In this document: positions 1 to 64,000 of the stretch, piece by piece
How the letters are laid out: each line of letters starts with the position of its first letter
Position numbering within the stretch: the stretch's first letter is position 1
Notes under the pieces: model-generated
The model's input: the letters and a program-made list of their open reading frames with translations, nothing else
Told to the model about the DNA's origin: nothing
Databases searched by the model: none
Position numbers and translations under genes: made by a program
NCBI GenBank assembly: GCA_019058295.1
Contig: JAHPZI010000001.1
Location: 1 to 64,000 of the forward strand
DNA length: 64,000 bases
Direction: 5' to 3'
From: Promethearchaeota archaeon
GTDB taxonomy: Archaea; Asgardarchaeota; Lokiarchaeia; Sigyniarchaeales; SOKP01

Positions 1-98
1 GTTTGGAAGGTTTTTACGAAATTTTTATAGGTTTTCTGGAGGTGATCAGCAATAATAAAAATATTTTGAGGTTTTTTTTCTAAAGATGGTTTAATCAT
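1..98 (-). CDS. 5' part (runs off window) of a probable DrmA-like DEAD/DEAH helicase
   Basis: ATG at 98..96 gives MIKPSLEKKPQNIFIIADHLQKTYKNFVKTFQ, resembling the 'xVFxxxxxLxxxYxxYVxSF' N-terminus of DISARM-type large helicases. Its position downstream of SNF2 and MTase genes fits. Only 32 codons are visible. Confidence 0.55.
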   Translation of the reverse strand, partial: MIKPSLEKKPQNIFIIADHLQKTYKNFVKTFQ

Positions 99-131
99 TA
101 CTTCTACCTTTTTTCAATTAATAAGAACTGT

Positions 132-593
132 TTATTTTTTTTTTATAACTTTTTTAAGTCTATTTCTTAAATTTATGTTAAACCAATTTACCCCTCTCCT
201 TGGTTCAAAAAGGAGATTATATTCTTTCAAATATTCTTTAATTTTATTAAATGCTGGTTTGGCAGAGAAAATTAAAATCGGTGCCTCTTCTTTCAAATTG
301 TCAATGATGTTTAAAAAATCTAATTTTAAGTTATCATCTTCAACTATTTTTTCAATCGCAGATGTTGTAAAAGATATTATTATTCCTTCTAAATTAGATA
401 TTTTTATTGTTTGATCAATGATCTTTAACTTTTTGTCAAAGATTATTTTTATACTTTTTAGCTTATCTTCAGATAACAGAAAAACTTCCACATCTGAGTA
501 TTTTTTAACAAAATTAACAAAATTAAATAATGTTGATAATATAAATCCTTCAGGATTTTTACCTTTTGTATTATCACAAATTATAATCCACAT
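132..593 (-). CDS. hypothetical alpha/beta protein within the DISARM-like operon
   Basis: 153-aa ORF, co-oriented, with short gaps (31 and 33 bp) to both neighbours. No motif recognised. Confidence 0.6.
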   Translation of the reverse strand: MWIIICDNTKGKNPEGFILSTLFNFVNFVKKYSDVEVFLLSEDKLKSIKIIFDKKLKIIDQTIKISNLEGIIISFTTSAIEKIVEDDNLKLDFLNIIDNLKEEAPILIFSAKPAFNKIKEYLKEYNLLFEPRRGVNWFNINLRNRLKKVIKKK

Positions 594-624
594 AATTATA
601 GTTTCATGATTTTAATTTAAATAT

Positions 625-3600
625 TTATCTCTTAAATAACTCCTTTTTCTTTCCGAATTTATCAAAAGCTTCTAATATTAATAATTTTGTGTGATATTCA
701 TTATATTTTTCTAATTCCTTCTTTTTTAATACTGGAAATGTTTCTAAAATATAAATCAGATCTTCTCGGCTAATATTATATAGATGAGCGTAAATTGCAT
801 CTAGTTCAGATTGTAATTTTGCTCTTCTTCCCATATCCCATTTAAATGGCTTTCCTTCATATCCAATATCTTTAGCAAAATCTTTTAAATCATATGAAGT
901 ATAAACTAGTTCAATTACTCTTGATTTAATTTCTTCTAATAGATTTTCATTATAAAAATTAGGAGGGAAGATTGGTACCTGTTCTATAAAAAAGAAACTA
1001 AGATTTGGTCCTGAAATTTTCTGACGAATAATATAATCAATGATAATTGAACTTAAATTAGCAATGAGACCACATATTTCAGTATTATGATTCTGAACTA
1101 AGATTAAAGGTAATGAATTTCCAACTCCACAGTATGGAATTACCGAAAATATAAAAGTTCTTGTTCTTGTTGCTCTATTTATTGATCTAAAACCTAGAAA
1201 CCATTTTTTATCATAATCTGGAAGTCTCTCTTCAATATATCTTTTCTCAATCCAATAATTCGGAGTAGCATAAAAATAGGGATTTATATACTCACTAAGC
1301 GTTGTTCTAACTGACTTTGCCTTAGTTTTTTTACCTTCTTCACTAAATTCCATAGAATTTAATCGATGATTGTAAAATGAGATCATTCTCCCTTCATATA
1401 GAGGAAAGTATTCCTTTTTCTCTTGATCTATCCAAATTCTATTATTAATATCCGCATCAACTGGTCTAGCCCCAGTATTTTTAAGCATATCATAATTTAA
1501 AAAAAGTTCTGAGTCATTTGACATATCAAAATGTCTCTTAAATTCGAATTTCCAAGGATTTGAAATGATTTCTTTACTATTTACTTTTTTAAGTCTGAAG
1601 ATTGATGTTTGTTGATATAAATGTCTTAATAAATCAGCATCTTTTTTAATCTTAAAGGATGGGCAAGTTAAAGTATTGGGATTAAATAATTTAAAATCAT
1701 CTTTTTCTAATGGAATTAAGATATGGTCATCAGGTAACTTTCTAATATTTTCTCGTAAATTTTCCTTAGAACTGAAAATTATTGTTAATGGATTTTGGAT
1801 TTCTTCTGGTTCTAAGGTATAAAAGGTCATAGGGATAATTTCTTGAGTAATTTCCTTTCCACATAAACTAATAAGACAAAATCTAAAATCAGTAATAATG
1901 TCAAAAATTTTATTTTTATTTTCAAAATCAAAAATATTTAATATTGAATTATTTTCAACAAACGCTTGAAATAAATTACTTAAATGATAATTTGTAATAA
2001 TTGCTGTGGGAGTAATTATTCCCGCATATCCTGCAGCAGAGATCAGACGCCAAACCCTCTCTGTAAATAATGCAAATGTATTTCCAGTCCCTTTACTTGA
2101 TAAGGGATAATATCCAGAATTCCTTAAGAAATGACTTATTTTTTTTTTTGATCGCCAAGCTTTTACATATTGATTATGTAATTTTTTATTCTTACTCTTC
2201 AACTCTTTTATTAACTTTCTTCTTTCAGATTGATTTTTTGCATTCAAGATATCATTTTGACTTTCAAAAAATTCCATCTCTTTAAGTTGAATTTCTTCCC
2301 AAGGTGGATTAGTTAAGATACAATCAAATCCTTTTCTTTCAGAAGAAAATACTTCAGGAAATTCAATAAACCAGTGAAAGAATTGATTTTCTCCTGCAAT
2401 ATTGTTAATTTTTTCCATTAAGGTCAATAACCATGGATCAGCAGATTTATTTCTTAATTGCTCAATAGTGGTATATCTTGGAATTTCACCTATTGCAGTA
2501 CCTTCGAATGGCCAGTAGAAAGTGGAGGTCCAAATATTTGCCTCATTTAATGCTTGTTGATAATTCTCATTTTGCCTTAATTTTTCATATTTAATTTCCT
2601 TTTGCTTAATCTTTTCTGGTTTAGTCTCGGACATATCAATGATTTTTTGAAATTCTATACTACAAATATCTGCTGTCCTAGTATCCGTCATAAATGCCGT
2701 AATTGTTGTTATTTTTTTCTTAGATTTTTTCTGTTCTTTAATTTCATCTCTAATTATTTTTCGAGCCATATTTTGTAATTTGGTATTTTCATTCGGTATG
2801 CCAGTACTTTTATTTCCTGAAATAGCCTTAAACGAATCAGGTTCAATACCACTTATTTCAGTTTTTTGTCCCAATCCAATTAAACTATTTCCACATTTAA
2901 TATGATTATCCAAAAAATTCAGAGGTTTATCTTTAACGCAAGCTCTCAGCCAGAGAGACATTTTTGCCAATTCTACAGCAAGTGGATTCATATCTACCCC
3001 ATAAATACAGTGTTGAAGTATTTCTCTACGTGCCTCTCTCAATTCATCTTCTAAGGGAGAATCTGATCCAGTTCTCACTTCTGCTAACTTTTTCCCTAAA
3101 TAGTCTAATGCGGATAGTAGGAATGTTCCCCCTCCACATGCGGGATCACATACTTTTAAATCTAATATAGCTTTTTCTTTTTCATCTTTATCATCTCCCG
3201 TTTCTTTTAATCGATCTTCTACAAGTGGTTGTAGAGTTGTTCTAATTAAAATATCAATCAAAGCTCTTGGTGTGTAGTATGAACCGGTACTTTTTCTTTC
3301 AGTTCCTTCAATCAACTGAAAAGTATATTTTTTATTAATGTAAGGTTTAAAATCTAAAAGAGATTCATAAATTGCACCTATTTCCTCTTCCTTAATTTCA
3401 AGAAAATTGATTCTCTGTCTTATGTTATTAGTTCCAGTGGTTGTTAATAAGCGAATTATCATTAAAAGAACATCATTGGAGAGTTTTAATTCATTTTTTA
3501 AAATTATTTTAAGATTTTTACTATAAAATAATCCACCATCATACGCATTAATTTCCAAAAACTTATTTCCTTGTCCTACTATATTAAATGTCAGAAATAA

Positions 3601-4635
3601 TTTATTCCATAAATCGTAATTTCGTTCAACCTTGATGGGTTTTTCGGCTAACATTCTGATCGAAGACAGAGAGAATCCTTCAAAATAAATACTTCCTGCC
3701 CCTGGGAGCATTTCTCGTTGTTCAGCATACAGGATAAATATAATCCGATAAATAATCCTCAACAATTCAGCATAATACTCCTCTTTATCAAAATCCCCCA
3801 CCATCACTAAATCTAAGAATTCTGGATTTTGCTGGATTAACTCATTTCCGAGTAGTTCTAGGGCATCGTGAACATTATCTCTAAGAGCATCCCCGATTTT
3901 AATTCCTTCTGCAACGGACTCTTTTTGAAATTCTTCAATTAAGAACTCATGATCTTTTGGTTTAGGAACAAATCGACTAGGATGAATTATAGCATATAAC
4001 GCATCAAACTCTTTCTTATCTCTATTGGCAAATATATTCTCTAAATCAAATTCTAAGTAACCCTTTGAATAAGTATGATAGTATTTAGTTAGTATTCGTA
4101 AAATTCTGCCATTTGATAGGAATAACCATTTTATAACTGGATTTAAATTAATAAATTGCTGACAAGTAGTATGATGTGAATTTTTTCGAGGATTTAAGTT
4201 AGTCTTAGATTCAAGATCATCTTTAACATTAACAAATTGAAAAAATGGATTTTCATGACCCTTCGATTGATGACTAATAGTATATCCAGCTAAGGGATTA
4301 TCTTCATCAATAATTTCTTCATTAAATTCAAAATCTTCTAATTCATAATTGAATTGCGAAAAAAAAGGAAATAGCCACTGTTCAATTAATTCTTCTAAAG
4401 TAAATTTATCTATTTTTGGGGATATCTCATCCCATTTCTCCACACACCATTCAAAAACATTTCTTCGAACATCCTTAACCTTTTTTATTTCCTGTTTTTT
4501 ATCGTCCTCAATAAATGATTTAATCTTACCAATTTTGAGCAATTCAGGATTATCGCGTAACCTAAGAAGAATATTCTCTGAAAATAATCCTCCACTCACT
4601 CTAATATTTCTTAAAAGTGAATTTTTTGAGACCAT
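625..4635 (-). CDS. large N6-adenine DNA methyltransferase (Eco57I/type IIG-like, DrmMI-like)
   Basis: RKSTGSYYTP, motif I DPACGGGTF, IYGVDMNPLAVELAK, motif IV TNPPW, and a C-terminal 'YILETFPVLKKKE' typical of DrmMI-like proteins. Confidence 0.9.
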   Translation of the reverse strand: MVSKNSLLRNIRVSGGLFSENILLRLRDNPELLKIGKIKSFIEDDKKQEIKKVKDVRRNVFEWCVEKWDEISPKIDKFTLEELIEQWLFPFFSQFNYELEDFEFNEEIIDEDNPLAGYTISHQSKGHENPFFQFVNVKDDLESKTNLNPRKNSHHTTCQQFINLNPVIKWLFLSNGRILRILTKYYHTYSKGYLEFDLENIFANRDKKEFDALYAIIHPSRFVPKPKDHEFLIEEFQKESVAEGIKIGDALRDNVHDALELLGNELIQQNPEFLDLVMVGDFDKEEYYAELLRIIYRIIFILYAEQREMLPGAGSIYFEGFSLSSIRMLAEKPIKVERNYDLWNKLFLTFNIVGQGNKFLEINAYDGGLFYSKNLKIILKNELKLSNDVLLMIIRLLTTTGTNNIRQRINFLEIKEEEIGAIYESLLDFKPYINKKYTFQLIEGTERKSTGSYYTPRALIDILIRTTLQPLVEDRLKETGDDKDEKEKAILDLKVCDPACGGGTFLLSALDYLGKKLAEVRTGSDSPLEDELREARREILQHCIYGVDMNPLAVELAKMSLWLRACVKDKPLNFLDNHIKCGNSLIGLGQKTEISGIEPDSFKAISGNKSTGIPNENTKLQNMARKIIRDEIKEQKKSKKKITTITAFMTDTRTADICSIEFQKIIDMSETKPEKIKQKEIKYEKLRQNENYQQALNEANIWTSTFYWPFEGTAIGEIPRYTTIEQLRNKSADPWLLTLMEKINNIAGENQFFHWFIEFPEVFSSERKGFDCILTNPPWEEIQLKEMEFFESQNDILNAKNQSERRKLIKELKSKNKKLHNQYVKAWRSKKKISHFLRNSGYYPLSSKGTGNTFALFTERVWRLISAAGYAGIITPTAIITNYHLSNLFQAFVENNSILNIFDFENKNKIFDIITDFRFCLISLCGKEITQEIIPMTFYTLEPEEIQNPLTIIFSSKENLRENIRKLPDDHILIPLEKDDFKLFNPNTLTCPSFKIKKDADLLRHLYQQTSIFRLKKVNSKEIISNPWKFEFKRHFDMSNDSELFLNYDMLKNTGARPVDADINNRIWIDQEKKEYFPLYEGRMISFYNHRLNSMEFSEEGKKTKAKSVRTTLSEYINPYFYATPNYWIEKRYIEERLPDYDKKWFLGFRSINRATRTRTFIFSVIPYCGVGNSLPLILVQNHNTEICGLIANLSSIIIDYIIRQKISGPNLSFFFIEQVPIFPPNFYNENLLEEIKSRVIELVYTSYDLKDFAKDIGYEGKPFKWDMGRRAKLQSELDAIYAHLYNISREDLIYILETFPVLKKKELEKYNEYHTKLLILEAFDKFGKKKELFKR

Positions 4636-4653
4636 TTTTAATTACCTTTATTA

Positions 4654-7600
4654 TTAATCCATAAAATTCCTAATATAGTAAATTTCATCATCTTCTAAAT
4701 TATATAAATTAAAAATAAAATCATCAATCTGATTTTCCATTTCTACATTCTCTTCATTTTGAATTAAGTGCTGAACCATTTCAGAGATTTCTACTTGATT
4801 TTCTTCCAAATTCAATGGAATGGGCAAATTCTTAATGTTTTCTAATAATATTCTTGGAAAAAGATCTTTTTCTTTATACATTATTGTGTAATAAAAATTC
4901 ATAATTTTTGAATTGAGTATGCCTAAAATACTATAATAATCATATTTCTCATCAATTAATTTAATATTATATATTGCTTGAATTGTAACGAAATTATCGC
5001 TGATATCGACCATTGCATTAATTGAATCACCAAGTTGTCGTAATACAATCTTGGGTGAAGCATACAAATCAGCTTTTTTTATTTCATCAATAGGAATATA
5101 TTTCTCAGAAAAATTGATCTCATATCTTTGAACATCTTCCCCTCTTATCAATCTCTGATTTGTTAGGGTTGAAACTTCTTCTATTAAATCAGATTTTCTC
5201 CCCAACTCTTCACCCCTATGAGCATCTATTATATCTCTAAATAGAAAGGAGTTTTCTTTTATTTTTGATAGGATATTTCGAACAGTTTCTTTTAAAAATA
5301 AAATACGGGATTTAGGTAGTTCTAATAAAAACTTTTGTGGGATAAGTACAGTTTCACCAAGGTTATTTCTAAATTCTTCGAGATCAGCATAACGCGAAAA
5401 TGAGAGCTGATGAAGATTATGTGGCTTTTTTTTACATAATACTATTATTATATTTGCCACACTCGCATCTGCAAACACATTGTTGATTTGAATTATTTTA
5501 TTAATTGTACAATTAGTCAATAGGAATGACCTTATAAATTCAAAGCTACTACGTCCAAGAAAAGAATCTGGAATAATTAGTCCCATACTTCCGCCCGGTT
5601 TTAAAAGCTTATAACATCTTTCTAAGAATAATGAATAGAGATCATATTGTTTAACAGCGGATTGAAATTGGTTCTTGTAAAAATGCTTTTCTTTATTATT
5701 TATTTCTTTTGAACTTAAATAGGGGGGATTAGTAATAATGATGTCGAATCCTTTTGATTTTCTTCTAAAAACTTCTGGAAACTCTAAATACCAATGAAAA
5801 AAGTAATTGATTTGTGCTATATGATTTGCTTTTTTCAAAATTCCTTTACTTTTATCATTTAGAATCCCTTCTTTAAATTCCTCTAATAAAGTATTACTTG
5901 GATAGATTTTAACGGACTCCTCATCAATAGGCCAGAAATAAGTAGCGATATTTAAATTACTTATATTTAATAATTTTAGGAAGTTCTTATTTTTGCGTAA
6001 TCGATTATATTCTATCTCTTTTTTCTTAAAGTCTTTAATATCTGCCTCATTCATTTGTAAAATATTTTGAAATTCATCCAACTCAGAAATTAGATCCTCC
6101 CTTTCTGAAATAAAAGATGTAATATGAATAATTTTTTTCTTGGATGTTGATATCATCGCTACCTCTTTCTTTATATGGTCTCTCAACTTTTTATGATCTG
6201 GTTTTAAATCCTTGTTCGCTTTATTTGGAGATTTAAAATTTTCTGGTTTGATGTATAAATCTTTATGATATTCATCCAAACCAATTAAAGAATTTCCATT
6301 TTTTATATGATTATTTAGAAAATTAAGTGGCTTATCATTTACACTTGCTCTCAACCAAAGAGAAACCTTTGATAATTCAACCGCTAATGGATTTTTATCT
6401 ACACCATAAATGCAGTTTTGAAGTGCATCTCTTCTTGCTTCTCTTAAATCGTCATCTGAAATACTATTAAATTTGGTTTTTGCTTCTACCATTTTTTTTC
6501 CTAATAAATCCATAGCAGAAAGTAAAAAAGTACCTCCCCCACATGCAGGATCACATATTTTTATTCCTTTTAAGCGCTCCAGTATACGATCAGAGGGTTC
6601 TCCAAGAGATTCCAAATCGTCTATATGAGCCCCTAGTGTTGATTCAATTAATAAATCCACAATATTTTTAGGAGTATAATAGGATCCTGTGCTTTTCCTT
6701 TCTTCACCTTGAGCCAGTTTAAATTGAGAATTTCTATCAAAATCTGGTTTAAAATCAAGGAGGGATTCATATATGGCTCCAATTTCTTCTTCAGTGATTT
6801 CAAGAAAATTGATTTTTTGAAGAACGTTATAGTTCTTGGAAGTTGTCAATAATCGAATTATATTCAATAATACATCATTCGATATTTTTAAATCATTACT
6901 TATTATTATTGGTAAATAATCATCATTAAACAGAGTTCCATTAAAAGAATTGATATCTAAAAGATCACTCCCTTCACTCACTAATCTAAAGGCAATGAAG
7001 ATCTTTTTCCATAAATCATAATTCTTTTCTGCTTTAATTGGATTTTCTGATAAATATCTTAGAGAAGAAAGAGAAAATTCTTCGAAATAAATAGAATCCA
7101 CTTTTGGCAACATTTCTCGCTGTTCTGCATATAGTAAAAAAATGATCCTATAGATTATTCTTAAAAGTTCTGCATAATATTCTTGAGGATTAATTTCATT
7201 GGCTATTATTTTCTCTAAAAACTTGGGATTTTGTTGAATTAATTCATCACCTAGTAATTCGATAGCATTGTGGACTTTATCCCTTAAAGCGTCGCCAATT
7301 TTTATGCCTTCAGAGACAGATTCATTCTGAAATTGATTAATTAAAATCTCTTGATCTTCAGATTCCGCAATGAATCTGCTTGAATGTAAAGTGAAATAAA
7401 GTGTTTTAAACTCGATCAAATCACGATTCGAAAAAATGTTTTCTATATCAAATTCTAAAAAACCTTTTGAGTATGTATGGTAATATTTTGTTAAAAAGCG
7501 TAGAACTCGTCCATTTGAAATAATTAACCACTCAATTTCAGGATTAAAATTGACAAATTGCTGGCAAATACTATGATGTGCCTTTTCTTGAGGATTGGAA

Positions 7601-8025
7601 GGAATTTTTGAATCAAAATCTTCAGTGACATCTAAAAAATGAAAAAAAGGATTGATATGATCTTTAGATTGATGAGTTATATGAAAATTTTTAATAGGGC
7701 TATCCTCATCAATATTATCTTCATTCATTTCAAAAAGGTCTAGTTTATGGTCAAATTGCTCAAAAAAAGGGATTAACCATTTTTCAATCAACTCCTCTAA
7801 TTTCCAACTGTCAATATTAGGTGAAATCTCATCCCATTTTTGTTTACACCATTCAAAAATTTCTACTTGTTTAGTATCTAATCCTTTTTTCGATAATATT
7901 TTAAAAGTTTCTCTTTTTCCAATATTTAACTTCGTTGGATTATCACGTAATCTTAATAGGATATTTTCAGTAAATAACCCGCCGCTAGAACGAATATTTC
8001 TTAAAAGTGCAACTTGACCTGCTAT
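4654..8025 (-). CDS. second N6-adenine DNA methyltransferase, paralog with a TaqI-C-like target recognition domain; start extended to ATA at 8025
   Basis: DPACGGGTF, TNPPY, and C-terminal 'ILGILNSK...LKNLPIP'-type TRD. The frame is open 78 codons upstream of the track start (7791) and reads IAGQVALLRNIRSSGGLFTENILLRLRDNP, colinear with the paralog's MVSKNSLLRNIRVSGGLFSENILLRLRDNP. Confidence 0.85.
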   Translation of the reverse strand: MAGQVALLRNIRSSGGLFTENILLRLRDNPTKLNIGKRETFKILSKKGLDTKQVEIFEWCKQKWDEISPNIDSWKLEELIEKWLIPFFEQFDHKLDLFEMNEDNIDEDSPIKNFHITHQSKDHINPFFHFLDVTEDFDSKIPSNPQEKAHHSICQQFVNFNPEIEWLIISNGRVLRFLTKYYHTYSKGFLEFDIENIFSNRDLIEFKTLYFTLHSSRFIAESEDQEILINQFQNESVSEGIKIGDALRDKVHNAIELLGDELIQQNPKFLEKIIANEINPQEYYAELLRIIYRIIFLLYAEQREMLPKVDSIYFEEFSLSSLRYLSENPIKAEKNYDLWKKIFIAFRLVSEGSDLLDINSFNGTLFNDDYLPIIISNDLKISNDVLLNIIRLLTTSKNYNVLQKINFLEITEEEIGAIYESLLDFKPDFDRNSQFKLAQGEERKSTGSYYTPKNIVDLLIESTLGAHIDDLESLGEPSDRILERLKGIKICDPACGGGTFLLSAMDLLGKKMVEAKTKFNSISDDDLREARRDALQNCIYGVDKNPLAVELSKVSLWLRASVNDKPLNFLNNHIKNGNSLIGLDEYHKDLYIKPENFKSPNKANKDLKPDHKKLRDHIKKEVAMISTSKKKIIHITSFISEREDLISELDEFQNILQMNEADIKDFKKKEIEYNRLRKNKNFLKLLNISNLNIATYFWPIDEESVKIYPSNTLLEEFKEGILNDKSKGILKKANHIAQINYFFHWYLEFPEVFRRKSKGFDIIITNPPYLSSKEINNKEKHFYKNQFQSAVKQYDLYSLFLERCYKLLKPGGSMGLIIPDSFLGRSSFEFIRSFLLTNCTINKIIQINNVFADASVANIIIVLCKKKPHNLHQLSFSRYADLEEFRNNLGETVLIPQKFLLELPKSRILFLKETVRNILSKIKENSFLFRDIIDAHRGEELGRKSDLIEEVSTLTNQRLIRGEDVQRYEINFSEKYIPIDEIKKADLYASPKIVLRQLGDSINAMVDISDNFVTIQAIYNIKLIDEKYDYYSILGILNSKIMNFYYTIMYKEKDLFPRILLENIKNLPIPLNLEENQVEISEMVQHLIQNEENVEMENQIDDFIFNLYNLEDDEIYYIRNFMD

Positions 8026-8027
8026 TT

Positions 8028-10991
8028 TTAACCCCCTCCAATAGGAGGATATATTAATGTTATAGTTAACAAGTCAATGCCGACCTTTTCAATTTCATCA
8101 ATACCCTGTAAATCTGTTGTAATTCCCTGATTTTTCAAATTAGCAATCATTTCTTTTCGTTCATCAATAATTTTTTCCAATCTTTCCTTTGCAAATGAAT
8201 TCAACAATTTGTCAAAATTGTGAATCGCCAATGCTTTGTTTAGATGCTTCTTTAACTCAATATCCTTTTTAGAATGGTTCTCCCAATCTGCTTTCCAAAT
8301 TGACTCGATTATTTCGGTACTTAGAACCTCTCCACTAAACAAATCAATCCCAATTCTAGTGATCTCCTCCATTAAACCCTTAGGCTCAGTATTGACCAGA
8401 TACCTAATTTTTATATGAAAGACAGCTAAGGCTTTTGAAGCCTCTTTGCTAAGAAAAGCTGCGGTCCGTCCATAAAATTCATTATCCACTGCAAAAGCCT
8501 CATTTTTTACCTTTTCTACTAGACCAGAAATTAGCGGATTTTTTAAATTGACTGCTTCTATATCATTTCGTGAAGCACTGATTTCTCTATTAGGAGTGAT
8601 TAAGTATTTATCTTCAAATTTAACTCCAATATCTTTTTGAACTTGGTCGGGAAGGGTAATCTGTAGAACATCTTCCTCATCCTTTTCCTCTTCTATAGAG
8701 CCATCATATAAATCTACAGCTCTCTGAATAAAATTAAGTAGAGTATTTGTATTTCCAATTTCTTGTTCTGTTAAGAGCATCCGCTGTTCTATTTCTTCAA
8801 GGTTAATGTTATTATGACCGTAAAATGAATCTTTAACCATTTCTTCTACGTTTTTCTTTGAAAAGAAGACTGAAACGATATCTTCAATTACTTCATGTGA
8901 GAATTTGATCCATTGATCCAACGTTTTTTGAACGTCTTCACGCTTTTCTTTTCTCCTTTTTTCTGTAAGATGATCAATTACAGATTCAGGATCTCCAAAA
9001 AATCCAGGAACAAAACCATAAGCTTTTTTAATCTCATCTGCCTTATGCACTAATGCTTCTAAAATATCCATCTCCAATGTATCCTTTAAAATTAGGGTTC
9101 TAATATACACTTTTTCTTTTGGTTGACCAAATCGATCAATTCTGCCATTTCTCTGCTCTAGCCTATTTGGATTCCAAGTTAGTTCATAATTAATTATTTG
9201 ATCTGCTGAAAATTGCAGATCAATTCCTTCTGCCATGCAATCTGTAGTAATTAAAATCCCATTTTTAGACCTCAGAAAACCATCGTATACGTCTTGTCTT
9301 TTTTGTGAAGCCATTTGACCATGAACAGTGAATAAATTAATATTCTTGAACTTTACAGTATTTTGAGTCTTATTTTCTAATTTTTCTTTAATATAATTTA
9401 AAGTATCGATATATCTTGTAAAGATTATTATTTTTTTTGAGATTTTGAACCTTTCTGGGAGTATGTAATTGATTAACTGATTGATTTTATTATCTTGATT
9501 CATTAATTCAATCGCAGATCTTTTTACTTTTATCAAAAGTTCTTTTTCTTTCACTAAATCTTCTGCTTTTTTAGATAAGATTAATTTATCATTTCGTAAA
9601 TCGAGTTCTTCCTCTGTTAGCCTGTCTGTTTCATAACCATCCATTACAGATTGAGCGGCCTCCTCAGTAGAGATAAAAGAATCTGTTTCATTTATTGCTC
9701 TAAAGTTTTTATTTATTTTATTATCAAGTTCTTCTAATCTGTTTTCGACAGAGCATTTTAAAGCATTTGGAGAGCTGATTGCTCGTTTATGGAAATGCAA
9801 TATCGTCCAATAGCTAAATTTCCTTTTCTCCTCAGGATCATTTTTTCCTCTGCTGAGTACATGTTGAGAAAATTCATTTATTAACTTAAAGCACTCATAG
9901 AATTTTTCAGATGCATCGATATAAACTTCTTCGGAATCACGTTCGGGAAAAGGATTTTTTTTATATTTGCTTTTTGATAACCAATCTTCCACATCTTTTC
10001 TTCTGCGCTGACAAATATGATTTATTGCTAAATCTCTATTAATCTCAATTTCGATTTGACTTCTACCATAATTAATGATAGCAGGATTAACCATCTCGAG
10101 TAAACTAGCAAAAGAATCTTTATAACCATTATGAGGGGTTGCTGAAAGCAATAATATATGAGGATATTTCTTCTTATTAGCTAATGCTTTAGCAAAACCA
10201 TAACTTTGTTTAAATGATTTTGAGCTTTCATCATCAGAACCTAAATGGGGACGCATAACATTATGAGCCTCATCAATTACAATCATATCCCAATCAAACT
10301 GAAGTATCTCTTCTTTAACACCCGGGCGCTTTCCATAGTCTATAGACGTAATAATGAAATTATAGTAACCCCAAGGATTACCCCCAACTAAAAGTTCAGA
10401 TTCTAAATATCTGCGATTTCGACGGGACATTATTACTGCATCGATACCAAAAAAATGCTTTAAAATAGTCTGCCATTGTTCTCGAAGATTTGCCGGAGTC
10501 ACAAATAAAACTCTATTAATCCTCTTCCTTCCTAGTAATTCTTGAAGAATTAAACCTGATTCTATTGTTTTGCCTAAACCTACATCATCTGCCAATAGCA
10601 ATCTCACGTTTTTTAGATTTAAAGCCATTAAGACTGGAACCATCTGATAAGAAATCGGAATCACTTTTGAATTCTGAAGGCTAATAAAGGAAGTTGTGCT
10701 ATAAATTAAATCGAGCTTTATTGCGTCTAACAAAAGCTTTTGATAAACAGGAGAACCAATCTTTTCAGCAGACGGATTTGGAACAACTGATTTTTTAATA
10801 GGCTCAATATCTGGTATTAAAAGCTGAGTTGAAGGTTGTCCTGTGATATTACTTACAGAATAAAGGATAAATTTCTTTAATTCTTCATGAATTTCTTTTT
10901 CTTTTATGATAATTTGATCAATTCGCCATAATCTATCTCTAGCTTCCACTATTTCTCCAATCTTAAAATCAGTCTCTAAAGTCAAATTCAA
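8028..10991 (-). CDS. SNF2-family helicase, DrmD-like
   Basis: LLADDVGLGKT, DEAH, SATPH, EGIDLQ, WNPNRLEQRNGRIDRFGQ. It lies directly upstream of the MTases as in DISARM class I. TTG start. Confidence 0.88.
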   Translation of the reverse strand: MNLTLETDFKIGEIVEARDRLWRIDQIIIKEKEIHEELKKFILYSVSNITGQPSTQLLIPDIEPIKKSVVPNPSAEKIGSPVYQKLLLDAIKLDLIYSTTSFISLQNSKVIPISYQMVPVLMALNLKNVRLLLADDVGLGKTIESGLILQELLGRKRINRVLFVTPANLREQWQTILKHFFGIDAVIMSRRNRRYLESELLVGGNPWGYYNFIITSIDYGKRPGVKEEILQFDWDMIVIDEAHNVMRPHLGSDDESSKSFKQSYGFAKALANKKKYPHILLLSATPHNGYKDSFASLLEMVNPAIINYGRSQIEIEINRDLAINHICQRRRKDVEDWLSKSKYKKNPFPERDSEEVYIDASEKFYECFKLINEFSQHVLSRGKNDPEEKRKFSYWTILHFHKRAISSPNALKCSVENRLEELDNKINKNFRAINETDSFISTEEAAQSVMDGYETDRLTEEELDLRNDKLILSKKAEDLVKEKELLIKVKRSAIELMNQDNKINQLINYILPERFKISKKIIIFTRYIDTLNYIKEKLENKTQNTVKFKNINLFTVHGQMASQKRQDVYDGFLRSKNGILITTDCMAEGIDLQFSADQIINYELTWNPNRLEQRNGRIDRFGQPKEKVYIRTLILKDTLEMDILEALVHKADEIKKAYGFVPGFFGDPESVIDHLTEKRRKEKREDVQKTLDQWIKFSHEVIEDIVSVFFSKKNVEEMVKDSFYGHNNINLEEIEQRMLLTEQEIGNTNTLLNFIQRAVDLYDGSIEEEKDEEDVLQITLPDQVQKDIGVKFEDKYLITPNREISASRNDIEAVNLKNPLISGLVEKVKNEAFAVDNEFYGRTAAFLSKEASKALAVFHIKIRYLVNTEPKGLMEEITRIGIDLFSGEVLSTEIIESIWKADWENHSKKDIELKKHLNKALAIHNFDKLLNSFAKERLEKIIDERKEMIANLKNQGITTDLQGIDEIEKVGIDLLTITLIYPPIGGG

Positions 10992-22500: not shown

Positions 22501-25500
22501 GGATGGATGAGTTTACTAGGTTTGAAATAATTATTATTATCGATTGATTTTAAGCTTATGTTGTTTAATAAATCCTCTAATTCTCCTTTTTCGTTATTAT
22601 AATAATAACGAAAGTTCTGATGCTGAAATAATAGATTGATTAATTGTGTGTGGTTATAATTATTAAATTCGGGATTTTTTGGAGAAAATAGATGAGAACA
22701 ATGATCTAAAATATATTTTAGAGGGATCCTTTGTGCTCGCTTAAGAAAATCAAATTCCCATTTAAAACTTAGTAATAATCTTTCAAGATTGCCATGAAGA
22801 TAAAATCTTTTCTCATTAAATTCACTTAAGAACTCTGGAACTTGAAATTCCCTTGAAATAAGATTACTATCATTTAAGTCTATCAATATATAATTAGTAT
22901 CCGAACCTTGAATGGCAGGGTATATTTTATAATCAGAGATATTTTCTATAAAAAACTTTTTTATACTTTCTGTTTGAAAATTTAAGGTTTTAAAAATTTT
23001 TAGAGAATTAATTACATATTTCAAATGTTTTTCATTTTGAATGCAAAATTCTTCAATTTTAAAGTAAGTTTCAATAATATAGAGTATCATAAAAGGTGGT
23101 AATTCTACATTACAATCTTCGTCTTTAATTTGTTGCTTTTGAAAGCATTCATATATATCCTTACCATTATAATCGACACCATCAATTCTTTTAATTTCCA
23201 TTATATCTTCGTTAAAAATGGATTTAAATACCTTAAAATAATCAGGATCCAACCAATTATCGAAGGGTTTTTTGTCATCTTCTGGAAATTTTTCCCAAAC
23301 ATCGTATATCGGTAGTTCTTCAATAAAATCGCTTAAAAAGATATTATATCGATTCGGTATTTGTTCTATTTTAAAAAAATTGTAATTTAAATTTGGAATT
23401 AAATAATAATTTTTTAAATCCTTTAGATTAAATCTAAATACTTTTAATATTCTTAAGAATTCTTCATAATCTTGTAAATTATCATTCTTAAAGAAATCTG
23501 GATTTTCATTTTTGAAGATTTTCATAAGAATCTTAAATAAATATCTCTTAGATGTCATAGAATTGGAAGATAGAATTAATTCAAAAGATTCCAACCTTTT
23601 AATTAGTTCAAGAGATTTTTTATTAGGGATATAAGAACCTAATTCGGGATTATCAATGAAACCTCTCAGAATACTAATTTGATCTTTATCTAGCTTCTCA
23701 AATTCATTTTCTAAGTATAATTTCTTTATAAATTTGAGTTGTCCATTACAATTTTCGAATTTTAGATTATCTATGTGTTTTAATATCTCTTGTTTGAATT
23801 CAATAATCAGATTTTTATTATTTTCAAGGAATTTCAGTATTATAATATAAAAATTGAACCAATTCTCCCATTCATTATTCTTTAACAGATATTCATTTAA
23901 AAAAAGGAGTAAAACTTCATATATATAAAGTTCTTTTGTAGATCTTCCGAAATTCTTGTCACTATTATGAATCCAATTCAATTCTAACCCTAATACATTT
24001 TTAGAATATGAAATTAAGAGATTTATTAGATTTTCATCTATATATATGTCCTGTATTTCAAATGTTACATTCTGATTAGATATTTTTGTGTATTTCTCAT
24101 AATTATATAATTTCGATAATATTATTATTTCCTCAGTACTACTAAAATCTGAATAATATAAATTTGAAAATCTCTCAAAAATTTCCTTACTCGAAAAGAA
24201 GATTAAGAAAATATCCTCTTCTTGCCGAACCAAGTCACTGGAATTTAAAAGGGTTAAAATACTGAATGGATTCTTTTCAATAATTTTATCTAGATTATTT
24301 TTAAACTTAATTTGTATAGTATTAGCAGATATAAATTTAGACCTAAATTCTGGGTAAATTACATCAAAATACTTTTGAATCCTAAATTTTTCTAATAAAG
24401 TATCTATTATTTCCCATAGCTCTGAATGTGTTATATTTATAATATTAAGATTTTCAGCAAAAGAGGTCTGAATCAATAAATCCAGATATCTTTGATCTCC
24501 CCAATATAAATCTGTAAATTTAAACAAGCCTTTTGATGATTCTGTTGTTGAAAAAATTGGGATCTTTAAAAGTATAGAAATCAAATCAGAGATAAAATAT
24601 TCCTCTCGGGGATCTTTTATGGAGGGAGCTTGTGTTAATAATAGATAATAATCTCTAAGTTTTATTGTATCTCCAAGGTTATCCCCTATTTTCTTAAATA
24701 CTTTTATAATCATTAGATGAAGATTCGATAGTATTTCTTTATTATCTAAATAAACTTTGGAACTGCGCGAATTATCAAACAAAAGTTTCATTAATTGATT
24801 TAAAGATGAATATAAATCTTCACGTTGCTTTTCTAGAAGTAGATCAATTATAATTTTATGAAAATCATTTAATTCTCCGTTAGAATCCTTTAATTTTTTT
24901 AATAACAGAAATAAAGGCAAATTAAGATCAATTTTTCCAAAGTTTTTATGGATTAAGTTAAGAATTTTCATGTATTCGGGAAATTCTTTAACAAAATCTT
25001 CCCTTATATAAAAAAAATCAGGGTTATTAATTTTGCAAATATAAACATCCCCAGAGCAATCTTCAAGATTCATTAGATAGTAATCGAATAATTCTTCTTT
25101 CACAAATCTATTATCTTTAAAAAAATGCCATTTTGCAAGTGCATCCTGAAAAGCTGTCAAATTATCATAAGAGCCAAAATACCCCTCCCATTGTGTTGAT
25201 GCGATATAGTCTAAATTTTTAATAAGGGGAATTTTACATGAATTTAAAATCATCTTAATTAATTCTAATATTTGGAAAGAATCTAGGTCTCTAGCGGCCA
25301 TTTCGGAATTATTAAATATTTCTTGGCAAAAGGTTTTCTTATTTAAATCATCACATAGATAAACAGATTCTTTGAAATAGCTTAATTTTGTCAATTTTGA
25401 TAAATTTTCTCGAAATTCTATGTTTAAATTACTTTTTATGAATTCTAAGATTTCTTTATTGCTTTTTTCTACAAAAATAATATCTGAAAATGGAATATAA

Positions 25501-26999
25501 CGATTTTTATCCCACCAGAATAAAATTTCTTTTTTTTTAGATAAATTCGTTTTTATTAGTTCGATCAATCCCTTCCTAAAGAGGTTATAAACTTTATTAT
25601 TATTATCTTTAAAAGGCACCAATCTTGTTAGATCTGTGAAATTATTTTTAGTTGATTGGCTTAACTTTTCATATAATTCGAGGAAACATTTAGGTGCTTT
25701 CTCAGTTAGTAAAACTTCATTTATATCCCTTTTCCATTTTTCACTATCTTCTTTTATTTCTAAATCTTCTCTGGAATTTATTAGGGAAAAATGACCATGC
25801 AAAATAAAATTAAAGTCTGGTTTTCTGTTTATAACAGGAAAGTAGGCATAAAGAGTATTCTCAGAATCTTGATCTTCCGAGTGATATTGATTTTTTTTAT
25901 CTTTTTTGAATTTAAAGGCTATTTTTATTTCTCTTTCTCCAATATCTTTATCTTCCTTATCTTTAAGATTTAAATCTTCGCTAACTGTATGAATAACATA
26001 TAATCCATCTTCGATCTTAGATATTGGTATCCCTTTTGTCTTTATAGGGTCAACTTTAAGAGAATATGATTCTTCATCAAAAATCATTTTAATTTTCGAT
26101 AATGGTTCTAAAAATAGCATAAATTTTTGATCGATATAACGTATATGATTTTCAAAAGCCCGGATGTTTTCCTCCGCAATTCTCTCTAAATAAAATTTGT
26201 TATTAAGTTCAATTAATTCAGTATCATTAGAAAACTCTTGAAGTTCCCATTCAATTGCTTCTTTATCATCCAAAATGAGATTTAAACGAAATTCAAATGG
26301 TTTAGAAATGATAATAGCTGAGTTAGAGAAATCGCGGACACTTTTGAAACCAATTCCAAAATAACCTATATTTTTTCGATTTTTATAGCCTTGGCCTATA
26401 CTTGAAATACCCCAAACATCCATAGGCGTAAACTTATTACCATTATTGGCAAAAATAAGATATGATTTTCCCTTTATTTTAACTTCTTTTAATAAAACGC
26501 AATCTGATTCAGCGTCTCGAGCATTTTGAAGCAATTCAAAAAAAAAATGCCAATCACCAGAATATTGGCTAGCAATTCCTTCCATTGCATTTTCATCTTT
26601 AGTGAATACATATAATTCATTAATAGCAGCATATAATAGTTTATGATATTTCTTTTCTTTAAGCAAATGCAACTCTTTATCTAAATCATAATTTACAAAT
26701 AGAAATTTAATAAAATCATTAATATCAGGATTAGATATGATTTTTTTTGCTAAAGAGTTTAAAATCAATCTAGAATTATCTGGATCCCCATAATTTAGGA
26801 AAGAACGCTGGATCTCACAAGCAATATCAACTATTCGAGATATTTCGTTAATATTTTCTTTTTTTAGAATCAAATCTTTATTTGATATAGATGTAAAGTA
26901 GTCTAGGATTTCATTAAAACTTCTTTCAGGATTTTCATTAATTAATTTGTCAAAGTGATTTTTGACAAAACGTGGTTTCTGAATCATTAATTGACTCAT
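19506..26999 (-). CDS. 2497-aa sacsin/NO VEIN-like GHKL ATPase protein with putative C-terminal Zn-binding HNH-like nuclease
   Basis: ELLQNARDA, NNGNKF, IGYFGIGFKSV and LYAYFP...FILHGHF are sacsin-type HATPase motifs. A Pro/Lys-rich linker precedes C-terminal Y..CQIC...LILCHNH. Confidence 0.8.
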   Translation of the reverse strand: MSQLMIQKPRFVKNHFDKLINENPERSFNEILDYFTSISNKDLILKKENINEISRIVDIACEIQRSFLNYGDPDNSRLILNSLAKKIISNPDINDFIKFLFVNYDLDKELHLLKEKKYHKLLYAAINELYVFTKDENAMEGIASQYSGDWHFFFELLQNARDAESDCVLLKEVKIKGKSYLIFANNGNKFTPMDVWGISSIGQGYKNRKNIGYFGIGFKSVRDFSNSAIIISKPFEFRLNLILDDKEAIEWELQEFSNDTELIELNNKFYLERIAEENIRAFENHIRYIDQKFMLFLEPLSKIKMIFDEESYSLKVDPIKTKGIPISKIEDGLYVIHTVSEDLNLKDKEDKDIGEREIKIAFKFKKDKKNQYHSEDQDSENTLYAYFPVINRKPDFNFILHGHFSLINSREDLEIKEDSEKWKRDINEVLLTEKAPKCFLELYEKLSQSTKNNFTDLTRLVPFKDNNNKVYNLFRKGLIELIKTNLSKKKEILFWWDKNRYIPFSDIIFVEKSNKEILEFIKSNLNIEFRENLSKLTKLSYFKESVYLCDDLNKKTFCQEIFNNSEMAARDLDSFQILELIKMILNSCKIPLIKNLDYIASTQWEGYFGSYDNLTAFQDALAKWHFFKDNRFVKEELFDYYLMNLEDCSGDVYICKINNPDFFYIREDFVKEFPEYMKILNLIHKNFGKIDLNLPLFLLLKKLKDSNGELNDFHKIIIDLLLEKQREDLYSSLNQLMKLLFDNSRSSKVYLDNKEILSNLHLMIIKVFKKIGDNLGDTIKLRDYYLLLTQAPSIKDPREEYFISDLISILLKIPIFSTTESSKGLFKFTDLYWGDQRYLDLLIQTSFAENLNIINITHSELWEIIDTLLEKFRIQKYFDVIYPEFRSKFISANTIQIKFKNNLDKIIEKNPFSILTLLNSSDLVRQEEDIFLIFFSSKEIFERFSNLYYSDFSSTEEIIILSKLYNYEKYTKISNQNVTFEIQDIYIDENLINLLISYSKNVLGLELNWIHNSDKNFGRSTKELYIYEVLLLFLNEYLLKNNEWENWFNFYIIILKFLENNKNLIIEFKQEILKHIDNLKFENCNGQLKFIKKLYLENEFEKLDKDQISILRGFIDNPELGSYIPNKKSLELIKRLESFELILSSNSMTSKRYLFKILMKIFKNENPDFFKNDNLQDYEEFLRILKVFRFNLKDLKNYYLIPNLNYNFFKIEQIPNRYNIFLSDFIEELPIYDVWEKFPEDDKKPFDNWLDPDYFKVFKSIFNEDIMEIKRIDGVDYNGKDIYECFQKQQIKDEDCNVELPPFMILYIIETYFKIEEFCIQNEKHLKYVINSLKIFKTLNFQTESIKKFFIENISDYKIYPAIQGSDTNYILIDLNDSNLISREFQVPEFLSEFNEKRFYLHGNLERLLLSFKWEFDFLKRAQRIPLKYILDHCSHLFSPKNPEFNNYNHTQLINLLFQHQNFRYYYNNEKGELEDLLNNISLKSIDNNNYFKPSKLIHPVLYKEIILWWNSLFNIKFPKNSLVNTLDLNFYKIEQLNFIKHAFKIDDLLIFGSKISILDVLEIFYRILNERQEIISNYIAVYQKFGENFSKVYNNEYFSEKERPNKGELQEKLINLLIFLMKGIKKENKIFNKFFFSIKDLNQKKYRYIIPEEEIITIDDEFFNPVHRLSKYADENKIEDKIIPFFNSIKNLTLDTIRKVIIKSENILEIIVALNNLFSQHSFDNQKGSEIYLSLRNILTWFDETYTLDKLFRRDSDLEIPNIQIYLKDCAYLDDFLQNLNDFKFFIKFFDIKKIKYEHILNRLKDLSLNAKLHSKNILDILILLNSKNKIYEYFEVLRCLEIIPVINLATNQKEYQSFDTLLSSNTLYSTKTLIIENIIEYWSDAQALRDSPSFLLFDKTYRKSTGDWEKVTEAMLNAAVENQNLKLTSIDTYPDILNYYKFEPEEEEKLFVNETRFFKEMLSFLDENGSKKPFKNLKMKGINLKCVDSPYSFRRIIKAYGDIKIQTFNGREIELNNIYLRKLFKVDEAKKKINYSDDLELSDLEEHYMRHLFDSIFPNNSGDINEVNEFSSIFYWRVDFTESKLNEFESNPDTLRKYLEKKEIGLVSKTITDIRDNIMDFIEEILTIKESYQDDSDIFNILEVLKAELIIEEKLNKSKFTVQKPRIRINPEDYEDFSEQDTKELLRDFLSVFQKYKGSQKKYPYISNIDLKRFNDILSLKVPEKVNITPIEPEIPTPSPIIRPEGKSLEPTSESPPKKKPSSPPTQQPKRKRKKGGNVGGNFPVPKFPPKIENPFKEKFTTEKKKTEEKRVSKKELIGEPKKFQDDAENLLRDIYSGTAHEPGVPCQICRSYCRECEMHGDVRDGYPCTATCSLIHFNSKGLVSSRRFKLWTTNEYEQLETEINVDLEDFFRGYMLILCHNHGLAFSGFKEDIRNQIYEKYTKGEYETLAGGDLLIALNNLLFLDNEEEVPVELIFSKEHIECFKYTYEIFNGR

Positions 27000-29900
27000 A
27001 ATTCATCTGCCTCCTTTTTTCCAATTAAAATTGCTCCTATATCTATAATAGAAACCGAAATTTCTTTATTATATTTAATATCTAGAGCTTCAAGTGCATT
27101 TTTTTTTCGATTTATATTTTTACTAATCTGTCCTTCATATAGGCGCTCAATTTTTTTACCTTTAACTTTCTCTAATGTTTTTCTTAAATTGTCAATCTTA
27201 TTATCATACCTATGATTGATTTGCTCTCTCTTATACTTATATAATTGTTCCATTCTTATTTTTTGCTCTTTTATTAGTTGTTCCTTGATTGATATAATCT
27301 CTAAAAAACATTGATCAAATGCTTTATCAATAAGTTCTGGTTTAAATTGATGTTTTGTCGCTAATTCAAATTTATCTATTGATATCTGTTCAAACAGATA
27401 ATTAGCGATATCATGTTCTACTATCTCTTCTGAGTCTAAGTGATATCCTATAACTTCAATTCGAGATTCTTTTTGTATTCCCTCACTTCTAAGTAAAAAT
27501 ATACGCAATAAAATTGAATTGAATGGTGCCCCATTAAGCGGTCTAAGTAATGTATTTTGAGAGAATTTTATAGAGTTCTTTTCTTTAAATAATTTTATTA
27601 AAACTTTAGCCAATATATGTTTTAAACTAAGTAAATCAATATCATTGCTAAAATCAGAAGCCAATTCTACATCATATGTGACTAGAATTGGTTTATAGCG
27701 TCTCTTTTTAGAATTTAGTGAGCTATCAATGCGATAAATAAAACTTCGTAAATTTTCATTGATACTTTCAGGTTTTAATTCAATTGCTTGCAGTTTAGTT
27801 ATGAGATTTTCTGATGTTATTAGATAGTATAATCTAGGAGAATTAGGAATCCCTTTTTTCGTTAAATAATTTGAAATACTATCATTTTTTTCACATTTTT
27901 CTAAAAAAGTACCAGAGAAATTAGTTTTTAATAAAAAATTGAGTGCCTCAAATAGTTCTTTTAAAGAAAAGGGATTTCTCTTGTCATTTATAAACTTTTC
28001 CTCAAATATTAATGTTTTTCCAGTATTTCCTTTAATCTCATCTAATCTTTCTTCAATTTTTTCCATATCTAGCTTTTTACGAGCTAAATTTTCTTCTAAT
28101 TTATTCACAATCTCTTCTAATTCATCTTCTGTCCGTTCTGGATGATAAAGTAATTCTCTTCTTCTGGAGAAATACTCTTCTAGAATAGGATTTAGAAAAA
28201 TCAGATTTTCTCTCACTATTTCTATTCTCTGATAAAGACGGTGTAAAATTCTATCTTCAATTGAATTACGAATATATACATTAGTGATAAAAATCGGTTT
28301 TTTTTGACCATAACGATCTAATCTCCCAATTCTTTGTTCTAGTTTCATCGGATTCCATGGAAGATCATAATTTATTAAGCAATTACAAAATTGAAGATCG
28401 ATACCTTCAGCTCCAATTTCAGATAAAACTAAAATTTGAATTTGATTTTTCTCGAATAGATTAAATAAGTTTTCACGTTGGTCTAATTCAATATCTCCAT
28501 GAATATATTCCGCTCTAATAGGGCGACCAAAAATATTTTCCTCTCTAGAAAAGTCGGTTTCATTTAATCTTCTAGTGATATATTCAATCGTAGATTTAAA
28601 ATATGAGAATATTATTATTTGTTCATTTCCAGCGATAAAATACTCTCTTATTTTTTCTAATACTGCATTAAATTTAGAATCAGTTGGGCCTATTAATTCT
28701 TCATAGTCTAATAATTGATTGATTTCTTCAATTTCATTGTTTTGAAGTAAAATGGAATCAGTCTGAGACTCATCTTGAAAGTCCTCATCCTCATATTCTA
28801 ATGCCATTCTATGCGTTTCTAACATACGGCGGAGTTTATTGAATGTGCCATGAATACTACTTGCGATTACTCTCTGGGGCATAATTTCAACTAAATGAAT
28901 TGGAACAAATCCTTCTGCTCTTCGAACTATTAATTGAATAAAAAAACTACGTGCTTTTGAATAGAATTCTTTTTCTATACCCGTAAATGTTAATAAGATT
29001 GGTTCCTCCGGATGTCTTACTGGGAATAAATTTTCATGATCTACAATATCTCTCTTGCGTGTGTTATTTAAAATTGTTGAAAGAAAATTTATTTTTTCTA
29101 AATAGTGTTTAATCTTGCTAAGTATATCTGGAGTTCTAAAGCGTTCATCTTTAAGATATCGGAATAAGTTTCCATCTGTTAAGATTCTGCCATAGATTAA
29201 TTTTGAAAAAGAATTTCCATTAGATAAAAATCTCAATTCTTCTTCAATGAGCTTTATACAATCGATATTACCTACATCAAGGTAATTTTGAATCTTAATC
29301 AGACTTCTATTAGGTTCCATAATTTCATTAAACTCTGTGAGTGTTAATTCTCCTTGGTATACAAGAAGATTTAATAGATTGAATAGATCGTTAATACTAA
29401 GATTGATCGGAGTAGCTGTGAGAAATAAACTATATTCACAATTTTCTAACAAAATCCTCGCTATTCTGTGAGATAATGTAGTTGTATTACGTAAATGATG
29501 TGCCTCATCAAAAATGATTAAATCAAAGGTTTCAAATTCCTGAAGGTTAAGACCTTCTTTATTTATTAATCCTTGAGCTAATTGATCCACAATCTCATTT
29601 CTCCTAATTAATTCCAGTCCTACAACAAGCTTAGGGTATTTGGCCCGATTTTGAAATTTAAGAATCAAATCTTTACTATTTTCAACACGCTCTAATTTCT
29701 CATTAAAAAATCTCTTAAGTTCAAAAATCCATTTTGGGACTAAATTTTTAGGACAGACAACTAGAACTGAATGTATCTCATCTCTCGCTAATAATTCTGA
29801 AAGAATATATCCGGCCTCAATGGTTTTTCCGACACCAACTTCGTCAGCAATCAATAATCGGCCAGTATCAGAATCAAGGATCTTCATTAATGGGCGAAAT

Positions 29901-30208
29901 TGATAAGGCAAAAAATCTGCTGAGGAAGAATTCTCAAAAAAGATCCCTGATAAGTTATATTGGATTTTGGCAAATAATAGGTTTCTTTTAAAATCATCAA
30001 AGGGAATAGAAATATTATTCTTGACTTTCTCTTCTATAGAAGTATATTCTGTTTTATAAATCTTTAAATCAGATTCAGCATAGAACTCTTCATAATCGTC
30101 AATTTTAACGGTATAATATTTTTTTCCTCCAATATCTTTTATATGAACGATTATGCCCTTGATATCAGGTTTACGTTTAATAAATACATTATCATTGATT
30201 CTAAACAT
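26996..30208 (-). CDS. SNF2/RapA-like helicase
   Basis: LIADEVGVGKT, DEAHH, TATP, EGIDLQ, WNPMKLEQRIGRLDRYGQ. 4-bp ATGA overlap with the downstream gene. Confidence 0.9.
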   Translation of the reverse strand: MFRINDNVFIKRKPDIKGIIVHIKDIGGKKYYTVKIDDYEEFYAESDLKIYKTEYTSIEEKVKNNISIPFDDFKRNLLFAKIQYNLSGIFFENSSSADFLPYQFRPLMKILDSDTGRLLIADEVGVGKTIEAGYILSELLARDEIHSVLVVCPKNLVPKWIFELKRFFNEKLERVENSKDLILKFQNRAKYPKLVVGLELIRRNEIVDQLAQGLINKEGLNLQEFETFDLIIFDEAHHLRNTTTLSHRIARILLENCEYSLFLTATPINLSINDLFNLLNLLVYQGELTLTEFNEIMEPNRSLIKIQNYLDVGNIDCIKLIEEELRFLSNGNSFSKLIYGRILTDGNLFRYLKDERFRTPDILSKIKHYLEKINFLSTILNNTRKRDIVDHENLFPVRHPEEPILLTFTGIEKEFYSKARSFFIQLIVRRAEGFVPIHLVEIMPQRVIASSIHGTFNKLRRMLETHRMALEYEDEDFQDESQTDSILLQNNEIEEINQLLDYEELIGPTDSKFNAVLEKIREYFIAGNEQIIIFSYFKSTIEYITRRLNETDFSREENIFGRPIRAEYIHGDIELDQRENLFNLFEKNQIQILVLSEIGAEGIDLQFCNCLINYDLPWNPMKLEQRIGRLDRYGQKKPIFITNVYIRNSIEDRILHRLYQRIEIVRENLIFLNPILEEYFSRRRELLYHPERTEDELEEIVNKLEENLARKKLDMEKIEERLDEIKGNTGKTLIFEEKFINDKRNPFSLKELFEALNFLLKTNFSGTFLEKCEKNDSISNYLTKKGIPNSPRLYYLITSENLITKLQAIELKPESINENLRSFIYRIDSSLNSKKRRYKPILVTYDVELASDFSNDIDLLSLKHILAKVLIKLFKEKNSIKFSQNTLLRPLNGAPFNSILLRIFLLRSEGIQKESRIEVIGYHLDSEEIVEHDIANYLFEQISIDKFELATKHQFKPELIDKAFDQCFLEIISIKEQLIKEQKIRMEQLYKYKREQINHRYDNKIDNLRKTLEKVKGKKIERLYEGQISKNINRKKNALEALDIKYNKEISVSIIDIGAILIGKKEADEL

Positions 30209-30507
30209 AATTTTAAAACTTGGACTTTTTTTCTCAACTATTTAAATCTTTTTTTATAAAGTTTTAAACTTTTTTGTCTTAATAAATTAAATTCTAAAAA
30301 AATTAATTAATTTTAAGAGATAGAAAAAAAACTAAAAATTTAGAATGTAAAAAAAAATTCACTCTTATTATAAATCTCGATTATTAGATTGGGAATAAGA
30401 AGATTGAAATATGTTCCATAAAAATCAATAATAAGATGGAAGCAAAAAGGGCAGTATAAATAGTTAAGGGTGGAAATTAGTTAAAAAAGTTCAATGAAGG
30501 GATAAGA

Positions 30508-31047
30508 TTGAAAGAAGAAATTTATATATTTGACATTGATGATTGTATTATGCCTGCCATTATATCAAACTCTGAGGATAATAATCATTCCAGAGAACAA
30601 ACAGTAAAAGAATCAATAAGTAATGGACACAAAATCAAGCTATATCCCGATTTTATTAATTACTATAAGCAGCACTGCGAGCGAGCAAAATTAGTATTTT
30701 TTATTACGGGGAGAAAAAAAAGTGAATTTGGCAGTCTTACTGAATTTCAATTAAAACCATTAGATAGAATAAAAAGATACCAGATAATTTATTATCCTGA
30801 AGGAAAAGGACATCAAACTGATGAATATTTTGAATGGAAAATAAAAAAGATTGAAGAAATTTTAGAAAACAATGCAAAATATCAATTAAATAAATCTAAT
30901 AATGACAAAAATGACTTATCCGTTAAGATTTTCGATGATATGAATGATTACTTTTCTAAAGTAGAAGATTTAGCAAAAAAGTTTGAAATTAAGATTAAAT
31001 TCCATTTGATTAAGGGAGAGAAAAGCTGGATTAAGTTGAATAATTAA
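30508..31047 (+). CDS. HAD-superfamily phosphatase-like protein
   Basis: FDIDD (motif I), ITGR (II), K (III), FDD (IV). Capless architecture. Confidence 0.75.
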   Translation: MKEEIYIFDIDDCIMPAIISNSEDNNHSREQTVKESISNGHKIKLYPDFINYYKQHCERAKLVFFITGRKKSEFGSLTEFQLKPLDRIKRYQIIYYPEGKGHQTDEYFEWKIKKIEEILENNAKYQLNKSNNDKNDLSVKIFDDMNDYFSKVEDLAKKFEIKIKFHLIKGEKSWIKLNN

Positions 31048-31073
31048 ATATAATAAAAGATAATCAAAATTTT

Positions 31074-32573
31074 TTAAGACACCTCTATTTGAAATCCATT
31101 TTCTTTATCTTGTGGGATTATTACATTTATATCTTTATTGGAGAGAAGTTTTTCAAAAAGTTCTGGGTATTTGGTGTGAATTGGTATTAAATTTTCAGGA
31201 TTTATTTCCATTATATATTTGTAGATATCATGAGGTATCGCATGACCTGAGGCGTTAATTCTATAGGAAGGAATGTGGAGGTTTAATAGTTTTTTTTCTA
31301 ATGTTTTTGAATCATCATAGAAATGATCTGTATAAGGATCTATGGTTGAAGAGAGAAAAAGCCCTTTTAGATGGTTAGGTAAAGATTCAAGAAGTTGCTC
31401 CTTATTTAAGGAGGTAATATTCAGGAAAAAATTTCCCTCAGAATTTGTAATATCTTCAAATTCAATATATCTCCACATTTTCTCATGCTTTTTGAGCATA
31501 TTTTCAATAAAAGGCTTCCATGGATATCGTCTATGAGATTGTTTTAGGATATAAATATGATCATCCTTCCTAATGTGAGGATTTTTCATAGTAGGATAGA
31601 TGGCTTTTTTATTCAAGCGATAATAGAAATAGGCGTCTTTTTCTGTAATAATATATTTCCAATTGTGTTGCTTAGCGATGGTTGCATAGGTCCGAAAGCG
31701 ATCCCAATCTCCTCTATCATATTTTACTAAGAAATAATTAAAGAAAATATTTTTAAATAAAGTTTTTAGATTTTTCTTGACCGTACGCTCTGATTCAATA
31801 GCTCCCTTATGGATATGGGTTCCTTCACAAATTAGACATTTAACTCGTGAATTATTATTTATTTCATTTTTTGGAGGATCTCCCCTCCTTAAAAGTTCTT
31901 TTACTTTCAATAATAAATCACCTGTCATATAAGAAAGGGGTCCATGCAACCGAAAATCTCCGGAATAGACTACAATTCCCGCTGATGTCTTAAAAATAAA
32001 GCCATATGAGCCAGGAACAGAATGATCCACGTGAATAGGTATAATCTCTAAGCCTTTAATATCAATGATATTGCCAGTTCTAAAAAGTTTCCATTTTAAA
32101 CCCGTATAAAAATTGTCCATTCGGAATCCCCTTGTGTCATAATGAGACAGTATTATTTTTTTAGTAGTTACACCGGTATAAATCGGGATATTACGATTTA
32201 GTAACGTTATACCATAGTAATGATCTCTATGAGCATGAGAGATTAACAATCCATGGATTTTAGTTGGAGGATCAGTTTTATTTTTACACTCACCTACTTT
32301 TTGCCCATGTCTCTGCTTTTTATGATTAAAGATATAATATTTTGAATAGAGATTTCTTAGTACTTCTCCTTTAGGGCGAGGAATCAATTTAGCTTTGAAA
32401 AGGCTTTCTATATTCGAAGGAGCATCATAATTAAAAGATGGGTTGTATCGTTCAAAATTTATTCCAAAATCAATTAGTAAATTTACATCAAATCCTAAAT
32501 CTTCTAAAAGAACACAATTTCCTCCGATCTCGTTGATTCCCCCCAATAAAGTTATTTTTAGTGTAGATTTCAT
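31074..32573 (-). CDS. RNase J-like metallo-beta-lactamase/beta-CASP nuclease
   Basis: GGINEIGGN, SHAHRDH, VDHS, GDFRLHG, ASGHA, PIHT. Confidence 0.85.
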   Translation of the reverse strand: MKSTLKITLLGGINEIGGNCVLLEDLGFDVNLLIDFGINFERYNPSFNYDAPSNIESLFKAKLIPRPKGEVLRNLYSKYYIFNHKKQRHGQKVGECKNKTDPPTKIHGLLISHAHRDHYYGITLLNRNIPIYTGVTTKKIILSHYDTRGFRMDNFYTGLKWKLFRTGNIIDIKGLEIIPIHVDHSVPGSYGFIFKTSAGIVVYSGDFRLHGPLSYMTGDLLLKVKELLRRGDPPKNEINNNSRVKCLICEGTHIHKGAIESERTVKKNLKTLFKNIFFNYFLVKYDRGDWDRFRTYATIAKQHNWKYIITEKDAYFYYRLNKKAIYPTMKNPHIRKDDHIYILKQSHRRYPWKPFIENMLKKHEKMWRYIEFEDITNSEGNFFLNITSLNKEQLLESLPNHLKGLFLSSTIDPYTDHFYDDSKTLEKKLLNLHIPSYRINASGHAIPHDIYKYIMEINPENLIPIHTKYPELFEKLLSNKDINVIIPQDKENGFQIEVS

Positions 32574-32738
32574 TTTAAAATCTCCCTATCTCAATAAAAT
32601 CTTAAAATAAATAATTAAAAATATTTTATATCAGACATATAGGTCAAAATTTTTTTTATAATATAATAGTCTGAATAGTTCTTAATAAAATTTTTATATC
32701 ACAATTAAGAGGAGTCCTGAAAGTTATCCTTCAATATA

Positions 32739-32781
32739 AATTTGGGAACTAAAAAAGCAGAAGAATGGAGGAATGCCTTGA
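32739..32781 (+). repeat. left copy of imperfect 43-bp direct repeat
   Basis: aatttgggaactaaaaaagcagaagaatggaggaatgccttga is 38/43 identical to 45337..45379. Confidence 0.85.
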
Positions 32782-32783
32782 TA

Positions 32784-35700
32784 TTAGTTAACAATAGGTT
32801 GAATTTTATCAAAAATTACGAGTGTTTTATTTAAGGATTTGAAGATCTCAGTAATGTTTTCCATAAATGCTTTATTATCTATGATTGGTCCATGACTTCC
32901 AGGATTTCGGATTGGTGATGATAAAAAAGTAAAATATTGAATTTCTTCTATATCGGGCTTAGAAATTATTGATAATAATAATTTTTTTAATCTAAGAATA
33001 AAAGGATCTTGTTTTGGGTTTAAAATATCCTTTAATAAATAATTTATACTCCCCAAAGTCATATAATCTCCCTTCCATATTTCTTTAATTCCCCTTGGTA
33101 ATCTAATCCACTCATTCTTAGGAATCCTCGAATTTGGTGGATAAATCTTATATAATTCATCAAGAAAGTAAAGTGAAATTTTGGAGTGAAAAAGAGAAGC
33201 AAATCCATTAGTCAATTCTAAGAATATGATCCCTGTATTATCATTTAAACTATTAAAATTTTTAAGGTTTTTAATTAAATCATTAGCTAATATGAAATGT
33301 TTCAATGCATCTTTATCATGAACAATATTTAGATTTATTATCCCACTTATTTGGATATCCATAAAATCTCGTTTAGCTTTCATATATAAAGCAATTTCCA
33401 TATCTATATCTTTAAAGTATTTATAAGCTTCGTCATATATTTCTTGAGCTCTAATAAAATTTAACTTCAGTTCATACATTCTTGCTAAATTAGTTCTAAA
33501 AATTGAATTATTAGGGCTAAGAGAAATTGCTTGTTCAAATATAGGAATTGCTTTTTCAATCTCTTGAATATCACCATATATAGTTCCTATATTATTTAAT
33601 ATAGACCCTTTAAACTCTATTTTTTTTGTAATCCTAAATGCTTTATAAAAATATTTTATAGCGTCTCTAAAATATCCTAGATCAGCAATGGCTAAACCTA
33701 TATCACAATAAATCTTGGATTTCTTCTCATTATGTAATTCATTTATTTTTAAATCTTTAAAAAGATCATTAATCCTACGATTAAATTCCTCACCTTCAAA
33801 CCATATTCTTAAATTTTGAAAACATGACTTGATTATTGAATTAATTTTAAGATAACCTCCATTAGATTCCTCTTCATAAATTCTAAGAAGATTTGAACAT
33901 GCATCAGAGATTTTTCCTAAAATTAAATTGATAAGGACTAAATAATTACAATAATACAAATCATTTGGTCTAAAAAATAATGCATTCTTAAGATATTTAG
34001 AAGCTGATTTATAATCTTGATTATAAAAATATGGAAATGCAATAATCTCCATTGTGAGTCCTAGAAATTTTCTATCAATTGTCCATTCTGTAGAAAACTC
34101 GATTGTTTTTGATATTTCAATAGCTTTTTCAAAACTTGCCATTAATTGGATAAATAATATTTGATTTCCTTTTCTTTTTAAAAAATAGAAAAATTCCTTT
34201 TCTAGATAATCATCAATGCTCTGAAAATTATTTAAGATAAATTTTCTAATATCAAAATAAAATAAATAACTTTCATACAATGAAGGAATTAAAGGTTCTC
34301 TTTCAAAAACTTCAAGTGTCTCAAACTCAAACAAAGTTTTCTTAATTCTTCTTTCTTCATCATAATCTTCAGAAAATAACGAGTTGAGAGGCATCAAATA
34401 ATGTAATACTTCAAAAGGATTAATTAATTTATTCTTGAATAATTCGTCTCTGTTAAAATTTAATTTATTGATAGTCTCTTTTTCTTGTTGAAAATTTTTA
34501 TTAAACCTATAAATAATGCTCTTAATTACTTCTAATTTAACTTTAAAATATATGTTCTCTTCAGTCTCAACTAGTAAATTGAAAATTTCTATCGTAAAAT
34601 CAACATTTTCATTATCTCGCATTTTAGAACTAATTTCTCCAAATAAAAATAATAATTCTATTAAAATTCGATTCTGATGATTAAGCATAGATTTTAATTC
34701 TTCTTTTTTTTCTTTTAATTTAATTTTTAGATTTTGTAGAAAAGGATATTTAAGAATTAATATTTCTAATGCATTTGCGTAATCCTCAATGTTTATATAA
34801 GTTTTGCATAAATATTTGATTAAAATGAGATTATTGATGTTCTCATCACTATAGTTTGGAACTTCAACAAATATTTCGTTGTTTGATTCTTTTATTAACT
34901 TTTCAATTAAACCTTTAATTTCAGACAATAAGTCATATTTATGCCAGATGGGAAGATCTGATATAAAATCCTTTTTCTCATATAAGTTAGGATTAGAATT
35001 TAAGAATTCACATAGAGGCTCAACACCATAAAATTTATTTAAATAATCGATTTTATCTTGAACATTTAGAAAATTAAAATAGATGTAAGCAGCAATATTC
35101 ATAATTTTGCTTCTGATAAAGCTAATATCTATAAATGTTAATTTTTCTTTAATTAAATCTTGAAAATGTTCTAAATACTCTGAAATCTTCGAATGCAAAT
35201 GAGGATATTTTAAGTTATCTACAGTAAACTGTAAATCGTCACATAATGTAATATTTTTCCTCTCAGCTTCAATATAATCTAAAAAATATGGTTTTATATT
35301 CTTTATTACTTCTCTTGTTGCATTTAACAGATAATATTGAGCCTTTCGATTTTCTTTATAGGGGGAGGACCCCCAGAAAAGGAAATATCCTTGATTATAC
35401 CCAGATATAAATTCAAGAAGCATTGATTCTACAGCAACAGCTTCTTGAATTTTACCTTGCTCCATGAATTTCCTCCATATACGATAAACCCAAATGTTTT
35501 TTTGCTCACTTTCTCTAAAAACTGTATTAAAAAAGTAGTTTAATCGTCTCTCATTGATCAAATTAAATTTAATTTCACTTAAGTATAGATCATAATCCTC
35601 TCTTTGTTTAGACTTGATCTCCGAAAATTTAGTGAAAATTACCTTATCTTCAAAAAATTTTAAAATTTCTCTAGTTATTTTTCTCAGATATTCTGATTTT

Positions 35701-36104
35701 TCATTTAGTTCCTTATAAATAGTTAATCTAAAACCAGGATCTAATCGAAATTTCTTTAGAAAAAGATTTTTTAATAAGAAATCTATTGCTATATGATTAT
35801 AATCTACATTTTTTTGGTTTTCTATTTCCTTAATATATTCAATCCTCTGTTTTAAAACAAACCTCTCTAATAAAAAGAATTTATCTTTTATACTAAAAGG
35901 GCTCGCTTTATTATCTTCCAAAAACGGATCAAGAAGTTTATGTGATAATTTTGAGATCGATGGAGACTTCTTCTTCTTTCTTGCCTTCTTATGTGTATTC
36001 TGCTCTTTATTGAATTTCTGGGATTCATGTGAACCCAAATTATGTTTTTGAAATTTATAACCTCTGCTTTTGGTAGGTATTTTAATTTTTTCTTTTTTTG
36101 CCAT
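32784..36104 (-). CDS. large helical/TPR protein with C-terminal HEPN-like (RxxxxH) domain
   Basis: TPRs (ILNNIGTIYGDIQEIEKAIPIFEQAISLSP) and C-terminal MTLG...IRNPGSHG. The N-terminus is very basic. Confidence 0.72.
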   Translation of the reverse strand: MAKKEKIKIPTKSRGYKFQKHNLGSHESQKFNKEQNTHKKARKKKKSPSISKLSHKLLDPFLEDNKASPFSIKDKFFLLERFVLKQRIEYIKEIENQKNVDYNHIAIDFLLKNLFLKKFRLDPGFRLTIYKELNEKSEYLRKITREILKFFEDKVIFTKFSEIKSKQREDYDLYLSEIKFNLINERRLNYFFNTVFRESEQKNIWVYRIWRKFMEQGKIQEAVAVESMLLEFISGYNQGYFLFWGSSPYKENRKAQYYLLNATREVIKNIKPYFLDYIEAERKNITLCDDLQFTVDNLKYPHLHSKISEYLEHFQDLIKEKLTFIDISFIRSKIMNIAAYIYFNFLNVQDKIDYLNKFYGVEPLCEFLNSNPNLYEKKDFISDLPIWHKYDLLSEIKGLIEKLIKESNNEIFVEVPNYSDENINNLILIKYLCKTYINIEDYANALEILILKYPFLQNLKIKLKEKKEELKSMLNHQNRILIELLFLFGEISSKMRDNENVDFTIEIFNLLVETEENIYFKVKLEVIKSIIYRFNKNFQQEKETINKLNFNRDELFKNKLINPFEVLHYLMPLNSLFSEDYDEERRIKKTLFEFETLEVFEREPLIPSLYESYLFYFDIRKFILNNFQSIDDYLEKEFFYFLKRKGNQILFIQLMASFEKAIEISKTIEFSTEWTIDRKFLGLTMEIIAFPYFYNQDYKSASKYLKNALFFRPNDLYYCNYLVLINLILGKISDACSNLLRIYEEESNGGYLKINSIIKSCFQNLRIWFEGEEFNRRINDLFKDLKINELHNEKKSKIYCDIGLAIADLGYFRDAIKYFYKAFRITKKIEFKGSILNNIGTIYGDIQEIEKAIPIFEQAISLSPNNSIFRTNLARMYELKLNFIRAQEIYDEAYKYFKDIDMEIALYMKAKRDFMDIQISGIINLNIVHDKDALKHFILANDLIKNLKNFNSLNDNTGIIFLELTNGFASLFHSKISLYFLDELYKIYPPNSRIPKNEWIRLPRGIKEIWKGDYMTLGSINYLLKDILNPKQDPFILRLKKLLLSIISKPDIEEIQYFTFLSSPIRNPGSHGPIIDNKAFMENITEIFKSLNKTLVIFDKIQPIVN

Positions 36105-36162
36105 TATATATTATTTCTTTTTTTCTTTGATAAATTCTTTTAATTCCATATTTATTTCACTT

Positions 36163-36684
36163 TTATTTATCTAGTTTTAACATCGTTTTTAGCAAATTCT
36201 CATTCGACTTAATATCGTCTAAGCCTTCCATAAATACTTCAGCAAATCTGAATTTATTCGAGATCCAAAACTTTGAGCATATATCTTGTTTAATATTATC
36301 TTCAATATATAAAATGTGTTCATTTATATCTATATTAAAAGGATTACCATAATCAAACGCCTTTTTTTCAATCCTCTCTCTTAGGGTTGATAATAATTTA
36401 GTTTTACAGAGAAAAATCAAAACAGAATCCCCTGTTAGTTCTAAAGCTCTTTTTATAGCAAATTTATGACATCCGGCACCTGTAAATTCCAATATAACGT
36501 TATTATTATCCTCAATATTTTTAAGAAATTCTTGAAGACAAAAATACTCTTCAGAAATCTTTTCTTTAAGATATTTTCTACGAATTTCATCAATTTGAAT
36601 GAATTTAAATCCAGTAAGCTCTTGAATTATCTTACCTAAAGTGGTTTTCCCACTCCCAATATTCCCGATAATTAAAATTCTCAT
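36163..36684 (-). CDS. P-loop NMP/shikimate-kinase-like protein
   Basis: MRILIIGNIGSGKTT, then IDEIR. 173 aa. Confidence 0.8.
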   Translation of the reverse strand: MRILIIGNIGSGKTTLGKIIQELTGFKFIQIDEIRRKYLKEKISEEYFCLQEFLKNIEDNNNVILEFTGAGCHKFAIKRALELTGDSVLIFLCKTKLLSTLRERIEKKAFDYGNPFNIDINEHILYIEDNIKQDICSKFWISNKFRFAEVFMEGLDDIKSNENLLKTMLKLDK

Positions 36685-38168
36685 TTATTAAACACCAAAA
36701 CCTTCTTTATATTTTGAATTGCCTTTTCTGAAACATTGCATTGATTTCTCAAAAATTCTTCAGTTCCTATATATTCATTATCTATTATTTCAAAGATAAA
36801 TTCAATATATTTTCTATTAGTATCACTATAAGATAATAGATAATCTTGTAGTATTAATTCACGGTCTACACCAAGAAGGTCCAATAATAATGCAATTATA
36901 ACGCCTGTACGATCTTTTCCACCCTCGCAATGAATAATTAATCTATTCTTAGAAGCATTACTAAAGTATTTTTCAAAAATTAATCCTAATTCATCTCTAA
37001 AATCTTTCAAAAAAGCATAGTAAAAATTTTCATAAGGTTTATCAGGAATATAAGTGTTAACTTCTATCTTAAATGGAATATTAATTACATAATTCTCTTT
37101 TAACTCATCATCATAAAAATTATTGTATTTAATATAATTCTCAAGTTCATCCTTGCAGCGAATATCCAATATGTGTTTAATTTTCTTTTCCTTTAGAAAT
37201 TCCAATATCATTCCACTATTATTTTTAGATAATGAGGCACTTCTAAATATTAAACCTTCTTTAATTTTTATTTCATCTGAAAAATTGTTCGGGATTAAAG
37301 CAATATCTCTTAAATTTTTAAAAAGGAGATATTTTTCATCAACTTTTTTAAAGAAATTTTGAATATCCGAGAAGATGGCTTTTCCTAAATTAAATTTATC
37401 CATTCCTTTCTTTAAAACACCTAAAAACAAATTTTTTAAATTGTCTCTCTGATCAATCATATCATATTTTCTTAATCCTGCGGAGGCTCTGTAATATTTA
37501 TTTCGCAAATCCCAGTTATCAATAATATCTGTAGTAAATCGACTTGGTTGGTACAAATTATAATGTTTATCCTCTACCATAGCTTTTAATTCTGCTAGTT
37601 TGTAAAAAGAAAGGGAATAATTCATGTAAGCTCGATATTCATCATCTTTAGCAAGATTAGCAAGACACCTTTCAAAATAGTAAATAAATTTATAGATTTT
37701 TTCCTTAAACAGGGCTTTTAATCTATTAATATCGCTAAGATCAATCCAGTTTTCTAGATATATCTGTTTTACTCTGTTATTTTTATCATATCCAATTGCT
37801 TCTATAGGATTTGTTATCATGGATTCTGCTATATAAATGATATCTTCTTTTGCTTCTTCGATCTTCTTAATTCCTATTTCTATTTTAATAAATGTTTTTT
37901 CTGTGAATATTATCCATTTATTATATATTTCAAACTGATTTGAAATTCCCTCATCATCATTATTTAATATTTCAATTACAATTTGCTTAATTTCTTTTTC
38001 TATATTCTCATTAGAGAACTCGTTCAGATAGATGAAGAGATCGAGGTCTGAATAGTAATCATGAGATTTTCGAGCAAAACCCCCATATAATACAATTCCT
38101 TCTATAAATTCCAAACTTTTTATTCCTTCTTCGATCTTATACGCAATTCTATCAATAATCGGGTTCAC
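36681..38168 (-). CDS. fusion of Pol-beta-family nucleotidyltransferase, helical domain and PTP-like (tyrosine/phosphoinositide) phosphatase
   Basis: N-terminal YGGFARKSHDYYSDLDL. C-terminal NLRD, FRSASL, DIR, HCEGGKDRTG (CX5R), DYLLS. GTG start. Confidence 0.85.
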   Translation of the reverse strand: MNPIIDRIAYKIEEGIKSLEFIEGIVLYGGFARKSHDYYSDLDLFIYLNEFSNENIEKEIKQIVIEILNNDDEGISNQFEIYNKWIIFTEKTFIKIEIGIKKIEEAKEDIIYIAESMITNPIEAIGYDKNNRVKQIYLENWIDLSDINRLKALFKEKIYKFIYYFERCLANLAKDDEYRAYMNYSLSFYKLAELKAMVEDKHYNLYQPSRFTTDIIDNWDLRNKYYRASAGLRKYDMIDQRDNLKNLFLGVLKKGMDKFNLGKAIFSDIQNFFKKVDEKYLLFKNLRDIALIPNNFSDEIKIKEGLIFRSASLSKNNSGMILEFLKEKKIKHILDIRCKDELENYIKYNNFYDDELKENYVINIPFKIEVNTYIPDKPYENFYYAFLKDFRDELGLIFEKYFSNASKNRLIIHCEGGKDRTGVIIALLLDLLGVDRELILQDYLLSYSDTNRKYIEFIFEIIDNEYIGTEEFLRNQCNVSEKAIQNIKKVLVFNK

Positions 38169-38169
38169 T

Positions 38170-39945
38170 TTACACGTTCCTCTCTAATTTTTCGTCTTTT
38201 ATTTTTTCAGCAATAATCAATGAGATTATTCCTTCATTTTTCTTTATGGTATTTATTTTAAATCCCGATTTTTGGAGTAGATCTTTGAATTCTCTATAAT
38301 TTCTTTCTTTACTTCCCACATTTACAAGTAAATTAAAATTCAATGAAACTCCAATATCAAAATTAGGATCTTCAGGAATAATCATTTCAAACAATAACAA
38401 TTTTCCATTTTGCTCTAAAGCACTATGGACTGTTTTCAAAATAGTGACTGCCTTTCCATCATCCCAATCATGGATTACTCTACTCATTATGATAATATCT
38501 GTTTTAAAGGGTATATTTCTAAAAAAATCTCCTGGGATATATTCAATTTTCTTTCTAATTGAATCTATATGAGCGAAATTCTTAACACTTTCAATTACCG
38601 ATGCTCTTTCAAACAAAATTCCTTTTTGAATATTTTGATTTTTAAGTAGTATCTTTTCTAATAGGTGCCCTATTCCTCCACCTATATCAGCAATTACTTT
38701 CGCATTGGTGAAATCATATAGATCGATAATTTTGTCATAATCTGAGGAGTACGCCTTCATCGATTTATTAAAAACTAACCCTTTATCTTCATATGTATCA
38801 AAATAATCAAATATTTCTTTTCCGAAAATTTCCTTAAATTGAGGTTTATTTGTCTTTAAAGCTTCTGTCAATTTACTCATTGCAAGATAATGTTCTTCTC
38901 CCCACATCTTAGCAGCATATTTAAGAGTTTCTGGATATTCTTCAGTAAGTAGATTTCCGAGATATTTTAATTTATATACACCATGAATCTCTTCGATAAA
39001 ATCCCAGATCTTTAACACTTGAATAATCAATTTTAATGATGAATAAGGGAGGTTTGTTGTTTCTAATAAATTTTTAAAATTATACTTATTATTTCTAATA
39101 TGATCTAAAATTTCCAATTCAACTATTGAATGAATAATTTGAGTTTTCCAATAGCCAACTAACATCTTCATTAATTTTTTTCTTAAGAACGATTGGATAT
39201 TATGTGAATTTTGATTATCAATCTTTTGAATGGTTTTTCCTTTTTCATCAATAATTAATTTTTCTCTATTGTGCTTACAAACAAGTGCAAATCCATTATA
39301 GAAAGGTTCAATCCATTTATATCGCTCTTGATAAAGTGCTTCTCCATTCTTATTTATATGAAAAGCCCCTCGATTATCTTTTGCAGTCGCAAAACCTTTA
39401 TGGAAAACTCCTAACTCAATAAATTTCTTTTCATGTAAAAAGTTGCCAAATTTATCAATATGTTGAGCAAATCCATCATATCCATAAACAACCGCAATAC
39501 CATATTTGTAATCCCCAACATATTTATATTTTTCATTATAAGCTAATGATCCATCTTTCTTAATATGAAAAAAATCACCACCTATATCTCTAACAGGACA
39601 CCTACCCTCTTGAAAATTACCTACCCATTCATATCTTTTTTCATACTTTGGTTTACCATTTAAACCAATGTGATACCATCCTGAATTATCAACAACAGCA
39701 GCGATTCCCTCATAGAATCCGAATGATTTGATGAATCTTTCTCCATATTGTGGATCCCCTTCAAAAGTGATGTGATATGCCCCAGTATTATCTATCACTG
39801 CGGCAACACCAGGAGGATGGAAACTCAAAACACAATCAAATGTTTTTTCATATAACGGCATTCCCTTATAGAGATGATGAGTCTCATCTTTTGAAATTTC
39901 TATTTTTTCTAAACTAATTTTTTCCTTCTCAGTTATACTACTCAT
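38170..39945 (-). CDS. WG-repeat protein fused to an O-methyltransferase (methyltransf_2-like) domain
   Basis: About seven ~36-aa repeats (FYEGIAAV...WYHI...G). The C-terminal part has a dimerisation HTH, DIGGGIG, GDFF and RVIHDW. Confidence 0.85.
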   Translation of the reverse strand: MSSITEKEKISLEKIEISKDETHHLYKGMPLYEKTFDCVLSFHPPGVAAVIDNTGAYHITFEGDPQYGERFIKSFGFYEGIAAVVDNSGWYHIGLNGKPKYEKRYEWVGNFQEGRCPVRDIGGDFFHIKKDGSLAYNEKYKYVGDYKYGIAVVYGYDGFAQHIDKFGNFLHEKKFIELGVFHKGFATAKDNRGAFHINKNGEALYQERYKWIEPFYNGFALVCKHNREKLIIDEKGKTIQKIDNQNSHNIQSFLRKKLMKMLVGYWKTQIIHSIVELEILDHIRNNKYNFKNLLETTNLPYSSLKLIIQVLKIWDFIEEIHGVYKLKYLGNLLTEEYPETLKYAAKMWGEEHYLAMSKLTEALKTNKPQFKEIFGKEIFDYFDTYEDKGLVFNKSMKAYSSDYDKIIDLYDFTNAKVIADIGGGIGHLLEKILLKNQNIQKGILFERASVIESVKNFAHIDSIRKKIEYIPGDFFRNIPFKTDIIIMSRVIHDWDDGKAVTILKTVHSALEQNGKLLLFEMIIPEDPNFDIGVSLNFNLLVNVGSKERNYREFKDLLQKSGFKINTIKKNEGIISLIIAEKIKDEKLERNV

Positions 39946-40987
39946 TTAAACACTCTCCAAGATTTTTTAATGGTCTTCTCATGTTGCATTGTTTACAAAC
40001 CTGATAAGTACCCCAATTGTTTATTAAATGTCTGTAGCTATCACTATTCCATAGTTCCATGAAATTCATTTCTTTTACATTACCAAAGTATCCCAGTGTC
40101 CTTCTTAAATAGTCTGGAGCACAACATACGTTAAAGGTTCCATCCCAGGCTATCCAAGCTTCCCTCCCTAAGAATGGACATATAAAATTTTCTGGAAATA
40201 TATTATTTTTAGAGTTATTTGAAATAGAATATATATTATCGAGTTTAATTTTTTTACCATTTTTTAAAATGGAAGTATCAGCGATTCTTTTCATTTTTTC
40301 AACGGTTTTATTCCATTTTTTTATAGATTCTTTGTCTTTCAATAATGATTGATTTTCTAATTCAGGATGAGTAATCCATAGATGATGCCCCTTAAAGCGA
40401 TCAATATTCAATTCTATTGCCAATTTAAGGAGTCCTAGTATCTCATCTAAATTCTTTTCCATAAATGTTGCCTGAAAAGTTATAGTTGGAAAATTTATCG
40501 CCTTCTGTCTAATATCGTCTCTAATATTAATAAATTTTTTAATATTAGAGATCTCTTTTTCAAAATTTATTCCTTCCATAATTTGTTCATTGATACATTT
40601 TGAGGCACCATTAATAGAAATTTTAATATCGCTAATAATTGGTAAAATTAATTTTCCCCATTTTTCAGCACCTAATCTTGGAAAAGTACCGTTTGTAGTT
40701 AAATTCATTTTAAGATTATAACTTTTTACTAGATTTATTAGATCTATAAATTTGTCATAAAGGAGTGGCTCGCCCATAGTACTGGGTATTATTTCCTTTA
40801 AGCCATAATTTACTAAATCTTGAACGACCTCTTTAATAGTTTTAAATTCCATTACTCTAAAATCCTTATGCTTATTAAAATTATATTTACTATGCTCCTC
40901 ACACATCATACAATGAAGATTACACTGATCAGGATTTGTATCGAATGTAATTCTCCAGGGTACCTTTAATTTTTCTTTAATGAACAA
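39938..40987 (-). CDS. radical SAM protein with SPASM/twitch domain
   Basis: CNLHCMMC, MGEP, TTNG, and C-terminal CPF...DG...VCC...GNV...LWNS...CKQC. Confidence 0.9.
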   Translation of the reverse strand: MFIKEKLKVPWRITFDTNPDQCNLHCMMCEEHSKYNFNKHKDFRVMEFKTIKEVVQDLVNYGLKEIIPSTMGEPLLYDKFIDLINLVKSYNLKMNLTTNGTFPRLGAEKWGKLILPIISDIKISINGASKCINEQIMEGINFEKEISNIKKFINIRDDIRQKAINFPTITFQATFMEKNLDEILGLLKLAIELNIDRFKGHHLWITHPELENQSLLKDKESIKKWNKTVEKMKRIADTSILKNGKKIKLDNIYSISNNSKNNIFPENFICPFLGREAWIAWDGTFNVCCAPDYLRRTLGYFGNVKEMNFMELWNSDSYRHLINNWGTYQVCKQCNMRRPLKNLGECLNE

Positions 40988-42254
40988 CGAATCGAACCTC
41001 CTCTCTTTTTAGAAGTTTATAATATAATTCCTCGATTTCTTTGACATCTTCTTGAATTGAGCGCACATAAGTTTTTTGTGAATATATATCAATGAGTTCT
41101 GCATTTTCAATGAAAATATTCATCTTTTCTATTAAATCTTCTACATTCCCGGGCTCAAATAATAACCCATTCTTTTTATGTGAAACTAGTTCTGCCATCC
41201 CTCCTAAGTTGCTCGTAATTACTGGAATCTTAGCTAAAAAGGCTTCATGAATTACTAAAGGTGAATTTTCATACCAAATTGACGGAACTACTAAAATATC
41301 AATATTAGATAGAATTTTTGAAATTTCTTTATAATGATAACCACCCATAAAATGAATCGCGTTATTTTTACACCGATTTTTAAGATAAATTGATGAGCTT
41401 GGCATTTTCCCATAAATATTAAGCTCTGATTTAGAATGATCAACATTATTGAAGGCTTCAATTAATTGAGCAAGTCCTTTAACAGGAATAATTCTCCCTA
41501 AAAATCCGAACCGAATTTTTCCATTGGGTTGTTTTTTTACTCCATTAATTATTTGTTTATCAAAACCGTAATCCATATAGATAATTTTATCTTCTGGAAT
41601 TCCGTAATTAATATATGTATTGCGAAGGAATCTGGAAGGAGCGATAAATAAATCGATCTGGTTATTTATTTTAGAAAATGAAGTTAACCATCTCTTAATC
41701 TCAAGTTTTGCTTGTAACTCTGATGTGAAGTATTTCATATTACAATTTATACATTTTTCGAAGCTTGGTCCTGAACAGAGTGAATAATCATCTTGAATTA
41801 ACTGGCCTCTAATGCAGAGCATCCAAAAATCATGAAGCGTGAAAATAATGGGAATCCCATTTTTTTTTATGATTTTTATGATTTGAATAGTAAGATGGCT
41901 TAAATGGTCTATATGAACAATATCGGGGCTAATTTCCTTCAATTTTTCTCTAAATACATCTGCCATTTTAAAATCGATATATTTACTACGAAAAGTATAA
42001 ACTCTTCCAGGTTTATTAACCCGAATTATCGTTAAACCATCTTCAATCGTCTCAGTTATTTCATAAGGTTTTTGATATTCATCTTCTATACGAGTAAAAA
42101 TAATAACATTATGCTTTTTTGCAAGCTCACGGCATTTGTTCCAAGCATAAACTTCAGAACCTGCCATATAATAAGGGGGGAATCCGTGAATGATAATTAA
42201 GATTTTTAATCTTTTTTTCTTATTATTTATCTTTTGGTAGTTTTTATAATTCAA
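40977..42254 (-). CDS. GT4-family glycosyltransferase
   Basis: HGFPP...GSE, TLHDFW..C, GRIIPVKG, PSIWYENSPLVIHEA. Confidence 0.92.
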   Translation of the reverse strand: MNYKNYQKINNKKKRLKILIIIHGFPPYYMAGSEVYAWNKCRELAKKHNVIIFTRIEDEYQKPYEITETIEDGLTIIRVNKPGRVYTFRSKYIDFKMADVFREKLKEISPDIVHIDHLSHLTIQIIKIIKKNGIPIIFTLHDFWMLCIRGQLIQDDYSLCSGPSFEKCINCNMKYFTSELQAKLEIKRWLTSFSKINNQIDLFIAPSRFLRNTYINYGIPEDKIIYMDYGFDKQIINGVKKQPNGKIRFGFLGRIIPVKGLAQLIEAFNNVDHSKSELNIYGKMPSSSIYLKNRCKNNAIHFMGGYHYKEISKILSNIDILVVPSIWYENSPLVIHEAFLAKIPVITSNLGGMAELVSHKKNGLLFEPGNVEDLIEKMNIFIENAELIDIYSQKTYVRSIQEDVKEIEELYYKLLKREEVRFVVH

Positions 42255-42272
42255 TTCTTATCATCTCCTTGA

Positions 42273-42331
42273 AAACTTACTCAACATTTAATCGGTTGAG
42301 GGTAAGGAGGTGCCCTCCTTGGAGTAAGTTT
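42273..42331 (-). promoter_or_regulatory. nested inverted-repeat element in the operon leader (candidate structured cis-regulatory RNA or operator)
   Basis: Perfect 10-bp IR aaacttactc (42273-82) / gagtaagttt (42322-31). It encloses aaggagg/cctcctt (42304-10 / 42314-20) and ctcaac/gttgag (42280-85 / 42295-300). Confidence 0.55.
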
Positions 42332-42454
42332 ATCTTGTTATTTTACACTTATTACTAGAATTAAGCAACAATTTATATTTATATTTAACTTTTTTTTTCA
42401 TATTTGAATAAAAAAGTTTATTAAGAAAATTTACCATTTTTTATTTGGTAAATT

Positions 42455-43105
42455 ATGAAAACATGTCAAATTGCTACAGTTGGGGAAAATATCGAATGGA
42501 TTTTGAAAGGTTTATTGATATTTAATGCAAATAAGCTTATACTTATTTCCACATCAAATCCAGAATTTTTAAAAAAAATAATTGATATAAAGAATAGATT
42601 AATAGATCCTGAGTTTGAATTTAAACCTTTAGAGATTGAAGAGATTATAATTGAAAGCGAGAACCCATTTGAATTTATAAAAATACTAAAAAAAATAATC
42701 TTGGAAAATGGTAGAAAAGGATTCCAAATTGAAGTGAATTCTACAGCGGGTCTTACTATTTGGCAAACTTTAAGCTATTTTATTGCTATTCAATTAAGAG
42801 AATTTGTAAGAAACTATTTTATTATTAATAAACAAAAGGGTGATGCATTTTCACTACCCTTATTAATTCTAAATAAAACTGAACAGACTTTTTTAGACTT
42901 ATTAGGAGAAAAGACTCTAAATATAGAAGATTTAAAAACAGAATATGAGAATTTTAAAAAAAAGGAAGTATCAGTTGGATTAATTTCAAAATATTTAACA
43001 AAATTAAAAGAAAAGAAATTAATTCAAGAATCTAAAGTTGAGAGATTTAAATTTTTTAGATTAACAGAACTAGGAAGGATTTATAATCTTAATGTAATAA
43101 TATAA
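42455..43105 (+). CDS. CARF-like + winged-HTH transcriptional regulator (Csa3/DUF6293-like)
   Basis: N-terminal IATVG...KLILI and VNSTAG (compare VNLSGG). C-terminal LISKYLTKLKEKKLI...LTELG. Confidence 0.78.
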   Translation: MKTCQIATVGENIEWILKGLLIFNANKLILISTSNPEFLKKIIDIKNRLIDPEFEFKPLEIEEIIIESENPFEFIKILKKIILENGRKGFQIEVNSTAGLTIWQTLSYFIAIQLREFVRNYFIINKQKGDAFSLPLLILNKTEQTFLDLLGEKTLNIEDLKTEYENFKKKEVSVGLISKYLTKLKEKKLIQESKVERFKFFRLTELGRIYNLNVII

Positions 43106-43134
43106 ATGAATATGATTAATATTTTATAAAAAAA

Positions 43135-45045
43135 CTAAGGTTCTAAAGTACAAAGATTTAATAACAGATTGGTATCTTCATTAATTAATTTATTCTCAAT
43201 ACTCTTTATTGTTTCTTCACTTAGATCTATTTTATTTCCTCTTATTATATCTTGTATTTTATTCTTACCTCCATGAGAACAGCTATTTCTAATTGCAACA
43301 AAATTATATGATTTTGCCCCACATTTAAATCTACACTCTAAGAAATTTAAAATTTCTTTAATATGTTTTAGATTTTTTTTTCCAATTAAGACTCTGAATA
43401 ATTTAAATGGTTTGAGATATGTTTCAGGAATATGATGAAACGAATTAATGTTATATATTGACGAAAGGATATAATAAATTTTACCTAATGTAGGTAATAC
43501 TCTAAATTTAATATATCTTTTTAGGTGTTTGAGTGTTTTATTAAATTCCCTGTCAATTTTCCATAAACCATAAGTATTTATATCATCATTAAGCTCATTT
43601 AATATTTTTTCATGGTAGTTAACAAAAAATTTAATACGTAATTCGCATTCAATGGCATCAGAAATTTTATTAATACAGGATCGATAATCATTAGGCATTT
43701 TATCTAATGTTTCTTTAAACATAATTAAATGATCTTGCGTTTCTTCATCAAAATTAGTAAAGCATTCGTCATTTAGAGTTTTTAACCATACTCCTCTATA
43801 ATATTCTCTCTCTTTTTTTATTTCTTCTCCTGTTTTTTTTTCTTGTTTTGTAGATTCTAAAGTAGCATTAGCAATATTTTCACTTATATCTGAATTATGT
43901 AGTTTTTTACAAATTTCTACAACATTTTCAGAAGTTTTTTCAACTTCCTTAAGTTTAATTTCAAAAGGTCTATTTTCTAAAATATCATTGATTCTTCTTA
44001 TTGTCTCTGGTAAATCGATGAACTTTTTTTTATAATATTCTTTCATTTTGGGATTTTTAATTGAATTCAGAATTAATTCATAAGCGGTTAAAGAATTTGA
44101 ATAATTACGAAAGGCTTCTGAATATGATTCAGCATCATGGTATAGTTCGCCTAGAGCTTTATAAGTTTCAGCCATTCCATGATAATATTTGATTTTGATG
44201 GCGATTTTTAATGATTCGTCAAAATTTTTATAAGATTTATTAAGTTGATTAATTTTTTGATATATTTGACCAATTAATCTTAAAATTTCAGATTTCATTT
44301 TTAAATTCTCAATTTTATCTTTTATTTTTAGAAGCTCTTCAAGATGTTTATAAGATTCTTCATATTTCTCTTGAAGATATAATGCTCTGATTTTATTTCT
44401 CAAGGCATAAGCCTTATTACTTAAATCTCTATTTTTTATAGATAAATTATAAGCCTTTTCACTATATTCAATTGCTTTCTTAAATATATTTTTCTTTGTT
44501 AAAACTGAAGAAATCATATTATAAATTCCTGAAAATATATAATTTGGTGCTCCAACTTCTTCATATAATTTGAGAGCAGTTTCCAAATAACTTAATGACC
44601 TATCATAATCTCCTAAAACTTCATAATAAACTCCAGTAGAATTCTTAATTTTAGCAATTAAATATTGATCTTTTAATTTTTCAGCTATATCCAATGCACT
44701 CATTAAACATTCATAATACTCATCAAACTCTAATAAATATTGGTGTACATTTGCTAAATGATTTAAATATCGAGGCATCTTATTATATAGCTTTAATTTC
44801 TTAATCATTTTTAGAGCATTAATATATTTTTCCTTTGCTTCTTCATATTTACCCATTCTATGAAGTATTCTTCCTATATTTTTAGTTGATTCAGCTATCA
44901 ATTCAGGATCATTGATTTTAATTGCCAACTGTTCGCATTTTAAAAAGATTTTATATGCATCAGAAATTTCTCCATCAAAATACTTTTTTTCTGCTGTTTT
45001 TGTACACTTATCAAATTCTTTATTTATATCCATTTCAATCAACAA
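43135..45045 (-). CDS. TPR protein with C-terminal HEPN-like (RxxxxH) domain
   Basis: About eight TPRs, then AIECELR, PTLG and IRNSCSHG. Confidence 0.75.
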   Translation of the reverse strand: MLIEMDINKEFDKCTKTAEKKYFDGEISDAYKIFLKCEQLAIKINDPELIAESTKNIGRILHRMGKYEEAKEKYINALKMIKKLKLYNKMPRYLNHLANVHQYLLEFDEYYECLMSALDIAEKLKDQYLIAKIKNSTGVYYEVLGDYDRSLSYLETALKLYEEVGAPNYIFSGIYNMISSVLTKKNIFKKAIEYSEKAYNLSIKNRDLSNKAYALRNKIRALYLQEKYEESYKHLEELLKIKDKIENLKMKSEILRLIGQIYQKINQLNKSYKNFDESLKIAIKIKYYHGMAETYKALGELYHDAESYSEAFRNYSNSLTAYELILNSIKNPKMKEYYKKKFIDLPETIRRINDILENRPFEIKLKEVEKTSENVVEICKKLHNSDISENIANATLESTKQEKKTGEEIKKEREYYRGVWLKTLNDECFTNFDEETQDHLIMFKETLDKMPNDYRSCINKISDAIECELRIKFFVNYHEKILNELNDDINTYGLWKIDREFNKTLKHLKRYIKFRVLPTLGKIYYILSSIYNINSFHHIPETYLKPFKLFRVLIGKKNLKHIKEILNFLECRFKCGAKSYNFVAIRNSCSHGGKNKIQDIIRGNKIDLSEETIKSIENKLINEDTNLLLNLCTLEP

Positions 45046-45336
45046 AAAAGGGATAAATTATTGAATTTTTTTCATTGATAAATTAAAATATACATATTTG
45101 TAATTTAATATTTCGTAGATATATTTAGTTCTACAAAACAAGTGTTCTTTAAGAGCTGAATTTATTTATATATCCATAATTTATCAAAGGTAAATTTTTT
45201 TTAGAATAATTAGATTACGGATTATTACTAATAAATTCTATGATAAGTTTATCTTTTCTATTTAATTTGATGGAATCTTATTTATGAAATAAAGAAATAG
45301 TGCGCAAGATTTTATAAATTAAGAGAAAAAAACATT

Positions 45337-45379
45337 AATTTCGGGACCAAAAAAGCAGAAGAATGGAAGAATGGCTTGA
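45337..45379 (+). repeat. right copy of imperfect 43-bp direct repeat, overlapping the start of the methyltransferase gene
   Basis: aatttcgggaccaaaaaagcagaagaatggaagaatggcttga shares a 19-bp perfect core with 32739..32781. Confidence 0.85.
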
Positions 45380-45905
45380 AACAGAGGGCAAGTTAGTACT
45401 TAGAGAAATTGGAATTAAAGAAGGGATGACAGTATTAGATTTTGGAAGTGGTTCGGGGGTTTATACGATGATAAGTTCAAAAATAGTAGGGATAAAGGGA
45501 GAGGTCTATGCGCTTGATAGTGATAAGGCGTCCTTGAACAAACTAAGCAACGAGCTCGAAGCCTCAAAAATTAAAAATGTAAAGATTATCAAGGGTCCCA
45601 AGCAGATTGCCCTTCCATTTGAGAAGGAATATTTTGACTTTTTTTTATTATATGATGTATTTCATTTATTAGACAAGGATAATCGGGATACTGTGTTAAG
45701 AGAGGCATATCGAGTGTTGAAAAGAGAGGGGATATTATCGTATCACGCAACGCATATAGGCAGCTATGATACGAATTTAGAAGACGTGCAACAGCAAATT
45801 AAACTGCACGGATTTCGATTAAAGGAAGAGTTTCGGAGACCTATGTTTCATTGGAGATGGATTGCGGAGGGCTTAGTCTTTAATTATGGAAAACAAATAG
45901 GTTAA
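45363..45905 (+). CDS. class I SAM-dependent methyltransferase
   Basis: VLDFGSGSG, LPF...FD, EAYRVLKREG. Confidence 0.88.
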   Translation: MEEWLETEGKLVLREIGIKEGMTVLDFGSGSGVYTMISSKIVGIKGEVYALDSDKASLNKLSNELEASKIKNVKIIKGPKQIALPFEKEYFDFFLLYDVFHLLDKDNRDTVLREAYRVLKREGILSYHATHIGSYDTNLEDVQQQIKLHGFRLKEEFRRPMFHWRWIAEGLVFNYGKQIG

Positions 45906-46357
45906 AATTTACCTTTTATCCAGCCGATCTTTTCAGTATCTCGATTGTCGATTGAGGGAATAAAGGGTTTTATATCTAATACAGGAGTTCCCTCGACAAA
46001 GTCCAAATTTTTCACATATAATTTGTTATCTTCAATTTTCAGTAATTTTAGGACAGATAAACCTATTGGATTGGGGCGTCTCGGGGATCTAATAGCGAAT
46101 ACTCCGTAGAGATCAGAATCCCAATGAGTAGGGGATTGGAGTGGTACGGGTTGTTTTACAAGATGTAGATAGACGATGCATAGGATGTATTCAAATCCCT
46201 CTAAATCTTTTAAGCCGTCTTTATATTCGGGGAAGAGTTCAATAATTCCCTCGACCTTTGAGAATTTGGGCTGAACAGGGACTTTAACGTATTTTTTTAG
46301 AGAGGAATGAATAACTCCAATTGGTTTCAGCTCAATTTTTGAAATAGATGGGTTCAT
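45902..46357 (-). CDS. tsaA: tRNA m6t6A37 methyltransferase TrmO/TsaA family
   Basis: KPIGVIHS, GVFAIRSPRRPNPIGLS, GTPVLDIKP. Confidence 0.9.
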   Translation of the reverse strand: MNPSISKIELKPIGVIHSSLKKYVKVPVQPKFSKVEGIIELFPEYKDGLKDLEGFEYILCIVYLHLVKQPVPLQSPTHWDSDLYGVFAIRSPRRPNPIGLSVLKLLKIEDNKLYVKNLDFVEGTPVLDIKPFIPSIDNRDTEKIGWIKGKF

Positions 46358-46404
46358 GTTTCACTCACAGTATTAATAATTTCTTTTTTTAGTAAATATA
46401 CAAA

Positions 46405-46596
46405 TTAAGCTCTAACCATTTTAGAGCCACATTTTGGGCATGTTTGATTATAACAAGGAACTCCTCTCTGATGGGACACTCTATATCCACAATTAGGGCA
46501 TACACAATCTCCTCCAAGTCCTGCGGCGTATGGTCCGCCCATCCTTCCTTTACCACCACTTCTGCCACTCCCTCTGCCATCACCTCTTCCGCTCAT
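46405..46596 (-). CDS. small Gly-rich protein with double CxxC (zinc-ribbon-like)
   Basis: GRG repeats, CVCPNCG...RGVPC...CPKCG, and upstream GGAGGT RBS. Confidence 0.8.
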   Translation of the reverse strand: MSGRGDGRGSGRSGGKGRMGGPYAAGLGGDCVCPNCGYRVSHQRGVPCYNQTCPKCGSKMVRA

Positions 46597-46678
46597 AGAT
46601 CAACCTCCATTCGATTATTTAAAATTTAATTTTATCTTGAGATTTGAGTAATTTCAAAAATAAAAGTGCTCAAGAATT

Positions 46679-47347
46679 TTAAGAAAGCTTCCATGCACCA
46701 TATGTTAAGACAGAAAAGCTAACTAATATAGAAAATCTGCCGATTTTTTGTCCTATTGTAAGTAATGCACGAATACCTAAAGTCAGTGAGGCAAGTGCCA
46801 TCATCAAGAATATAAAGAAAAGCACTGTAAAGAGCATAAAAAGATATGTTACCCCCTTAGAAAACTTCTCACTCCGATATAGTATAATACTATAGAAAAA
46901 CATTGTAGAAAAGATCGCAATATAGGCTACTAAAGCAAATATCATATGGGGGATATAAAGAATGTCTGCAGGTGTAGCGACTGCTCCAATAAAACCAATA
47001 GACGAAATAGCGCCAAAACAACCCCCAAATTTTGCTAGCTTCCTTTCAAGCGAATCGTCGTCAAATAAGCGTGGAACCACTAAATAAAAAGGTATCATTG
47101 CTAACCCAAAGGTACAATAGGCAATAGAAAAAAACACCATAGAGATTAGATTAAGTTCTCCATTATGTGCGTATACTCTACCTGAATCGCTAAATGTATT
47201 GAACCAGAAAGTATATCCCGGAGCGTTAGGATTATCTTGAGTCCCTCCTGGATAAAATAACATAGCCAAGGTGATAAAAACTACATATATTACAATTCCT
47301 ATAATCTCAATCATATAGGCTTTCTTATTTGAAATTTTTAATTCCAT
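46679..47347 (-). CDS. multi-pass membrane protein (DUF998-like)
   Basis: YPGG...YTFWFNTFSDSG and about six hydrophobic segments. Confidence 0.7.
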   Translation of the reverse strand: MELKISNKKAYMIEIIGIVIYVVFITLAMLFYPGGTQDNPNAPGYTFWFNTFSDSGRVYAHNGELNLISMVFFSIAYCTFGLAMIPFYLVVPRLFDDDSLERKLAKFGGCFGAISSIGFIGAVATPADILYIPHMIFALVAYIAIFSTMFFYSIILYRSEKFSKGVTYLFMLFTVLFFIFLMMALASLTLGIRALLTIGQKIGRFSILVSFSVLTYGAWKLS

Positions 47348-47668
47348 AATTTAAAATAAACTCTTGGAACGATTTAAGTATTTTTAATATTTTCTTTAAA
47401 GTAGTAATTTAATCGTTTAAAAAATTGATTATAAATTTATCATAATAAAATGAAAATATAATTAATTTTTAGGGTCACATTTTAATTTTATGATATCGTT
47501 CTGTCAAGTAGATAAAATTAAAACGCATATTTACCATGATAGAAAAAACTTTTTGTTTTTAAATGGTAAATTTAAAACCTTAAATTAATATTAATTACGT
47601 AAGATCATATGGAATTTTTAATTGAAAATCTCTTTCAAACGATTCTAAAGTTATCGAGGTAAAAGGAA

Positions 47669-47950
47669 ATAAAGCACTTCAAACTTCAGGTTTTACTGAA
47701 CGTCGATGAGACTTACTGCGCAAAATGCTGTAGAACGAGAAATATTATTGAAAGGATGCTTGAAGAAGTCCCTAGAATAAAGGAAAGAATTGAAGTTATA
47801 TTTGAAGATATTGCGACACAAGGAATTAAAGAGAAATACGGCTCGCTTACTCCTCCTGTCATTATAATGAATGATTCGATATACTTAGAAGGCCATGTTC
47901 CAGTTATAAAGAAATTAAGTAGGGAAATATTAGACCAGCTTAATTCTTAA
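47669..47950 (+). CDS. small thioredoxin-fold redox protein; start extended to ATA at 47669
   Basis: The frame upstream of the track ATG reads IKHFKLQVLLNVDETYCAKCCRTR (CxxC). Later YGSLTPPVIIMND...EGHVP matches the small redox-active disulfide protein pattern. GAGGT RBS lies upstream, with an in-frame TAA at 47660. Confidence 0.75.
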   Translation: MKHFKLQVLLNVDETYCAKCCRTRNIIERMLEEVPRIKERIEVIFEDIATQGIKEKYGSLTPPVIIMNDSIYLEGHVPVIKKLSREILDQLNS

Positions 47951-47981
47951 GAAGAATCTGGCCAACTTACAGTAGTTAAAT

Positions 47982-48536
47982 TTATACTTCCATTGATTGA
48001 TTTGCTGTGGTTATTTTTCTATAATCTATGATGGTGCTTACTAATGATTCAAATACTTCATTGACGTTATATCCTGTTTTCGAGGAGACTTTTAAATATC
48101 CGCTTATATTATTGTTTTCGACAAACTGACGAACGTATTCATCATCAACCATGATAGACTCTATTAAATCATATTTAGATCCCAGAAGAAGAATAGGGAG
48201 TGTGGGATCATCTTTACGGATAAGATTTATCCATTTAGGTAAATTCATAAAACTTTTGAAGATTGTTAAATCAAACATTAAAAATGCACCTGCGGCACCT
48301 TTTACAAAATCATCGAGCATGAATCTGAACCTTTCTTGTCCGCCAAAGTCCCATAATTGTAATGAGCAGACGGGACCCTCTTTTAAAGTAAGGACTTTAT
48401 GAAGAATATCAGTACCGATGGTCATCTTCGCTTCATATAAGAATTCCCCTTCAATATAGCGGTGTAGAATAGTAGTTTTCCCTACACCACCATCACCAGC
48501 AATAATAATTTTAAAGACTAGACTGGGATTAATCAT
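47982..48536 (-). CDS. Rab-like small GTPase (copy 1)
   Basis: GDGGVGKT, MTIG, WDFGGQERF, SKYD, SSK. Confidence 0.93.
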   Translation of the reverse strand: MINPSLVFKIIIAGDGGVGKTTILHRYIEGEFLYEAKMTIGTDILHKVLTLKEGPVCSLQLWDFGGQERFRFMLDDFVKGAAGAFLMFDLTIFKSFMNLPKWINLIRKDDPTLPILLLGSKYDLIESIMVDDEYVRQFVENNNISGYLKVSSKTGYNVNEVFESLVSTIIDYRKITTANQSMEV

Positions 48537-48703
48537 TAAATTTCAATAATTTAATTTGATTTTTAAAATTTCCATTTATACAACATTAGAATTATATGTA
48601 TAAAAATTATGAATAATTTAAATAAGTTTTAGATTTGTTTATTTATTAAAAAAAGCTAAAGTTCTTATTAAAGATCTTATAGCTTCCTTTAGGGAGGAGT
48701 AGT

Positions 48704-49258
48704 TCAAACTTCCATTGATTGATCTGCTGTGATTAAATGTCTATATTCTATGATAGTGTTTACTAAAGATTCAAATACTTCATTGACGTTATATCCCGTT
48801 TTCGAGGAGACTTTCAAATATCCGCTAATATGATTGTTTTCGACAAACTCGAGAACTTCTTCATCATCCACACAGATAGAATCTAATAAATCATATTTAG
48901 AACCTAGAAGAAGAATAGGGAGGGTTGGATCATCCTTACGGACAATTTTTATCCATTTAGGTAAATTAAAAAAACTTACAGGGTTAGTTAAATCAAACAT
49001 TAAAAATGCCCCCGCAGCGCCGTTTACAAAACTATCGAACATGAATCTGAACCTTTCTTGTCCACCAAAGTCCCATAATTGTAATGAGCAGATGGGTCCT
49101 TCTTTTAAGCTAAGGACTTTATGAAAAATATCAGCACCGATGGTCATCTTCGAATCAAATAAGAATGTACCATTAACATAGCGGTGGAGCATAGTAGTTT
49201 TTCCTACACCACCATCCCCACCAATAATAATTTTAAAGATAAGACTAGGATTAATCAT
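48704..49258 (-). CDS. Rab-like small GTPase (copy 2)
   Basis: Same G1-G5 motifs. Close paralog of copy 1. Confidence 0.93.
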   Translation of the reverse strand: MINPSLIFKIIIGGDGGVGKTTMLHRYVNGTFLFDSKMTIGADIFHKVLSLKEGPICSLQLWDFGGQERFRFMFDSFVNGAAGAFLMFDLTNPVSFFNLPKWIKIVRKDDPTLPILLLGSKYDLLDSICVDDEEVLEFVENNHISGYLKVSSKTGYNVNEVFESLVNTIIEYRHLITADQSMEV

Positions 49259-49445
49259 TACATTTCAACAATATAATTTAATTTTTTAAATTTCCATTTA
49301 CACAACATTAGAATTATACTAACAATAATTAGAGTAAACTACATATTTTAAAGTTTCGGTTATATTTTTAAAAAGAGCTAAAGTTCTTATTTGAGCTCCA
49401 ATTCTTATATAAATAGAATTTGATAAATCATGAGGGAATATAAGT

Positions 49446-50288
49446 ATGATTGAAGTATATATAGGTTTTTTAATGATATTTTTAATCGGATGTATGAGTT
49501 TAATTGGTATTGTGATGATTTCGCTAAGAGAAAAAACCTTAGATAAGATATTATTAATTCTTGTTGCATTTGGGACTGGAGCGATTTTGGCAACCGCATT
49601 ATTTAGCCTTATTCCAGAGGCTATACATCATATGGAAGAATTAAGGTCTGAAGGAGTAAATTTCAATGAGAATTTCCTTTATTTATATATTATTTCGGGA
49701 TTTATCATATTCTTTTTTATAGAGCGTTTTATTTATTGGTTTCATGGGCATGGGCACGAGACAGAAGATAAGATGGTATGTTATTCTAATAAAAGTGGTA
49801 TGGCTGATGAACTTATGGAAAAGGGGGGGAAAATTAAAAGTTATGTATATCTAAATCTCTTAGGGGATGGGCTTCATAATTTTTTAGATGGAGTGGTAAT
49901 CATGGTTTCTTTTTTAACCGGTATTGGGTATGGGATAATTGTATCACTTGCAGTATTATTCCATGAATTACCTCAGGAGGTCGGAGATTACGGAATATTA
50001 GTATATGGCGGGTTTACTAAAAAGAGAGCAATTGAATACAACTTTTTAAGCGCAATGGTTGCCATGCTCGGTGGGATAATAGGATTTATTTTATCCGGTC
50101 AAGTGAAGATATTTAACATATTCATCTTAGCGTTTTCAGGGGGAGGCTTTTTATATATTGCCTGTACAGAACTCATGCCGGAATTCACTAAGCAAAAAGA
50201 CTTAAAGAAATCCATAATTCAAGCCCTAATCTTCTTGATCGGTTTAGTACTTATCATCTTATTAGTCATTATATTACCGCATGAGTAA
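49446..50288 (+). CDS. ZIP-family metal transporter
   Basis: HGHGH loop, DGLHNFLDG, HELPQEVGD, multiple TM helices. Confidence 0.93.
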   Translation: MIEVYIGFLMIFLIGCMSLIGIVMISLREKTLDKILLILVAFGTGAILATALFSLIPEAIHHMEELRSEGVNFNENFLYLYIISGFIIFFFIERFIYWFHGHGHETEDKMVCYSNKSGMADELMEKGGKIKSYVYLNLLGDGLHNFLDGVVIMVSFLTGIGYGIIVSLAVLFHELPQEVGDYGILVYGGFTKKRAIEYNFLSAMVAMLGGIIGFILSGQVKIFNIFILAFSGGGFLYIACTELMPEFTKQKDLKKSIIQALIFLIGLVLIILLVIILPHE

Positions 50289-50380
50289 TCTTATCTTTTA
50301 TAAAAATTGAGAACTAAACATAATTATTGTAATTTTTAAATATTTTCGTATCGAAAATAAATTAACAATTAAATAATAAA

Positions 50381-51571
50381 TTGAATGATGAAATTATGGT
50401 AACAAACCAAGGAAAATTTTCGATGTTAAATTTCATTAAGGAGGTGTGTGACGAGATTGGCCCTCGATTTGGCACGACCGAGTTAGAGCTAAAGGCCGGT
50501 TTGAAGATTAAAGGCATCCTGGAAAGCAAGACCGACGAGGTGGTCATGGAGGATTTCGAGTGTCATCCAAGAGCATTTTTAGATTTTACCCGCGTTGCGT
50601 TTGTCGTTGCGCTGATTGGCACAATACTATTTATCTGGTTTCCTCTAATCAGTTTTCTGTTGTATCTTTACGCGTTATCCATATATGCTTTGGAGCAAAT
50701 GTTTCTGAAGGAGTATGTCGATTTTTTCTTTCCAAAAAGGACGGGTTCAAACGTGATTGGCAAGTTAAAGCCTGTAAAAGAGTCGAAGCAAATAGTTATT
50801 GTTAGTGGTCACCACGATAGCGCTTGGGAATTTCCGCTATTCGAGAAGTTCAAATCAAATTTTCGTTATATTGCATTTTCAACGGCTGGCTTAATCTTCT
50901 TAGCGGCAATAATATCGCTGGTAAAGTTCATTTTTGATATCTTAGGCACCACGACGTTAATGATGACATTAATCTTGCTAATTATTCCTATTCTGGCGCT
51001 TATTATGATGGCTTATTTAGCTCTCAAAATTCATTCTAAGAATGTAATTCTTGGCGCAAACGACAATTTATCGGCTGTTGCGGTTGTTTTAGCCCTTGCT
51101 GAGCATTTCTCAACCCGAAAGCTCCAAAATATTGAACTTTGGTGTATTTCATTCTCGTGTGAGGAATGCATGAGAGGCTCGAAGCGATTCGTTAAGAGGC
51201 ATCTGGACGAATTAAAGGATTCTAAGACGATTAATATGGATATGATTGGTGAGGGAACGCTTTCTATTATTTCTTCAGAACCTTATTTCACGGCGAGGCA
51301 TTCTAAGGAATTAGCAAAGGACTTTCAAGAATCCACAAAACGGGCGAATGTCGAAATGCCGATTAAAGTCTTAAAATTTGGGGGAAGTGATGCTGCAAAC
51401 TTTTCAAAAAAGAAGCTCGAGGCCATTTCTATTTTCGGCTTGACTTCACAAGATCATCCGAGTACATGGCATGAAATGGGAGATACCCCTGAAATCATTG
51501 ATGAGAAGCTTCTCGAAAACACGTTAAAAGCAATTATTCAATATTTAGAAGATCTTGACGCTAGAGTATGA
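50381..51571 (+). CDS. M28-family peptidase with membrane segments
   Basis: GHHDS, GANDNLS, CEE..RGS, NMDMIG, WH...D. Confidence 0.88.
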   Translation: MNDEIMVTNQGKFSMLNFIKEVCDEIGPRFGTTELELKAGLKIKGILESKTDEVVMEDFECHPRAFLDFTRVAFVVALIGTILFIWFPLISFLLYLYALSIYALEQMFLKEYVDFFFPKRTGSNVIGKLKPVKESKQIVIVSGHHDSAWEFPLFEKFKSNFRYIAFSTAGLIFLAAIISLVKFIFDILGTTTLMMTLILLIIPILALIMMAYLALKIHSKNVILGANDNLSAVAVVLALAEHFSTRKLQNIELWCISFSCEECMRGSKRFVKRHLDELKDSKTINMDMIGEGTLSIISSEPYFTARHSKELAKDFQESTKRANVEMPIKVLKFGGSDAANFSKKKLEAISIFGLTSQDHPSTWHEMGDTPEIIDEKLLENTLKAIIQYLEDLDARV

Positions 51572-52308
51572 AAATGTCAGAAAAAGTATTATATATAGAA
51601 TTAACACCTGAGGAATTTAAAGAACGGTTATCAAAGGCTCCGATTGCCTATTTACCTTTAGGAACTCTTGAATGGCATGGTCGGCATATGCCATTGGGAG
51701 CAGATGGATTGATATCTTCTGGCTTTTTTAGGGAGCTTGCGAAAAAAGTGGGGGGCATTGTTCTTCCAATGCTATTTTTAGGCCCTGACAAATCGAGAGA
51801 TGTGGATGGAAAAGAATATTATGGGATGGATATTCATAGTTATCCTAATCAACACCCTCAAAAACTTTTGGGTAGCGCTTATTGGATAAAAAAAAAGCTT
51901 TTTAGGGATGTTCTTGAAGAAATCTTAAAACAGCTTAAAAGAGCAGGGTTTAAAATTGTTGTAGCACATGGTCATGGTCCCTCTACCATGGCTTTTTATT
52001 CGGGTATTACGAAGTGGAGAAGTGAATTAGGTCTTGAGCTGTTTACATGCTGGCGAGATAAAGAATCAGATGGTCTTGGAATACAAACGGATCATGCTGC
52101 GGCAAATGAAACATCCCTTATGATGGCTTTGAGACCAGATCTCGTCAAAATAGAAAATCTTCCAAAAGATAAGGATAAAAAGCCACTTGGGCTTCTGGGC
52201 AAAGATCCCCGCAAATTCGCAAGCTCTGAGGAGGGAAAGAAAATAATCTCGTTACAAGTAGATCGAATGGCAGAAATTCTTAAAGAAACATTAAATAAAA
52301 TTAATTAA
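51568..52308 (+). CDS. creatininase-family amidohydrolase
   Basis: PLGTLEWHGRHMPLGAD, HGHG, DHAAANETS. Confidence 0.9.
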   Translation: MKMSEKVLYIELTPEEFKERLSKAPIAYLPLGTLEWHGRHMPLGADGLISSGFFRELAKKVGGIVLPMLFLGPDKSRDVDGKEYYGMDIHSYPNQHPQKLLGSAYWIKKKLFRDVLEEILKQLKRAGFKIVVAHGHGPSTMAFYSGITKWRSELGLELFTCWRDKESDGLGIQTDHAAANETSLMMALRPDLVKIENLPKDKDKKPLGLLGKDPRKFASSEEGKKIISLQVDRMAEILKETLNKIN

Positions 52309-52368
52309 ATCTTTTTGGATTTAATATTTATGATAACAATGATATAAAAATGAGGATAATTTAAAGGT

Positions 52369-52812
52369 GTGGATAAATTGAGTGAGGAGGAAGAACAGTC
52401 TTTAACGATGTGTTGGTTTGGTATGTACCAACCTTATGCAACTTCAATAGTTCATGTTCCTGAACAGGAAATTAGCCCTGATGAGGTGGATAAGAAAGAT
52501 CTAGTGTTTATTTGGGATAAATATATGAAGGCAGATATATTAAGTGATCTTTTAGGGACACCTGTGCCATGGTCTCCTGCTTTAATTAAGGGGTATTCTC
52601 GTAAATGGAAAAAAGAAGATAGAAGTTTTACTTGCGAATTGGTTCAAAAGGAGGGTGGCGAATGTCTTGGAGCAGTGTTATTGATATCGAGATTAAGTGA
52701 AGGCCAATTAAATCCCCTTATTGAGAGTTATAAAGTTCGAGGTTATTCTTTAAAAAAAGCTAAAGTTCTTATTGGAGATTTAACACGAGAGATATTGGCG
52801 TTTTTGCCATGA
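52369..52812 (+). CDS. hypothetical protein (possibly GGCT/ChaC-like fold)
   Basis: 147-aa ORF with GTG start after AAGGT. The 'ALIKGYSRKW...CLGAVL...GY' pattern is only weakly suggestive. Confidence 0.55.
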   Translation: MDKLSEEEEQSLTMCWFGMYQPYATSIVHVPEQEISPDEVDKKDLVFIWDKYMKADILSDLLGTPVPWSPALIKGYSRKWKKEDRSFTCELVQKEGGECLGAVLLISRLSEGQLNPLIESYKVRGYSLKKAKVLIGDLTREILAFLP

Positions 52813-52864
52813 TTACGACTTTTCACAAATAAAAAAATGGTAGGAAACTTTGAATATAACTAAT

Positions 52865-53263
52865 TTATTTCATAATAAACAGACGTTCATGATAACTAGT
52901 AAATTGATTTGATAATATACGATATTTACAATCGTCCCATTTTTTTCTAAAATAATAAAAATATTCTGAAATTTCCAGTGGATCGCCAAAAATAACTTTA
53001 TAGTTTCTAATAATTGAAATTTGTATGTCAATTGGAAACAATTCAAAAACTCGGATATCAAATTTTAGGGGAAATTTACCTAAAAGTGATTTCTGTAATT
53101 CAATATTCTGCTTCTCATTTTTATTTCGGGTAATAATGGCAATATCAATATCAGATTCAGGACGCATACCACCTTCTACAACCGACCCAAATAAAATTAT
53201 TTCATATTTTTCTTTTAAAGGCTCTAAAATCTCTTTCATTTCTTCAATCTTTGGTAATTTCAT
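52865..53263 (-). CDS. MNT minimal nucleotidyltransferase antitoxin (MntA-like)
   Basis: FGS-x10-DID motif. Overlaps the HEPN gene. Confidence 0.88.
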   Translation of the reverse strand: MKLPKIEEMKEILEPLKEKYEIILFGSVVEGGMRPESDIDIAIITRNKNEKQNIELQKSLLGKFPLKFDIRVFELFPIDIQISIIRNYKVIFGDPLEISEYFYYFRKKWDDCKYRILSNQFTSYHERLFIMK

Positions 53264-53654
53264 TTAATGTTACCTCCACAACATCTAACCATTGATACAA
53301 TAACTCTTTAATTTCATCAACAGAGTCTAATATAATTTGTTCATCAATCTCATTATAACGATGGACTAAGATATTCCGTAATCCATTGGCTTTTTTTAAC
53401 TTAACTCCTAATTCAGGATTTAAATTTCTTTTTTTTACTATAGTGGTAATATTTATCTCATCATCTTTTACTTGAATACCTAAATCTTTAATTAGCATTG
53501 CTATTAAATCAACGATAGATTCAATTGCCGTCTGAATCGAATAAAAAATGCCACGCTTTTCAAATTTATTTTTTATATCTATTGGCAAATCCTCGATATT
53601 GTCAACAATGTAATTTATTTTATCATGATAACGCTTTAGTCTCAGCTCATCCAT
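53244..53654 (-). CDS. HEPN/DUF86 RNase toxin (HepT-like)
   Basis: QTAIESIVD, GLRNILVHRY (Rx4HxY). Confidence 0.9.
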   Translation of the reverse strand: MDELRLKRYHDKINYIVDNIEDLPIDIKNKFEKRGIFYSIQTAIESIVDLIAMLIKDLGIQVKDDEINITTIVKKRNLNPELGVKLKKANGLRNILVHRYNEIDEQIILDSVDEIKELLYQWLDVVEVTLNEITKD

Positions 53655-53808
53655 TTAAATTTCTCATTAAAATTTATATATCGGTCTTATAAGTTATATA
53701 ATGTATCTTTCTTATTAATTTTCAGACTCCACTAGATTATTTTAATTTTTAGTTAACCTATTCAGTAAAATCGTAATCTATTTATGAGAATAAACGTTTA
53801 AATATATA

Positions 53809-54513
53809 ATGAAGACAGAAAAAAAGAATCACGACGGTGAGTCGTGCCAATCCACTAATAATCCCAGCGAGTGGAAGGGAAGAACAATAGAAATTGACGA
53901 TGCTGGGACGGGGGATTTAGTCGGAGATGCCTTCATCGGCTTTCGAGACACAGAGAGCGAGAAGATAATCTTTAGATCAATTCCCGTAGGGCTCTATAAT
54001 GAAGAGAATAAGGGCGAGGATAAGGTAAAAAAGCACATTGTAAAGATAACTATCGACGCTCTTAGAGCACTTAAACATACTAAAGGAGATCGTATCCTTC
54101 TATGTAGGGGTAATTGTTTCGATCCTGTGAGGGAATATTTTAACGAGAACGATATATATTACGAACCCGCAATTGTAGAAGGGAAACTTCAGGATGCGGT
54201 GGAAGGTAAATTGATTCAGCATCTCAGAAAATTAGGAGTATCTTCAAAGAATCTGACCAAAGAGGCAGGTATACAAAGATATTTCGTCTTGTTTGATTGG
54301 GTGTGCCGAGACTTTCCAAATCGTGAGAGGTTTGTTAAGACAGGATTTCCCGCATGGAAAAAGAAATGGAGAAATATCGCAATCAAGCGATATAAAAAGG
54401 ATCAGAGAAAAGTGTTTCAAAAAAAGAGTGACATCGAGCGAAGGGCAAAAGAGATAAATAAAAATATGTTAGAGAAGCCCATTTCCGTGAGAGACGCCTT
54501 CTCTGATAATTAA
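53809..54513 (+). CDS. uncharacterised protein with an RNase H-like N-terminal motif
   Basis: IEIDDAGTGDLVG resembles the RNase HII DEAGRG motif. Also LCRG..FD and KTG. Confidence 0.6.
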   Translation: MKTEKKNHDGESCQSTNNPSEWKGRTIEIDDAGTGDLVGDAFIGFRDTESEKIIFRSIPVGLYNEENKGEDKVKKHIVKITIDALRALKHTKGDRILLCRGNCFDPVREYFNENDIYYEPAIVEGKLQDAVEGKLIQHLRKLGVSSKNLTKEAGIQRYFVLFDWVCRDFPNRERFVKTGFPAWKKKWRNIAIKRYKKDQRKVFQKKSDIERRAKEINKNMLEKPISVRDAFSDN

Positions 54514-54576
54514 AAGTTTTACTTTTGATGTTAAAATAACTGCTCAAGGAAAAACCTTCCTTTAGGGAGGAGTGGT

Positions 54577-55131
54577 TCAAACTTCCATTGATTGATCCAC
54601 AATGGTTAAGTCTCTATAATTTATGATTTTGCTTATTAATGACTCAAATACCACGTTGATGTTATATCCCGTTTTCGAGGAGACTTTACAATATCCGCTT
54701 ATATTATTGTCTTCGATAAACTCACGAACGTATTCATCATCAACTGTGATAGAATCTACTAAATCATATTTAGATCCTAGAAGTAGAATAGGGAGTGTGG
54801 GATCATCTTTACGGACAATCTTTATCCAATTAGGTAAATTATGAAAACTCATATAGTTTGTTAAATCAAACATTAAAAATGCCCCCGCAGCACCCTTTAC
54901 AAAACTATCGAGGATGAATCGGAACCTATCTTGTCCGCCAAAGTCCCATAATTGTAATGAGCAGACTGCCCCCTCTTTTAATGTGATTACTTTGTGAAAA
55001 ATATCAGCACCGATCGTCATCTTCGAATCAAACAAGAATGTACCATTAACATAGCGGTGTAGCATAGTAGTTTTTCCTACACCACCATCCCCACCAATAA
55101 TGATTTTAAAGATTAAACTAGGTTGAATCAT
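54577..55131 (-). CDS. Rab-like small GTPase (copy 3); start set to ATG 55131 by paralog alignment
   Basis: MIQPSLIFKIIIGGDGGVGKT, WDFGGQDRF, SKYD, SSK. Confidence 0.93.
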   Translation of the reverse strand: MIQPSLIFKIIIGGDGGVGKTTMLHRYVNGTFLFDSKMTIGADIFHKVITLKEGAVCSLQLWDFGGQDRFRFILDSFVKGAAGAFLMFDLTNYMSFHNLPNWIKIVRKDDPTLPILLLGSKYDLVDSITVDDEYVREFIEDNNISGYCKVSSKTGYNINVVFESLISKIINYRDLTIVDQSMEV

Positions 55132-55273
55132 TAAACTTGTGCAGTTCAATCTGATTATTAAAATTTACTTTTATAAAAAATTAGTTTTGTTTTTTATTTA
55201 TGTCTCGGGAGTTTTGCTGCGTTTCTCATATTTCTAAGGGTTCAGATTGATTTTCTAATATATATTATCTTAT

Positions 55274-55846
55274 TTATTTCCATTCCAACCCGCATTCGCC
55301 GCATATATATTTCTTACCATACATTCTTGGGGATTCCATGATAATTCTTGTTTTATCAACTTTTTCATGAATTGAGGCAGGATTAGAATTGCCACAATTA
55401 GGGCATTTTCTCCTGATTCCGGCGGAGGGTTCTGAGACTCCTAACACTTGCTCTTTGATTACTTCAGACGGTTTTTTTGGCGCAATATCAGAAGCTTTAG
55501 GAACTGAGGCAACCTTTTCTGATTTTGCCTTTTCAGCAACATATCTATCTTGATTTTTCTTGTAGTCTTCGATTTCTCTTTCTAATTCAGCAATTTTCAT
55601 TTTATACATTTCTTTATCTTTTGTTAATTCACTTACATTAATTCCTCTAGTTTCCATATCCCTATTTTCTTCTCTTAACTTTTTATTTTCTTCTCTTAGC
55701 GTTTTAATTTCTTCTTCAGCATCTTTTAATTTCTTAGTTAAGGCGGAAATTGTTTTTTCCAGAGTCTTAATAGTGTTTGTTAATGTTTGTATAAATTCTT
55801 GTGGATCATCGGATTCCTTTCCATTATTTTGATTGAATTCGTTCAT
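55274..55846 (-). CDS. coiled-coil protein with C-terminal zinc ribbon
   Basis: Heptad-rich N-terminal half, then CPNCG...CGECG.EW. Confidence 0.8.
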   Translation of the reverse strand: MNEFNQNNGKESDDPQEFIQTLTNTIKTLEKTISALTKKLKDAEEEIKTLREENKKLREENRDMETRGINVSELTKDKEMYKMKIAELEREIEDYKKNQDRYVAEKAKSEKVASVPKASDIAPKKPSEVIKEQVLGVSEPSAGIRRKCPNCGNSNPASIHEKVDKTRIIMESPRMYGKKYICGECGLEWK

Positions 55847-55937
55847 TTTTCTTTACTACTTCATTTTTAATATTCAAATAAAGTATTAGGTTTAAAAAGC
55901 TTTTCATAATTATAAAATATGAAGGTGAATAGATAAC

Positions 55938-56936
55938 ATGTTAGAAAAAGAAGCACAATTGAGAATTCCTCCCGAATTGGCGAAGTTAATAGCAATAAAA
56001 AACTCAATGAACGAGAAAGCATTAGAGGAGTTTACAGAGAAGAAAAGGAGTGAAGGCATATCTGTGAGTGAAGCTCTGAAAAATAACGATTTTAATCTAA
56101 TAATGGAACTTGCACGTTATCAAAATCAATATATTGCTTTAAATATGTATGAACCCCTTCCCGAAGATGTTAAGTGCGAATTGATTGATGCCGATGGAGT
56201 AGCAGCAGAGTGGATTAGTAACCCTAATATCATAAATAACCAAATACTTTTTCATTTATTTGGAGGTGGCTATGTTATGGGAAGTCTTGAAACCAGAAGG
56301 AGGATCCCTTTTCTTCTAGGGCGAATATCAAAATTACGCTCTTTAAATATCGGATATCGTCTCGCTCCGGAACATCCTTTTCCAGCGGCATTGGAGGATT
56401 CCATTAAAGCTTATCGTTGGTTACTTTCTACTGGAATTGCCCCGGAAAATATTGTGTTCTCGGGGGCCTCTGCGGGTGGAGGTTTAGTCATTGCTACGCT
56501 TTTGAGATTACGAGAATTAGGAGTTGCTTTGCCTGCAGCAACGGTCCTACTTTCACCATGGGTTGATTTAGCGCTAACTGGAGATTTATTAAAAATAAAT
56601 GCTAAATTTGAACCAAATATAACGGTGCCGATGCTTAGAGGATTGGCAATGGCGTATTTACGGGGGAAAGATCCAAAAAATCCTTTAGCATCTCCTCTTT
56701 ATGCAGATTTGAAAGGGCTCCCTCCGATGCTGATTCAAGCAGGGGGCATTGAAGTGCTATTGGATGATTCAGTTAGGCTAGCTGAGCATGCTAAAGCGTC
56801 TGGAGTTGAGGTAAACTTAGAAGTATGGGATGGTATGACTCATGTATTCCAGAATTATGGCGATTCTTTAACACATAGTCGACAAGCAATTGAAAATGTC
56901 GGCAAGTTTATTCAAAAAACTTTAAGGCAAGAATAA
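55938..56936 (+). CDS. HSL-family alpha/beta hydrolase (esterase)
   Basis: FGGGY, YRLAPEHPFPAA, GASAGG, SPW, H in GMTHVF. Confidence 0.92.
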   Translation: MLEKEAQLRIPPELAKLIAIKNSMNEKALEEFTEKKRSEGISVSEALKNNDFNLIMELARYQNQYIALNMYEPLPEDVKCELIDADGVAAEWISNPNIINNQILFHLFGGGYVMGSLETRRRIPFLLGRISKLRSLNIGYRLAPEHPFPAALEDSIKAYRWLLSTGIAPENIVFSGASAGGGLVIATLLRLRELGVALPAATVLLSPWVDLALTGDLLKINAKFEPNITVPMLRGLAMAYLRGKDPKNPLASPLYADLKGLPPMLIQAGGIEVLLDDSVRLAEHAKASGVEVNLEVWDGMTHVFQNYGDSLTHSRQAIENVGKFIQKTLRQE

Positions 56937-56959
56937 TTTAAACTAACAGATTTAAATCT

Positions 56960-57163
56960 CTAACTTTTTTTATATCTCCTCTTAAATTTTATCTTTTTTC
57001 TAGGTTTTCTGCGTCCGAAAATACTAAAACGAGCATGAGTAGTTAGCATTCTCTCATGTGCTCTCTTGCCAGAGTATACCTCTCGCCGGTCTTTTTCTAA
57101 TGCTCCTTGAGTACTTTTTATTTTTTCTATTGTGGTTTTATGAGTTTTTCTTTTAGATCCCAT
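56960..57163 (-). CDS. small basic hypothetical protein
   Basis: 67-aa K/R-rich ORF filling an intergenic gap. Confidence 0.5.
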   Translation of the reverse strand: MGSKRKTHKTTIEKIKSTQGALEKDRREVYSGKRAHERMLTTHARFSIFGRRKPRKKIKFKRRYKKS

Positions 57164-57289
57164 TTTTTTTCTTTCTTTATCAGAAATAATAATCTCTAAT
57201 TATTATAAATTCATAATCCCCCACTCTTTATAAGGTGCATATCTAATTATTGACTTATACAGCGTCTAAAGGAAAACTATTTACTAGAG

Positions 57290-58639
57290 TTGATTAATAA
57301 ATTGCCGTCTACTTTAGAAAAGATACGGATCTTAGGAAGGAATTCAAAATATGATATTTGTGCTAGTACTGCGTCCAGTCGTACGAAAAAATATCCAACG
57401 CTTTTTGGAGATTCGAAAGATTGGGTTGGAGCTACAGCTAGTGCTGGGATATGCCATAGTTATACGCCTGATGGTCGCTGCATGAGTCTTTTTAAAACTC
57501 TATATACTAATAAGTGCATATACAATTGTAGCTATTGTTTTTCTCGTATTTGTAAGCAAAAGGTGAGTTTCACGCCTGAAGAATATGCACGCACCTTTAT
57601 GAAACTCTATTCGATGAATGTAGTGGAAGGAATATTCATAAGTTCGGGAGTTTGTGGTAGTGCTGATGAAACAACCGAGGAAATGCTGGAAGCGGTTAGA
57701 TTACTTCGATATAAATATCATTTTCAAGGGTATATTCATTTTAAGTGTTTACCTGGAGTAAGTCAGCATCTCCTTAAAGAGGCGATAGCTCTTTCCGATC
57801 GTATCTCAGTTAATACAGAAGCTTCCACTAAAGGATATCTCGCTGAAATCGCAGAACAGAAAGATTTTAAAAATGATATTATTACACGTCAACGTTGGTT
57901 AAAGCAGATTCGCCTTAACCACAATGAAGAAGTCCTGAAAATCATGAAAGATTTGAGACAAGATAATCAGTTGGAATTCCGAGAAAAAATGATAAAGGAT
58001 CGAAGAGAGAATGGATATAAAAAATTTCGATGGGATGGGGCTCCAATTCTCAATAGTGGTCAAACCACCCAATTTGTAGTAGGCGCTGCTGAAAATGAAA
58101 CTGATTGGGATCTTCTTAATAGAATCGATTGGCAATATAAAGCAGTCGATTTACGCCGCGCATATTTTTCTTCTTTCACTCCAATCGAAGGAACACCATT
58201 TGCAAATAAAAAGGCAGAATCATTGGCAAGAGAACATCGGTTATATCAAAGTGATTGGCTATTGCGAATTTATCATTATAAATTAAGAGATTTAAAAGAA
58301 GTCTTAACAGAGGAAGGCAATTTGCCCATGGGAGACCCGAAGATCCATTTTGCCAGACATTATTTTAAAGAGCATGGCCTTGTTGATCCTAAACATGCAT
58401 CTTACCAAGAATTAATCAGAGTTCCTGGCATTGGTCCTATTTCAGCTAAACGAATAATTAATTTGCAATCACAAAAAATTAAGTTTAACCGTCGAGAGGA
58501 TCTAAAATCTGTCGGTGTCGTGTTAAAAAGGGCTGATCCTTTCTTAAAAATAAATGGTCGAAATCAAACAACTCTTTCTACTTTTTTCGATCTTGATGAA
58601 GGCAAAAGTCCACAGAAGAATATTGGGGGTATTATATGA
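57290..58639 (+). CDS. putative DNA modification/repair radical SAM protein with HhH motif (TIGR03916-like)
   Basis: KYDICAS, GICHSYTPDGRC, CIYNCSYC, GQTTQFVVG, REHRLYQSDWLLR, RVPGIG. Confidence 0.92.
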   Translation: MINKLPSTLEKIRILGRNSKYDICASTASSRTKKYPTLFGDSKDWVGATASAGICHSYTPDGRCMSLFKTLYTNKCIYNCSYCFSRICKQKVSFTPEEYARTFMKLYSMNVVEGIFISSGVCGSADETTEEMLEAVRLLRYKYHFQGYIHFKCLPGVSQHLLKEAIALSDRISVNTEASTKGYLAEIAEQKDFKNDIITRQRWLKQIRLNHNEEVLKIMKDLRQDNQLEFREKMIKDRRENGYKKFRWDGAPILNSGQTTQFVVGAAENETDWDLLNRIDWQYKAVDLRRAYFSSFTPIEGTPFANKKAESLAREHRLYQSDWLLRIYHYKLRDLKEVLTEEGNLPMGDPKIHFARHYFKEHGLVDPKHASYQELIRVPGIGPISAKRIINLQSQKIKFNRREDLKSVGVVLKRADPFLKINGRNQTTLSTFFDLDEGKSPQKNIGGII

Positions 58640-59304
58640 ACAAGAAAAACCATTGCCACGATCCATTAAAAGTTATTGGTCGTGCTAAAGGATTTTCACG
58701 AATGGAATTGATCCGTAAGCTACCCCGCCATAGCAAATTTACTCCAAATATTATACAACAAATTGAAAAGCTACCAGAGGTTCTCCTACGCAATTCGGGT
58801 TCTCCAATGGCCAAGAAATTGATCCGAATGATGCGAGAAGTTAATACTGAAGTATATAGAGCAATACAATTTACACGGACAGAAATAAATAATCGAGGTG
58901 TATTATACGGAGTCGTCTTACTCAAACATCATGTAATTGATCTTGTCTTGAGGTATTTTCATAAAAGATGGCCACAATGTGTCATCTGCTTGTATAATGA
59001 ACATACTCGTAAAACGGGGATTATTAATGAAAAAGCGACCATTAAAGAATTGAAATTACCTCTTAAAGATGCGGTTAAAAAAATTAGTAAAAATCGCCCC
59101 CTTATCCCATACTTTGATGATATCCAATTTTCTGGAAAGGAAATATTCGAAACCCTTTACCAGTCTCAAAATATTGTTGAACGAGAGAATCCTCGCTACT
59201 TCAAGCAAATGATCCCTGACAAATGTTATGAATTACCAGGGATGAGAAACGGTATAGAAAAACGGTATTTCTCTCGAAACAAGAAGCTAAATGAATTTCT
59301 TTAA
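58636..59304 (+). CDS. DUF4130-like partner of the radical SAM repair protein
   Basis: ATGA overlap with the upstream gene. REV..E...AIQFTR, YFHKRW, Y.SQNI.ERENP...QMIP. Confidence 0.8.
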   Translation: MNKKNHCHDPLKVIGRAKGFSRMELIRKLPRHSKFTPNIIQQIEKLPEVLLRNSGSPMAKKLIRMMREVNTEVYRAIQFTRTEINNRGVLYGVVLLKHHVIDLVLRYFHKRWPQCVICLYNEHTRKTGIINEKATIKELKLPLKDAVKKISKNRPLIPYFDDIQFSGKEIFETLYQSQNIVERENPRYFKQMIPDKCYELPGMRNGIEKRYFSRNKKLNEFL

Positions 59305-59386
59305 TAATAATACATTTAAAATCTTTTTTTAAAAAATTAATTTATAGGAGATTTAATAAATCACCTATTAATTCAATTAGATTTCA

Positions 59387-59794
59387 TTAATCTGATTTTT
59401 TTGCAATGAGATCTGAAAAAGGCAATACAATTATATCTCCAATAATAAAGGTTCCAAAGATTACGACGTGCAATATTGCGTACAAAGGAAATTGTCCTAT
59501 AATTAAAAGAGGTAGAAAAACAGCAATGAACCATATCACCTTGTAGCAGAGTTGCATTAACAAAATAGGCATAAACTTAATAGGGTTTCGTAAGCCCAAT
59601 ATGGATAAAAGTGTGAATGATAGATAAATACTGCCAGTAATACCCAATACTATTGGATCTTGTTTAGGCCATCCAAACATAGATATCATCATGTAGGGAG
59701 CAATTAGAATTCCTAATCCAAAGATTACGGTAATAATAATTGTATATATGTACATGATTTTCAATTTCAGCTCAAGATCAATTTTTTCCAACAT
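59387..59794 (-). CDS. small four-TM membrane protein
   Basis: Four hydrophobic segments, LRNPIKFMPILLMQLCYK. Confidence 0.75.
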   Translation of the reverse strand: MLEKIDLELKLKIMYIYTIIITVIFGLGILIAPYMMISMFGWPKQDPIVLGITGSIYLSFTLLSILGLRNPIKFMPILLMQLCYKVIWFIAVFLPLLIIGQFPLYAILHVVIFGTFIIGDIIVLPFSDLIAKKSD

Positions 59795-59993
59795 TTATTT
59801 TTCACCTTTTCTGATAATTTTTTGAATAAAAATTTAGAAATTTTTTTAATTATTTAATTAATATAAATATTTGGAAAAAAAAGTCAAACATTTTTCCTTT
59901 TCTCATATTTGTCGGTAAGATTTTTATTTAAAACAATTAAGAGATAAATTATACTTTATTTAATAACATCATTTATGATTTGAGAAGAAAAAC

Positions 59994-61823
59994 ATGACAA
60001 TGAATCAAAATCAAGATGCAAATCCATTTAAGCAGAGAGATGAGTATTATTTTCAACAGCGGTTTGAAGATTATTCAGTCAGTTCTACTTATATACCAAT
60101 GCGAGATGGTGTGAAAATTGCCGTAACTATTTGTTTACCAAAAGGTTTATCACTGGGAGAAAAGATACCCGCATTACTTTATCAGACCCGCTATCATAGG
60201 GCTCACCATCTTCGATTACCTTTTAGATGGATATGGAATGAGATTGTGGATTATTATCCAAAAACGGAGTTATTTACTGCCGGTGGATATGCAGTTATAT
60301 ATGTTGATGTAAGAGGTTGTGGTGCTTCATATGGCTATAGGATAGGGCCTTTTTCTGAAGAAGAAGTTAAAGACGGGTGTGATGTTGCTGATTGGATTAT
60401 CAAGCAACCATGGTCAGATGGCAATGTGATATCTAATGGCATTTCTTATACAGGATTTACAGCAGAATGGTTAGCAACTAATAATCACCCCTCAGTGAAA
60501 AGTGTAATGCCTGGTCATAGTGGTTGGGATCCGTTTGTTGATATGATTTTACCTGGAGGGTGTTTTAACACGGCATTTATCCAATTATGGTCGTTTTATG
60601 GGAAACAACTAGATCAAAACACACAAAAACAAATGAAGATCCTCGTCCCATTTCGTTGGCTGCTAATGAGGGGGGTAAAACATGTCCATTCAGATATCAA
60701 TTTTACTGAATTAAAAAAAGCTATACAGGATCATAATATTAATGAAGCTGTTTTTGACAATATTTATGAGGTAAATTATCGCGATGATGTGGTTAAAATT
60801 GGAGATGTAGTGAGTTCGTTTGGAGACCGAAGTATTTTCACACATCAGCAGGATTTACAAAAATTAAATATCCCGATCTATAGCTGGGCTTCATGGTTAG
60901 ATGCGAATTTTGCGGATGTTGTTATCGAACGTTTTTTGAATTTGACAAATCCCCAGATTGCTATTATTGGTGATTGGAATCATGGCGCCCATCTTCCAGC
61001 TAATCCATTTGATCCATCACGAGCAGCGGTAGTCCCTTCTCCGCATGAGCGTATTAAAACTGAAATTAGCTTTTTCAATAAAGTTCTAAAAGGAAATTTT
61101 TCCGAAAAAACCTTATACTACTATACGATGGGTGAAGAGAGGTGGAAAAAATCAGAAATTTGGCCTCCATTAGGTCAGACTTTGCAGAGATGGTATTTAC
61201 AAGAGAATAATGGTTTTTCTAAAGAGGAACCTGAAGCAAATGAAGGAGCAGACGATTATAAGGTCAATTATAGAGCAACCACCGGTTTTTTTAATCGTTG
61301 GATGGGACCTGCTGGTACGCCTATTAGATATACCACTAGAACAAAAGACGATGAAAAATTACTTTTATATACGAGCCTTCCTTTAGAAAATGATTTAGAA
61401 ATAACCGGAAATCCAATAATTACTTTATATCTTTCTTCAACACATGAAGATGGAGCAGTATTCGTCTACTTAGAAGATGTTGATGAAGAGGGTAATGTAA
61501 CTTATTTTACTGATGGAAACTTGCGATTAATCCATAGAAAAATATCATCAGAGAAACCCCCCTATAAAACACTTATCCCCTATCATACATTTTTGAAAAA
61601 AGATGCTCTTCCACTAGTTCCGAATGAGGTTTCAGAAATAAAATTTGGCTTACATGCAACTTCTGTTTTAGTTAAGAAAGGTCATAGAATTCGTTTAGCA
61701 ATTGCAGGGGCAGATAAAGAGGTTTTTAAACGCTATCCTGCTAAAGGAAAACCCATAATTACCATTGAACGGAATAAAAAAAATCCGTCTTTTATTGATA
61801 TTCCAATTATAAATAGAGAGTAA
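59994..61823 (+). CDS. CocE/NonD-family serine hydrolase
   Basis: MRDGVKIA, DVRGCGAS.G, QPWSDG, GISY, GDWNH, and a PepX-C-like C-terminus. Confidence 0.92.
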   Translation: MTMNQNQDANPFKQRDEYYFQQRFEDYSVSSTYIPMRDGVKIAVTICLPKGLSLGEKIPALLYQTRYHRAHHLRLPFRWIWNEIVDYYPKTELFTAGGYAVIYVDVRGCGASYGYRIGPFSEEEVKDGCDVADWIIKQPWSDGNVISNGISYTGFTAEWLATNNHPSVKSVMPGHSGWDPFVDMILPGGCFNTAFIQLWSFYGKQLDQNTQKQMKILVPFRWLLMRGVKHVHSDINFTELKKAIQDHNINEAVFDNIYEVNYRDDVVKIGDVVSSFGDRSIFTHQQDLQKLNIPIYSWASWLDANFADVVIERFLNLTNPQIAIIGDWNHGAHLPANPFDPSRAAVVPSPHERIKTEISFFNKVLKGNFSEKTLYYYTMGEERWKKSEIWPPLGQTLQRWYLQENNGFSKEEPEANEGADDYKVNYRATTGFFNRWMGPAGTPIRYTTRTKDDEKLLLYTSLPLENDLEITGNPIITLYLSSTHEDGAVFVYLEDVDEEGNVTYFTDGNLRLIHRKISSEKPPYKTLIPYHTFLKKDALPLVPNEVSEIKFGLHATSVLVKKGHRIRLAIAGADKEVFKRYPAKGKPIITIERNKKNPSFIDIPIINRE

Positions 61824-61854
61824 AAAATAAAAATTTAATAATTAAAAAGAAGAG

Positions 61855-62241
61855 ATGATTAAAATGGAAGAGTTTTTTCCAAAATTGAGTGATATATTCA
61901 ATGAAAAAATAGAAATCAGAGAAAATAAAGAACAATTATTAATTGAATTGAAAATAAATAAAGAAGATCTTATTCCTGGAGATTTAGGGAAACCTAATGA
62001 GGTAAAAGAAATGATAAGAAAGTTTGGTGGAGTTAAAGAAGATATATCGATGGACGTTGCCGTTGATGAAAAAGCCAATATCATTACTATAAAATTGCAA
62101 AATAATGAAGATTTTGAAACAATAAGTACTGCTATGAAAAATCTGTGGGAACGAGCATCCAATCTTTTAATAGAAGCCTTTAGTGTGGAACCAGGAACAG
62201 TTGGAAAATTTAAAGATCTTGGAGACTTTGATGAGAATTAA
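61855..62241 (+). CDS. hypothetical protein
   Basis: 128-aa acidic ORF, co-oriented with the upstream gene. Confidence 0.6.
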   Translation: MIKMEEFFPKLSDIFNEKIEIRENKEQLLIELKINKEDLIPGDLGKPNEVKEMIRKFGGVKEDISMDVAVDEKANIITIKLQNNEDFETISTAMKNLWERASNLLIEAFSVEPGTVGKFKDLGDFDEN

Positions 62242-62283
62242 TAAAGCACTAGTCAAGATTCCCGTTCGAAAGTAAATTAAATA

Positions 62284-63243
62284 TTAATTATTCAAAATCC
62301 ATTGATTAGTGCCAACTTCAACAATTTTTTCTTTTTTTACAAGTTCAGCAATATGACTCATAATCATATTATGTTCGAAAAAATAAATTATACTTCTACG
62401 GTTATCTTTAAAGGGTTTAATATAATTTTCACTAAAAAACAACCCTTTAAAAATCAAATCATCTAATCCTTTAGGGGTGTTCGTATCAAACATATTAAGT
62501 AGTTTATTTTCATATTCATTTATTTTTATTAGAAGCTTGTTAAAGATTTCGGGTTGTTTTTCGAAAATAGTAGGGCCGTGTCCGCTTGCGATGATATAAT
62601 CATCATTTAGATAAATATTCTCGATCTTTTTAATGGATTCTCTTACAGTTTTTATATCACTATATTTAAAGCCATACCAAGCACCCATTTTTGTTAGGCC
62701 AATATCAGCAACGAATAAGATTTTTCTTTTTTTTTCACGTTTATCCTCTATGGAGAACGCTGTGTGACCGGGGGAATGTCCTGGAGTATGTATTGTTTTC
62801 AGATGTATACTATCAAATTCATATTCCGTTCCAGGGTTAAACCCTATTACAGAGTTTAATTCTTTAAAATTTAATTCTTTAAAGGCAAACTTCTTAAAAT
62901 CCTCTCCAATTCCATAATCGAATGTCCCATTATCCCTAACAAAGTTATTAAAATCTAATAAATACTTATCTTCTGGAATTGGACAATAAAACTTAATGTT
63001 AGGATTATTTTCTTCATAAAAATGCAAATTATAAACATGATCTAGATGTACATGAGAGACAAAATATGCTTCTATTGGATCTTTTAGTAATTTTTTAATT
63101 TCCTTTTCATAAAAGCAATTGCAATCAATTAATATGCTTCCCAAATTCTTATTTTTAATTAAAATGCCTTGACATTTAAACCAAAATGGAGTATTTGAAT
63201 ACACAAGAAATATATCATCGACTAGTTTTTCATAAATCAACAT
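62284..63243 (-). CDS. metallo-beta-lactamase-fold hydrolase
   Basis: SHVHLDH, TPGHSPGH, ADI, SGHG. Confidence 0.9.
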   Translation of the reverse strand: MLIYEKLVDDIFLVYSNTPFWFKCQGILIKNKNLGSILIDCNCFYEKEIKKLLKDPIEAYFVSHVHLDHVYNLHFYEENNPNIKFYCPIPEDKYLLDFNNFVRDNGTFDYGIGEDFKKFAFKELNFKELNSVIGFNPGTEYEFDSIHLKTIHTPGHSPGHTAFSIEDKREKKRKILFVADIGLTKMGAWYGFKYSDIKTVRESIKKIENIYLNDDYIIASGHGPTIFEKQPEIFNKLLIKINEYENKLLNMFDTNTPKGLDDLIFKGLFFSENYIKPFKDNRRSIIYFFEHNMIMSHIAELVKKEKIVEVGTNQWILNN

Positions 63244-63547
63244 ATAATAAAAGAAAGGGTTAAATCCAAATTAAATTAATTATTATGCTCAAAAAATTTA
63301 TTGAATTCTTCTTAAATATTATATTCTTGAACAAATTATATCAAGCTATAAATCTCATTAGAAATAATTATGAATTAATTCCGTAAAATTAATAAAAAAT
63401 CGATAGTAAATGCTTTAATAAAAGAATGAAAAGGGGGAAAAAAAGGAGAAATAACCAAATATATAAATATCTTTATATCTTAAGAGTAAAATGTAGATAT
63501 AAACAATTAATTACTATTAAAAAACCAATTAAAAAACATTAGTATAT

Positions 63548-63859
63548 TTGGTTTTGAGGGATTGTGATAGAATGGCTTTATATTGTTATTATTGTGGTTC
63601 AGAGATCACCTGGAAAAGAAGGAGAATTGTCCATGTTAATATTTGCCAAAAAACACCTATTACTCACTTCTGTAACCAAGATTGCAAATTAAATTGGATT
63701 TTTAATAGACCCAATATAAAGCCTGATAAAAATAGCACTGGTAATTGGGTTAACCAAAAAGTTGAATCTATTTTTGATATGGAAGGAATAGAGGATGAAT
63801 CAGACGAAGTAGTGAAGTATCTAAAAGATAATAATTTAAGAATCCTTAGGGAAGCTTGA
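63548..63859 (+). CDS. small TRASH/zinc-finger-like protein (likely start at the internal ATG, MALYCYYC)
   Basis: CYYC...HFCNQDC. Confidence 0.65.
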   Translation: MVLRDCDRMALYCYYCGSEITWKRRRIVHVNICQKTPITHFCNQDCKLNWIFNRPNIKPDKNSTGNWVNQKVESIFDMEGIEDESDEVVKYLKDNNLRILREA

Positions 63860-63872
63860 ATAATAGAATTAA

Positions 63873-64000
63873 TTATGGATTATTTTTCATAAACTCTATG
63901 ATAACCTTCGCCAGCTCAGGACCTTTATCCTCCTGTACAAAATGGGAGGCGTCTTTAATCGTTGGGTGTTTTAGTCCTTGAGTACCTGGAACAAGTTTTT
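63873..64000 (-). CDS. 3' end of a haloalkane dehalogenase-like alpha/beta hydrolase (partial)
   Basis: KLVPGTQGLKHPTIKDASHFVQEDKGPELAKVIIEF* contains the HFxQED catalytic His motif. Confidence 0.8.
   Translation of the reverse strand, partial: KLVPGTQGLKHPTIKDASHFVQEDKGPELAKVIIEFMKNNP

What the first reader, a model, noticed from the sequence alone, without database searches (positions are those of the whole stretch)
32739..45379. Candidate undescribed system: CARF-regulated small-molecule/nucleotide-modifying operon flanked by two TPR-HEPN proteins
Seen: five tightly coupled genes (overlaps of 11, 8 and 4 bp and one 1-bp gap). They encode a GT4 glycosyltransferase, a radical SAM/SPASM protein, a WG-repeat/O-methyltransferase, a nucleotidyltransferase-CX5R phosphatase and a P-loop kinase. 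A TPR-RxxxxH gene follows 58 bp later. A CARF-wHTH regulator is divergent, a second TPR-RxxxxH gene lies beyond it, and the whole block sits between direct repeats next to a defence island. Known: CARF domains sense nucleotide second messengers and HEPN RxxxxH domains are RNases. GT4, radical SAM, methyltransferase and kinase/NTase sets occur in aminoglycoside and nucleoside pathways. Inference: a mobile defence or conflict module that makes or modifies a sugar/nucleotide compound or signal, with TPR-HEPN effectors. I do not recognise it as a named system.
Basis: partly seen in the sequence, partly recalled or inferred. Interest (0 to 1): 0.88.

Follow-up and report, generated by a model that had tools for sequence, protein, structure and literature searches.

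The report
Asgard defence module with Undecim-like enzymes
In Asgard archaea, a sugar-modifying enzyme set previously known only as an unexplained piece of Wolbachia's phage island is repeatedly packaged with a CARF-type switch, a structured RNA leader and HEPN-type RNase genes, which suggests that it makes a small anti-viral compound or signal; this has not been tested.

Summary
The genes, overlaps, RxxxxH motifs and the 49-bp repeat are real. The host is a Lokiarchaeia-like archaeon. Three enzymes (GT4, twitch radical SAM, WG-propeller/O-methyltransferase) are orthologues of Wolbachia Undecim UC3-UC4 (38/47/31% identity), a widespread cassette of unknown product; this scan has found that core before on other DNA. 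GT4 accompanies the radical SAM gene in 80/80 informative loci and WG in 73/75. Kinase, NTase-phosphatase, CARF and HEPN are not universal. In one Lokiarchaeia sub-lineage they do form a recurring module. Ten loci carry CARF, core and a HEPN-type gene; six have all five enzymes, most at 57-67% identity. Starting from the TPR-HEPN side, all five informative close homologues sit beside the core. The downstream effector slot is swapped between loci. The 636-aa protein's C-terminus folds like RnlA/LsoA HEPN. Flanking genes are defence or mobile genes; no glycan-export family recurs. Further features: a covarying leader whose loop pairs with the Shine-Dalgarno, and short repeat peptides heading most CARF-less relatives. 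This copy's CARF lacks the conserved Arg. The repeat is a scar of the neighbouring gene's start, with no integrase. Best reading: an inducible conflict module making a modified glycoside, with HEPN back-up (0.45). Product and activity are unshown.

The parts
32733..32781 (+). Left copy of a 49-bp direct repeat: decayed duplicate of the 5' UTR and first codons of the methyltransferase gene at 45363
   Evidence: only about 16 bp of it survive in the sister locus L019
32784..36104 (-). 1106-aa TPR protein with C-terminal HEPN-like RNPGSH; fills the variable downstream effector slot
   Evidence: TPR Pfam; motif kept in homologues in L049 and L164; weak profile match to the other HEPN domain, E 6.6e-4, probability 27%
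36163..36684 (-). Small P-loop kinase (AAA_18/shikimate-kinase-like)
   Evidence: 9 of the 10 loci with this kinase type also have the CX5R phosphatase
36681..38168 (-). Pol-beta nucleotidyltransferase fused to a PtpB-like CX5R phosphatase; accessory, mostly replaced by a histidine phosphatase elsewhere
38170..39945 (-). WG-repeat beta-propeller (about residues 5-240) fused to a natural-product-type O-methyltransferase; orthologue of Undecim UC4 (WD0614)
   Evidence: model pLDDT 96 and propeller hits; nearest solved relatives include CalO6, DnrK, MmcR; 31-35% to Wolbachia, Arsenophonus and Rickettsia copies
39938..40987 (-). Radical SAM enzyme with a short (twitch-type) auxiliary cluster domain; orthologue of the C-terminal half of UC3 (WD0613)
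   Evidence: 47-49% to the UC3 copies; C-terminal domain matches BtrN weakly, E 2e-4
40977..42254 (-). GT4 glycosyltransferase with four invariant Cys; orthologue of the N-terminal half of UC3
   Evidence: 35-38% to the UC3 copies
42259..42331 (-). Conserved structured leader: three-helix junction whose loop (CUCCUU) can pair with the Shine-Dalgarno AAGGAG
   Evidence: 9 sequences, 96.8% of cells paired, 7 pairs with two-sided changes against 0-2 in slid controls; no Rfam family; single copy in the genome
42455..43105 (+). Divergent CARF-wHTH regulator (CARF3/Csa3-like); motif 2 reads NSTAGLT, against NATAGLR in its close homologues
   Evidence: Arg requirement from PMC8844856
43135..45045 (-). 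636-aa TPR-HEPN protein (RNSCSH); predicted RnlA/LsoA-like RNase domain
   Evidence: R, N and H conserved in at least 90% of 28 homologues; best structural matches RnlA Z 10.4 and LsoA Z 9.3
45331..45379 (+). Right repeat copy = native 5' end of the 180-aa methyltransferase gene (45363-45905)

Best explanation
An inducible anti-viral or conflict module of Lokiarchaeia built around an Undecim-like small-molecule pathway. Shown: gene content, conservation, domain identities, HEPN fold, leader covariation. Inferred from family knowledge: GT4 transfers an NDP-sugar to a cytoplasmic, probably phosphorylated, small acceptor; the twitch radical SAM enzyme oxidises, epimerises or decarboxylates the sugar; the O-methyltransferase methylates the product; the phosphatase unmasks it; kinase and NTase activate it or protect the producer. 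The WG propeller probably binds the acceptor or scaffolds the enzymes. Inferred regulation: the divergent CARF-wHTH controls transcription on a nucleotide or RNA-fragment cue, and the leader gates translation by hiding the ribosome-binding site. The TPR-HEPN proteins act as co-regulated or product-sensing RNases that give dormancy or abortive infection as a second line. The downstream effector is an exchangeable slot.
For: Core linkage 80/80 (GT4) and 73/75 (WG). A phosphatase is present in 34/55 long loci and is of two unrelated types that nearly exclude each other (CX5R 12, histidine 24, both 2). Other swapped partners are small-molecule tailoring enzymes: carbamoyltransferase, PhyH, a second rSAM. 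The methyltransferase is closest to natural-product O-methyltransferases. No flippase, polymerase or other glycan-export family recurs among 74 Asgard and 101 other flanking genes; TPR, SAVED, DNA methylase, DprA/SLOG, Schlafen, integrase, BREX, Dpd and viperin profiles appear instead. CARF + core + HEPN-type gene in 10 loci; all five enzymes + CARF + HEPN in 6 (window, L019, L050, L164, L166, L169), with rSAM identities 57-67% apart from window/L019 at 93%. Reciprocal test: 5 of 5 informative close TPR-HEPN homologues lie beside the core. In L164 the TPR-HEPN is co-oriented directly upstream of GT4; in L050 an AbiV HEPN is fused to the kinase. At the same chromosomal site in L019 the rSAM, WG-MTase and NTase-phosphatase are 89-94% identical, while the regulator (57%), the TPR-HEPN (42%) and the downstream gene (unrelated) are exchanged.
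Against: No product, acceptor or anti-viral activity is shown for any member. Most core loci lack CARF and HEPN. Distant CARF homologues sit beside RxxxxH genes without the core, so CARF+HEPN is also a general island unit. The module loci belong to one clade and share descent. This copy's CARF lacks the Arg that is essential for cA4 binding in Csa3, and L166's HEPN motif is altered. No Cas10 or SMODS cyclase was found in the genome (79% complete). No exporter lies in the block. The defence enrichment of flanks was not compared with a random-gene background.
Confidence: 0.45

Rival explanations
1. Peptide or protein modification system (RiPP-like or target-tagging): the enzymes glycosylate, oxidise and methylate a short repeat peptide recognised by the WG propeller; the window copy uses a substrate encoded elsewhere.
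For: A 36-100 aa polar peptide with repeated RSNQLNPNN-type or RIQS..RAQ-type motifs heads the operon in about 20 loci, archaeal and bacterial. It is present in nearly all CARF-less loci of the window's clade that have upstream DNA, and next to the CARF in L027 and L164. SPASM-type enzymes often act on peptides (own knowledge).
Against: No such peptide was found in this genome (79% complete) or in the close CARF loci. In the order, 22/154 genomes have the NPNN peptide, but only 5 of 25 matches lie beside the core. Three unrelated peptide families fill the position, which suits a regulatory or sensor role better. The methyltransferase is of the small-molecule class.
Confidence: 0.2
2. Accretion: an Undecim-like cassette with its own non-defence role landed next to a generic CARF-HEPN unit in a defence hot spot and was inherited with it; the parts do not cooperate.
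For: CARF-wHTH plus RxxxxH genes occur without the core (G058, G283, G033, L170). The core occurs mostly without them. All close module loci are one lineage.
Against: The linkage survives 35-43% protein divergence, a rearranged gene order with a different CARF (L164), replacement of the HEPN by unrelated HEPN families, a kinase-AbiV fusion, and a second Asgard family (L027).
Confidence: 0.15
3. Envelope tailoring: the core modifies an S-layer glycan, glycolipid or LPS sugar (the reading in print for UC1-UC3), perhaps masking a virus receptor.
For: SDR epimerase upstream in 40/67 loci and UDP-glucose dehydrogenase in some; GT8 nearby in L017; PMC9203015 and PMC4701759 propose EPS/LPS roles from annotation alone.
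Against: No recurrent glycan-assembly or export neighbours. The same core works across diderm bacteria, intracellular symbionts and archaea with unrelated envelopes. This locus has no SDR and no membrane protein.
Confidence: 0.12
4. Toxin-antitoxin guard: the NTase AMPylates and silences the HEPN RNases (HEPN-MNT logic) and the phosphatase or kinase reverses the block on infection.
For: A Pol-beta NTase sits near two HEPN genes; weak MntA and PDC-S09 profile hits.
Against: The MntA score is 19.8 bits against a cut-off of 60. NTase-phosphatase occurs with the core in loci without HEPN (L028, L031, L032, L069, L107, L113), and HEPN occurs with the core without the NTase (L044, L049).
Confidence: 0.08

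Closest known systems
Undecim Cluster of Wolbachia prophage WO (WD0611-WD0621; UC3 = WD0613, UC4 = WD0614) and its copies on Rickettsia and Arsenophonus plasmids (PMC9203015, PMC4701759)
   Same: Same order GT4 - radical SAM/SPASM - WG-repeat/O-methyltransferase; identities 38, 47 and 31% to the phage WO copy; function unknown in both.
   Different: Only 2 of the 11 genes are here. GT4 and rSAM are separate genes. No SDR, PhyH, ABC transporter, aldolases or UGDH in the block. NTase-phosphatase, kinase, CARF, leader and HEPN genes are not part of Undecim.
Csa3/CasR-type CARF-wHTH regulators (PMC8844856) and CARF-headed defence super-operons with HEPN effectors (CoCoNuTs, PMC11090510)
   Same: CARF-wHTH architecture; a CARF regulator at the head of defence genes with HEPN RNases.
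   Different: No cas genes or McrBC-type core in the module; cA4 motif 1 Phe absent and motif 2 Arg lost in this copy; the regulated genes are biosynthetic.
RnlA/LsoA and AbiV HEPN RNases
   Same: Fold of the 636-aa protein's C-terminal domain (Z 10.4, rmsd 3.5, 138 aligned) and RxxxxH motif; AbiV fused to the kinase in L050.
   Different: N-terminal TPR array; about 10% identity; no RnlB-like antitoxin identified.
Prokaryotic viperin + kinase (chemical anti-phage defence)
   Same: Radical SAM enzyme with a P-loop kinase in defence islands; works-like analogy (an enzyme-made antiviral molecule).
   Different: Only a partial, generic match to pVip profiles (E 2e-10, residues 20-165); carries an auxiliary-cluster domain; needs GT4, WG and MTase partners.
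Aminoglycoside/aminocyclitol tailoring sets (GT4, BtrN-type twitch rSAM, carbamoyltransferase, PhyH, kinase, NTase); from own knowledge
   Same: Enzyme classes, and a weak BtrN match of the auxiliary domain.
   Different: No cyclitol synthase, aminotransferase or exporter in the block.

Membership tests
Undecim Cluster | Orthologues of UC3 and UC4 in the same order | tested here: met
Undecim Cluster | Eleven-gene set WD0611-WD0621 | tested here: not met
   Only UC3/UC4 match the block; the other UC proteins hit scattered loci on other contigs or nothing
Undecim Cluster | Association with prophage WO or symbiont plasmids | tested here: not met
   Chromosomal defence island of a Lokiarchaeia-like archaeon
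HEPN RNase (636-aa protein) | Conserved RxxxxH motif | tested here: met
   R, N, H in at least 90% of 28 homologues
HEPN RNase (636-aa protein) | HEPN helical fold | tested here: met
   Model pLDDT 92; top three VIA hits RnlA/LsoA, Z 9.3-10.4, several other HEPNs in the top 15. Z is moderate for a helical bundle; Foldseek had no hit at E <= 0.001
HEPN RNase (1106-aa protein) | HEPN fold and motif | tested here: inconclusive
   Motif kept in two homologues; hhalign probability 27%; atlas hits below 0.9; not folded
HEPN RNase | RNase activity | not testable with these tools
   needs assay
Csa3 (cA4-binding CARF-wHTH) | CARF + wHTH architecture | tested here: met
   PADLOC CARF3 and CasR profiles over the full length
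Csa3 (cA4-binding CARF-wHTH) | cA4 motif 1 (G-F-N/D) and motif 2 Arg | tested here: not met
   Window reads VGEN and NSTAGLT; the Arg is kept in the close homologues
Csa3 (cA4-binding CARF-wHTH) | Type III CRISPR source of cOA in the genome | tested here: inconclusive
   No Cas10 palm or SMODS match in a 79%-complete genome
Prokaryotic viperin | Full-length pVip profile match, no auxiliary-cluster domain | tested here: not met
   38.7 bits over residues 20-165 only, against E 2e-75 for a viperin-like gene among the flanks of another locus; SPASM domain present
HEPN-MNT (type VII TA) | Stand-alone MntA antitoxin paired with the HEPN | tested here: not met
   19.8 bits against cut-off 60; fused to a phosphatase; distribution uncoupled from HEPN
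Aminoglycoside biosynthetic cluster | Cyclitol synthase, aminotransferase and exporter in the cluster | tested here: not met
   none among the block's ORFs
Integrative element bounded by att sites | Recombinase gene, conserved att pair, empty site in relatives | tested here: inconclusive
   No recombinase among the eight ORFs; left repeat cut to about 16 bp in L019; no clean empty site in 9 genus relatives
Riboswitch-like leader | Conserved covarying structure that can hide the ribosome-binding site | tested here: met
   9 related sequences only, structure derived from them; the anti-SD helix shows only one-sided (G-U) changes
Riboswitch-like leader | Ligand-dependent switching | not testable with these tools
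   needs probing

The most novel reading that the evidence does not exclude
A previously undescribed immune system in the archaeal lineage closest to eukaryotes, in which a glycosyltransferase/radical-SAM pathway makes a new sugar-derived antiviral or second messenger that is sensed by a CARF transcription factor, an archaeal riboswitch-like leader and TPR-gated HEPN RNases. The Undecim core of Wolbachia phage WO would then be a repurposed chemical-defence pathway.
Probability: 0.2. Interest if true: 0.88.

Novelty: new variant of a known kind. Interest (0 to 1): 0.62.

Why it matters
The Undecim core is highly expressed in Wolbachia and moves between symbionts, yet its product is unknown (PMC9203015, PMC4701759). 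Finding it across many prokaryotes in defence and mobile contexts, and in Lokiarchaeia as a compact module with its own regulator, leader and swappable HEPN effectors, gives a specific hypothesis (chemical defence or signalling) and a minimal gene set to test. If the leader responds to a ligand it would be a rare archaeal riboswitch, and its ligand could reveal the pathway's product. The CARF-wHTH family here may sense something other than cyclic oligoadenylate.

Tried and rejected
Complex prediction of GT4 + rSAM with the WG propeller: no answer, score 0.00; not used as evidence. Foldseek on the HEPN model: nothing at E <= 0.001. ESM atlas for the 1106-aa C-terminus and for the peptide: leads at or below 0.9 only. 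Rfam: no family for the leader. A pattern search for the leader in 154 genomes used a wrong gap length, missed even the window's own copy, and is void. The genome-contig scan with a single protein gave one locus. The first peptide HMM search of the genome failed on an option clash and was rerun. Literature searches for WG repeat + radical SAM + glycosyltransferase, for the peptide motif and for an Asgard defence description found nothing in the held library; one wanted paper was not held. Sequencing runs: no RNA holder listed. PDB search with the CARF alignment found no CARF structure. Rejected: viperin identity, MNT antitoxin identity, full Undecim membership, att-bounded mobile element as a shown fact. 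The rSAM tree has weak deep support; no transfer direction is claimed.


Full report
Observation. The genome is 3.2 Mb, about 30% GC and 79% complete; named homologues are from Lokiarchaeia/Promethearchaeota. The window begins at the contig end, and 0.6-30 kb is a defence island (type IIG RM-like genes, SNF2 helicases, McrBC, GmrSD, a TmtA-like giant). Each block gene is single-copy in the genome.

The core is known by sequence. The radical SAM protein has 2183 homologues at E <= 1e-30. It matches the GT1/rSAM fusion of Wolbachia phage WO at 47%, and the WG-methyltransferase matches Arsenophonus and Rickettsia plasmid genes. The annotated regions show these to be WD0613 and WD0614, UC3 and UC4 of the Undecim Cluster. 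The papers read give only annotation-based guesses (EPS/LPS, methylation, antibiotics) and report high expression (PMC9203015; PMC4701759; bioRxiv 10.1101/2025.04.16.649125 calls the functions unknown). Earlier notes of this scan reached the same link on other genomes; I had made it.

What is conserved. In 99 loci from genomes, metagenomes and viral contigs (exact duplicates removed, relatives not), GT4 lies beside the rSAM in 80/80 loci with enough upstream DNA and the WG domain follows in 73/75. An SDR precedes in 40/67. Among 55 loci with long downstream DNA the methyltransferase occurs in 41, a histidine phosphatase in 24, the CX5R phosphatase in 12 (both in 2), a kinase in 18, a carbamoyltransferase in 9 and PhyH in 5. 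The core is patchy: 19 of 400 genomes of the phylum and none of 9 genus relatives searched. The invariant unit is therefore three domains plus exchangeable tailoring enzymes. The WG part models as a beta-propeller with regularly spaced invariant His. GT4 has four invariant Cys. The rSAM has a short auxiliary domain that weakly matches BtrN. The methyltransferase is nearest to natural-product O-methyltransferases. No NCBIfam family reaches its cut-off for any core protein.

Context test. Among the nearest flanking genes of 30 Asgard-like and 41 other loci, no glycan-assembly or export family is hit by two or more proteins. Recurrent or strong hits are TPR, SAVED, cytosine methylase, DprA/SLOG, MoxR-vWA, RNase III, Schlafen, helicases, integrase, BREX, Dpd, type IV restriction and a viperin. 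This tally shows only the top 25 families and has no random background, so it indicates but does not measure enrichment.

The CARF/HEPN module. From the rSAM side, five other loci have a divergent CARF-wHTH (L019, L044, L049, L050, L027), and each has a HEPN-type gene in or beside the block. In L050 it is an AbiV domain fused to the kinase (Pfam E 6e-13). From the HEPN side, a profile of the 636-aa protein's C-terminal domain found 35 relatives. Of the close ones, all five with flanking DNA sit beside the core (L053, L164, L166, L168, L169), four of them with a CARF; two distant ones do not. Six loci hold all five enzymes, CARF and HEPN, at rSAM identities of 57-67% apart from the window/L019 pair. 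L164 has the same parts in another order, including a split homologue of the 1106-aa protein and the TPR-HEPN directly upstream of GT4. L019 occupies the same chromosomal site with the rSAM, WG-MTase and NTase-phosphatase at 89-94% identity, GT4 at 75%, but a 57% CARF, a 42% TPR-HEPN, a 53% kinase and an unrelated 1603-aa gene in the downstream slot. The domain itself folds confidently, and its best structural matches are RnlA and LsoA. The 1106-aa protein's HEPN assignment rests on the motif and a weak profile match. Limits: more distant CARFs lie beside RxxxxH genes without the core, the module loci are kin, and this copy's CARF has Thr where homologues have the Arg that Csa3 needs for cA4. 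No Cas10 or SMODS cyclase was found.

Two features outside the finding. (a) The 73 nt before GT4 form a conserved structure in ten loci: an outer stem, two inner helices, and a loop complementary to the Shine-Dalgarno. In nine aligned copies 96.8% of cells pair and 7 pairs change on both sides, against 0-2 in slid controls. The sample is small and related and the structure was drawn from it, so this is suggestive of a translational switch, not proof. (b) Most relatives without the close CARF carry instead a short polar repeat peptide at the head of the operon. The NPNN type is in 22/154 genomes of the order, but only 5 of 25 matches are next to the core, and none was found in this genome. It is thus a common island peptide and not an obligatory substrate, though it keeps a peptide-modification reading alive.

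The repeat. The right copy is the 5' end of the neighbouring methyltransferase gene; the left is a decayed duplicate, mostly lost in L019. A genus relative without the core has a similar remnant elsewhere. No recombinase lies inside. It is best read as an insertion or rearrangement scar.

Mechanism. The most likely reading (0.45) is an inducible conflict module whose enzymes make a modified, methylated glycoside that acts as an inhibitor or signal, under CARF and leader control, with HEPN RNases as a second line. Every biochemical step is inferred from family knowledge. Rivals: peptide modification (0.2), unlinked accretion (0.15), envelope tailoring (0.12), HEPN-MNT guard (0.08).

Verdict. 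A real, recurring module; a new variant of the Undecim-like cassette, not described as a defence system in the papers searched. It is not a member of Undecim proper, of viperins, of Csa3 in the strict sense or of HEPN-MNT systems. Interest 0.62.

Noticed in passing
L012, L013, L014, L015, L021, L037, L038, L041, L046, L047, L051, L053, L065, L067 (40-300 nt upstream of GT4); L072, L074, L082, L083 (upstream of the SDR): Uncalled 40-100 aa peptides with two RSNQLNPNN-like motifs head the operon; the family has no NCBIfam model and also occurs before other island genes in Lokiarchaeia (22/154 genomes).
   Followed up: partly
L027:7792-8004, L029, L032, L064, L066, L091, L164:8987-9115; L121:8358-8671: A second peptide family (RIQSH..RAQ) and, in L121, a third (GWP.TTG type) take the same position.
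   Followed up: partly
window 42259-42331 (-): Conserved leader with a possible loop/Shine-Dalgarno pseudoknot; weak look-alikes upstream of a histidine phosphatase in L046 (3679-3744) and inside the operon in L029 (7578-7632).
   Followed up: yes
L050:6376-7932: The operon's kinase is fused to an AbiV-family HEPN domain.
   Followed up: yes
L154-L157, L160-L162, L170: A more distant CARF-wHTH family (about 30% identity) recurs in Lokiarchaeia next to varied RxxxxH proteins without the core: a possible general defence-island regulator.
   Followed up: partly
window 30508-32573: The metallo-beta-lactamase (RNase J-like) gene and a 179-aa HAD-like gene form a pair that also neighbours the core in L044 and L063, and occurs without it in G009.
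   Followed up: partly
window 19506-30208: A 2497-aa protein with no Pfam hit (PADLOC TmtA, E 2e-22, N-terminal part) is coupled to a SNF2 helicase.
   Followed up: no
window 14538-15635: A 365-aa protein with a PCNA-like domain pair behind a 110-aa extension lies directly after McrBC.
   Followed up: no
window 47982-48536, 48704-49258, 54577-55149; 48639, 49361, 52743: Three 86%-identical small GTPase genes, and a 37-50 bp intergenic repeat in three copies that also occurs in genus relative L124.
   Followed up: no
window 46405-46599 (-): Short Gly/Cys-rich ORF (about 64 aa, two CxxC motifs) between the TsaA-like gene and the membrane protein gene.
   Followed up: no
L158:2536-3177: A close CARF orthologue with an internal stop and no core nearby (G038, 68% complete): probably a decayed module.
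   Followed up: partly
L019:9119-13930: A 1603-aa protein with no Pfam hit fills the downstream effector slot.
   Followed up: no
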